64,000 nucleotides of DNA. Origin: Eledone cirrhosa (Eukaryota). The first letter of the stretch is position 1; each line of letters begins with the position of its first letter. Shown one piece after another: positions 1 to 64,000 of the stretch. Under the pieces are notes generated by a model that was given only the letters and a program-made list of their open reading frames with translations, searched no databases and was not told where the DNA came from. The position numbers were made by a program, and so were the translations under genes. The DNA is taken from the NCBI GenBank assembly GCA_964016885.1, contig OZ024742.1, positions 87,358,001 through 87,422,000 of the forward strand, in the 5' to 3' direction.

Positions 1-1837
1 TGTCCTCATAATGAATGACAAAAACCTCCTGACAACGGGGGATATTTTGAAAATCTCTAAACATTTTTCAATCCAACTGTGTGGCAAACTATCGAATGCT
101 TTTTTATAATCTATCCAAGCAATCGATAGATTGTTGTGTCTATTATGACAATCTTCCAGTATCATTTTGTTAACCAGAAGCTGATCCTTACAGCCATATG
201 AGCCTCGTTTACACCCTTTCTGCTCAATGGGAAATAGGACATTTGTTATCAGGTGGTCATATGTGTATTCAGTTAGGACTGATGTTAAAATGTTATACAT
301 TGTGGTCAAGCAGGTTATCGGTCTGTAATTTTTGGGATTGTTTGTCTCATCATTCTTCGGTAGCAGGAATGTAATGCCGTTAACTAGCCTTGATGGTATC
401 TTTTCTGTCTCCTTAACTATTTCATTGTAAAGTTGGGCTAACAGCTCATGAGACTCTGTGAAGGCATTTATCCAAAAGTTTTGTATTTTGTCTTTTCCTG
501 GGGATTTCCATTTGCTGGTTTTTCTTAGAGCCAAGCGCAGCTGTTCACCTGTTATATTTTCCCATGTTTGTTCTTCAAGGTGAGCTGTTTCTTTCATTTG
601 TATGTCTATCCATGGGGCATGTATGAACTTTTTCTTCGGCCCAGATCTTTTCCCAGAATTCTTGCACTTCCTCCTTGGGTGCTATTGATTTAGCAGTTAT
701 TGTTGACTTACCAATTTTTCTGTAGAAGTTTCTTTGGTTGTTTTTGAACATATTATTGTCCTTATAGAATCTAGATCGTTCTTCAAAGCGCCTTATACGA
801 GCAGCTTTGGCCGACACTTTTTGCTTGATTGTTTCTATCAGCATGTCTATGTCACATGTTGATCTTATACTGTACTTTTTTTTTCAATTTTCTAAGTTTA
901 GTTTGTTTAACATGTTCACCTACATTATAGTTTGTTAACATTTCTATGTCAGATCGGAGAAGGTTTATTTGGCGATTGATGTTATCTTGCCAAGTAGATT
1001 TCTTGTGGGAATTCCTTTGTTTTTTCATCTTCACTCCACATAAGTGAGTGGTGACTTTAACCGATGCATAATAGAGATGATTTAAGTCAGTAATGTTTAG
1101 TTTGTTTGTGATGATAATGTTTTTGAGAATTATGTTAGTCTTGTGTATTATCTTTTGGTTCTGTTTGGAGTTCTGGATCTTAGGGAGGGTGTCTCGTTGC
1201 CCCATGTCAGATTCTTTCATTTTCATCCATTCGATCATAATTTCATCCTTCAAGTTGGCAAGTTCATTCTCATTCATTTCTTTATCATTTACGATCTCAT
1301 TATTTTCATTTGGAGTTTCATCCTGAGCATGCATCCCTCCACTTTTTCGCTCCTTTCTTTAATTTGTTCTGTTGCCAGTGATTCCGCCCCAACCCTGGGA
1401 TTCGAAGTGTTACAATTTACCTCGTTTTCACTGACACATGCTTCATTTTCCCTTCGCTGACTTTGTGCTACTAGCTTGATCTGATCAATTTCTATATCAC
1501 TTAGTAACTTTTTTCTTACAATATTTCTTCGTATATTGGCTAGTTTGTTACTGTCAATATAGCCTCTGTTTTCGGGATGTTTCTTTTTACAGTTGATATA
1601 TGTTTGTTCTGTATTCGATGTATTTGATGGGTAGTACATGGCAGTGTAGAAAGCCTCAAGGTCTTCTTTATTATCTTCCCTTGACCATCTTTCTCTCTTT
1701 TTCTTTGGATTTCTTGGTGGTGAGCATGGAGGGCCAACAGTAGGAGTATTCCGGTTATGGGAGGTCTCCAGCTCCGAAGTGATGGGAAGGTTTGAACCAT
1801 TAGCTGATTTTTCGACCCCAGTCTGGTTCCTCTCTGA
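1..1837 (-). mobile_element. Degenerate Dong/R4-type (RLE clade) non-LTR retrotransposon, 5' part; runs off the window start
   Basis: Frameshifted minus-strand pieces: RERWSREDNK...KLANIRRNIVRKKLLSDIEI N-terminus, then hand-translated [58 protein letters not shown]. Homologous to but distinct from the 37840 ORF. 5' end abuts the (TTA)n tract. Confidence 0.9.

Positions 1838-1930
<93 letters not shown>
1838..1930. repeat. (TTA)n microsatellite
   Basis: Direct observation; flanks the 5' end of the Dong-like element. Confidence 0.98.
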
Positions 1931-2094
1931 CATTGTTGTTGATGCTGCTGTTGTTGTTGTTACGAAATTAACAACTCCACCAAGAAGAACACGAATAGCG
2001 ACTGCACCAACATCAACAAAGAAACAACAACACCATGAATAACACAAACTGCAACAACGGCAACACCTAACATGAACAATGACAACAACACCAA

Positions 2095-2190
2095 CGACAA
2101 ACTCCAACAACAACAACAACGACATCAACAACAGCAAAATCGACAACAACAACAACAACAACAACAACAACAGCAACAACAACAACAAAG
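2095..2190. repeat. (CAA)n low-complexity tract
   Basis: Direct observation. Confidence 0.9.
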
Positions 2191-2369
2191 AAAACAATGT
2201 TTCGCTGTGGCAGTAGCTAAGCAAAGCCCATGCTTTAGCATGATGTACAAGATGAGAAAGTCGACCCAGGCGCGGAAGCTCATCAAACATCAGCCAGCCT
2301 GGACCAACTTAACTGTTGCGGCTAAGGCCATGAAGCGCTTGAGAGGAGAACTCTGGTCAAACCACCCGA

Positions 2370-2790
2370 CCTCCAATAGCATCCAAGATGCCGTTCCAGT
2401 CCAACGATGACACTAAAGGGCTATAAGTTCCCAGAAAGACATCCATACGCCTAAAGAAATCTGGCTACCCTGCCTCATTCGTGGCGTAACAGCCACGAGA
2501 CTAAAAGGACCACCTTCATTATTGTTCACATCTAGAAACGCAAATTGACTGTCCGTTTCCAGGAAGATCTTCCGTACCTCTAGACCTTTCCTAAAGATCA
2601 CCGCCATCTCGCCTACCATTCCAGGCTGAGTAAGAGATGCGTAGTGGTCAGAAATAGGCGCTAGTGTGTGCGTGTCGGAATTCCTGGACACGCAGACGGC
2701 TTTCATATCCACGCCTGATGACCTGAGGTCGTTGAGCAAGCGGCCTTGCTTCCAGGCCTACCCAAGGCTACGATAATTTATGCATCCCAC
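2370..2790 (-). pseudogene. Degenerate APE-endonuclease fragment of a Tx1/L1-like ORF2
   Basis: LLNDLRSSGVD...AVIFRKGL...FLE...LDV...FSLVAV...DWNGILDA aligns with the N-terminus of ORF 27126..30545. Confidence 0.85.
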
Positions 2791-2829
2791 ACTAACCCCC
2801 CCCCCCCTCATATTGGTCAAAATCATCGC

Positions 2830-4045
2830 GTCATTCCTTGCCATCGTTCACGACTCGCCAAAATTGAAGCAGCATCGCTTCAACTTCTTTAGGAGGAGAA
2901 CTGATTCTGTTGATGAGGTGATCTATCTCATACCAGCACACTCTACGCGGAGGGTTGGCTAATGATACGCAAACATGCTGTGAAACTTTGGCATCTCAAG
3001 ATATTATGCCTTAACGTTGAACGAGTGTTGTCACCGTTTTTCAGACAGGCCTTTACGCAGCTCATCTCTTTGACTAATCTGCAGCTCTGGGTCAAGAAGA
3101 GACCGAGACTAGGCATCTGGCATCCGGTATGTTGCCAGGCACACACTGCCTTCCACAAGACGAGCAATGCGGTCAGTGGAACCTCCACACATAAGTTATA
3201 TAGAGGATTAGTTATGGGCAAGTGCAACGACTCTCTCGGAGAGATTCTAGTCGTCGATAAGAACGAACTAGCCTGTCTTTTCCGGAGGACATTCGAGTCG
3301 GAAACTGGACAATTTCCAGAAATGCTTTGCGTGACAGTTCTATCGGAGAGCCCTACTGATTCGAGATAAACTTCGTAGGCACGGCAGTGCTGCCAGACTG
3401 AACCCTCCGAGAAGCGCGCAGAGCTAGGAAATCGTTTAGCACGAACTCATCCAGTGCCCGTGTACTGCTGACTTTGAGAGTTGTGTCGAACAGTCGTTAT
3501 CGCGGTTGGGACCAATCTATCAATCGATCGAGTCCATAGTGAAGATGACCCCGCCGCCTCTTTTGGCCGGGAGAGCAGGTACATTCCGCTGTCTGATAAT
3601 TGTATTGAAAACGGTTGTGTCGTGGACGCCACTGAAAGGTCTGATGATAGACACATTCATCTTCGTCAAGGACTCCTCAGCCTTTTCAAATTCCACTTGG
3701 AAATGAGAATAAGGGCGGAGTGAGAAATGCTTACCCCAGATCATTTTTTAAAAGATGTGCGATTGTTGTGAATGTGTCCACTGATTATGCACCTGTAGGC
3801 TGGAAGGATGGAGGGATAGAGGGGTACCCTCCTATGGTGCGCCTGGAGGTGAGGGTGGGTTGGGATTTATTGTGTTCCTAACGTCATCCCTGGGTGGTTT
3901 GCTCCCCTATTGGGGAATTCTGTTTTTGATATTTTTGATTAATTGTTTTTGCTAATATTTTTTACTAGAATAATATGCAAACCCCCACTGTCTCATGTTT
4001 TTGTATTGTCCTCTATGTTCGGCCCTTGTGGCCAATAATAAATGA
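2830..4045 (+). mobile_element. Degenerate 3' portion of a Tx1/L1-like element (ORF2 C-terminus and 3' UTR) ending in a TTA-rich tail
   Basis: IRKHAVKLWHL...SPFFRQAFTQLISLTNLQLWVKKRPR and LFKFHLEMRIRAE match the ORF2 C-terminus of the intact copy. Terminus cccttgtggccaataataaatgaattatt resembles the intact 3' end. Confidence 0.88.
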
Positions 4046-5339
4046 ATTATTATTTTTATTATTATTATTATTACTAATATTATTTTAATTCATTATCATA
4101 ATCATTATCATATTTTCCCCTCGTTTCATTTTATATAAAATGACTACCGAGTATCAACCAAATATTTAGGGCAGGCATCACTGGTTTTGTCAATTTCGAT
4201 AGCAGTTTCTGTTATTATTTTATCTGTTTTGTTCCATTCTCACATTCGCTTAACATGACAAATGTTGATCGGTAAATACGTTAAGCAAAAATAGACAATA
4301 GTAAAAAAGTTGGAGGACGGGGGATTCAAAGGAACAATCATGAAGTATAACAGATATGAATTGATTTTGTATTCCGGATATTTAAAGGTATTAAATATTA
4401 ATTAAACTTGCTGTAATCATTAAACTTGAAAAATGTTTGTCGACATATATTACAGAGTAGGTAGGCATACTTGTTAGAGCTATCTTTTTGGGTTTCATAT
4501 ATGCTAGGTTTACTAGACATGGTTTCTAGAAACGTTTGAACAACTTTATTTATCACACCTAACTACGGAAATAGTTTTTGTAATATGCTCATGTAGGGCG
4601 AGTAATAACATTCTAATATTATTTTGAAATAGTTTTTGTTTTACAATTCCACATTCAGGTATGCTTACTTTATAAATATATATTTTTTAGCTAACTTCTT
4701 ATAACATTTTGCTGACACATTTCAGACGGTAGAATCATGTCAAGAAGTAAGCTGATTTTGATTTCTATTTAATCTTTAATAATAATATCACGGTAGTTTC
4801 CATTAATAGTGTGATCTATGATAATGGTAACATCCCAATATTGTTGCTGCTTCAGTTTTAGTTATAGTTTCTGGTTTGTGTTCATACCAGTTTTGTGCAT
4901 GTTCTGTATTGTAGTTTTTACATATCATCCAGTAGATATATTGCCCCAATATATTATGTCTAATCATCTATTCAGTTGGTCCTAATGAGGGACATGATTA
5001 TATTATATGGTCAATTCTTTCATTCTGTAGGTTACATTTCGGATCTGCTCCATTTCTGAGAATATTTCCCTGATAATTCTTAGTAAACGGCTCTGGTCCT
5101 GGGAAGCAAGATTAAAACCACTGCTTGGTTTCTACTTGAACTACATCAGCATGTTGGGTGCAAAGTGGTACTTGCCCTTGCAGAATGTTTTCCATCTATT
5201 TCTAAATGATATTCGACTTGCTTATGCTTATTTTCTCCCTCATTTGGAATTAGGTCAGCGTTATTAATCCGGAGTATGTCATTAGCAGAACTAGAAATAT
5301 AAACAACAGCAGCAGGGACAACAAAAACTGGACGAGCAA

Positions 5340-6030
5340 AAACGGTACCGTCGTAGCAAGTGGACATTTCAGACATGAAAGAAGGTTTCGCCCAAGCATT
5401 AAAACTAATTAAGAGAGAGAAATCCTGGAACAGCCTAACCGCCCCTGCGGCAGCAGTGGCAGCAATTCAAAGGACGATAAATATATATATATATGTGTAT
5501 TTATGTGCAAAACCTAAAGCAGAAAAGGCCCCCAAAATCATGTGTAGTTACCAATGATGCGTATCAGAGAAGATGCATATAATATAACAAGGCCAGATAA
5601 TTTACCGACATCTTATGTCTGTTCAAATCCGAGGCAATTACCATAAAACGCTCGGTGGACCCCTGTAAAACGGACCAAATTATCATGTACCATTCCCGCA
5701 TGTGACAAAGTACAGTGAAGATACGTATTCCCAGGATCACCTCCGGACTGTGCTCATGGCGGATCATGTGACACGTGGTTGAAGACGGTACCGATAACAC
5801 CCTTTGGATGAAAAAAAAATCGGATGCATTTGAAGATTCTTCAGCAAATCAAACGGACGAACTTAAAAATCATTCCGGTACATGTTCGATACGGAAGGTC
5901 ACTAAGTATAGGAGGCCCCAGTGCTTCATGTTCAAGTCTTTTAGTCCCAGATGAAAAATGCAGGGCCTCACAAATACCTGTTGCTCCTACTACCAGTCCC
6001 GAGTCATAGTAAACGCGGCAACAAAGTTAG
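5340..6030 (+). pseudogene. Degenerate Tx1/L1-like ORF1 homologue with no adjacent ORF2
   Basis: Hand translation across frameshifts gives ITRPDNLPTSYV..KSEAITIKRSVDPCKTDQIIMYHSRM*QSTVKIRIPRITSG, versus ORF1 HITRGKKYATVDVLFATPQEAKAQSVVTLRSEEMVLVPSYCGQKIVRVKLTHVPPG. Confidence 0.55.
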
Positions 6031-6564
6031 AGACAAACGCACCAGCGCCAGCAGCTAATCTACCAACAAGTAAGATTAACCTCTCCCTCTCCCCTTATCC
6101 AAACAATAATCGCAACTGAAACACTCACACTATCACAAACGCACAAACATCTTGAACATACACAAGGATCTGGAATAAAAGCAGTCGAAACGGTGCTCAT
6201 TCCAAGGGCCTTTGGAGTAACGTTACTCGACAGAATAAGTAGCTCGGAGACTAGACAGTCGCTTCAGTTAGAAAACCTTTTTCTCCGAATGTAGAGATCA
6301 GTACTACGATACTATGAACCAGTAGTATTAATCTTTCAGAAAAGAATCAATGAACTGATTTTATGGCCAAGAATACCTTCAAATTGTCCCGAGGGTTTGT
6401 TCCGTACGGAATGGTTGCGTAACATCCATGAGCTCGGCTGGTAGCACTACGAGATCCAGGCGGATCAGTTTGAAACCGTTTCATATGACAGGACATGGTG
6501 GAAAAATCTTTGAGTAATCCGACCCATGACCACTTCACCAATACTTGGGTAATGAAGAAGAACA

Positions 6565-6679
<115 letters not shown>

Positions 6680-7419
6680 ATATTGCACTTAAAATCTCTC
6701 ATTCGAACTCCATGTGAATAATATTGTGAGTTATGTAATCTTAATTTTACTCACAACGTTCTCAGTAATTGAAAATATGGATCTCTTTTCAAAAGTGATT
6801 TCAATGAATAGACCAAAACTACTTCAGAAAACATATCTTTCATCACATTTCTAGCTTTTAGGAAAGTGTTGTATCTTTAGTAAAAACAGATGCACTTTTC
6901 TTTATTTCTGAATGAAACGAAATAATGATATTTTTAATATGCACAAATGAGCATATATTAGAAAACATTATAAATAAAAGTATATTTGAAGAGCATTCAT
7001 AACATAATTAAAGGAATTACTTCAATCGTACGAAACATGTGTTGTGCAGTCTGCATAAAGCAATTTTGTTCGGAAACAAATAACATTATTATTATTTTTT
7101 TTAATTTTGATATTTATTAATAATTAATAATATACCGATTTAAATTGCCTTATATTGAATTTTCCTTTAATATATGATATATTTGCGCAGCTTAAAATTA
7201 TTTTGAAGAGAAAACATTTTGGTCTCTTAATAAAAATATGTATTTAATCATGATCGTTTCAAATCAGGATGGAATTATAATTTCGAAAATTTTGGGGAAA
7301 AACTTTGTCCTTCCGTGAAAGTTTAATTGCAATTCATTTATTTTTATAACCACCTTCAAAGAATGTTTGCTACTACAGATTGTATATGTCAGAGTAGCGT
7401 GTATGTATGTATGTATATA

Positions 7420-7970
7420 CATATTTACACACTTTCGGATGGCTGTTGACTCTTTTGATTTCTTCCGCCCTTTGTCAGGTTCTGTTTTTTGTTCTGCAGG
7501 GTGTCCACAATCACCCTCCTCACCAAGTAAGCATGTTCGGGTTGCCGGTTTAGTCGCCAAAGACCCGACTATGCGACAGGTTGTGCTGGGTTACATGTTA
7601 CCAGTAGCACACAAAAGTGACCCGACATGTATATACACATGTACCACACGGTTAAACCACTAGGAATGAAGGACCTCTAGCCTTGTCAGGGCATTCTTCT
7701 AGGAGAAGGCAACTCAGGAAACTGGGATAACTCCGATATAAAACCTGCGGCTCAGTAGTTACCGATGTTTTTGATCTTTTCTTCATTTAGGGTTATAGCT
7801 AATGTCGCACAGAGAGTGGGATTAGCTCAGTTCACAGTCTTTCCTCACTTAAAAAAAATATATTCACCCGCAGGCATCGCAAGATAGAATTAATTAATAA
7901 TTATTAATAATGGTATGTCGTGCAATGGCCATACTCGATAACGAGGGGGCAACCACCATGTATGTATGTG
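7420..7970 (+). mobile_element. Short non-autonomous RTE-derived element (5' UTR-like part joined to an RTE 3' end) between (ATGT)n tracts
   Basis: Contains the RTE 5'UTR-like motif ctaggagaaggcaactc...aaacc. Its 3' end tcgtgcaatggccatactcgataacgagggggca+(atgt)n nearly matches the RTE-like end at 49780-49830. Confidence 0.6.
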
Positions 7971-7990
7971 TGTATATATATATATATATA

Positions 7991-10321
7991 TATTGTTATA
8001 CTTGGGGAGAGTCATATTTGTGTAATATTGCCAGAATTAATAACAGAGCACACTCACTGTTTGGTTGGTTTTCACTTTTCGCTTCTGTGTCTTTTATATC
8101 GGTAATCTAATATACTCGGTCCTCAATGTTGCCATTGACTGACCGACGGTCAAAAATAATACAGATACAATATAGACACAAACACATATATATAGTTTAT
8201 CATAAATCTTTCGTTGCACATCTGCAACATCATCAGTGGTGCTATTGTTTCCTCCTGTTGAATTGTATGGCTACGCCATTTTTATTCAGTCTGTCTATAT
8301 ATTTATTTATTTATTTGCTTGTTTGTTTATTTTATGTTGTCTTCTTTGCGCATGTGTTTGCGTGTGTGTATAGTGTTTTGTTTGATGTGTGATATGTGTT
8401 CGTGATTGGGTGACTAATGTGTGTTTATGTGTTTGTTGTTATTGTGCTTGTGTATGTATTTATTTATTTATTTATTTATGTTATATTATTGTATTTACTT
8501 ATTTATACTTCTCTTAGGTCAGTGTTGTTTGTTTGGGTGTTGTTGTTATTCCATTCATTCTTTCTGTTTAGTCTGGGTATTTTAAGTTCTATTTCACTGG
8601 CCTCTCTGATTTGCCTATCTGCTGGGTCATTTCTATGTTTAGATATTATTCTAATTTCTATGTTGTCTATGTTACCGACATGTTGTTGTCTGGCATGTTC
8701 CTATAGTACTGACCCGTTTTTTCGTCCTTTTAGTTCCCCCCAGTGTTGGTCTATCCGTTCACCTATGCTACGAGCTGTCTCACCTATGTATGTTGTTGTC
8801 ATGTTTCTGCAGGTACCCTCTGTACATCTTATGCTATAGCCTACGTTTCTAGTTTTACAGTTTATTGGGGGTTTACCTTACATGTGATACATTTCTTATT
8901 GGTACAGTGGGTTTTCTTAAAAGGGTAGGTTTTGCTGATCAGGGATTGTATGGTGGTTCCTGGCTTTTCTACCCCCTTAATCTTTAAGTGGGTCTTTCTC
9001 AGGGCCTTTCTACACTGGGTAGCTAATTTCCCTCCAGGGGTAGCGTCCACAAACATGACACTCTGGTATCTCTGTATAATGGGCAAATTCCTTTCATGTC
9101 CAGTTCTATGAGGGTCTTATACTTCTCCATGGCTCCTTCGTATACTCTGACTCTGTCTCGTTGGTTGTAGCCAGAGAACTGCATGCTGTTGATGAAGTGT
9201 TGGATGTGTCTTTCCATTTCTGTTGGGTCGCACATGCGGGACACATTCTTCATCACTCGTACCAAATCTGCGATCAGAATATTAAACTTAGCACTACTAG
9301 ACATTGCTGAGTTTTTGAGTATCCGGTATTTGGAGGCCATGGGTTTAGCATAGTGCGAGTGGAGAATTTGGGCTCTCTCGTCGATAGTGTTAATCCAGAG
9401 TTCTGTGTCTAATACAGGTAGTCTATTGTTAGGGTGTTTGGAAGGGAAATCGATAGTTACAGTTATACTCTGGTGTATGGAATTAGCGCTCTGCTGGATA
9501 CTTTCCATTGTGCTACGTTCAAAATCAAACTTGTTAGTGCTCTCTAGTGGGGATGTTCTTATAACTATATTGATATCGTCTACATAACGAGAGTACATGA
9601 TGAGGTCTATGGAGCTCTCATTAAGGAGATCTTTAAGTCTCCTTTCCCACCATACCATGAAAAGGTTGGCAACATCACCAGCTATGCTGACGCCAATGGC
9701 TGCTCCTTCATTTTCGGTGTAGATATTCTCGTTGAACTTAAATATGTGGCCTTTGAGGGTAGTTTTGATACTAGCCCCTATTGCATGTGCGACCATTTTT
9801 CTTACCTGATCATTGTTTTGGGGGGTCCGTATAGCTTTGGTCCACCCAATCCACCTTCCCATGGGAGTGTTTTTTGCCATTGAGGTTATGGTGGGGGTTC
9901 TACCTCTTATGGGTCTACTAGGGCAGAAACGTCTAAGGTCATGGCTGTCTAGGTTGTCAGTGTCGTAGGTAAGTCTAAGTAGGAGGCCCAGTTCGTCTGT
10001 GTCGACGTCGCAGAACTCCACGTCACTCTCAATGATCATCTCCACACATTTTTTCACACAATTTTCCCACATTTTCTCACAGCAAAATCAATGTTAATGG
10101 ATGGGTACAGTGACACCACATCCATGCTGCCTATTATGCAGTTAGGTAGGTTCCTGTTTTTGTTGCACTCACTGATTCTGCTGAGGAGGTCCTCTGCACT
10201 GTCACATACATCCGGGGACATCTTGATTATGGGGCGTATAACCATTGAGAGGAAGTAGGAGATCCTGTAGTTACTAGCTATATTAGGTATTGTTGGTGGA
10301 CCCTCCCCAAGTATTACAATA
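7991..10321 (-). mobile_element. Penelope-like element (RT plus C-terminal GIY-YIG), 5'-truncated and frameshifted, with a short inverted terminal segment
   Basis: SMDVVSLYPSI, GAAIGVSIAGDVANLFM, YSRYVDDI, LPVLDTELW, HYAKPMAS; Cys-rich linker; hand-translated NVGYSIRC...TYIGETARSIGERIDQH near 8740-8860. tattgttatacttggggag (7991) is inverted at 10303-10321. Confidence 0.9.
8200..8239 (-). ncRNA. Minimal type I hammerhead ribozyme-like motif in the Penelope 3' region
   Basis: Minus strand cca CTGATGA t gttgca gatg tgcaac GAAA gatt TA tga. Perfect stem II; stems I and III slightly eroded. Confidence 0.7.
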
Positions 10322-11031
10322 TTTGTTTCGACACACGATTTCATATAAAAAAACTCGCAAAACTAATATATATATATATATATGGGGGGTGCGTGGGAGG
10401 TGTGAGTATGCGATGATGCGATATGTATCTTTGTTCGTGTGTGTTTGTGATCATTTGTGGGTGGGTGTTTATGTTGTAAAAGTGTATATGTGGTTGTGTG
10501 TGTGTCTGTTCCCGTTATATGGAGTGTTACACATATATGTATCTATTCACAAAGCGTTGTACTTAAGAGTGGTTAACACCTCACAATTCAACGTTGCACT
10601 ATGATAGGGCAAGTGTTTGGGTTCTAATGCAGCACAGCATGTGTGTACTGAACCGAAGTCGATTACGTTTTTCCATGTTAGATAACTGCAAATATATTTC
10701 ACCGGACCTGCATGGAATATCGGTAAATTTAATAAAGCCTGTACGCGAAGGTAATGTTTGTTATGATGTATGATTCTTGAAATTCGACACGTTTTTCGAT
10801 GGAAAATTGCATGTGTATTCATGAAAAGACTTTAAATCAAACGTTTATGATGAAAAAAAAAAGAAATTGTTGTATATCTCCTACATCTGCTTCATTAGGG
10901 CAAGCACTGCACTTTTAACAAATGGATAATATCCTCGTCTGTATATATTATATATATTTCACCACCTGTTCTGTTGTTAATGCAGATAATAATGTATATT
11001 ATTATTTACGTAACCCATATATGAAGTGCTG

Positions 11032-11091
<60 letters not shown>

Positions 11092-11107
11092 CACCCACAC
11101 ATACACA

Positions 11108-11144
<37 letters not shown>

Positions 11145-11852
11145 ATATATATGTAAGCATATTTTCATTTAAAAAATTGCTTAATGACAAGGTTTGACAT
11201 CGACCTCCATATTAAGAGGTAAGTCAGTATAACTAAATTCTTTTCAAATTTCTGATAAAAGTTGTACGATTTTCTGAGGGGAATCTTACTTTTTCTCTCT
11301 ACTGCATCGCTCAATATTTTCAAATATTATTCTGTGGCATCGACTATTATTTCTGGGGCCAAGTCCTTAGCTTAAAAGTCGCAAAAAACTAGCTTTGTTT
11401 ACATCTTTGCAGGGTTGATGATATTAAATACAACTAAATCATTGGGGTCAACGTAATCGGCTTTACACTTCCTTTGGCATTGAGGGTGCTCTCCCATAAG
11501 GAGAAACACATTTTATCTCCATGTATCTTAGTTAGACTACATTTGGACATTTCAAACTTTCCTAACGCGTCTCTAGTCATTAATCTAGAGAGGTTTCAAA
11601 TTTAATAAAACAAAAAAAAATGCAAATGAATGGCCAGATATTTTAAAGCAACGAGGTCCACATTCAAGATTGCCGGACATTAATTTCAAATGTCAAATTT
11701 TCCTAATACCATTTACGACTCAGTTATTGAAACATACATATAATATATATATATATATACATATATACATACCTATATATATATGTATATATATATATAG
11801 TTAAAGAATGAAGATTAACATGGTTGGCTGTAAAATAAGGGCTTTATTTAAG

Positions 11853-11944
11853 GTACTGACAATTGTTTCGTTCACCATGTGGGTCTAGGTTACGTTATTC
11901 GATCTCCGACACATTATTCACTTCTGGTCAACACATCATAGTAC
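11853..11944 (-). ncRNA. Degenerate hammerhead in a Penelope pLTR-like remnant (~11800-12320)
   Basis: Minus strand gtact atgatgt gttgacc...ggtgaac GAAA caattg TC agtac. Stem I intact, palindromic loop III, CUGAUGA mutated. Confidence 0.55.
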
Positions 11945-12329
11945 GTAGATATGAAAGTAATTCACTCGAGGCAAGACATATATAGAAAAATAGCGTATAA
12001 TTAAAACAATAACACCAACTATAAAATAGCGTATAATCTAAACAATAACATCAATAATAATACATGTATGGTAAATAGGTAGAGAAGTTACAGATGTAAA
12101 AAGTAAAAGTAAAATATAAGATAGGGTACATTAAAAAGTAAGAAAAAGAGAGAATGGAAAATATAAATAGATAAACAATTACATAGGTGAGAGCGTGTAA
12201 GTACATAGTAGTAGTTTTTGAGTGTTCCTATAAGTATTCGTTGGTGGGAAACTAGATTGGAGATGTACATAGATACGTGTAGACGATCCGATAAAAGAGA
12301 AAATAAATTAGAGATTAATTGCTGGATGC

Positions 12330-12439
<110 letters not shown>

Positions 12440-12446
12440 GTGTGTG

Positions 12447-12840
12447 TCTGATGCTTCCACAGGCGGTATGCCGGTTGACCACTCTATGCTCTTACATAGC
12501 AGAGTATGATATGATATAAAATGAAAAATCGGTGATGCATCTGAACTCAATTTATTGTGTGTTACAATTGTTTCGCGGACAGCTCTAGACGCGATCATTG
12601 TGTGTATTCCGATTCTGGACCCACAGGTTCGACGGACACGTCTAATGATTTCGGAGCATATTCTCTCACTGGGGTATCTGACCCTATGTGCAAGTACCGT
12701 CAAGAGGTTCATCCTCGACGCGCGTCCAGTGATTGGCCGCTGAATGTCTACGTCATCATAATTCTAACCACAGGTACCATTCTCCTGTTCCATGTCTTGT
12801 ACACTTCAATGAATTACTACTGTGGTTGGTAGTTCACACA
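12447..12840 (-). mobile_element. Interspersed repeat, same family as the fold-back at 56925-57325 (probable PLE terminal repeat)
   Basis: 12447-12675 is the reverse complement of about 57085-57325; sits between (TG)n and (CA)n tracts. Confidence 0.75.
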
Positions 12841-13180
12841 TTCACGCGCACACTCCCACACACACACACGTACTCCCACACACACACACAATCACATAGA
12901 TAACGACAGTCGTACGCATAGACTCCCGCTATACCCACACATTAAGGAGAACATATAAACATATAAACGTACGCCTACATTCATCCAGAGAGGCACATGC
13001 CCACAAGCCTATATACATCAACACGCACACACACATGCATACGCGTATATATACACGTACACAGAAACACGTACAGACATATACGTATACACCCCACCCC
13101 CTCACTCCACCCACGCCCGCACCCATATACACACGTACACATATATACACGCACAGATACACACTCGCTCTCAAACACGC

Positions 13181-13751
<571 letters not shown>

Positions 13752-14048
13752 CAAACAAGCCTGTTTCACTACAGGGATGCTTGTACACACACACAATCAC
13801 TGGCCCATATAGGCTCTTACAATTATGCGCATATTCCCATACAGACCCACGCATAAAAACAATATATTTATATCTATATATGTATATATACATAAACAGA
13901 ATATACACACAATATCATATAAAGATACACAATGGGGCGTACATGAAAGGATGCATCTTGTTATAAACATGTAGACATTTAAAAAATACATACTTACATA
14001 TATATATACATATATACATACATCTGTCTATCTATCTATCTATATATG

Positions 14049-14872
14049 TGGTATATATTTTATCTTGTGATTCTATCGACATGTTTTTGATATATAGCTC
14101 TGATTATTTAATTTATTAAATTTTCATTGAGCCACAAAGTGACCCGTTGCAAAACACGTATATGTATATATATATGTATATATATATGTAAACTTTTATA
14201 TGTAATAATCTCCCATTAGGTTGAGATACAAATTTGGCTGTATTGTGCTGTGCTTTCTTGCAAAAAAGCCACCAGCCGTAAGCAACTACCACACCCCTTC
14301 CAACCAGACCACAACTACGTCACGATTCTTTGAATGAATTCTTGGCGCGATCACTTTTGAAAATTTAGTGTCTAGATCAGAGCAAATCTCTGATGAACCC
14401 GATGCTCGAGTTACATAATTATTACATAATTATTGGAAATCTCAAAATGGGGACGAAACCATGGTAAAGGTATTTAAATGTATTCTATTTTCTCCTAGTT
14501 TATTTTACACCTAATTCTGTTTAATTGACTGCATTTTGACTGTTTAATTGACTGCATTTAATTGAATGGGCGATTACGCTGTCGAAATATTCGATCAATA
14601 TTCCGTTGCGGCCGACGCGAAGGGCTAGTTTCGGTTATTTGTTGGAGATTTCTTCATAGAAACATCATTCATACAGCCTGGTCTATTCGATTTTTAGTAT
14701 AGTTAATTATGCTAATTGGGAGAGGAAATGGTATATATTTCATCTTGTGATTTTATGATAGACATGTTTTATGATATATAGCTCTGATTATTTAATTTAT
14801 CAAATTTTCATGGAGCCACAAAGTGACCCGTTGCAAAACACGTATATGTATATATATGTATATATATATATA
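14049..14872 (+). mobile_element. PLE pLTR-like unit bounded by ~140 bp direct repeats (14049-14188 and 14729-14872) with an internal degenerate hammerhead (14387-14470)
   Basis: Direct repeat tggtatatattt...gagccacaaagtgacccgttgcaaaacacgta; internal CTGATGA accc...ggggac GAAA ccatgg TA. Confidence 0.65.
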
Positions 14873-16982
14873 AGATTAAAATACTTGAGTGCGTTGGAGT
14901 TAAACACACTCGTAGTATTAGAGAAATGACAGTAAAGGTATAGCTTATTGTAATTCAACAGAGCCGTAAAATTATTAAAAATAAACAAAGAAGCCTTCAA
15001 TACATCAAAAGTATTTATTAGCTGACAGTGTTTCGTCCCATTAATATGGACTCATCAGAGCAAGTAAAGCGACAAGAAGTATTAACGGCCAGAACAAGAC
15101 AAAACTCAGAAGAACAGGGAATTTATATCTATAAAAACTTAGGAAAGACAACATGGAAAAATATGCTAAAGCTAAAAGTGTGCATTTGCAAATATAGACT
15201 ATAGGGCAAGAGAGCGAGTATTATGTCAAACCCACGTTGAAAGTACAGTATAAGACAAATACATGAAACACAACATGGTAATAGAATGTGAGAATTATAA
15301 GAATTATAATATGATGGATAATAATGGATAATAAGAAATAAAAAGCTTAATATATATCCATATATATACACAATTAAACAAACACATACTAACACTTATT
15401 TAAATATTTAAATATAAATATACTATTTATAATATAATAATCATTATAATAGAATAACCACCCTGGCGGTGTGTATAAACAATACCCAAAACAATGGAAT
15501 AATATACTGTCATTAACAAATATATAAAACTACGTCATACGTATCATTTAAGGTCAACAAATTGTATATAAAGTGTTTCACAGGGTAAGAACAAATATCA
15601 AATAAAAATAAAATACGGTGAAAAGATATATATAAATATATATAATATTGACAATAAATATACAGAGGTATAGGCAGTTCAAATTCATAAAATATTACAA
15701 CACAGTACTTCAATATCGGACATATATTTATAATTCAATAACAAAAATAATATGTCATAATAATGTTAATATTACAATGGCAGACACACACAGAATCAAT
15801 GGAAAATGCTTAAGACATATTTACGCGATGAATACAAAGAGACATATCAAGAGACAATAACAGATGATAGGAAAACATACAGCATGTGGTAGTAAAAAAA
15901 TAAATAAAATAAAAACGAAGAACAAAAACAAAAACAAGCACAGACACGTAGGTGTTACAAGTCATTAGGTAAATATAGATAAATATAGATAATACTATTC
16001 TAAATCAAAGAATTGAATTAAAAACCTTATTAAATTAATTAATACTAAAATTGTTTAAAAGACATAATGGGTCACTTCACACGGAACAGAACCCAAGTCA
16101 TCAAATTCGAATAAAATCAAGATATTTCAATAAAAAAGCTAAGAGATCTATCAGGATATATTACGATCCGTCCCGACGAATAACGTTATCAAAGAAAAAA
16201 ACTATAAATAAAACTATGGTAGACCAATGGGAACAGAAAGAAATGAAACTATGGAGGGTAGGAAGGAGCTTAAAAGTAAAACATTATATATAATCAATAA
16301 TATTACGTGTAGAAAGGACGAGGTTCATTAGCCTTAGATGTAGGAGACTAAAACTAAACTATTCAACAAGATACCCTCCAACCAGGGATGAAAATAAAGA
16401 TAGAAACTTATAAGGCGACAATGGTGGGTAAACATGTAATAATGGTTAAGATGATAGATAGGGTAAGATAGCTAAACAGACTATGAAAACTAAACACGAA
16501 AAACCGTAGAAAACTAATAATGGTAATAATAATGAACCAAAGAGATAAGGAAATATAGCAGCTAATGGATGCGGTTTAAACTACCAGAGTATTTAGGTCT
16601 ATAATAGAAGAAGGAATTAGAAATAGCATGCGGACAGGACGAAAATATTTCAGATTTTCTATTAAGCAACAAGTTCCTAGAGAAAATGATAGAGTGGGTC
16701 TCTAAGATACAAAGATTACAGAATTTAGCGTGTGTTGAAAGGTGATTAGATTGTGCTACTATACGGTAATTTAGGCTATATGGTATACCAGTCCCTTTTA
16801 AATCCAAGATATGGTGTGCCAAAGAAGTAGAGTTCTTAAACTTGATATGCTTAAAATTAGAAACGTGTGAATTAAACTTAGTTTAAAAGTATTAGATGTG
16901 GAGCCTATATATGTTCTACAAGAAGAATTAGTCTTAACTTCACATGCATAAACAATATTCCTAGTGAGGCAGTGACTTAAGC
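14873..16982 (-). mobile_element. 3' fragment of a second Penelope-like family: GIY-YIG C-terminus plus ~1.6 kb 3' UTR/pLTR
   Basis: Hand-translated HCLTRNIVYACEVKTNSSCRTYIGSTSNTFK (16890-16975); ORF 16562..16822 with CNLCILETHSII...LLNRKSEIFSSCPH; hammerhead and AATAAA near 15015. Confidence 0.8.
15021..15061 (-). ncRNA. Minimal type I hammerhead ribozyme with intact core
   Basis: Minus strand gct CTGATGA gtcc atattaatg ggac GAAA cactg TC agc, immediately followed by taataaa. Confidence 0.85.
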
Positions 16983-16984
16983 AA

Positions 16985-17235
16985 TGTTGAATTCCGTGGG
17001 ATTGATACCAGTGAGCTGGGACTCCTACTTAAACTTACCTATAGTATCAATGATCTAGATACATATGACCTTAGCAACCTGTGCCCTACAAAACCAGCAA
17101 GAGGCAGACCACCTACAATTACCTCAATGCCCAAGAAATCCCACACAGATAGATTGAACGAGTGCCGAGAGCTATACAGACCTCCGAAAATCACGATGAA
17201 CTAAAGAAAATAATTGCTCATGCGGCGGTGGGGGC
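16985..17235 (+). pseudogene. Penelope-like RT fragment related to the 7991-10321 family
   Basis: VEFRGIDTSELGLLLKLTYSINDLDTYDLSNLCPTKPARGRPPTITSM versus VEFCDVDTDELGLLLRLTYDTDNLDSHDLRRFCPSRPIRGRTPTITSM. Confidence 0.85.
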
Positions 17236-17484
17236 CAATATAAATGAGTGTGCGTTCGAATGATGGACAAGACGACGTGTTTGGTCTGTGGAGCAACATG
17301 CATTATTCCAAATTGTTCCAGTAGACTTAGTGTTAAATGGATAGCAGCAGTGGCTTGGAATTAAACCTGTGATGGGTCAGTCTAGTTTTCAGTCTTGTAA
17401 TCGCTGCCTCTTATTAGCGCCTATGGCACAGGACATATGGTATAAGCACAAGCCCGATGACAGCAATAACTCTGTACAGTATTT

Positions 17485-17545
<61 letters not shown>

Positions 17546-19679
17546 TGTGTGGGTGTGTGCGTGTGTGTTAGAGAGTATATGTATGTATACACATCCTTTT
17601 ATCTGAAGAAGCAAATTTAAATTAAAAATGTGATAGAGAAATATTTGACTGTATGTAAGTATTTAATTAATTACGGTTTAAAAGTGAGGGAGAATAATGG
17701 AAAGAATATTTAGCAAAGCATTAAAACTATCCAAACATATCGGAAATTAAATATCAGCAAAAACGTTAAGTATGTACGGCATTAAAATATTATATGCTCT
17801 TCATAAAAAAAAAACAACCAACATATAGCGAAAGATAGACAAAGTGTTAAATATGAAATATTCAGCTTTAAATTTTCAATTAATTCTGGCTTTCATCTAT
17901 TATCTTATGGTAATTTCTGGCATAAAATATACAAAACGTAGTGATAAATATCATCAAACATGATATGCCTCCCTAGATGTTAGGAAAATTATCTGTGTCT
18001 ATTTAACTTCAAACTGTATCAGTTTAATCGATTCAAAGTAACTTAGTTGAAATAACGCAGAACCGCCGTTGCCAAAGGGCGGCTGTAAAAATTGGATACA
18101 CTATTCTATTCCTCTGATTAATATTATGTGCTATGTGTAATAGTTGCCAACGAACAGAAAACGGAAGGAAAGAGTATATTATTTGAAGATATCAACAATC
18201 AGATAGCCAGACATGCCTAATTCTCTGTGCACATAAGTATGAATGTGTGTGCTTATATATCCAGACCAGATATCAGAGCCTTTTATGGAATAGTTCGTGA
18301 CATTCTAAATGGAACCTGGCGTGGACATATATGAATTTGAATATATATATATATATGCAGACAAATATTTTTTATATATCAATATTCTCAAAAATAATCA
18401 TTAAATTTCATGGCCTGAAAACGTTTTTATGAACGTATTGCTATACATGTGTCATATTCAACTTTACATACATCCATATGTAGGATTGTATATGTGTACG
18501 GGTGCGATTATATGCAATGTTATTTCGACATGTAGTTATGATAGAGCTAGTACTACCCTGTTTTGAAATTTGACTTATCAGATATCTAGTTCGATCCCAC
18601 TTAATGGTGCATGGGCAACATGTTTTGTCATTGCCTGGTTAAATCAGGCAACGTCTCTGACATGCTATTATTCAAAATTAAATCCATACGCCATCTCTGA
18701 TTAAATATTATTTCAAACGTATTTTATAAAAAAGTTACTAGTGTTTAAAATTGTGTTTAATCTACTAATACACATTTATATGTCCAACTAAAATCACTTT
18801 TAATGTAACCATCTTTGAACAGTGCCTTTCCATAGTACCTATTTGGAAATATAAATGCATATATTTTGTCAGCAAATAGAAATTATCCACTCAAATTATT
18901 CACTTGATTTTAGAGTATTTTCGGAAAACCAGCCATGCGTATATAATTCCCCAACATATGTCGAAATAAATGTACATGCTTCGAAAAGTGTAATGTATGA
19001 CGCCTCTCATACTATTCTAAGCATTTATATAAGCATGTTTTAAATTGAAGGGTGTTTAACAATGCTTATACTAGTTATATAAAAGTATTCATTGTTCTGG
19101 CAGAATATAATTGTGAAAAGCCAATTAACCTTAATTAACATTTCCAGAAACTAATTAATTATACAGAAGTGTTCAATATCTATAATAAGTAATAAGTTGA
19201 AAACATATTGGGATATCAAGATACAAACTGTATAACAATAGAAGCAACATTAAAGTGTTCAGATTCTTACTCAATTTTAAGGAAGCTTATCAGACAACGA
19301 AAAAAATCACCCTTGGAGACATCCAACATTTGAAAATGTATCATATCTTAATTGGCAACATATCAGTTGCATTTATTTACAAAATATCATAACCATTCTA
19401 TTAGTACTAATTAGAAATATAAAAGCAAATATATATGTATTTGTATAATTATTCATTTTGTGACAATGAATTAAGAAATATTGTGTCACAATTTGTTTTT
19501 AAGAAACCATAAATAATGTATATTTTTGAAACAATTAAAAACAGCAAAAGCTCTTAGAGCCTAATCAATCAAGAATTAGGAATGAAAGCATATTAACTTA
19601 AGATTAGCCTCCAGCTAGAAACGTAGGAGTGTTTGGTTAAAGTGACACTGGCAGCTAAATGATATTGTATTTTAACCCA

Positions 19680-20800
19680 TGTTTATTTAAAGTACGAGAT
19701 GCGAATTCATGTCGTTCAGTAATACTATTGGACGCTTGACGAACGCCATAGTAAAGCTGCTTTGGATTTAGTTTGGTTAAGAACTTGTACCACTTGATAA
19801 GCGTTGTCACCGCGCTCTCCCAGAAATGGTTCGAGAAGTAGGTATTCTTAAATGGCCAGGCAGAGGTGGTTCACGCCTACATTTTAACCACCATCTATTA
19901 CAGCCTGACTGTCCTACCTTTACCTCATTTGCGCTTTATCGAATCGGAGCGGGTGCACTTCATTTACATGTGAATGGAAGAGGTTTTGCTCGTGAGACGG
20001 TCTATCATCTGTCAATATCATATACGCCGAGAGCTGAACATGCAATGGAGGATCAAATCTGAAAGATGCAGTGAAGATACGGTATCTCCAGCTTCATCTA
20101 AACACTTAACATATGTGGTTGCTATTTGTAAAGCAGTTATTTTCGCAGCTCGTCTCTTTGAGAGAACTGCACTAGTTCGGCAATGGTGTTAATAGAAATT
20201 CAACGCTCTCCTTCTATAAAAAAATAGCCATGGGCAGGTTCAAGGAATTTTGTCAGCGAAACATTTCAAGTCGCGCCATCGTCAATTTCCATAAATCCGT
20301 GGCTTTACACTGTTATCGGGGACACTGCTAGTTCGAGACAATCATTACAGTGACGGAAATGCTGTGAAGCGGAGCTCTCCAAGATTCTCACGAAGCGATG
20401 AAAGCGTTCTGCATGCACTCCTCAAGTGTCCGAGAAATGCTAACTTGTTGCGGTTTTTCGAACAAATATTATGTCCTGTAGGACCAATCAAATTATCGAC
20501 CAACATTACCTTCAATATTTTGGCACGCAACCTTCGTTTCGCCAGGAATAGCAGGTAAATATTTTTTCTGCTTATTGGCTGTAACGGAATAGGTTGTGTG
20601 GTGCAGGCGACTTCAAATGATTGAATACGGACCTCTTTCTTTTCGGCTAAGCCCTCATCAACCTTTTCAAGTTCCACATATAAAGAAACGTGACGGTGGA
20701 GAGGAAAGTTCTTCCCCAGTACAATTGGTAAAAGGTAGCTGGATGTAGCGAGAAGGTCCTGAGTGGATAGACTTAATCTGCCATGCGCCTGTAGGCTGGA
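19680..20800 (+). mobile_element. Old degenerate 3' fragment of a Tx1/L1-like ORF2
   Basis: SPRFSRSDESVLHALLKCPRNANLLRFFEQILCPVGPIKLS versus CPRCAQGDETVLHALVQCPKIADLWVYVEHLLSRLGRIQLS; IGR...VKLLG near 19730; FKFHIKRNVTVERKVL near 20670. Confidence 0.8.
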
Positions 20801-22077
20801 TAGTATATGTACGACAATTATGCTCTTGGTGGTTATCTTTGTTCCGGATTTGTGCGTTTCCTAAACTTCTGTTTGATGATCCGCCTAGTTGACAAGTATC
20901 TTGTTACTTATTTTATTATGTGTACTTGAGTATTTGTTTTTATCTCGTTTCCAAGATTATGAGTGATTACACACATCATACCCTTTTTGATAATAGTCCG
21001 GGCAAGACAGAACCACGTTTTGTCAAATAAATGCACACACTTTCTAGTTTTCCTATTTCATTTAAAATCTTAGGAAATAATATATTGTAAATCATTTTCT
21101 TATTAGTGGGATAATTGATAATATAATAAATGCTTCAAGCATCGAATATTTATATAATTTGAATGTATCTCTTTCGAAATACGGTTACATAAATAATGAG
21201 GAATCATTTTTTTTTATATCAATATGTGTCTTAAATTGGAAATTATATTTATTCCGTACCTAGATATATAATCGGTTACTATTAATTTTATTATAGACTA
21301 ATGTGAATAGAGAACAGTGCCATTAAATATAAATATATACCAACTATTTGTCTTTATACACGGATCATGTAAGTCTGTCGAATCTCGCTACGTTATTGAT
21401 AAAATAATATCTAATGAATACGATGTTATAATTTTGAGGAATCGGATAGTGAATATAACGATAGGTTCAGATTATGCCGAGTGAAAGATAATAGCTATTA
21501 ATTGGTTTCAGAATATACAGATAGAAACGTCTGAACTATCTATTACTTCATATATTGCTCGACATAAATCGACATTTCTGTATGTCTGGGAATTTTATCT
21601 GATATTTAAACATTAAAATACTTTAAAGAGATGCAATCTGCGAAATTGCATTAAAAAAGTTTGATATGATCAGCTTATACCTTTGGAACTGGAACAATAG
21701 GACCTGCGGTTTTCGTGCGGAATATGCAAAGCAGATCAATTGTTAGTTATAATGGAGACTAGAACAATAACGGAGTCTACGTACGTTTAAAGAAAGTCCG
21801 GTATATATAAACACACGACTTAAGTATTCAAAATACACATATATACTTACAGATATATATCCAAACATGTTACCGCAGCAAAATACCTCATTTACAAGAA
21901 ACTGTATATTAATGGGATATTCAGTAACCATGTTATATCCTTATCACCACCGTTATTATCAGCATCATCTTCACCATCAGCATAATCATGAAAATAATGG
22001 TTGTTTGTTTATATTGTTTTTCTTTATCTATACGGCAAGGCATTCAATTATAGGACTCGAATTATTGATGTTTAAGC

Positions 22078-22204
<127 letters not shown>

Positions 22205-22220
22205 TATATATAGATATATA

Positions 22221-22420
22221 TAACGAAGGAAATGTGGAAAGGAACCAGATGAACCATAACACACCAAATTACTCAATACTTAGGGTAGTAGAGTGGGTCA
22301 TAGGAACGAGTAGGGCCCCGACGGCTGAACTCAAGCTGTTTCGACGGCTAATTCTGGATTTAATGCAGTCCAGAATTAGCCGTATAAACGGCTTGAGCTC
22401 AGCCGTCGGGGTCCTACTCG

Positions 22421-22423
<3 letters not shown>
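22221..22423. mobile_element. Asymmetric fold-back element (family B) in (TA)n
   Basis: Inverted ~55 bp arms (22304-22423) plus a one-sided tail; second copy in opposite orientation at 56700-56893. Confidence 0.85.
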
Positions 22424-22488
<65 letters not shown>

Positions 22489-22491
<3 letters not shown>

Positions 22492-22862
22492 AAATGAAAA
22501 TAATAACAGGTAGACATCATAAAAAGGTAATTTATTCCGTGTGCTTACACATGTTTCCACGGTGGTATTACAGCCTAGTTATGCTATGTGCAAGTTTACA
22601 ACTATAGTTGTAAATTTGCACATAGCATAACTAGCCTGTAGTATCACCGTGGAAACATATGTAAGCACACGGAATAAATTACCTTTTTATGATGTCTACC
22701 TTTTATTACTCATTCTTTATATACACTCCGGAATACAGAAGCATCAGGAACTAAGTTTCTTCAACAATTCTTCCATAACTCGTAGAGTAACCTCTCACCG
22801 TACGTCAACCATATCTAGTGTAGTAATTAAACATTACTACATCTTAGATAATCCTATACCTA
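22489..22862. mobile_element. Asymmetric fold-back element (family C) in (TA)n
   Basis: Spacer-less palindrome centred at 22604/22605 with ~115 bp arms and a one-sided tail; arm carries GAAAcatatgTA...AATAAA. Confidence 0.8.
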
Positions 22863-22945
22863 ATATATATACATATATATATATATACATATATATTTAT
22901 ATATATATATACCCTCAACGGGATCATATATATAAATATATATAT

Positions 22946-23067
<122 letters not shown>

Positions 23068-23334
23068 ATATATATATATTATATTGACATTTCAGCCTTC
23101 ATTCTTCACTCTGCTAAATTAATGTCCCTCCTTTTCTATCACTTCATTAAATAGCAATCAATATTAGCTATAATGTACTGTTCTTATAGTATGAGTTACA
23201 ACAATTCTTCGTGTCCATTCTGTTGAAATCAATTATAACTATATTTGTTTCATTCTTATGTCGTATAATAGGGTAATTACGAACTAAATGCGCGCTTCAT
23301 ACATACATACATACATGCATACACACACACACAC

Positions 23335-23415
<81 letters not shown>

Positions 23416-24140
23416 CATATATATATCATAAATCATGTCCTTAGAATTATTAGATAAAATATATACCATTTCCTCTGTGTTTTGATTTTAGTCTTCAAAT
23501 TTATTATTATTACTATATATATATGCATACACCCACACACACATATATATATATATATATAAACGTGTCAGCTGTCGTGTGCTTTCGTGTGTATGTGTAT
23601 GTTTCTGTGTGCGAGGCTATATGAGTGCATGTGTATGCGTGTGTGTGTGTATGTGTGTGTATGTTAGAATGTGTGAGAGGGAGAGAAACAAAATACATGA
23701 GGGCTTCCCACCTTGCCTACAATCATAGTGCTGCAGAGAAATCAAACAAATAAATTCTGTATGAGAACTATGATATAGGTTATAATAATATAGCTGTTGT
23801 TCTGCCTTCCATATAGTCGTTCAGATGCACAAGAATAATGCATTGTCTGAAATTATCTACTGCGTCAAATGCGTGAAATACTTGAAAAACAATTGATTTC
23901 ATTTAAACAAAATGCAGTAGATATATAAAAGTATTTATAATAATAGTTGCTAATGAGTTGTCGACAGAAATTATAAAATATAAAATAACTTTGTTATTTT
24001 TGTTTTCGTTCCTTTTTTTTTAAATATGGAACTAATATAAACCAAGTTATACAATTGAATGAAATTTTAGATTAACGTAACGCAAATATACTGTTAGTTG
24101 TGTATGTGTATGTGTATCGATACCACCAACAGCTTAACCA

Positions 24141-24171
24141 TAATAATAACAACAACAACAGCAACAACAAC

Positions 24172-24228
<57 letters not shown>
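24141..24228. repeat. (TAA/CAA)n tract, left border of the retrotransposon array
   Basis: Direct observation. Confidence 0.97.
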
Positions 24229-24230
<2 letters not shown>

Positions 24231-24617
24231 TTTCTTTATTAACCACAAGGGTTTACATAAAGTAGACATTAAGGACAGTGCAGGACAATGCAGGACGGTA
24301 CAAATGGGCATTTCTGCGTGTAAAAAAACAAAAACAGAGGATGTAACAAAAATAACAATGAAAATAACAATGAAAAATTCCCCAATAGGGGGGAGACTTC
24401 GGAGGGACATTTGTGGAGAAAGCCCAGTAAAAAGCCACAATGACCCTGACCACCAAGGCAAGTGCCCTCTCCCAGTTTTCCACCTTTAGTTTACAGATAT
24501 ATACTCAGAGTCGGCCCATTCACTCGGGCCATTCTTGCTTCTCTCACCCATCTTTCAACAAAATGCTGGGAAGAGAGCACTTCCTTCTCTACTCTGATTT
24601 TCCTTTTCAAATGAAAT
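24229..24617 (-). mobile_element. 5'-truncated (~390 bp) copy of the Tx1-like element
   Basis: Essentially identical to 26862-27252 apart from homopolymer lengths; (TAA)n on both sides. Confidence 0.95.
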
Positions 24618-24631
24618 AATAATAATAAGAG

Positions 24632-24669
24632 TTTCCAGTTAACCAACATCAATGACTGAGATTCAAGGA
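24632..24669 (+). mobile_element. ~38 bp extreme 3' end of the Dong-like element between TAA tracts
   Basis: tttccagttaaccaacatcaatgactgagattcaagga is identical to the terminus at 41270-41307. Confidence 0.9.
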
Positions 24670-24689
24670 ATAACAACAATAATAATAAC

Positions 24690-26784
24690 TGCTTGATGTC
24701 AGGTGAGGTACCAGAGTGGTTGACAAAAGGTACCACAGTTCTGATAATGAAAGACCGAATCAAGAGTAATGGTGTTACCAACTATAGACCTATCACATGT
24801 CTGTCCGTAATGTGGAAACTGTTGACAAGCATTATGTCTGAGGAAATCTACCATCACCTCCACACAAACAACTTGTTACCGGACGAACAGAAAGGGTGCC
24901 GAAAGAAGTCACGTGGTACAACGGACCAATTACTTATTGATAAGTTGGTAATGAGGAATTGCAAGAGGAGACACACTGGTCTTGCCATGGGATGGATATA
25001 CTACAAAAAGGCATTTGACATGGTGCCTCATTCTTGGATCACCAAAAGCCTGGAGATCTTCAAGGTGGCAGATAACATCAGACAGTTGTTGGTCAAAAGT
25101 ATGAAGTCCTGGGAAACAGAGTTAACATCAACTGGACAATCCTTGGGAAGCGTGAATATCAAGAGAGGTATCTTGCAGGGAGATAGTCTGTCCCCTCTGT
25201 TGTTTGTCCTTGTCCTGATGCCCCTGACCAGTGTACTGCGAAAAGTGAGAGCAGGATACAGGTTGGGAAGGGAGGGCTTATCATCAATCACCTCCTCTTA
25301 ATGGACGATCTTAAGCTCTTCGGTAAGAGTGAAAAGGAGTTGGATGTGCTTTTTGACACTGTCCGTATTTTCCGCTATGATATATGTATGCAATTTGGTA
25401 TTAGTAAGTGTAGAGTCATTGTGATGAAGAGGGGTAAGTTGAGCAGAAATAACGGAATCCAGGTACCAACAGGTGAAATGATAAAGGAAATTGACTCTGA
25501 AGAAGGATACAAGTATTTGGGTGTTCTGGAGGCTTATGACATCAAGAACAAACAAATGAAGGGATTGATAAGAACTGAATACATTCGGAGAGCAAGGAGC
25601 GTATTGAAGTGACATCTGAACAGTAGGAATGCCATAAGTGCAGTAAATTCCCGAGCTGTGTCTATTATTAGGTACAGTGCGGGAATTCTGAGATGGAATG
25701 TTGCTGAACAAAAAGAAATGGATAGGATGTCTAGGAAGCTATTGACTATCTACAACATGTTCCACAAGAGGAGTGATGTCGATAGACTCTACTTAAGGAG
25801 ACCTGAAGGTGGAAGAGGTCTTATCAGCATAGAGGACTGTGTTCAGATAGTGAAAAACAACCTACACAAATACGTGACTGATAGTAAGGAGCCAATGCTC
25901 AGAACTGTAGTGAAGGAGGAGACAATAGGCCAGGGGATGTCCAAGGAGGAAATAAGATCAAGGAGAAAGAGCAGCCTTCATGAAAGATCCCTTCATAGTA
26001 CCTTCTTTGAGAAAACTGAATTTAGAGATCCACAGACATGGAACTGGTTGAAAAGAGGAGACCTTAAAAAGATTACAGAAGTGGCTGAAACACCATATTA
26101 GGAAGTGGCTCAAACAAAATATTTACAAGGAGGAGACTTGCACACTGTGTAGGATCTATGGAAAGAGAGTGAAGAGACTGTGGCTCACATTGTATCCCAG
26201 TATAAACACTTTGCCCAGACTCAATATAAAGGCTGGAGACATGATATGATGGGCAGGGTGATCCACTGGCACCTATGCTAAGTAAACAATTTACCATATT
26301 CTGAGAAGTGGTATGAGCATAAGCCAGAGTCGATGATGTAAAACGATCAGATGAAGTTGCTTTGGGATTTTAGGATACAGACGGACAAGAAACTGGAAAT
26401 CAATAGACCTGACCTGGTGGTTTTGGACAAGGAAAAAGATCGTGCCTGATTGTGGATGTGGCCTGCCCATTCGACACGAGAATGCAAGAGAAGGAAAGGG
26501 AGAAAATTAACCGATACCAGGACTTAAAGTGGGAGGTAAAAATGATTTGGAACTGCCATGAGGTCAAAGTGTACCGATTGTCGTAGGCGCACAAGGTACT
26601 ATCTCAAAGAGTTTCCACGGATGGTTAAAGAAAATTGGTCCCGCCCCGCTTTTTCGAACACTTCAAAAGATATGCTTGCTGGGAACAGCAAGAACCCTCC
26701 GATACGTGCTGAATCACTGAGGGTGCAGGTATTCATTTCAATAACCTTTCCAGTTAAATAACATCAATGCCTGAGACTCAAAGA
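24690..26784 (+). mobile_element. 5'-truncated, mutated Dong/R4-like copy
   Basis: ORF pieces 24693..25301, 25301..25612 and 25658..26101 match the RT of the 37840 ORF; same 3' UTR, then (TAA)n. Confidence 0.95.
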
Positions 26785-26798
26785 ACAATAATTATAAT

Positions 26799-26861
<63 letters not shown>

Positions 26862-27125
26862 GATTTCTTTATTAACCACAAGGGTTTACATAAAGTAGAC
26901 ATTAAGGACAGTGCAGGACAATGCAGGACGGTACAAATGGGCATTTCTGCGTGTAAAAAAAACAAAAACAGAGGATGTAACAAAAATAACAATGAAAATA
27001 ACAATGAAAAATTCCCCAATAGGGGGGGAGACTTCGGAGGGACATTTGTGGAGAAAGCCCAGTAAAAAGCCACAATGACCCTGACCACCAAGGCAAGTGC
27101 CCTCTCCCAGTTTTCCACCTTTAGT

Positions 27126-30100
27126 TTACAGATATATACTCAGAGTCGGCCCATTCACTCGGGCCATTCTTGCTTCTCTCACCCATCTTTCAACAAAATG
27201 CTGGGAAGAGAGCACTTCCTTCTCTACTCTGATTTTCCTTTTCAAATGAAATTTGAAAAAGTCAATCAGAGCATCACCGAAGAGGTAAGTGCTCGTCTTC
27301 AGCCCTTTCAAACGTGTCCACCATACTATCTCTTTCGCCATGGCCACCAGACAGATAAAAACTGCCTGCCCTTCCCGGCTAAAGGAGGAGGGCGGGGCAA
27401 TCCTCACGATAGACTCAGATGATAGCTGGATCCGTCCTAAACGCGACAGCAGGTGTTCGACATAAACCCACAAGTCAGCAATTTTCGGACACTGGACGAG
27501 TGCGTGCAGGACGGTTTCGTCGCCCTGCGCGCATCTCGGACATGCCCGGCTGACGGCACCTCCATGCCTGTAGAGTTTATCCCGAACTGGCAAGGCTCCT
27601 CGGTAGCACTGCCAGGCCAGAGATTTCTGGAAGTTGTCCATAGGCCCTGGCCCGAAAGTTCTTCCGAAGAGATTGGCTAGTTGATTTTCGTCGACGCCTA
27701 GAGTTTCCCCAAGTACGTCGTCGCTCTTCCCCTCCACTAATCCTCTATAGAACGCCGAGGTGGAGTTTCCACCGATCACATTGCCCGATTGGTCGAGGGC
27801 TGTGAGCGCCTGAAGACATTCCAGTCTCCAGGCGCTCCCTCTCGGTCTTCGCTTGACCCAGGACTGCAGCTCCGTCAAGGAAACGAGCTGGGGAAAAACG
27901 CGTCTAGCAAACGGCGACCACACCTGATCACCGTCGAGGAAGAGGTGGAGATGTCGTAGCCTGAGCGCGTGCCTGCGCATCATCAGCCACGGCATGCCCA
28001 GCCCTCCACGTAGCGGGTGTTGACAACAGATGGACCGCCTGACCATCGGAGCACGTCCCATCCACAAAAAGCGAAATAGCAAACGCTCCAGCGCAGTCAG
28101 GCGAGGCTTAGGACAAGGTACGACGGTTAGGCGGTAGCAGATGACAGACGCGATGTACGCGTTAGCCACCTCCGCTCGACCTTTCAGGGATAGCTTCCTC
28201 TCCGCCCATTTCTGGGTGAGAGAAGCCACCCTGCTCGTCACCTCGTCCCAGTTTTTGTCCGTCTGGAGGTCCGGACCGAACCAGACCCCTAGCAATTTAA
28301 CCGGTCCGTCCGTCCAGCGCCCGACGACGCTGTTGGACGGCATGGACCTGCCTCTCCAGGTGCCGAGCTGCAGGCCCACTGACTTTTCCTGGTTGATCAT
28401 TGCTCCTGTCACCGCTTCGTATTCTCTTAGTGTAGTGCCGATCGCCTCGATGTGTTTGGCGTTCGACACCACTACGGTGACATCGTCCGCATATGCTGAC
28501 ACGGATCTTCCGCATCCTAGTTCGCGCGGGACTCTCCTCAACGTCTCCAGTTTGTGCAGTAATGGCTCGAGAGTCAATACGTACAAGAGGGACGAGAGGG
28601 GACATCCTTGGCGGACCGAGCGCATGATGTTGAACGGTTCCGACAGGTGACCGTTCACTCTCACCACAGAGCAGATGTCGCTGTGCATGGCAGCGATCCA
28701 GCCTCTGAAGACGGGCCCAAAGCCAGCCGCCCTCAGGACTGCCGCTAGGTAACGATGGTCGACCCTATCGAAAGCTTTCGACTGATCTAAATTGATCAAG
28801 GACCCACCCGTGCCAGGTTCCCTAGCTACCCTCTCTACGATGTATCGCATGAGGTGGAGGTTGTCGTGGATGGATCTGTCGGGAATGGCGCATGTCTGCG
28901 CCTCTCCCACCAGACCACCAACGACAAGCGCCAACCTCTTTGCTAGCACCTTGGCCAAAATCTTAAACTCTGTGTTTAGCAGAGTTATGGGCCGGAAATT
29001 GTCTATGTTATCCCCCTTGTTCGGATCCTTTCTCAGCAGTGCCACCGCTCCTCGGCTCACAGAACTGGGAATTCTCCCGTTCTGTTGCCAGTTGCAGTAG
29101 ACGTCCGCCAAGAGGCCTCCGAACAAGTCTGGCATCTGTACGTAAAGTTCATAGGGCAGACCATCCAAACCAGGCGATTTACCCCTTGTGCAGCCAGTCA
29201 TTGCCTCCCGTACTTCAGCGGCTGTTATCGGCTTTTCGCAACACTTCGCCTCAGTGGCCGAGAGCCGCGGCAGTCCGTCGAGGTAGACACTAAAGTCCAT
29301 CCCTCTACCCGGCCCCCCGCTGCCCCCGAACAGCTGAGCGAAGTGTCGCTGAAAAGCTTCACACATTTGCCCGGGATCGAGTAGCATGCGCCCGTCGTGG
29401 TCCACCAAAGACCGGATCGTGGCTTTGTTGCCACGACGCGCCTCCGCCACTCGGGCCCATTGAACGGCTTTCGTCCCCTCGTGTCTGAGAGCACGCACCC
29501 TAGCTCTGACAACGCAGCCTTCGTGCTTTGCATTGAAGAATTGGTCAAGGGCCAATTTCGCCGCAAGCACGTCGGTCGCAATGCCTTTGCTAAGCGCCTC
29601 GTCTAATTTTCTAACTAGTTCTCCCTCTGCTCTATTTTTCTCTATTGCTAAAGCCTTACTAAACCTAATCGATTCTATTCTAATCGCTCTTTTCAGAGCA
29701 AACCACCACTTGTTGTTGACGATGGCCCCCGTCAACGCCCGCTTAACTAGTTCGCTAATCCGGTCTCTGTAGGCCTTGCGCGCTGGTAAGGACGCGTTTA
29801 GCTTCCAGTAGCCGGGTCCTCGTCTATGAAGCCTATCTAAGTCAAGCACACAGGTCACGAATTTGTGGTCCGTGTAGCTGACTATCTTGAATTGTGGACA
29901 GCCTATGCTAGACCTATCTATTTCCCTACAAAATACTCTATCTAGATATGATCTGGATGACCCTATGCGGTTTGTCCAAGTCCACATTGGCACATTCGGG
30001 AAATCCAATCGGTACCTGTCAGACAGTTCAAAACGCCTGAGCAGGTTGGTGAGGCTCTTGCACCCTCCACCCCTATCCGCTAATCCCACACAGTCCCAGC

Positions 30101-30545
30101 GTGCATCTAAGATCCCGTTCCAGTCGCCCACTAACACTAAAGAGCGGGACGTTCCAAGAAAGGTCTCCAGACGCCGGAAGAAATCAGGCCGCCCTGCTCC
30201 TGTCGGGGCATAGACGGCCACTAGCCTGAAAGCTTGCCCGTCTCCGCTGGTCACGTCCAGCACCACCAGCTTACCCTCTGGGTCCAGGAAGATGGCCCGT
30301 ATGGCGAGATCCAAACCTCTCCGAAAAAGCACAGCAACTCCTCCACCCGATCCAGGACGGCTGGGAGATGCGTACACATCGTAGCCGCCGAAGATCGGTG
30401 CGAAGGCCCGTGCTTCGGAGATTCTGGTCTCGCTGATGGCCACTACATCTATGTTTAGTGACCTGAGGTCGTTGAGCAGGTGACCCTGCTTCCATGACGA
30501 CCCCAAGCCACGCGCATTTATGCTGCCTATTCTGAGTGAGGTCAT
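27126..30545 (-). CDS. ORF2: APE endonuclease, reverse transcriptase and C-terminal CCHC zinc finger (Tx1/L1-like)
   Basis: GSINARG, AISET, VYAP, GDWN, YLDR, TDH; KSPGLDG, NFRPITLLN, LDQSKAFDRV, VRQGCPLS, YADD; CPRC...ETVLHALVQC; 1139 aa uninterrupted. Confidence 0.97.
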   Translation of the reverse strand: MTSLRIGSINARGLGSSWKQGHLLNDLRSLNIDVVAISETRISEARAFAPIFGGYDVYASPSRPGSGGGVAVLFRRGLDLAIRAIFLDPEGKLVVLDVTSGDGQAFRLVAVYAPTGAGRPDFFRRLETFLGTSRSLVLVGDWNGILDARWDCVGLADRGGGCKSLTNLLRRFELSDRYRLDFPNVPMWTWTNRIGSSRSYLDRVFCREIDRSSIGCPQFKIVSYTDHKFVTCVLDLDRLHRRGPGYWKLNASLPARKAYRDRISELVKRALTGAIVNNKWWFALKRAIRIESIRFSKALAIEKNRAEGELVRKLDEALSKGIATDVLAAKLALDQFFNAKHEGCVVRARVRALRHEGTKAVQWARVAEARRGNKATIRSLVDHDGRMLLDPGQMCEAFQRHFAQLFGGSGGPGRGMDFSVYLDGLPRLSATEAKCCEKPITAAEVREAMTGCTRGKSPGLDGLPYELYVQMPDLFGGLLADVYCNWQQNGRIPSSVSRGAVALLRKDPNKGDNIDNFRPITLLNTEFKILAKVLAKRLALVVGGLVGEAQTCAIPDRSIHDNLHLMRYIVERVAREPGTGGSLINLDQSKAFDRVDHRYLAAVLRAAGFGPVFRGWIAAMHSDICSVVRVNGHLSEPFNIMRSVRQGCPLSSLLYVLTLEPLLHKLETLRRVPRELGCGRSVSAYADDVTVVVSNAKHIEAIGTTLREYEAVTGAMINQEKSVGLQLGTWRGRSMPSNSVVGRWTDGPVKLLGVWFGPDLQTDKNWDEVTSRVASLTQKWAERKLSLKGRAEVANAYIASVICYRLTVVPCPKPRLTALERLLFRFLWMGRAPMVRRSICCQHPLRGGLGMPWLMMRRHALRLRHLHLFLDGDQVWSPFARRVFPQLVSLTELQSWVKRRPRGSAWRLECLQALTALDQSGNVIGGNSTSAFYRGLVEGKSDDVLGETLGVDENQLANLFGRTFGPGPMDNFQKSLAWQCYRGALPVRDKLYRHGGAVSRACPRCAQGDETVLHALVQCPKIADLWVYVEHLLSRLGRIQLSSESIVRIAPPSSFSREGQAVFICLVAMAKEIVWWTRLKGLKTSTYLFGDALIDFFKFHLKRKIRVEKEVLSSQHFVERWVREARMARVNGPTLSIYL

Positions 30546-30580
30546 GTTTAAAATAGAGTGGAAAAGATGGGAAAGACCAC

Positions 30581-32677
30581 TTACCGTACTTTTGGTAGAG
30601 GAGGGATGGTTTTTACATCCCTTTTCACTTGATCGTCTGGTGAAGGGACCGTTGAATCGTCCCTTCGGCTGGTCGTCGGCTCTTCTAAGAGAATGTCTGA
30701 GTATACTCTTCGATTGATGGTTCCTCCTAGGTCCCTGAAATCACCAACTGCGTTGGGGAATTTCGTTTTAATGTTTGTGTATTGTTTCTGTGCTATTTTT
30801 AGCAGTCTTATGTTAGTTGGCGTTTTGATTGGTGCTGGTATTATGTAGTCCTGTTGTGAAATGTCTGTGTGTTCAATTATGTAAGTCATTAGTTTCTTGT
30901 TGTGTGTATTTATTGCCGTGCATTTGTTTTTCTGGGGGTGGGGTGTGGTTCTGCTATTTTCTTGTCGTTGTTGCTGGGTGTGTGTGTTTTGTTGTTGTGT
31001 TTGCGACGTTGGTGCTTGTGGTGGTGGTGTTGAAGGTGTTGTTGGCGGTGGGGTTGTCGCCGGTGGTGATGGTGGTGCTAGTGTGGGTGGTGATGGTGTT
31101 GGTGTTGTTGCTGCTGTGGGTCTCTTTGCAGTAGACTTTACCCTTTTCTCATTTCTTTCCTCCCTTTTCAAAGGCGACGATGCGCTGCTTCTGCGTTTGT
31201 GCCTTCTTACGACCTTTTGCCATCCCTCTCCCACCTCACACTCCATGTCTGATTCTGTGAGGTCGGGGAGGGGTACCAGCTCCACTCTTTCACTTGTTGT
31301 TGTTGGTGATGTTTGCACTGGAGTCTCTGTTGCAGCTGCATTTGGTATTGCTGTTGTTGTTGTTAATATTTCCACTGCTGCTGCTGTTTTTGATTTCCGT
31401 GGCGTGGGTATGGGTGCCACGGACCTATCGTTCCTGGTTGCCGCTTGTCCTGTTGCTGGTAGCCGTGGAGCCGGATTCGGAAGGAGGGGGGTTTTCTCCT
31501 TTCTCAGGGTCTTCTCGTTGCAGAAGGCCCTGAGGTGAGTCTTCGATCCACAGCGAAAGCATTTCGGGCGTTTGCCCTCAACACTTATGGGCAGTTGAGT
31601 GCCGTTATCGAAGTCTATCACATCCGGGATAGCTTCGATGCACTCCTGGTTGGTTTGGATTAGCATCTCAATGGAGGAGCCGACCCAATCTTCTCTTACT
31701 TTTTTCTGTACTTGCAGTACAGTTGTTTTGTCCTCGATTCCGACGAGGACAGACGCGGCCAGCCAAGAAGGGGTCATTCCGGGGGGGACGTGGGTCAGTT
31801 TGACCCTCACAATTTTTTGCCCGCAGTAGGAGGGCACCAACACCATTTCCTCGCTCCTTAGGGTCACTACTGATTGGGCCTTTGCCTCCTGGGGTGTGGC
31901 AAAAAGTACGTCTACGGTGGCATATTTTTTGCCTCGGGTGATGTGCGTTTTCCGCTGCCACACAGACCCCAAGGCTTTTTGTATTTGGGCCTCTGTGGCT
32001 CTTTCCACCCTACGGGATTTTGTACTTACTGTACGGTACGTGACCGTACAGTGCTCTTGGGTCTCGAAAAACTTTTCCGCTGCCTTGCAGATTGCTCGGT
32101 GTCCGTTCTTTGTCACCATCTTCTTCGCTTCCTCTAATTCCTCATTTGTTATGAGGATTGTTTCCAAGTTTTTCGCAATACCTGCAAATGAGATTGGTTT
32201 TTCTCTGCTGTTGTTGTTGTCGTCAGAGCTGCTGGTACTTTTGTTGTTGCTGCAGGTACTACGACTACTGCCTCCGCCGCTGTTGCTGTGGTTGTTGTTG
32301 GTGTTGCTGCTGCTAATGCTGTTGTTGTTTATGCTGCTGGTGATGCTGTTGCGGCTGCTACTGTTGTTTTCATTGTCACTGTTGCTGTTGTTATTACGGC
32401 TGCTACTGCTATTATTCCTGACGTCAGACGAATGAACTGGGTTTTCGTATTTCCCGCACACCTGTTTCGTCGCTGTCGTCGTCGTCGTGGAGAAACCTTG
32501 CACGCTTTGCACGAGACTTTTCTTTTCTTTCGTCGCTTGCGAAAGAGAAGGGAGGGAGAGAGACACATTTAAAGAAGGGAGGGAGAGAGACAATCTTCTC
32601 TCTGCTGTAGTGATGATTGAGGAAGAAGAAGACGGAATGAGTGGGAGTGACGTATGAAATTTCTTTTTCGTAGCCAT
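30581..32677 (-). CDS. ORF1: gag-like RNA-binding protein with one zinc knuckle and long low-complexity tails
   Basis: CFRCGSKTHLRAFC knuckle, ISFAGIA and GWQKVVRR motifs typical of L1/Tx1 ORF1; lies directly upstream of ORF2. Confidence 0.92.
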   Translation of the reverse strand: MATKKKFHTSLPLIPSSSSSIITTAERRLSLSLPSLNVSLSLPSLSQATKEKKSLVQSVQGFSTTTTTATKQVCGKYENPVHSSDVRNNSSSSRNNNSNSDNENNSSSRNSITSSINNNSISSSNTNNNHSNSGGGSSRSTCSNNKSTSSSDDNNNSREKPISFAGIAKNLETILITNEELEEAKKMVTKNGHRAICKAAEKFFETQEHCTVTYRTVSTKSRRVERATEAQIQKALGSVWQRKTHITRGKKYATVDVLFATPQEAKAQSVVTLRSEEMVLVPSYCGQKIVRVKLTHVPPGMTPSWLAASVLVGIEDKTTVLQVQKKVREDWVGSSIEMLIQTNQECIEAIPDVIDFDNGTQLPISVEGKRPKCFRCGSKTHLRAFCNEKTLRKEKTPLLPNPAPRLPATGQAATRNDRSVAPIPTPRKSKTAAAVEILTTTTAIPNAAATETPVQTSPTTTSERVELVPLPDLTESDMECEVGEGWQKVVRRHKRRSSASSPLKREERNEKRVKSTAKRPTAATTPTPSPPTLAPPSPPATTPPPTTPSTPPPQAPTSQTQQQNTHTQQQRQENSRTTPHPQKNKCTAINTHNKKLMTYIIEHTDISQQDYIIPAPIKTPTNIRLLKIAQKQYTNIKTKFPNAVGDFRDLGGTINRRVYSDILLEEPTTSRRDDSTVPSPDDQVKRDVKTIPPLPKVR

Positions 32678-32912
32678 GTTGTTTTTTGTTTAAAATGAAA
32701 TTTTGGGTACAAAACCCCAATAACTGGTTATTTAACCCCGAAGGGCCAAATAACGGACAGAAAGACCCCTCTCACGAGGAGGAGGGTGTCTTTATCAACA
32801 ATTTGGTTCAAGTTTTAAACAATTTACAATTGTTTTAACGGTTAAAAATTACTATACCTTACAGAGCCGAGCCTCCGTCAACCATGGCATTCAATAATAA
32901 TAATAATAATAA

Positions 32913-35900
32913 CCTAACCATACATTCGCCAATCCTCGATAAGAGTGTTTAAATATCGAACCTAAACAGTTCGAATAACGGTGAAATGGAGACTAGAACG
33001 TCATGTGACAGACTCTCACCCAACAGGTGCTCCCTGGCTCAGCAGCAGGAACCTGAGTGTCAAACAAATACTGCTGGTGTTGGAGGAAGAAGAAGAAGGA
33101 AAGGGACCAGAACCAACTGGACGAAAGAATTGAATAGAACTGTTATGCAATGTTACCTGAAAAGTAACCCCAAGGAGGGGGGCTATAGGCGACGGATGCA
33201 TAACATCTGGAACGAGATTGGTCTATTTAAATTAGATGAACAAAAATTGGCCGGGCAGGCTCGGGTAATAAGAACTAATGGGTGGATAAGCGAGCTGGAA
33301 CTGGAGGAACTGAGCAGAGAGAATTGCTTGGAGATGGAGGGTGTAGTATGCCAGTCAAACGAGCCAGTGGGAAATGAAGGTGAAGAGGTCGAGAGAACGG
33401 AGGAACCACCCGAAGCAGACAATGATGTGAATACTGAGATAAATAATACCTGGAACAGAGATACGGCCACTGAGGAGATGAATGCTGACGGGCTAGGACA
33501 AGATTCGGTCGACATCCTAAATTTAGTGGTAGATGAATTGAACAATGATAGTGGGAGACCTATGAACCTCAGATTTGTAGACAGGAAAAAGTTAAAAGAA
33601 ACAACAGCTAGGGTAAACAAAGTCATCCCATACCTTGAGGCGAGGAGCCTTCACCAGTGCAACAATATCCTCAAAGCAACAGCAAATACGGTGAGGAAAC
33701 TACTCGGTATAAAAGCGAGAGGAAACAACAGACAAGAAAGAGCAGAGCCTTGGTGGAAGAAACGACTGAGTGGTCAAATGTAGGAAATGAGAAATTACAT
33801 AGGAAAGCTTGAGTCACTACTGAATGGGACACTAAAAAATATAGGCACTAAATATAGACTGGAAATAAAGGACAAAACTAGGAAGAAAAAGCTAAATATT
33901 ATCATAGAGGAACTGAAGCAACGCATTGTAGCAAAGAGTGCAAAAATCAGGTGATACAAGAACCGGGTCAGTCAGTATAAACAGAACCGCATGTTCGACA
34001 ACAACCAGAAGATGCTGTTTGGACAGCTTGAGGTGAAAGAAAGAGGCAACGACTTGTTCCCTGAGGCGGAACAAACTAAACATTCTGGAGAGGAATATGG
34101 GAGCAGGATGTTAGACATAATGACCAGGCAGGGTGGATTGAGACAGTACAGAGGGAGATCGGTGAGCATGCACACCAACAAACTGATTTGAGTATCACAG
34201 TTGAAACTATTAAGGGGCAGGCCAAAAAACTAACCAACTGGAAATCACCAGGCCCAGATGGTGTGCAGGGGTATTGGATTAAACATGTAACATCCCTCCA
34301 CCCGAGACTGACGGCCATGTTCAATGACTGCTTGGTGTCGGGTGAGGTGCCAGAGTGGTTGACAAAAGGTACCACAGTTCTGATAATGAAAGACCGAATC
34401 AAGGGTAATGATGTTACCAACTATAGACCCATCACATGTCTGTCCGTAATGTGGAAACTGTTGACAAGCATTGAGTCTGAGGAAATCTACCATAACCTCC
34501 ACACAAACAACTTGTTACCGGACGAACAGAAAGGATGCTGAAAGAAGTCACGTGGTACAAAGGACCAGTTACTTAATTATAAGATGGTAATGGGGAATTG
34601 CAGGAGGAGACACACTGATCTTGCCATGGGATGGATAGACTACAGAAAGGCATTTGACATGGTGCCTCATTCTTGGATCACCAAAAGCCTGGAGATCTTC
34701 AAGGTGGCAGATAACATCAGACAGTTGCTGGGCAGGAGTATGGGGTCCTGGGAGACAGAGTTGACATCAACTGGAGAATCCTTGGGAAGCGTGAAGATCA
34801 AGAGAGGTATCTTCCACGGAGATAGCCTGTCCCCTCTGTTGTTTTTCCTTGTCCTGATGCCCTTGACCATTATGCTGCAAAAAGTGAGAGCAGGATACAA
34901 GTTGGGAAAGGGAGAGCTTACCATCAATCACCTCCTCTTCATGGACGATCTTAAGCTCTTCGGGTAGAGTGAGAAGGGGTTGGATGTGCTTGTTGACACT
35001 GTCCGTATTTTTAGCAGTGATATATGTATGCAGTTTGGTATTGTAAGTGTGGAGTCATTGTGATGAGGAGGGGTAGGTTGAAGAGAAGTAACGGAATCCA
35101 GATACCAACATTTGAGATGATAAAGGAAATTGACTCTGAGGAAGGATACAAGTATTTGGGCGTTCTGGAGGCTGATGGCATAAAGAACCAAAAAATGAAG
35201 AAACTGTTAAGAACTGAATACATTCGGAGAGCAAGGAGCGTATTGAAGTGACATCTGAACAGCAGAAATGCCATAAGCGCAGTAAATTCCCGAGTTGTGT
35301 CCATTATTAGGTACAGTGCGGGAATTCTGAGATGGAATGTTGCTGAACAAGAAGAAATGGATAGGAAGACTAGGAAGCTATTGACTATCTACAACATGTT
35401 CCACGAAAGGAGTGATGTCGATAGACTCTACCTAAGGAGATCTGAGGGTGGAAGAGGTCTCATCAGCATAGAGGACTGTGTTCAGATGGAGAAAAACAAC
35501 CTATACAAATACGTGACTGATAGTAAGGAGCCAATGCTCAGAACTGTACTGAAGGAGGGGACAATAGGCCAGGGGATGTCCAAGGAGGAAATAACATCAA
35601 GGAGAAAGAGCAGCCTTCAGGGAAAATCCATTCATAGTACCTTCTTTGAGAAAACTGAATTTAGAGATCCACAGACATGGAAATGGTTGAGAAGAGGAGA
35701 CCTCAAAAAGGCTACAGAAGGAACGTTAATGGCTGCGCAGGAGCAGGCCCTCAAAACGAAGTGGTTGAAACACCATATTTACAAGGAGGAGGCTAGCCCA
35801 CTGTGCAGGATCTGTGGAGAGAGAGAGGAGATTGTGGCTCACATTGTATCCGAGTGTAAACACCTAGCCCAGACCCACTATAAGGACTGGAGACATGATG

Positions 35901-36446
35901 TGATGGGCAGGGTGATCCACTGGCACCTGTGCAAAGTAAACAATTTACCACATTCTGAGAAATGGTATGAGCATAGGCCAGAGGCGGTGATGGAGAACGA
36001 TCAGGTGAAGGTGCTGTGGGATTTTAGGATACAGACGGACAAGAAACTGGAACACAATAGACCTGACCTGGTGGTTGTGGACAAAAAAAAATATCGTGTC
36101 TGATTGTGGATGTGGACTGCCCATTCGACACGAGAGTGCAAGAGAAGGAGAGGGAGAAAATTAACCGATACCAGGAATTAAAGTGGGAGCTAAAAAGGAT
36201 TTGGAAATGCCATGATGTCAAAGTGATCCCGATTGTCATAGGCGCACTGGGGACTATCTCCAAAAGTTTCCAAGTATGGTTAAAGAAAATCGGCCCCTTA
36301 ACGCTTTGGAACGCTTCAAAAGGCATGCTTGCTGGGAACAGCAAGAACCCTCCGATACGTCCTGAATATCTGAGGCTGCAGGTAGTGGCTTGCTATTCAT
36401 TCCAACGGACTTCCCAGTTAACCAACATCAATGACTGAGATTCAAG

Positions 36447-36448
<2 letters not shown>
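32913..36448 (+). mobile_element. Near full-length Dong/R4-like copy disabled by stops and frameshifts
   Basis: Collinear with 37771-41307 (METRTSCDRLSPNR start to the ttcaagga end); (TAA)n on both sides. Confidence 0.96.

Positions 36449-36510
<62 letters not shown>
36449..36510. repeat. (TAA)n tract
   Basis: Direct observation. Confidence 0.98.
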
Positions 36511-36620
36511 TTTTAACATATTTAAATCATTTGTGAAATAACAACTCTTAGTACAAATGCTACGTAAAGCACCCGGCTTGAGCCCCAAAAAAAATTCGGA
36601 CCCAAAATATATTGTTATAA

Positions 36621-37269
36621 GGCTCAAATATTCAAATATTCAACTTTGTATTGTACACTGTATATCCAAAAAAAAATGGCTATAAATGGAAGAAGAAGAA
36701 CCCCCCCCCCCTCCTCTCCTCTGGCTACACTATATAGGACAGCTAAACTCACCAACACCAGAAACTAGATACACCACCCACCCCATCATCTGTGTACACT
36801 AAACACAACAGCATTTTCACCTCCACCGCCACCGCTCACTACGACCATCATTGCCGCCACTATCCCATCACCGCCGCCACCACCCCTTGACTCCTTCACT
36901 GCTGCTGCCACCGCTACAGCACCATCACTACAGTAATACGGCTCAAGTATTCAAATATTCAACTTTGTATTGTACACTGTATATCCAAAAAAAAAAAAAA
37001 ATAAAATGGCTATAAATGGAAGAAGAAGAACCCCCCCCCCTCCTCTCCTCTGGCTACACTATATAGGACAGCTAAACTCACCAACACCAGAAACTAGATA
37101 CACCACCCACCCCATCATCTGTGTACACTAAACACAACAGCATTTTCACCTCCACCGCCACCGCTCACTACGGCCATCATTGCCACCACTATCCCATCAC
37201 CGCGCCACCACCCCCTGACTCCTTCACTGCTGCTGCCACCGCTACAGCACCATCACTACAGTAATACGG
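36621..37269. repeat. Tandem duplication of a ~320-330 bp unit (36621-36939 and 36940-37269)
   Basis: Two near-identical copies from ggctcaa(a/g)tattcaaatattcaac to catcactacagtaatacgg. Confidence 0.95.
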
Positions 37270-37770
37270 TCGCATCACCGCCACCACTGCCTCGGTATCG
37301 ACATCACCACCACCACTGTCTCAGTATCGCCAACGCCGCCAGTCTCTGCTGGCTACCACTTCCACATTATAGAATTCCTTACTACTAACAAAGAGGAAGG
37401 CATCAAAATATATAGATAGACTCAAAAGAAAAAAGAAAAAACAAACAACAAAAGCAGCACAGCAACAACAGTAAAAAACGAGAAAAACAGAGAAAAACAA
37501 AAACAAAAAAAGAAACCCCAAAAACGTAAAGAAAATAAGAATGAAGAGAGAAGCAGGCGGACGGACAGAGAAGAGGGGGGAAAAAGTAAAACTTAAAAAA
37601 CAAAAACTAAGTCAGATATTCGAATACTACATTACAATGAAACTTATGCTTATTCATTTTTGGGGCCCTTTCTGCCCGTGTGTTTGTTTGTTTATGTGTG
37701 TCCGTATACAGCGTGGTGATAATGCCACACAAGGGCCAAGTGGGATGGCGGATCCACAGATGGCTATGTA

Positions 37771-40700
37771 AACATACATTCGCCAATCCTCGATAAGAGT
37801 GTTTAAATATCGAACATAAACAGTTCGAATAACGGTGAAATGGAGACTAGAACGTCATGTGACAGACTCTCACCCAACAGGTGCCCCCTGGCTCAGCAGC
37901 AGGAACCTGACTGTCAACCAAATACTGCTGATGTTGGAGGAAGAAGAAGAAGGAAAGGGGCCAGAACCAACTGGACGAAAGAATTGAATAGAACTGTTAT
38001 GCAATGCTACCTGAAAAGTAACCCCAAGGAGAGGGGCTACAGGAGACGGATGCATAACATCTGGAACGAGATTGGTTTATTTAAATTAGATGAACAAAAA
38101 TTGGCCGGGCAGGCTCGGGTAATAAGAACTAATGGGTGGATAAGCGAGCTGGAACTGGAGGAACTGAGCAGAGAGAATGGCTTGGAGATGGCGGGTGTAG
38201 TATGCCAGACAAGCGAGCCGGCGGGAAATGAAGGTGAGGAGGTCCTGAGAACGGAGGAACCACCCGAAGCAGACAATGATCTGAATACTGAGATAAATAA
38301 TACCTGGAACAGAGAGACGGCCACTGAGGAGATGAATGCTGACGGGCTAGGACAAGATTCGGTTGACATCCTAAATTTAGTGGTAGATGAGTTGAACAAT
38401 GATAGTGGGAGACCTATGAACCTAAGATTTGTAGACAGGAAAAAGTTAAAAGAAACAACAGCTAAGGTAAACAAAGTCATCCCATACCTTGAGGCGAGGA
38501 GTCTTCACCAGTGCAACAATATCCTCAAAGCAACAGCAAATACTGTGAGGAAACTACTTGGTATAAAGGCGAGAGGAAACAACAGACAAGAAAGAGCAGA
38601 GCCGTGGTGGAAGAAGCGACTGAGTGGGCAAATCGGGGAAATGAGAAATGACATAGGAAAGCTTGAGTCACTGCTGAATGGGACACTAAAAAACATAGGC
38701 ACTAAAAATAGACTGGAAATAAAATACAAAACTAGGAGTAAAAAGCTAAATATTATCATAGAGGAATTGAAGCAACGCATTGTAGCAAAGAGTGCCAAAA
38801 TCAGGCGATACGAGAACAGAGTCAGTCAGTATAAACAGAACCGCATGTTCGACAACAACCAGAAGATGCTGTTTGGACAGCTTGAGGGGAAAGAAAGAGG
38901 CAACGACTTGATCCCTGGGGCGGAACAAGCTAAAACATTCTGGAGAGGAATATGGGAGCAGGATGTTAGACACAATGCCCAGGCAGGGTGGATTGAGACA
39001 GTACAGAGGGAGATCGGTGAGCAGGCACAGCAACAGACTGATTTGAGTATCACAGTTGAAACTCTTAAGGGGCAAGCCAAAAAACTAACCAACTGGAAAT
39101 CACCAGGCCCAGATGGTGTGCAGGGGTATTGGATTAAACATTTAACATCCCTCCACCCGAAGCTGACGGCCATGTTCAATGACTGCTTGGTGTCGGGTGA
39201 GGTGCCAGAGTGGTTGACAAAAGGTACCACAGTTCTGATAATGAAAGACCGAATCAAGGGTAATGATGTTACCAACTATAGACCTATCACATGTCTGCCC
39301 GTAATGTGGAAACTGTTGACGAGCATTGTGTCTGAGGAAATCTACCATCACCTCCACACAAACAACTTGTTGCCGGACGAACAGAAAGGATGCCGAAAGA
39401 AGTCACGTGGTACAAAGGACCAGTTGCTTATTGATAAGATGGTAATGGGGAATTGCAGGAGGAGACACACTGATCTTGCCATGGGATGGATAGACTACAG
39501 AAAGGCATTTGACATGGTGCCTCATTCCTGGATCACCAAAAGCCTGGAGATCTTCAGGGTGGCAGATAACATCAGACAGTTGCTGGGCAGGAGTATGGGG
39601 TCCTGGGAGACAGAGTTGACATCAACTGGAGTATCCTTGGGAAGCGTGAAGATCAAGAGAGGTATCTTCCAGGGAGATAGCCTGTCCCCTCTGTTGTTTG
39701 TCCTTGCCCTGATGCCCTTGACCATTATGCTGCGAAAAGTGAGAGCAGGATACAAGTTGGGAAGGGGAGAGCTTACCATCAATCACCTCCTCTTCATGGA
39801 CGATCTTAAGCTCTTCGGGAAAAGTGAGAAGGAGTTGGATGTGCTTGTTGACACTGTCCGTATTTTCAGCAGTGATATATGTATGCAGTTTGGTATTGGT
39901 AAATGTGGAGTCATCGTGATGAGGAGGGGTAGGTTGAGCAGAAGTAACGGGATCCAGATACCAACAGGTGAGATGATAAAGGAAATTGACTCTGAGGAAG
40001 GATACAAGTATTTGGGCGTTCTGGAGGCTGATGGCATAAAGAACAAAAAAATGAAGGAATTGTTAAGAACTGAATACATTCGGAGAGTAAGGAGCGTATT
40101 GAAGTCACATCTGAACAGCAGAAATGCCATAAGCGCAGTAAATTCCCGAGCTGTGTCTATTATTAGGTACAGTGCGGGAATTCTGAGATGGAATGTTGCT
40201 GAACAAAAAGAAATGGATAGGAAGACTAGGAAGCTATTGACTATCTACAACATGTTCCACAAGAGGAGTGATGTCGATAGACTCTACCTAAGGAGATCTG
40301 AGGGTGGAAGAGGTCTTATCAGCATAGAGGACTGTGTTCAGATGGAGAAAAACAACCTATACAAATACGTGACCTATAGTAAGGAGCCAATGCTCAGAGC
40401 TGTACTGAAGGAGGGGACAGTAGGCCAGGGGATACCCAAGGAGGAAATAACATCAAGGAGGAAGAGCAGCCTTAAGGGAAAATCCCTTCATAGTACCTTC
40501 TTTGAGAAAACTGAATTTAGAGATCCACAGACATGGAACTGGTTGAGAAGAGGAGACCTCAAAAAGGCTACAGAAGGAATGCTAATGGCTGCGCAGGAGC
40601 AGGCCCTCAAAACGAAGTGGTTGAAGCACCATATCTACAAGGAGGAGGCTAGCCCACTGTGCAGGATCTGTGGAGAGAGAGAGGAGACTGTGGCTCACAT

Positions 40701-41307
40701 TGTGTCCGAGTGTAAACACCTAGCCCAGACCCACTATAAGGGCTGGAGACACGATGTGATGGGCAGGGTGATCCACTGGCACCTGTGCAAAGTAAACAAT
40801 CTACCACATTCTGAGAAATGGTATGAGCATAGGCCAGAGGCGGTGATGGAGAACAGTCAGGTGAAGGTGCTGTGGGATTTTAGGATACAGACGGACAAAA
40901 AACTGGAACACAATAGACCTGACCTGGTGGTTGTGGACAAAGAAAAAAGATCGTGCCTGATTGTGGATGTGGCCTGCCCGTTCGACACGAGAGTGCAAGA
41001 GAAGGAGAGGGAGAAAATTAACCGATACCAGGACCTAAAGTGGGAGGTGAAAAGGATTTGGAACTGCCATGAAGTCAAAGTGATCCCGATTGTCATAGGC
41101 GCACTGGGGACTATCTCCAAAGGTTTCCAGGGATGGTTAAAGAAAATCGGCCCCTTCACGCTTTTTGGAACGCTTCAAAAGGCATGCTTGCTTGGAACGG
41201 CAAGAACCCTCCGATACGTCCTGAATATCTGAGGCTGCAGGTAGTGGCTTGATATTCAATCCAACGGACTTTCCAGTTAACCAACATCAATGACTGAGAT
41301 TCAAGGA
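37771..41307 (+). mobile_element. Intact Dong/R4-type (RLE clade) non-LTR retrotransposon; the 5' end may extend to 36511
   Basis: Single ORF, 75-nt 3' UTR, TAA-type tract downstream. Confidence 0.96.
37840..41232 (+). CDS. R4/Dong-like polyprotein: N-terminal domain, RT, CCHC finger, PD-(D/E)xK restriction-like endonuclease
   Basis: [70 protein letters not shown]...DVACP...KINRYQDL; 1130 aa. Confidence 0.97.
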   Translation: METRTSCDRLSPNRCPLAQQQEPDCQPNTADVGGRRRRKGARTNWTKELNRTVMQCYLKSNPKERGYRRRMHNIWNEIGLFKLDEQKLAGQARVIRTNGWISELELEELSRENGLEMAGVVCQTSEPAGNEGEEVLRTEEPPEADNDLNTEINNTWNRETATEEMNADGLGQDSVDILNLVVDELNNDSGRPMNLRFVDRKKLKETTAKVNKVIPYLEARSLHQCNNILKATANTVRKLLGIKARGNNRQERAEPWWKKRLSGQIGEMRNDIGKLESLLNGTLKNIGTKNRLEIKYKTRSKKLNIIIEELKQRIVAKSAKIRRYENRVSQYKQNRMFDNNQKMLFGQLEGKERGNDLIPGAEQAKTFWRGIWEQDVRHNAQAGWIETVQREIGEQAQQQTDLSITVETLKGQAKKLTNWKSPGPDGVQGYWIKHLTSLHPKLTAMFNDCLVSGEVPEWLTKGTTVLIMKDRIKGNDVTNYRPITCLPVMWKLLTSIVSEEIYHHLHTNNLLPDEQKGCRKKSRGTKDQLLIDKMVMGNCRRRHTDLAMGWIDYRKAFDMVPHSWITKSLEIFRVADNIRQLLGRSMGSWETELTSTGVSLGSVKIKRGIFQGDSLSPLLFVLALMPLTIMLRKVRAGYKLGRGELTINHLLFMDDLKLFGKSEKELDVLVDTVRIFSSDICMQFGIGKCGVIVMRRGRLSRSNGIQIPTGEMIKEIDSEEGYKYLGVLEADGIKNKKMKELLRTEYIRRVRSVLKSHLNSRNAISAVNSRAVSIIRYSAGILRWNVAEQKEMDRKTRKLLTIYNMFHKRSDVDRLYLRRSEGGRGLISIEDCVQMEKNNLYKYVTYSKEPMLRAVLKEGTVGQGIPKEEITSRRKSSLKGKSLHSTFFEKTEFRDPQTWNWLRRGDLKKATEGMLMAAQEQALKTKWLKHHIYKEEASPLCRICGEREETVAHIVSECKHLAQTHYKGWRHDVMGRVIHWHLCKVNNLPHSEKWYEHRPEAVMENSQVKVLWDFRIQTDKKLEHNRPDLVVVDKEKRSCLIVDVACPFDTRVQEKEREKINRYQDLKWEVKRIWNCHEVKVIPIVIGALGTISKGFQGWLKKIGPFTLFGTLQKACLLGTARTLRYVLNI

Positions 41308-41318
41308 ATAACAATGAC

Positions 41319-41351
<33 letters not shown>

Positions 41352-41352
<1 letters not shown>

Positions 41353-41705
41353 TGATGGACAGGGTGATCCACTGGCACCTAGTAATAGAAAACGATCAGG
41401 TGAAGGTGCTATGGGATTTTAGGATACAGACGGACAAGAAACTGGAACACAATAGGCCTGACCTGGTGGTTTTGCACAATGAAAAAAGATCGTGCCTGAT
41501 TGTAGATGTAGCCTGCCCATTGACACGAGAGTGCAAGAAAATGAGAGGGTGAAAATAGTCAAAGAGTTTCCAAGGATGGTTAAAGAAGATTAGTCCAACT
41601 CAGCTTTTTGTGACACTTCAAAATGCATGCTTGCTGGGAATAGCAAGAACACTCTGATACGTCCTGATTGTCTGCGGCTGCACGTAGCGGCTTGATATGA
41701 ATTTC
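41352..41705 (+). mobile_element. Short, internally deleted 3' fragment of the Dong-like element
   Basis: RVIHWHL^VIENDQVKVLWDFRIQTDKKLEHNRPDL with two internal deletions; AAT repeats on both sides. Confidence 0.9.
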
Positions 41706-41734
41706 AAAAACAATAATAATAACAATGTATCATT

Positions 41735-42288
41735 GGCAGTAGCGGCAGAAGGATGGACACCTTGCTTTGCAGCATAAAGTTACTCGCCTTTATGGTATGA
41801 GTTCAAATTCTGCCATAGTATTTTGTATTTCATCCTTTCGGGGGTCGATAAAATAAAGTACCAGAAATGTATGGAATAATTGCTGGCCTTGTGCCAAAAG
41901 TAGAAACACTTATTTGGATCGGCAGTATCGGTAGAGGGTCGGACGCCATGCTTTGCAGCATAGAGTTACGAGCCTTCACGGTCTGTGCTCAAATCCCGCT
42001 GAGGTAGACTTTGCTTTTCATCGTTACGGGATCGATAAAGTAAAGCACCAGTAGTGTACTGGGATAATAGCTGGCCTCGTGCCAAAAGTAGAAACAATTA
42101 TTATTTGGGACGTGGATTGGTTGTATCGGTAGAAGGTCTGACGCCATGCTTTAAAGCAACGAGTTACAACCCTTTATGATATGAGTATAAAACCCGGTTA
42201 ACTTTGCGTTAAGGGGTCGAGAAAATAAAACACCAGTAATACACTGATATAATTGCTGGCCTTGTGTCATAAGTAGAAACAATTATTT
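41735..42288 (+). mobile_element. Three head-to-tail tRNA-derived SINE copies of ~180-190 bp
   Basis: Each has a B-box-like gagttcaaatt, a core related to tttcatcctttcggggtcgataaaataaagtaccag, and the tail gctggccttgtgccaaaagtagaaaca+ttat. Confidence 0.85.
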
Positions 42289-44094
42289 GGTCACCTATCG
42301 GAATGTGTGCATGGCCCCTTGTAAATTAGTTGTTATTTCCTATGTGATCCAAAATATATTGATGAACATTTAATTAATTTTCATTGTTGAACTAACAACG
42401 TTTTACATTTGTCGTCGTTATATAGTTAAACGAACTAATATCACAGTGACCTAGGATTTTTGCTTTCTCTACATGAGGCCCTAAGATTTTCTTTTGCCAG
42501 GCAGCGCATCCAGCAGTACACAAAATTCCCAAAACAATGACATCAGAGGCAGCAATAGCAGCCACAATAATAACCAAACAAAGATCTCTGCCCGACAAAA
42601 GCATTCAATAAACTTACCGAAAATAAACAATTCAAAACCAACGTCACAATCACAAAGAAACAGAATAGAATGAGCACAACAAACAGGACATCAGCACTAT
42701 AAGAAACACTATCACAACCACTACCACCTCGACCCACATCGAAACCATTTTAATAACTAAAATATAACAAAATCAGAAAATTGAATCATATAACAAAAAC
42801 AGCACAACAGGCAGCCATCAGAAAAGAATAAACATAGCATTAAAAACAATAATAAAAATGACAAAACATTAAGTATTCCCCTATAACAAAACCCCAGGTA
42901 TTAAAAGAAATACGTATAATGGAATATATGAATTTGTATCAACAAACCGCCGGACCCATAGAAAAACCACTGATAGAGACAATTTTCCATATACTGCACA
43001 TTACTAGAGCAAGACAGTACTCTTTCAGAGAGGAACCATAGCCTGTTAAACAATCAATTGTACCATGTAGGATAGACGCTTATATATGTACCTTTCATAT
43101 TTAAGTAGAATTATTGTAAGGGTCAATATTTACTGGGTCCTACGAGAGATGCTTTTCTGGAAGTTATTTACATGTATCGTCGAGGTAGTAAGCACCACCC
43201 TCATCGAAATGAAACAAAACTGACTGCATGACAAGCCTATATTGTATAAGAACGGCATCGCTAGCAGTATAGGCGTGGAAAGCCTTTGTGTTTCAGTTGA
43301 ATTTCGGCAATATCATTTAATATACTGTTCAGGCAGATTATTCACAACCTTCATAACACAAATGTATCCAAACCCCTTCGATCAGGATGGTATCTGGGTC
43401 TTTCCCTTCTCCAGTGCATTTTCACGTGGTCGAGAGATTCCTTTGCCTGATCATCTAAACTCGGTCAAAATTATTCCTTCTGATGTAAATAAAGTGCATC
43501 GAAGAGCGTTTAATAACTTCTTGGAGGCTTAGGTCACAGAAAGAATTAGACATTTTAAATGTGGCAAGGCGGCTGGGGAGTTTGAATTCTAGTCGGATAT
43601 GTTCAGAGCCTTAAATAGAGAATGTAATCCCTTGATGATATGTGTTTGCCCGTTTGACTGGGTCTCTGGATAGGTGCTGAAGTCATGGCAATCAGTAGTA
43701 ATAATTCCAATCCTTATAATGGGGGACAAGACAGACTGTTCCAATCAGAAAGGGCGCTATTTGTTAAATCTCCCCAGTGAATGTTAGATTACGAGTCGGG
43801 AAATGTGATGTAGGGATGTTTTCGACTCCAAGTTATTGAAGAAAAGTATGGTTTTCATTGCGGACATAGCTCAGGCGTCTAGCTTTGGAGAAAAGCTTAA
43901 GATATGTATTTTTACTTCCGGACTGGAATTGGTATCGAGACTGGCGGGTATTGGACCAATGTTTGTGTGGTTGGCGGCAATTTGCAGACAGCATGATATT
44001 ACTTTTCTCGTAGGAAAATGAGGCCTCACGTGCGCTAGATAGAATCACTGCATATATTTTACGGGCACCATTAACCGACAAGAGACCAGAATTT

Positions 44095-44255
44095 TCACTC
44101 GGGTAAGATGGTTAGATAACATCCAAGAGCTCTTCTGATTTCTCTTGCAGATCGATCCGGATCAAATGGAGAGGGTTGCGTCTGACAGGACCCATTGGAA
44201 TGCGTGCCTGAAGACTCTGCTCCCACTATCCACCAATGAATATGGAGTGAACAAG
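44095..44255 (+). pseudogene. RTE-like LINE extreme C-terminal fragment
   Basis: RWLDNIQEL...LQIDPDQMERVASDRTHWNACLKTLLP resembles RTE ORF C-termini. Confidence 0.55.
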
Positions 44256-44399
44256 AATAGAAAGAAAAAGATAATTTTGAAAATAGAAAACATAAACGAG
44301 AAACTTAAATTATAAATTACATACGGAATCCTGACCTACAAACATATCACATACAAACTTCAAATGAAAATACTTACTAAGGTACATATAGAAGGAAAT

Positions 44400-45050
44400 T
44401 CTCACTTCATCGAATATTTCCATCTGGACCAAAAAATAAATCTCCAAACGAGGAAATCCTTGACAAAATAGAGTCAAACAATAGAACCGCTAACCTGACT
44501 ATCTTACACTTCAGTAAAACGAATAGAATATTAGCAAGCCAAAGGTAAATGAGTTGATATACGCTGCTTCAAAGTTCTAAAAAAAAATAGGAATAGCAAA
44601 AATTATATAAATATAAAACATATAAATGTGGTATATAATAAAATAAAGAAATCTAAATCTTAATTGATATAGGGAATAAAGCAACCACAAAGAGGAAAAT
44701 GGAAGAAAATACAAATAAAATAATAAATAGAATACAACAGTAGTGGAGATCACTTAAAGAAAGTTATGTCATAAGCTAAGACACAGATGTTCCTTAGATA
44801 AAATGTACACCAATAATACTTTGAACAAAAACAAAATGTTCATTCTAAAACCTTGTTAAAATATAACAGCGAATACATAGGGGAGTGGAAGATTCGTGGA
44901 AAGTAATCTGTATGGAAATACCACACAGTGGATTGGATAGAACACGAACAAAGAAACCGGAGAAAATTAACTCTAGAGGAATTGTCTAATGCTCTGAAAA
45001 GCAATTGCATGAACATATCCTAAATGTTCTGGTTGCATTATTAATAGTGA
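44400..45050 (+). pseudogene. Highly decayed Dong/R4-like N-terminal fragment
   Basis: Short motifs NELIYAASK, DWIEHEQR and LTLEELSNALK occur in the expected order; heavily broken. Confidence 0.35.
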
Positions 45051-45956
45051 TGCATGTATTATTTCCTGAAACGATAAAGTGGATGGTGATGGATCCAGAC
45101 ATATCATCGTAATTGCTAACTAAGAGGAATCATCTTTTGGTATCCAATAATCTTATAGTAATTCGCAAAGAGGTAGGCAGAGTAACATGCTTCTTTACAA
45201 CCTAAATATTTCAATGGTATTAATGTAGCGAAGACTGGCAAAACGACTACATAAAAAGCAGCCGCTTCCAGAAAAGTAAGCTGAAAGTTATGCTACAAAT
45301 TCTCAAACAGTCCTACAGATATAGATGAAGGATAATGTTATGATTTAAACTATACTGAGAAACGGATATTCCAACGGCAAACTTTATTTCCATTACCTCT
45401 CTCTCCTACCAGTTACACAATTAGCTGAGATTTTAAAGGAGTCTTGGTTCGTATATTGACGATTGCAATTTGTCCACTGCGTACGGCATGAAATTGTACT
45501 AAAATTAGCACTTAACACGTATAATATACACAGCAATAACATAACTAATATTAATAAAAATAAACAAGCACAAAATCCAATATAAAGTAAAATATTCAGA
45601 AACCGAACTACATGTTTATTCTGGCCGCTTATGATGTGCATGTAAACAAAATGGTAATATCAAAAATAAGTACCGTGATAATAATATTAATAAAGAAACG
45701 CCAGCAGCACTACCACACTTTTCCATTTTTTATTTTGATACAGCTTCTTATGTAAACAGATATTTTAATCGAATGCTAGTTAAAAGATGATAGTAGTTAA
45801 CATTTATTTCTGGCATCCACCAGTCATCGCCTTGGATGCTATCCACACAGTTCTTTCTAAGTTTATCTTCGTGAAATCTAACTTAGAGTGTGTTGTAAAT
45901 ATTTGGATTTAAAACCTTTTAATGAAACGTCAGAGTGATAAAACGAGAAAATAAAT

Positions 45957-45959
45957 AGA

Positions 45960-46017
<58 letters not shown>

Positions 46018-46058
46018 GAGAGAGATGGGATAGAGAGAGAGAAAGAGATAGAGAGAGA
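45957..46058. repeat. (GA)n microsatellite
   Basis: Direct observation. Confidence 0.97.
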
Positions 46059-47084
46059 AAGTAGCATTGACACACATACAGGGAGCAGGACACAAACCGA
46101 GTAACATACATAGTGAATGGATGAAAGGAAGAGGTAATGTGATACTGAAGGAAATGGAGAAGATATTTCGAAAGTTAAAAGATAATATCAAGTATTTTGT
46201 GATGAAATATATATTTTAGTGGATTTAAGTGCACGTAAGTGATACCGATGTTTAGATAATGTGCTTTAAACGAATATATTCAATTATCTTCTTAAAATTG
46301 CATTAACAAACAGAGTCTGTATATTTGTAGGTGCCAATTAGTTTGGAAACTAACGTGTACATATTCCATAAATTAAAACTGAAGGTTGCTGATTCAGGAC
46401 GGATTTAAGTTTTCTAACTAAAATATTGATATAGAACACTAACATTATATTAGTTCAAAATCTGCCTTTACCCTCAATTGTGCCATGCTGCTGAGACTAC
46501 TGAGTCGGCGAGTGCACACAATTACGCCCATTATTGCGCGTAAACGTAAAGGTATATAAAGCGTCATATACGCGCACAATTCAGATTTGAATTAAAGATT
46601 CTCAGTATATAATATAGCAATATTATACTCAGAATTAACAAGACTGAAATTATAATAACTCTTTGGTCGTCGTTCCTAGAAATACATACTGTTAGCCAAT
46701 AGATACTTCGCATTCATTTGGCGTTAACGTAGGGCCGGTGTGTAAAATATTTGATCATATAATATATAGTTACAACCCGAATTCAACTGTTCAGAATGCT
46801 CTATTTGCTTAGAGGAATTACGAAGCTGGAAAACCACAGACATCGCATGACTTGTATTGCCGTTTTTACATAAGGCCTTAGTGAATATCTCCTAGTAAAC
46901 ACAATACCGGACATTACTCGCTTTCAGCATCCATATACAATGCCGAATGTGAGGTAATCACTCTTATCGATCGACAATATCCCAGGCATCACTTACTCTC
47001 CGAGTAGGTGGACCTCGTCATATCGGACCAAGCAAACAGTATTTCCATTGGTCATTCCATTGTTGATTCTATCTACCGTTTGCA

Positions 47085-47175
47085 ACTCCTGGCAGAAGGA
47101 GCAACGTGAAATAAATGGTCTTGCTCAAGGACACAGAGCATCACTCGATGCCGGACTTGAACTCGCAAACACACA
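47085..47175 (-). mobile_element. CORE-type SINE fragment
   Basis: gtcttgctcaaggacaca...ggacttgaactc: antisense CORE-like motif plus B box. Confidence 0.55.
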
Positions 47176-48324
47176 TTTGCGAATTCTAGTAACTCACGGG
47201 CGTTGGTAATACTCATTCTCATAAGATTTCAAAACAAATGTTTCTGCACAAGTAATCATATTTTAAAATCTATTTGTGGTTAACTCTATGTAAATTTGCA
47301 ATTGTAAGGGGAGTCCTCGTTAGAATTATATAGCATTTCCCCTCAAGAAGTTGGTCTTATTAATGTTATTACAATCAGTGATATATCCATAATTAGCTCT
47401 GACACTAGAGAATGATGAGTTAGGAAGAAGTTTTATTAAGTGCGAATATGGTTGCTGTTGGGCATGATGTTTAAACAATGATATTTTATATTTGTGTTCG
47501 GAATGGGAATACGTCATAATTAATGTCATAAACAAAGGTAAGACATTGGTGGTAGTTGCGGAAGGCCTATGTTTCTAGTTCTATGCCTGTACGTATTCTA
47601 ATTGATATTATCACTATATCCACTCAGGGAAAGTGCGTTATTATCATATCTCGAATTATTCTTAAAATGGTGTTCGTTTGCTGATAAATGGGTGAGCATG
47701 AAAGAGACGATTCTATCCAAATGTGTAATTCTATAAGTGGGATATTTTGGAGGGTTACTGAGGGAATTCAATCTCGTAGTGGGTTTTTTATAAGGAGTCA
47801 TAAAAGTAACTTAACATATACATTTATCTAAAGGCTGAAATGTTTAGAGGAAACAACACGTTCCTCTCGAACCTAGTGGTAGCTTAGGGTGGGCGCATTT
47901 TCATAGATGAATATATATTATCGTGGGAGAGAGCACCACCAGCATTGAGGAATGCTTCGTTAATTAAAAATAGGTAACAATGACAAATCCGCTCGGGGAC
48001 CTCCACAGAAATGCGTGGCTACATAGTCGGGCTCATGTTCATTTTTTAACCAGATTTATCGATTTTTGTTAGAAACATTAAAACATTTCTAAATACATCA
48101 AATAACAACAGACATTGATATCCATTTTCATTATACAGCAATATTAATTTCATGGTTGTGCCTAAGCTAATCTCCTCCATTGTTAACGGGTCATTTCCCT
48201 CATTTTAAATGTGAGTTATATTTACAAAGCATTTGGTTTATATCGTTAATACTAAAATGGGCAATGACGAGTTTTCCTTCTGAAGAGATGCGATCTTAAT
48301 AGATCTATGTTTGTATATATGTAT

Positions 48325-49830
48325 GTTTCTCATCATCGTGTACAGCATGTTGGTCTTACAATCAGCCTTAAAAGGTCCAGAGTAATATCTAGGCCTGTTC
48401 CAATAGAACCATATACTGGACCCATTATCATGGTTGATAGAACCAGGCTAGGAGTAGTAGATAAATTTGTCTACATGGGTATCACACTCTCATATGATGT
48501 GTCATTGGATGCTGAAATACATCTTCTCAATCAGAAGGTCTCTGCTGCCTTCGCAAAATTAGAAAAGAGAGTTTGGGAAAATCGCAACTTTTCCTACAAT
48601 ACAAAGGTGTGGATGTATAGATGATTTGTTCCGTCTGCTCTTTTATACTCCACCAACACATGTACACTATTCCAAAAACACATCAAATTGCTTGAGCGTT
48701 TTCAACAGAAATGCTGAAGGAGCATATTCAACATCAAATGTGACGTTCATGTTCTTATCAAAGCAGAGTGTGCAAGAGTTCAGTCCCAAGTAACATCACA
48801 AATGCACATGAAAGAAAGCAGAATCCCGAAGCAACTGTTTTACGGTTAACTCTATCTTGGAAAAATACCTCAATGCAAACCGATAATGATGTTCAGAGAC
48901 AGCATTAAGAAGAAGCTCAAAGAGCTGTAATTTGATATATACAACTGGAAGGCGATAGCTCTAAATAGGGCTGAGTTGCGAAAATATATAAAGCGCAGTT
49001 GTAAATCATTTGAGGAATGTCATCTAGAACAGAAAGAACTGAAGCGTTAGCTTCGGTAGAGTTGTGATCACAGTCTTGGTGAGGTCATTAGCAGTTGGAC
49101 ATGTATTTTCTGTCAGCGTGTACTCCTCTCAAAGTCTGGTTATGTTAATCACCTGAAGTCACATGCAAAGGTAACCACCTGCAACACCACTCAATAAATA
49201 CCTGGCGAAACAACGTGCCTGTTATGCAACAGTGTGTAGAACTATTTCCGGATTAAAAAGACACATGGTGGTGTATAAAGATTGTGTCGCACATGGTGAC
49301 ACCACCGGTCCTGTGGAAAGCACAACTCTCTTCTGTGATTAGTGTCGTAAACCATACAGATCTACCGCTGGCCTATAGAGTCATCTACGAAGTAGATGGG
49401 ATGATGGCGAATAATCAATAAGAGACGGCAATTGTCAGTGAAGCCTCTGCAATCCTCATATATCTAAGTATGTATGGACTCAAACGTAATATTCGCAGTC
49501 ATAAGGTTAGACCAGAATTTGGCCACCAGGCTGCTGTCGGAGTGGCTACTCATCATACCTGTCAAACATGTGGAAACGAGTGTAGATCAGCAGGAGAGTT
49601 CAAACGACTTGCAAAATTACATGAGGTTCGAGCACAGCTCGCTATTGCCAGCGAATCGTTTGATCGTGGTTGCAAACTCGGTGCAATGCATTTTAGATGA
49701 TTGGCTAAGCTAAAATGCCACCTTCGTTCGGAGAACCATTAATTTTTAATACAAATGTGTGTTTTCTATTTTTTTGTTATCGTGCAATGGACATACTCGA
49801 TAACGTGGGGGCAGTCATAATGTATGTATG
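48325..49830 (+). mobile_element. Degenerate 3' portion(s) of an RTE/BovB-like LINE with C-terminal C2H2 fingers and an (ATGT)n tail
   Basis: GLTISLKRSRV...VDKFVYMG..LS...LDAEI...KVSAAFAKLEKRVW; RIPKQLFYG; WTCIFCQRVLLSKSGYVNHLKSH; HTCQTCGNECRSAG. Confidence 0.8.
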
Positions 49831-50332
49831 TATGCATGCATGTACGTATGTATGTAACACACGCGCTGGTACAAGTAATGAAAGACAGGCAGTCATTGTT
49901 GTCTTTTCCACTGTTCCAAATGCATAATATATCAGCATCTGTGTGTTTAAGTTCAGATTTTCATCGGCAAATACTTTATGAAATATAATCATAACTCCAA
50001 TGTACCAACACTTTTGTGTAGTTCGCCACTTAACAGCACATACACTTCAGCTGAAACCATCTGTTGCAGTAAACATGTGTTTGAAGGGCCTAGAACGTCA
50101 ACTTGACGGCTTATAAATGAGGCATTGGGTCGTGTGTAATCTGATTTCTCACTAAATCTTTACCGTCATCGGCGGTGCTACAAGGAGCCGGAGCTCATGC
50201 TGGTATCGCATTCACTTTCCTGGAGACACGCAAGCTCCTCCAACACGACACCATTCACGGAAGAGAGGACACATCTATGTATGTATGTAGGTAAGTACAT
50301 ATGAATATACGTACGTACGTATGTATGTTTGC

Positions 50333-50367
<35 letters not shown>

Positions 50368-50675
50368 TGTATGTATGTATGTATGTATATATGCACGTAT
50401 CGAACACTACGCTTGTTTGCAGCACTTGTTAATAAATATTTTAGTTAACTACCAAAACGCGCTTTAATTATTTGGAAAATTAGTACTTCAATTTCAGAAT
50501 CCTACAATGAATGAATGGTTGTGCAAGCCCAGCAGATATGTATTTCATTATGTTTGTATATGAAAAAAACGCCGTCCATTGCTGACCGAAATATGTCCTA
50601 TTTATGAAAAGTTCCGATGGATTCATCATTTTTCAAAAATAAATTCAATATAAACGGACCATATATGTACAGGTA

Positions 50676-50992
50676 CAGTGGAGCGCCAGTTCCCGAATGC
50701 TACTCACCACTGAGAACTCCGTCCAGGAAGAACATATCCGAAAATAAAACGTCTTGATATCACGAGTAACAAAAATGCAAGCTGAGAACAGCAGCTAGTA
50801 ACAACCATACATTATCGGCAGGAAAGCGTCACTTGCTGTGTAGTGCGTTACTATGGTGGTCTGTAATTCTCTTTCAAATACATACTTTATATCACTGTTA
50901 CTTACTCTCAAAGGGGAAAAATCACTTTACGAACATGTGGGGTGACGAACGGCCTTCAGGAAGGAATTAAGTCGCGAACCAAGGTTCCACTG
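50676..50992. mobile_element. Old pogo/Tigger-like MITE
   Basis: Imperfect TIRs cagtggagcgccagttcccga and tcgcgaaccaaggttccactg; TA on the left flank. Confidence 0.55.
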
Positions 50993-51815
50993 CATATATG
51001 TTTAAGGAATGTGACGATTGAACACTTCATATTATTGATGAGGAAATTCTGACTAAATTAATACAGTAGGTATCTTAATTCTGTTCAAACACGTAGGAAG
51101 AACCTAACCTATCAGAATTTCTTTAAAATATGCTTAAGAAAGAAATTGAAAATTGCTACATTCAAGAATAGATATTTTGAATTTTGAACATAGAACTTTA
51201 GTAAAGGAATATATTTCAGAGAATCGTAAAATAGCATAGAAAATCCAGACATTGTTAATTAAATAATGCTAAAAACGGTATTTATCTCCATAATTTTTGA
51301 ATAAAACATAAACATTATTATGAATTGGGCTCACAAACTTTTATCAAGAAAGAAAACATCATTGAAAGCCGAAGGATGTTAAGTATGTAGAAGAATTATA
51401 CCGTTTATATATCTTTCAGAACATTATATGATAATTTGCATTGATTTGATGGTCCTTAGAATAAAATGCATTGAAGCTTATTGCTGAAGGGCATTCCTCC
51501 CATTGTTAGAATCCTCTTGGAACTGATTTTCTTTGAGCGACACAGAATTTCAAAGGAACAACATCGATATGAATGACAATTATTCTTCTTTAAACAATCA
51601 AGTGGAAATAGCGTACTCTCATCTGGTTCTTTAATGAATCAATAAATTCAAAGACACAAATACCAAGTAAATACATCTACCTATATCAACAGAGAGTCAC
51701 TCAAATGAACACCGGAATTTACAAATACAGCCGCGTCTAAAAGAAAATATATAAATAAGGTATAAATAAATCGGTTATTGTGCTGTATAGTGACTGCGGT
51801 GCATGATCAAGTTCA

Positions 51816-51848
<33 letters not shown>

Positions 51849-51851
<3 letters not shown>

Positions 51852-52016
51852 GATATTAATAAATGGAAACTATATTTATAAAACCATATTTTATAAAACC
51901 AAATATAGTTTTCATTTATTAATATCGTATATCTACTCCAAAAAATTGTCGAGTGCTTTATATCAGTTATAAAATATTTACTTGTTGTATCCCAACAATT
52001 TTAAATAGAACTTTTG

Positions 52017-52018
<2 letters not shown>
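51849..52018. mobile_element. Fold-back family A, second copy
   Basis: Short arm tacgatattaataaatggaaactatattt is inverted at ~51901-51929; the tail matches the reverse complement of 13228-13315. Confidence 0.8.
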
Positions 52019-52057
<39 letters not shown>

Positions 52058-52062
<5 letters not shown>

Positions 52063-52612
52063 TGTATATATAGTGAAATTTGCAATACGTTGTATGCTTA
52101 ATTAAATTAATTAAAAGCACTTCAAATACCTTACGCTATTGTTTTAGAGTAGTGACAGTCTCACTTGTGCTGATTGGTACTTATCAAAGCTAAGTACTCC
52201 ACCTGTTTGCTGAAAATCATGAATGTTTGATTCTTATAGAATTTCTAGCAATAATCAGGAATTGATTACACAGAGCGGTTGCCGGTCAAGCAGAAATTGA
52301 AAATTAGAATTGGCGCTCTGAAATAGCAATATATATGAATGTATATATAGTGTATTTTGCAATACACTGTATGCTTAATAACAATCATTACTTGGCTTTG
52401 ATAAGTACCAATCAGTACGAAACATAGCTCTGTCAGCTTTACCTCCCCTGTTTGCTGAACATGTAAAGTAAGTGAGACTGCCACTACTCTAAAATAATAG
52501 CGTAAGGTCTTCGAAATGATTTTAATGAAGCATACAGTGTATTGCAAAATACACTATATATACATTCATATATATATATATATAGCTAATTCAGAGCGCC
52601 CATTCTAATTTT
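52058..52612. mobile_element. Complex nested inverted/direct repeat element (PLE pLTR-like) containing a hammerhead
   Basis: 52300-52380 is inverted at 52525-52612; 52058-52190 is a rearranged third copy. Confidence 0.75.
52394..52438 (+). ncRNA. Type I hammerhead ribozyme with a U3:A8 variant core
   Basis: ggct TTGATAA gtac caatca gtac GAAA catagctctg TC agct. The same TTGATAA core is in the partial antisense copy at ~52170-52191. Confidence 0.7.
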
Positions 52613-52650
52613 ATATATATATATATATATATTATATTTATATATATATA

Positions 52651-52723
<73 letters not shown>

Positions 52724-52804
52724 TATTAGCGTACATCTGTGCCCTTATGTTACTAGATGTATTAAATTATCTCTCTCTCTCTCTATATATATATATAAAT
52801 CTAT

Positions 52805-55800
52805 ATGTCTATCTATCTATCTAAGGCGGGTAAAATTCCCCAGATCCATGGACGAGTTCTCTCCAGCGGTCCCTGTCCCCATTATCGCTGCCATGTCCTG
52901 CGTCTCCAACGGACCTGTGTCTGACCTTAGGGCATCAACATACGTTAACCTTGGTCTTCCTCTTCTAGTGTGTCCATGTAGGGGCTCCCAAAAGAGTACT
53001 GAGTGCAATGTCATCTCTGGATGTCGGTGAGCATGTCCAGCTAACCTCAGTCTCCTCTGTGTCACTTTTGAGCTGACTTTTGGGATGCTCCCATACAACT
53101 CTGAGTTTTTCATCCTCAGTGTATACTGATTAATGTTCAGAGCCATCCTCAGCATTCTCTTGTAGCACCCATCCACCATCTGAGTGAGTTTCTTGGTCAG
53201 TGTCCAAGTCTCAGACCCACACAGCAGCACAGACTCCACTACAGCAATGAAGAGGCTGATTTTCAGGTCTCTACGAAGGTCCGATTTCCACACCGATCTC
53301 AAGCTGTGACACGCCGCCCAGGGCTTGCTCTTCCTCTCAACCACATCACCTTCCGTATTCCCAATCTTTGCTCCCAAATACAAGAAGTCCTCAACCAATT
53401 CCTGTGGCTTCCCGCCTACATTAGTGATCCCCTCTGGCTTCTCAACATTCTCTACCAGATATTTTGTTTTAGTCTCATTCATTCTCAGCCCCACACTCAT
53501 CGACACAGTCTCAACCTCCCGCATCAAATCCTCTGCCCCCTTCACTGTATTTGTCACCAAAACTATGTCGTCGGCAAATTCAGCATCCGATACCTTTTTC
53601 GCCCTAACTCTCCTGCTCTGAGCCGGTGCTACAGTAAAGCCAGAGTCCTTGTGTTTCTCCAGTGCAAGGCGCAGACAATAGTCCACTACGATGATAAAAA
53701 GGTTCGGAGCCAATGTATCTCGCTGGAACACTCCAGACAGTATCTCAAAGAACTCTGTCATCCCATCAGGTGTAATGACTTGGGCTTTCGTGTTGGGGTA
53801 TAGCAGTGATATCAGGCCAACTATCTTCTTGGGGATTCCATAAGCCTGTAACATCTTCATCAGGCAGTAACGGTCCACAGAATCAAAGGCCTTCCCAAAG
53901 TCAATGAAAACCATGAACGCAGGAAGGCACTTTGCTCTAGCTCCCTCTAATATCCTCCTCAGCATCAGGATGTGACTGGTAGTTGATCTACCCTCTCTGA
54001 AGCCGTTCTGGTTGTCCCTGAGCCTCTTCTCCATCTCAGTCTGGATCCTGTTAAGCATCATCCTGTTGAGGGTCTTTGCCACAAGTGACGTCAGTGAGAT
54101 CCCCCGGTAGTTGTTGGTGTTAGAGAGATCTCCCTTCTTTGGCACTGCGACGATGTTACTGATCCTCCACTGATTCGGGGCAACTCCTTTCTCCAGTGCC
54201 CCGTTACAGAACCCCAGGATGATATCATCACAATCACACCTCTTCATCACCGCTGATGCCACTCCATGTTCTCCATGAGCCTTGCCCTCCTTGATCCTCT
54301 TCTTGGCTCTCTGAAGCTCCTCTCTGGTGAAGGGCTCTGTCTCAACATCCAGTTCCTCAAACAGCCGCCTGATCTCCCCAGTGCTCTGGGCTGTGGAGGG
54401 TGGCTCTCCTAGTAATGTCCTAAAATGGTCTAGGCATTTCCTCTTCCTATCATCGGGCCCCGTTCCCTGGATCTGACTCGAACACCTTCTCTTCCTCCCT
54501 GTGATCTCGGTGATGATCATCCAGCTCTCCTTACATCCAGATCTGTCAACTGCTCTCTCCACACTTCTGATCTTCTCTATCAGTGCCTTCTCTCTGACCT
54601 CAGTGTAAGCGGTACAGAGCTCTTCCCTCATCACCTCCACAATCTCCATCCTCTCCTCCGTAGCATTAGCATAGCATTGATCCCTGGCAGCTTTCAGGTG
54701 TTCTCTAGCTGCACACACTTTTGGGTTTGCAGAGCTGACGTGCTTCCCTTTGTTCTATTTCCTCGGCACCAGGGTTTCACTTGCTTCCGCCACTGCATTG
54801 GTGAAGTGCCCGTACCTCCTCGTCACACTCTCCTCTGTCCATCCAATCTCTCTCTCCTCTGACTCTCCACACAGAGCACTAAACCTGTTTCTCACTTCCA
54901 CTGTGAACCTCTCCTGTAGCCTATCATCTTCCTTGAAACCTCCCCAGTCATAGATTGTTCTCCGGGGTGAGCTTTGCTCTTTCTTAAGCTCACGCGGTCG
55001 TCACTCATAACAAGCCGGTGGTCACTACCCAGTGTACTGAAATAGCTGTATGGTTTCGTGTTCAGAACACTATTCCGCCACTTTTTCCTCACCAGAATGA
55101 AATCAATCTGAGACTTGGACAGGTGCATATCTGAGATGTAGGTCCACATCTTCCCCGGATTCTTCCTAAACCCTAGGTTGGTCGCCATCAAGTTCGCCTA
55201 CAGCAGGGTGTCTCTCAGTAGTCTTCCATTTCGGTTGGTGTTGTTAAGGAAGTACCAGCAAGGATCTTCACTGCCCTCCTTACTCAGATGTGCATTGAAG
55301 TCCCCCAAAACAAGCAGGATATTGTGTGCCTGAGTAGTGTCGACAGCTCTACACACCTCCTCATGGAACTCTTCCGCTCTCACATCACTGTCCCCCTCGG
55401 TTGGACTATAGGCTGAGATTACTGTCAGTCTTGGGTTTCCATTGAAGGTCACCCTCAACACTCGCGGGGAGATAGGCATTATTTCCCTCACCAACAGATT
55501 GGTTTTTGTACTGAACACAAAACCCACTCCTCCTACTGCAGCATTTGTTGTGTTCTTCACTGCCGATGTAGTGATGAGCTGGCTCTTCTTCCAGATCATC
55601 ACACTCCTCACGGGCTCATCGTGTAGGATCCTGTGTTCTTCGATCGCAAGTATCTGTATACCACTCTCCTCAAACAGATGTCTCAACTCCTCTCTCTTCT
55701 CCAGCGTCCGAATAGTCCTCACATTCAAAGTGCCCATTTTGATGGCTCTTCTGCAGGACAAAACTGCATTCTTTATATTTGTCTCAGAGACAGCTGATCC

Positions 55801-56127
55801 ATCATCCACTGGCCCTCTCTGTGGCTCTAAGCCAGCAGAGTCAGAACGACCAGGCTGCTCCTTGACAGTGTAATTAGGCGCCCTAACCCTAGTGCTGTTA
55901 GATCGAATCTCCATATTTCTTTTCAATGGCTGACAATACCTTACCGGCGCCACTCGAATAAGGTAGTTATTTAACCCATACATGGAGCCCTAACAGGTAC
56001 TACCACCCCGGGCCAGGGCAGACCTGGGAGTTATGACAACTAAGGGGTAACTCCACATTCCCCACATCTCCTGAACTCCCGAACTGGAGCCTTGCCACTG
56101 GATGTAGTTTAATTTCATACCCAGGAC
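52805..56127 (-). mobile_element. Near full-length RTE-clade LINE (APE + RT), disrupted by a few stops/frameshifts, in (TA)n
   Basis: ORF pieces 55198..55983 (GTLNVRT, AIEEHR, SAYSPT, GDFNAH), 54892..55191 (SQIDF, SDH), 52817..54718 (NYRGISL, DFGKAFD, FADD, RRGRP); (AGAT)n tail overlapping the stop codon. Confidence 0.93.
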
Positions 56128-56150
56128 ATATATATATATATATATACCCA

Positions 56151-56252
<102 letters not shown>

Positions 56253-56257
56253 ATATA

Positions 56258-56288
<31 letters not shown>

Positions 56289-56666
56289 TAGTACCGTCAA
56301 TAATGATACACTTATAGATACGATATGTCAGTAATGCATGCTGCTACAGAGACTGTCATATATATATATATGTGTGTGTTGTGGGGATGCGTGTATGTAT
56401 GTGCGTGGGTTGTTGGGCGTGTGTGTGTGTATAATCTGTACGTCAATACTCATCTTTTTCAGAGAAAAACCACGAAACCTCCATCTCAAATCTACTTTTG
56501 AAAAGCAGAAGAACTGCGAAACCGGGAAAGGGACCAAATAAATATATATTTTGTTTAAGAAAGACTCCAGTTGCATTTTCGATTTCATCTTTTTTCTTTA
56601 TACTTTCACTCGTGTAGGACACGTCGTTTTTTTTATTTTTATTTTGTAAAAAAACGTCACTTACTA

Positions 56667-56699
<33 letters not shown>

Positions 56700-56893
56700 G
56701 GAACGAGTAGGACCCCGACGACTGAGCTCAAGCCGTTTCGACGGCTAATTCTGTGTCCAGAATTAGCCGTCGAAACGGCTTGACCTCAGCCGTCGGGGTC
56801 CTACTCGTTCCTATTACCGACTCTACTAGCCTAAGTATTGAGTACTTTGGTGCGTTATGGTCCATCGTATTCCTTACCACATTTCCTTCGTTA
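56700..56893. mobile_element. Fold-back family B, second copy
   Basis: Palindrome 56700-56811 plus a tail that is the reverse complement of 22221-22303. Confidence 0.85.
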
Positions 56894-56924
56894 TATATAT
56901 ATAAATATATATATATATAAAACA

Positions 56925-57325
56925 AAAAATCAGTGATGCATCTGAACTCAATTTATTGTGTGTTACAATTGTTTCGCCGGCAGACAGCTCGTGACACGAT
57001 CATTGTGTGGATCTGTCTGATTCTGCATCTGCAGATTCGACGGACACGTCTAATGATTTCGGGTGTTTTTAACGGTAAAACACCAGTGAGAGAATTTGCT
57101 CCGAAATCATTAGACGTGTCCGTCGAACCTGCAGATCCAGAATCATACATACCCACACAATTATCGTTTCATGAGCTCTCGGCGAAACAATTGTAACACA
57201 CAGTAAATTGATTTCAGATGCATCACTAATATTTGGTTTTATATTATATCATAATCTGCTATGTCAGAGCATAGAGTGCTCAACCGGTATACCGCATAGG
57301 GAAGCATCTTAGCTACCATCAGACA
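56925..57325. mobile_element. Asymmetric fold-back element (family D)
   Basis: Inverted ~135 bp arms (56925-57062 and 57101-57240) plus a one-sided tail into (CA)n; related copy at 12447-12840. Confidence 0.85.
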
Positions 57326-57388
57326 CACACACACTCTCACACACACGCATACACACACATACGCACACATACACACACACACACACAT

Positions 57389-57446
<58 letters not shown>

Positions 57447-57464
57447 CTGTGTGAATATATATAT

Positions 57465-57531
<67 letters not shown>

Positions 57532-57604
57532 TCAACACACAATTTGTTTACGCTGTAACTTAGCTGATACGTAATTGCATTCGTGAGTGAATAATAATAA
57601 TAAT

Positions 57605-57750
57605 ATTAATTGTTTCTACATTTGGCACAAGGCCGGCAATTACTCAGTACATTACTGGTACTTTATTTTATTGATCCTGTAAGGATGAAAGGCAAAGTTA
57701 ACCTCGACAGGATTTGAACTCAGAATGGCAAGGGCTGTAATTCTATGCGT
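57605..57750 (-). mobile_element. tRNA-derived SINE of the same family as the 41735-42288 triplet
   Basis: Reverse complement of the gagttcaaatcc...ctttcatcc...gtaccag...ggccttgtgccaaatgtagaaacaa consensus, with a TTA tail. Confidence 0.8.
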
Positions 57751-57773
57751 AACATCATGTGACAGCCCTAATG

Positions 57774-58070
57774 TGTATTTCTCCTTTTTATACTACACGC
57801 AGGAATCTCTTGAGAATATATAGCATTAGCTAGATTGTACAGCGGTGGGTTAGCTTAATTTGCATACCGAGCGAGTTTACGGCTGGCATTATCGCAAATT
57901 TAAAAATCAATTTCCTTCGCCCCATTTTATAAGGCTGTTTCAATCAAATAGTTATAAACCATTTACGTAACAGATCGAAAAATAATATTTTAAGAAAAGC
58001 TGATGTATACTTCAGAGAATACTATATATTATCAACTGTCCCAGGGTGTAGTAGAAAAGAGAGAAATACA
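57774..58070. mobile_element. Putative MITE with ~25 bp imperfect terminal inverted repeats
   Basis: tgtatttctcctttttatactacac ... gtgtagtagaaaagagagaaataca. Confidence 0.5.
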
Positions 58071-58175
58071 AAATATTGATAAGTGGCAGTAACCGCAAAT
58101 GAATTGTAGATTGTTTTCTCCTCGGTTAGCGCTGGACGAAAAGAATGACGTCAGTCGTCATATATATGCATACAC

Positions 58176-58210
<35 letters not shown>

Positions 58211-58215
58211 TACAC

Positions 58216-58317
<102 letters not shown>

Positions 58318-59298
58318 GTGTGTGTGTGTGTTCGTGTGTGTGTTCGTGTGTGTATGTGTGAGCGCCTGTATGTGTTTGTATATATATATGTGTGGTGTCA
58401 GTCTGTATGTCTATATGAATCTGCCTGTGTGAGTGTGTGTTTGTGCTGATGTCTTAATTCCATGTTTTGAATTATTCAAAAATCCATACGCCATGTGAAC
58501 TTTTAATGAATTTCATATTATATAACCCGATGTTATATTAAAACTTCGGCAGAATTTGAAAAATACATATAATATAGACAAAAGAGATAGCTAAAATATT
58601 CCATCAGTGATATAACAACACCAGAGCATCAATTCGTCACAAACAGTAGCAGCAACAGCATCGGCATTAGCATTGAGTAAATTCGGTATCTCATCTGCGA
58701 CAGTAATCACTGTAATTTGAATATTTATAGAACGACAACTATGCCATGTAACATTTCATATTATGTTCAACCTTCTATTTATTGTCTTAATAAGTCTGTC
58801 CAAGTTGTGAAAATAATGTGTTTTTTTCCTAATATTATTGCTTTGTTGTGTTGTTCTGTATGCTATTGCTTTTTTTAATATTGTATTCCTTGGCTTTGTA
58901 TGTTGAGAGAAGGGCATCCTTAACAGGACACACCACCTGAAAGAGGTACAGAAACTCCAGAACAAATATATAACCTAGTCTAGTCTAGCTAACAAATAGG
59001 ATATCGTAGCGATCTAGACAATAAGATCAAAAATTCAGATTTAATGAAGTGATATCTATCACATAAAGTATTAATAAACAATATCGGAATTATTCTTACA
59101 ATGTATGCTATAGAAAAAATAAGAAAATATTTAGGTATCTCATAATATAATATATATATGCATATGGAAATTATTAGAAAGTAGACGTTACATTTCATTC
59201 TTGCTAGAATCATAAATACACACGCGCATATATATACACTTCGATCCACTTCCCGCATATATATATATATTTGTGTATATATATATACACACACACAT

Positions 59299-59377
<79 letters not shown>

Positions 59378-60027
59378 CAATCATAATTATACATAAATGC
59401 GCGCGTGTGTGTATTGCGCGTGCTTTTCAATATATGCGCCTCTCAGCAAACCTGTGGTCATTTCTTATTCCCTATGAAACCACCTTTGCAGTTTGTTATT
59501 TATTTCGTTGTCCTAGCCAAGATGAAATATGCAGCGCGGCATATAACATTTCACTGAAGAACATACACACAGAGTCAGGCAACTAGATACACTCCCAAGA
59601 ACACACACATTCGCATATATACGCTGTTTTCAACACCCAAATTATACGTATACTTTAGTAATAAATGCACAAAGTGCCTCAATGTGGAATCAAATCCTCG
59701 ATCGTGAACTATACGACGTGATCATATCAGTCCTAAGTCTATTTTAGTAGTGGTGATTTTACCATTCCATGAATGAACAACAATATAACTCCAGAGTAGC
59801 GTTAATTATATATATGTAGATAATATATTTCTAAATTTCATAACGTTCAAAAGTTTTAAACGGTAATGAAATGTTAAGTGGACATGAAATATGACGTCTT
59901 TCTGGTTGTTACTGAGACATACGTTTACAAGCACAGGTAATGTAGCATCATTTCACAGTCTCTTATCTAACTGGATTAACTCAAAGATATCTACATCTTC
60001 ATTACAACTAAAATTGAAATATTGCAG

Positions 60028-60222
60028 AAAAAAACCAATGCGGAGAACCTCCAACCGTACATCATGCTGAACATGATGGTGATAAAAGCCTGAAGGGCTA
60101 CCCAAATGGTCACATGTTGGATTATCGCTGCAAGAAGGGCTTTTCAGCTAGACGAGATAGTGTGTTCCGGGCGTGGTGTGTTGGCGGAGGAGTATGGGTT
60201 GGTCCCAATATGACGTGTTCTC
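60028..60222 (+). CDS. Internal coding exon for one sushi/CCP (SCR) domain of a host gene, possibly LEV-9/Hasp-like
   Basis: ttgcag| acceptor and |gtaagt donor; 195 nt, phase 1-1; translates KNQCGEPPTVHHAEHDGDKSLKGYPNGHMLDYRCKKGFSARRDSVFRAWCVGGGVWVGPNMTCS with the 4 Cys + Trp CCP consensus. Confidence 0.92.
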
Positions 60223-60662
60223 GTAAGTAAAAGCATTTCAGTGCTCTTTTCACCAATATTTAATACACTGATGCTGTCATTAACTGATTATCAGATTGGT
60301 TTCTCTCATTTGCGTATCATTCTAATGTAAACATAATGCCTGATAAATTATATATTCGAACTCATTATGAATTCATTTTCACAAGTCATAATACTTAGTG
60401 TAAGGTATGTATTCTATGACATTTGAATTTCAGAATATTGTATAAAATATATAAGAAGAGTTACACACTCATATAAAACTAATATGTGAAAGGGGAATAT
60501 TTGTAGAATCAGGAAATAATACATGCAATCATTTGACTTATAACATAACGTTAACCAAGAAAAAAATCTAATCATATGATAGATCCTGGAAACAAGGATT
60601 TACTGATGGAGATTTCAATTCAATACAAGATATTGATCATATATAATTATTCATTCCCCAAA

Positions 60663-60792
<130 letters not shown>

Positions 60793-61097
60793 ATATACAT
60801 AGTTACAGCAGTGACTCTTATGTAACGAGGAGATGGCTAGCTCCATTGGTTGTTCGGATGTTTTTTAGAAACACATGGTAGTTCTTCAAGGGTAGTTCTT
60901 CTTAATTTTTAATTTAGTTATAAATAAACACACCTTTGAGATTAATTAAAGAAATGTAACTAGAAGAAGAGAACTCGTATTAAGTTATTAATTCAAATAA
61001 ATTAAACTCTTGGAAATTCAAATTAAACTCTGCGGTATATACCATATTTAACGAATCGAATTCGTTTCGTGTGGACAGCGACTAATTGGTCCAGGGG

Positions 61098-61173
<76 letters not shown>

Positions 61174-62177
61174 ATATCAGGATATCAAAGCAAATTCGTG
61201 GACAGTTGTATAGACAGCTGAATACATTTATAGTTAGTCATACAGTTTACGTATTTTTGAAAATGTATATTGAACTTGGGATGATAAAATTGCACATCGA
61301 GATCTAAAAATATCCAACTAAATAACAGGTAAATACAATATATTTTTTTGCTTTAGAATTGAAAACTATTACAGAGTATTCGTGTGGTTCTGTTTAAACA
61401 AAGGACCCAAGATGTTCTCCATGAGAACTAAATAAATATCACCTGCGTTAATATTAAGATAATGCATTAATATTACGATCTATATAGTTCAATAAATTAA
61501 CCAATATCTGCAAAAAGAGTACTCCAATGCTTTTTGTACATTGTAATTCTCAGTTGAAAACTATAGAAAAATTGGACTTTCTCAACTAAGATTGTGCAGA
61601 AAACTGAGGTTTTAAGTTTACAGCACCTTTTGATTTCAATACTGCCATGTATTGAATGCACGTTTTCAATCAATTTCGTAAATATATAGTGCAACCACGA
61701 AGCAGATCAGTGCGAAGTCTCTTTAAATAAATCAATAACTTATCGATAAATCGATATCTTGTGTTGATCTCCAAATGTTAAGCGAAAAAGTAAACATCAT
61801 TTAAATGTTTAGTAATTACGTTGGCCATCAACACAACAAAGATGCAAAAAGGACATGGAAACGCCTCCCAACGTTTGGAGTAAGTTAAAGCATTCTTTTT
61901 ACAGCATCTAACAATTTTGATCGTGCCTTTACTTAAGACACGGGAGGTAACTATTCCCGCATGCAACTAACAACAGAAGTCTATAAAAAACCTTTAGGCT
62001 TATGAGAAAAAATCTACGGCATTTTTAATATTTATTACTAATGTTGATCTAATTAACAACATTTATGCATTTCAATTGGATATGTGTACATCATAATAAT
62101 ATTTGAATGGTTAGTCAGATATAATGGATATTGTATAACAGAGGTTAATGTATATCTACAATATGTACAAATATACG

Positions 62178-62328
<151 letters not shown>

Positions 62329-62646
62329 TATATATATATACATATATATATACGTGACATGTCACGTATTATCCTTCTTCCAGTTCAGGAGCCTTTACCT
62401 CAGAAAGTGAAAATGGTGCGGTTTTTTTAATTACCCCCTGTATATTTTGAATCCTTGAATGCTTTTGTGTATTAATGTTGCAACTCCTATGCATTATTTG
62501 TAATATTCCCACTTGATGTAATATGTGTTACTGCCTATGAAACTTAACATGTTGTACCTAATCGTTAAATTTAAATGTTCCATGTTGCACATCTGTATGA
62601 ATGCATAAATACACACACAGCAACATCCAATCTCAATCATGTATAT

Positions 62647-62747
<101 letters not shown>

Positions 62748-62765
62748 CATATATATATATATATT

Positions 62766-62833
<68 letters not shown>

Positions 62834-62872
62834 GCATATAACTATATATACATACATATACAGATATATGTA

Positions 62873-62911
<39 letters not shown>

Positions 62912-62920
62912 ATACATATG

Positions 62921-63004
<84 letters not shown>

Positions 63005-63387
63005 TACATATATATATATATATGAATGAATGTATGTATATATATATGTATATATATGATCCAAATCTATTACAATGTATTGTTTGTGTCTCACAACAGA
63101 ATTTTGCATTCTCACTCTGCTTATTTCCAAAAACCACATTGTTAAATTAATAATAATATTATTATACTGTCGATTTACATATGATTATGATTTTATATGT
63201 TTTGAAAAAGTAAATGTTACAATGCAATTAATGCAACATTAAATATTCTCTGTTTTGCATTTGCTTCTCTTTATTTTCTTCATTTACGTCCGTCAAAATA
63301 CACGGTATTTAACGGCTGTATACATCTCCAATTTTCTAGCATGATGTGTCACATATATATAGAGACATATGAGTGTAATATTTGTTA

Positions 63388-63519
<132 letters not shown>

Positions 63520-64000
63520 TCTATATATATATATATATATTTGTTTAGGCGCGTGTTTGGGCGTGTGTATCTATCCGTATGTATTCATATATAATATAGA
63601 TAATTACCTACATAGAGACACAAATATATAACTATAAACGCTGTATGAATCTATTTAACTTTGCGAATATAATTTTACCTAAATATTTCGTATTCCCTTA
63701 TTAAGAGCGACTCATAAGAAAAAATTCAATCCATTACTATTGTGATGTCCATACATATATATGTGCTATTTAATTGATTGACATTATACTGTAAAAATAA
63801 TATTCAAGTTCCAGAATGGTAAGATAAAACGAATGCTTTCATAAATCTATGTCTGATTTCTAATATGTATAAGAAGGACACGTATATAGACACACACGTC
63901 GTCACCAGCACTCGTACACATACACACCCATAGACACACAAAACACATGCACATACAATACAAATAGCATATATCGAAATATATATTCTTATGAACGAAA

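Follow-up and report, generated by a model that had tools for sequence, protein, structure and literature searches.

The Dong elements of the R4 clade, described in Bombyx, Anopheles and Biomphalaria, have a single ORF with RT and RLE domains and lie in (TAA)n on the TAA strand. PMC3812793 lists TAA as the target of Dong, which it groups with APE elements. Recent activity of Dong-R4 has been reported for Octopus vulgaris (PMC13282606), and the Bombyx Dong has a 5' HDV-like ribozyme (PMC3774820). Kibi, Koshi and crocodilian Tx1 occupy sense-strand pyrimidine-rich microsatellites, namely (TC)n, (TTC)n, (TTCC)n and (TTTC)n (PMC4494074). PMC4640811 describes Keno (an APE element of the Tx1 clade) and Utopia (RLE) as having evolved the same U2 snRNA gene target in parallel; this is an RNA gene of low copy number, in which they share both the site and the 3' flank. 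TRAS and SART (PMC7265360) are two families in the silkworm (TTAGG)n with different orientations; both belong to the R1 clade of APE elements and are telomeric.

The locus described here lies in a window (the whole stretch of DNA that was analysed) of 64,000 nucleotides from Eledone cirrhosa. One of its families is like Dong in ORF structure, target and strand, and the other is like Kibi, Koshi and crocodilian Tx1 in being an APE element in a microsatellite. In contrast to Kibi and Koshi, the target is (TTA)n or Y/ATTAT, there are thousands of copies in the genome, and the tract is shared with an RLE family. Unlike Keno and Utopia, the two families lie on opposite strands of their target, a microsatellite, and each insertion would renew it; unlike TRAS and SART, they represent two nuclease classes and are dispersed along chromosomes. 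There are published precedents both for APE/RLE convergence (Keno/Utopia) and for opposite-strand sharing (TRAS/SART). A TTA-targeting Tx1 lineage that shares the target of Dong was not found in the literature searched.

Layout of the array and its intact elements

The 17.6-kb array (positions 24141-41725) consists of seven insertions between eight TAA tracts, as determined by reading the sequence and by self-BLAST (Table 1). The sequence-only reading had proposed at least seven insertions, five of them Dong/R4-type copies (RLE) all on the + strand and two of them L1/Tx1-type copies (APE) both on the - strand, with one intact member per class; all of this was borne out. The tract at the left edge is likely the original host microsatellite. 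Read on its own strand, the 388-bp Tx1 fragment has a TTA tract at either side, and the (TAA)4 next to it has a length that would be compatible with a target duplication.

Table 1. Coordinates and strands of features in the window
Feature	Positions	Strand	Remarks
Second Dong family copy (1-1837) behind (TAA)30 tract	1-1934	-	
Divergent Tx1-like copy, 3' part +	2379-4073	+	5' piece 2379-2783 inverted
CAA/TAA tract, left edge of array	24141-24228		
Tx1-family 3' fragment, 388 bp	24229-24616	-	99.5% identity to full Tx1 copy
(TAA)4 between Tx1 and Dong fragments	24617-24628		
Dong 3' end, 41 bp	24629-24669	+	self-BLAST
TAA/CAA tract, Dong tail + target	24670-24687		
Dong copy, 5'-truncated, with stops	24688-26784	+	89.7% identity to intact Dong
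TAA tract, tail-to-tail Dong/Tx1 junction	26785-26861		
Full-length Tx1-type LINE	26862-32892	-	ORF1 + ORF2, without poly(A)
Tx1 ORF2	30545-27126	-	1139 aa, APE-RT-zinc finger
Tx1 ORF1	32677-30581	-	698 aa, CCHC knuckle
TAA tract, 20 nt, head-to-head Tx1/Dong junction	32893-32912		(TAA)6
Dong copy truncated in 5' UTR, stops in ORF	32913-36447	+	95.7% identity to intact Dong
(TAA)20 tract, Dong on either side	36448-36510		
Near-full Dong/R4-type LINE, open 1130-aa ORF	36511-41306	+	
Dong single ORF	37840-41232	+	1130 aa; RT, CCHC finger, PD-(D/E)xK nuclease
TAA tract with CAA/TGA variants, Dong tail + target	41307-41352		
Old Dong 3' fragment with internal deletion	41353-41709	+	
Short AAT tract, right edge of array	41710-41725		
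Three old SINE copies in tandem, family with Tx1-like tail	41732-42286	+	

The Tx1 ORF2 contains the Pfam domains Exo_endo_phos, RVT_1 and zf-RVT with catalytic motifs present, and its best solved relative is human L1 ORF2p (E 2e-52). ORF1 has a CX2CX4HX4C knuckle at residue 373. Its look-alikes include zf-CCHC and RRM families (0.90-0.93, a lead only), and a Pfam search found no Transposase_22. A type I ORF1 combines an RRM with a CCHC knuckle (PMC5203782). Judged by its sequence, the element appears to have the features of the Tx1 clade: two ORFs, an APE/RT/zinc-finger ORF2 nearest L1, a type I ORF1 and a sequence-specific target. The Dong ORF has R2 proteins as its nearest solved relatives, with both the RT and the RLE aligning. 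A single ORF with RT, CCHC finger, RHD and PD-(D/E)xK nuclease, and without APE, suggests assignment to Dong/R4, as does (TAA)n at both ends, including those of truncated copies.

The 5' UTR of the intact Dong copy is 1.26 kb (36511-37770), lacks ~55 nt of the head and contains a 329-bp tandem duplication. An HDV-like ribozyme such as that of the Bombyx Dong was not found at the Dong head with a purpose-made descriptor that lacked a positive control. One descriptor match, at the Tx1-A head, is not claimed as a ribozyme, being rich in wobble pairs and having a non-canonical loop. Matches to Rfam at the LINE heads were no better than chance, and head folding z-scores ranged from -1.0 to +1.4.

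The same polarity had been noted outside the array and was confirmed. On its own strand, the Dong copy at 1-1837 is preceded by (TAA)30; it has 35-44% amino acid identity to the array Dong. It forms the right-hand end of another mixed array, which extends ~23 kb to the left of the window, is larger than the array studied and has the mirror orientation. The Tx1-like copy at 2379-4073 ends in (TTA)n at 4046-4073 and belongs to a separate family (~50% amino acid identity). The array had also been placed inside an intron. Sushi-domain exons occur at 60028-60222 and another ~25 kb to the right, but scans of 45 and of 90 candidate frames (the 90 chosen from 231) revealed no exon on the left side of the array; the intron placement remains a proposal. 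No flanks of a 42% relative turned up in a metagenome scan.

Flanks and strand polarity across the genome

Tabulation of flanks and orientation across the genome gave a near-absolute polarity. Exact Tx1-A 5' ends are preceded by TTATTATT in 1681 of 1730 cases (97%), and (ATT)3 follows 7724 of 10188 exact Tx1 tails. Non-TAA 5' flanks in most Tx1 copies, or random orientation, had been named as evidence against a shared target; this is not so for full-length heads, since a TTA run of at least 8 nt lies upstream of all 56 full-length copies. At random positions, a TTA run of at least 11 nt ended nearby in 75 of 20000. Four Tx1 heads, with ORF2 identities down to ~60% at the amino acid level, all begin ATT/G.

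At 356 distinct tracts, where only ends touching a tract were counted, Tx1 ends lie on the TTA strand in 295 cases versus 2, Dong ends lie on the TAA strand in 256 versus 2, and neighbouring Dong-Tx1 pairs are opposite in 114 versus 1. The proposal that two lineages occupy opposite strands of one microsatellite is therefore upheld. Before masking, there were 57 apparent Tx1 polarity violations, most of them due to a SINE inside one reference; this SINE is masked in the counts given here. Sampling took the first exact matches along a single contig and therefore favours young copies.

Full-length Tx1 copies have TTA at both sides, and full and truncated Dong copies have TAA at both sides. Scored by eye, every one of 30 Dong tails continues into a TAA-type tract, and TAA is present on the 5' side of 12 of 14 short truncated Dong copies. 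Dong heads have a perfect TAA run in 25/30 and a TTA run in 0/30. The automated tally of truncation points gave 11/19 for Dong, which is an understatement because eight rows were removed as duplicates, most of them for identical pure-repeat flanks.

Both families have many near-identical open copies and recent copies. Of the 35 long TAA tracts in 224 kb of unselected sequence, 33 carry an element. Mixed Dong/Tx1 arrays are common in the genome, the studied array is one of many, and the participants are at least two Dong families, four Tx1 families and a SINE.

Target sites, strand choice and origin of the tracts

It is very likely that the mixed clusters, with Tx1 on the TTA strand and Dong on the TAA strand, result from serial insertion by two unrelated nucleases that nick opposite strands. 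The Tx1 APE would nick the TAA strand at the T/purine step opposite Y/ATTAT and leave a duplication of ~10-20 bp; (TTA)n would be its densest substrate, with short ATTAT sites also used. The Dong RLE would nick the TTA strand during target-primed reverse transcription. Dong RNA may read into the downstream tract, and copying it would add a TAA tail. Since each Dong, Tx1 or SINE insertion would leave repeat on both sides, clusters could grow by serial insertion. The polarity would be a by-product of strand choice, with host function or cooperation unnecessary.

It is unlikely that Tx1 has only a loose preference for AT-rich DNA and brings the tracts itself, through an RNA with (AUU)n at both ends, so that Dong targets those tracts and the polarity comes from Dong alone. 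The exact ATT/G phase of full-length Tx1 heads, which always have a tract while truncated ends have one much more rarely, fits this, and part of the 5' tract could come from the RNA. TAA-type tails are also known from other LINEs, such as the I element (PMC3747384). However, 13 of 32 apparent Tx1 truncation points, a set that includes internal deletions and mis-walked rows, still have a TTA run of at least 8 nt (TTC in 2, TAA in 1), against TTA at 163 of 20000 random positions. Certain Tx1 copies lack any tail past ATT and abut non-TTA sequence directly, and a 16-bp duplication is present at an imperfect site (L117, L140, L158), which points to a target rather than a tail. In addition, SINE duplications reveal ATTAT in host DNA, and young Tx1 copies lie amid older Dong copies in the array.

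The Tx1 target looks like a short Y/ATTAT site and not a long tract: the duplications of the SINE with a Tx1-like tail start with ATTA, and no more than 13 of the 32 apparent Tx1 truncation points lie against a tract, a count that also speaks against targeting of tracts as such. The proposed TAA microsatellite target stands for full-length heads, and the preference itself appears to be for the shorter site. The expectation that an insertion leaves targets on both sides is right in that repeat is present at both sides, but the tracts are partly tail. CAA variants adjoin the Dong end in 26/30 copies, which points to inherited tail in part of each Dong 3' tract. Young Tx1 copies have a shorter 5' than 3' tract (24 vs 48 nt, n=19, P=0.001), and the difference is weaker over all 56 copies (P=0.05). 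Dong tracts are reversed without significance (56 vs 36 nt, n=26, P=0.14). Edge-biased insertion could account for the Tx1 lengths, but tail addition explains them equally. TTC is confined to a small number of composite-tract edges (L126, L129, L158).

It is very improbable that, instead of growing by serial insertion, the clusters arose at the repeats through unequal recombination or tandem duplication, or are errors of assembly. Near-identical tandem units with an identical spacer do occur at L180 and L189, and the junctions are not confirmed by reads; comparison of the left junction with reads and contigs of four runs gave three short contigs and two reads, none spanning. Against this, the three long Dong copies of the array are 4-11% divergent (89-96% alike) and differ in their truncation points, the flanks of the two Tx1 copies are unlike, and the same junction types occur at hundreds of loci. 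The divergence and the genome-wide recurrence of junctions argue against misassembly. Maintenance of polarity by selection or interference (antisense RNA or promoter clash) is scarcely credible. In its favour, antisense transcripts would be expected from opposite copies in one array; against it, polarity tracks the repeat strand and not the chromosome or gene, as in the mirror-oriented neighbouring array, and the youngest copies already obey it.

A SINE, shared heads and significance

The SINE has the same polarity as Tx1 (39:1). Its terminal 22 nt match Tx1 tails at 14-15 of 22 positions, a level reached in 0-2 of 5000 shuffles; an unanchored local alignment with the Tx1 tail is not significant (39-121 of 2000 shuffles). 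Informative duplications were found in 29 of 70 copies (control mean 5.7, maximum 12). They are ~15 bp long, all 29 start with ATTA and 27 have a pyrimidine at -1. The SINE is probably moved by Tx1.

Unlike Dong elsewhere, two Dong families that are ~40% alike share tracts here and carry one common 5' head. The four Tx1 families have heads swapped on related ORF2s, and alignment of the young Dong head with Tx1 heads beats 2000/2000 shuffles. PMC4758252 describes ingi and L1Tc as LINE families with only a 77-bp 5' end in common; the head likeness here appears weaker and would be between an RLE and an APE family. These likenesses tentatively raise a further possibility, that TAA tracts form a shared niche that renews itself, where LINEs of the RLE and APE classes exchange regulatory parts as well, with a 5' promoter module passed between classes and a Tx1-driven SINE seeding new ATT tracts.

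(TTA)n is a new target in the Tx1 series, and one system joins cross-class target convergence with opposite-strand sharing of a repeat. The many near-identical open copies make the strand choice of APE and RLE comparable on one simple substrate. The findings bear on TAA microsatellite markers, assembly and short-read insertion calling in these animals, and show how thousands of LINE copies can be accommodated by a large genome within clusters that already exist.

Composition and surroundings of the array

The array (window 24141-41725) lies in a 3.0-Gb animal genome and consists of seven insertions and eight TAA tracts. The animal is probably an octopus, judging by one hit to an Octopus-named fragment and by the likeness of a SINE. 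The Dong-type copies, with an RLE nuclease, are all on the + strand (5/5) and the Tx1-type copies, with an APE nuclease, are on the - strand (2/2), as the sequence-only reading had described for at least seven insertions. It had also credited each family with an intact member, and both are found (table). The ORF2 of the full Tx1 copy is nearest, among solved structures, to human L1 ORF2p; the RT and nuclease of the Dong ORF both align to R2 proteins. The Dong 5' UTR has a 329-bp tandem duplication (window 36617-37269), which some genomic copies carry and others do not.

Both families have copies elsewhere in the genome at 99.6-99.8% identity, and in the sample of 310 loci a stop-free frame of at least 1050 aa occurs at 22 loci of Tx1 and 12 of Dong, so both moved recently. 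Judging by the differing identity levels, the old Dong pieces (~80-90% identity) probably inserted first and the 95.7% Dong copy second, with the intact Dong copy and both Tx1 copies latest. A misassembly is unlikely because the Dong copies of the array differ from one another by 4-11% and have distinct ends.

Coordinates of features in the window and in sampled loci (L-numbers)
Feature	Position	Strand	Remarks
Full Tx1 copy	window 26862-32892	-	ORF1 with CCHC knuckle; ORF2 with APE, RT and zinc finger
Intact Dong copy	window 36511-41306	+	Single ORF, 1130 aa
Abundant SINE	window 41732-42286, 57607-57748		70 copies examined in sampled loci
Sushi-domain exon	window 60028-60222	+	Clean splice sites
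Sushi-domain exon	L233:1063-1317		Clean splice sites; ~25 kb from the exon in the window
Broken APE-RT LINE	window 52817-55989	-	Presumably RTE-like; adjoins (TA)n, outside TAA
RT fragment	window 8862-10362	-	Looks Penelope-like
RT fragment	L224:1805-3970		Looks Penelope-like; weak GIY-YIG match

The sushi exons are to the right of the array; a scan of candidate frames found no exons to its left. The array may lie inside an intron, as the sequence-only reading had it. In the unselected 224 kb around the window an element is present at 33 of the 35 tracts of at least 18 nt, in about six clusters, and the array is typical rather than unique. At least five more TAA-based clusters occur in these 224 kb, which extend 100 kb beyond the left end of the window and 60 kb beyond its right end on the same contig (L221-L236, contig G000:C3). 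The cluster ending at window 1837 spans ~24.6 kb and contains a dozen or more pieces of two Dong families (Dong-1 and Dong-2) and of Tx1 in mirror orientation. The Dong copy at window 1-1837, cited earlier as having the same polarity outside the array, does have it and belongs to the second Dong family, with 35-44% protein identity to the first.

Flanks and polarity across the genome

Exact sequence patterns were used for whole-genome counts of element ends. Heads (5' ends) of Tx1 subfamily A (Tx1-A) have 1730 matches, 1681 of them preceded by TTATTATT, and Tx1 tails have 10188, followed by (ATT)3 in 7724. Dong has 4342 matching tails and 1154 heads. Flanks were read for the first 30 matches of each of four patterns, and longer stretches were taken at 120 further places. 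Each of the 56 full-length Tx1 copies in which both ends are present has a TTA run of at least 8 nt upstream (at least 12 nt in 53); among random positions, 75 of 20000 have a run of at least 11 nt. Dong heads have a perfect TAA run at 25/30 and a TTA run at 0/30, and short truncated Dong copies, judged by eye, have TAA on the 5' side in 12/14.

Neighbours in the four 30-match samples, a few junctions being counted in two of them, are opposite for Dong and Tx1 (34/34) and parallel within a class (42/42). At 356 distinct tracts, counting only tract-touching ends in samples biased to young copies and one contig, the sense strand of Tx1 reads TTA in the adjoining tract at 295 ends and TAA at 2, and that of Dong reads TAA at 256 and TTA at 2. 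Mixed pairs at these tracts are opposite in 114 of 115. The 5' flanks of full-length Tx1 copies are neither mostly non-TAA nor randomly oriented; the two-family pattern is real and genome-wide, and the earlier interpretation holds. Two truncated Tx1 copies (L122, L072) have TAA at the 5' side but TTA at the 3' side, perhaps by inversion or deletion during insertion.

Target, tail and a probable SINE partner

The TAA tracts of Dong are both target and tail. CAA variants adjoin the element end in 26/30 Dong tails, which points to RNA reading into the source tract. For Tx1, a TTA run of at least 8 nt is found at only 13 of 32 apparent truncation points, a set that still includes internal deletions and mis-walked rows, versus 163/20000 random positions; this argues against a strict microsatellite target. 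The Tx1 tail is down to a mere ATT at three loci (L117, L158, L102), and a 16-bp duplication is seen at an imperfect insertion site (L140). The best reading is that Tx1 targets a short Y|ATTAT site, with (TTA)n as its densest substrate. Given the fixed phase of the heads, the 5' tract of full-length copies may be partly RNA-derived.

In the established TPRT model, the strand nicked is the complement of the element's sense strand, so Tx1 would nick the TAA strand and Dong the TTA strand. The pyrimidine at -1 would place the Tx1 nick at a T/A or T/G step, consistent with APE chemistry (L1 endonuclease). Every insertion would duplicate or add repeat, and targets would therefore remain on both flanks.

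The clearest signature of the target comes from the abundant SINE, presumably a tRNA-type octopus SINE, which agrees with Tx1 in polarity at 39:1. Its last 22 nt are identical to Tx1 tails at 14-15 positions (0-2/5000 shuffles) versus 6 for Dong tails. Informative duplications occur in 29 of the 70 copies (control mean 5.7, maximum 12) and measure 7-30 bp, mostly 13-18, with a median of 15; all 29 start with ATTA and the preceding base is a pyrimidine in 27. Since an unanchored alignment of the SINE with the Tx1 tail gives no significant match, the partnership is only likely.

Element heads and published systems

Tx1 heads are of at least four kinds; every one begins ATT|G, and the elements end in ATT. 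Subfamily B has its ORF2 in common with A (~95% identical) and a different 5' UTR and ORF1; heads C and D are more distant and paired with ORF2s at ~60-83% aa identity (loci for B, C and D: L121-L156, L283-L290). Many short Tx1 copies start ~380-410 nt from the 3' end (window 24616; L019, L095, L120, L140, L159, L160), possibly a truncation hot spot or a non-autonomous derivative.

Dong and Tx1 heads are alike over ~65 nt. Alignment of the Dong and Tx1-A heads scores 33 (0/2000 shuffles), the best among 596 windows. The heads of Dong-1, Dong-2 and Tx1 have a common motif near CTCYCGTAAG, then a T-rich run (window 32830-32892 on the - strand; L182, L272, L283), and the heads of the distant families Dong-1 and Dong-2 are almost the same. 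Comparison of the heads with Rfam and a ribozyme search gave no family and no convincing ribozyme. The boldest reading of this likeness would be a shared promoter module; convergence on host factors is equally likely.

The published targets include TAA for Dong, TC for Kibi and TTC for Koshi (PMC3812793), TTCC/TTTC in crocodilians (PMC4494074) and a U2 site common to Keno and Utopia (PMC4640811). A ribozyme is described in Bombyx Dong (PMC3774820), and TRAS/SART are two families inserted in differing orientations in the silkworm (TTAGG)n repeat (PMC7265360). In Octopus vulgaris, Dong-R4 and L1-Tx1 are among the active families, and the word "target" is absent from that paper (PMC13282606). Further background is found in PMC3747384, PMC4758252, PMC9115989, PMC9004415, PMC5203782 and PMC8869645. 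Searches of the paper literature turned up neither a TTA-targeting Tx1 nor sharing between Dong and Tx1; an earlier database entry, as in Repbase Reports, is possible. The Dong/Tx1 system brings together two themes already in print, here with a new target and on a large scale.
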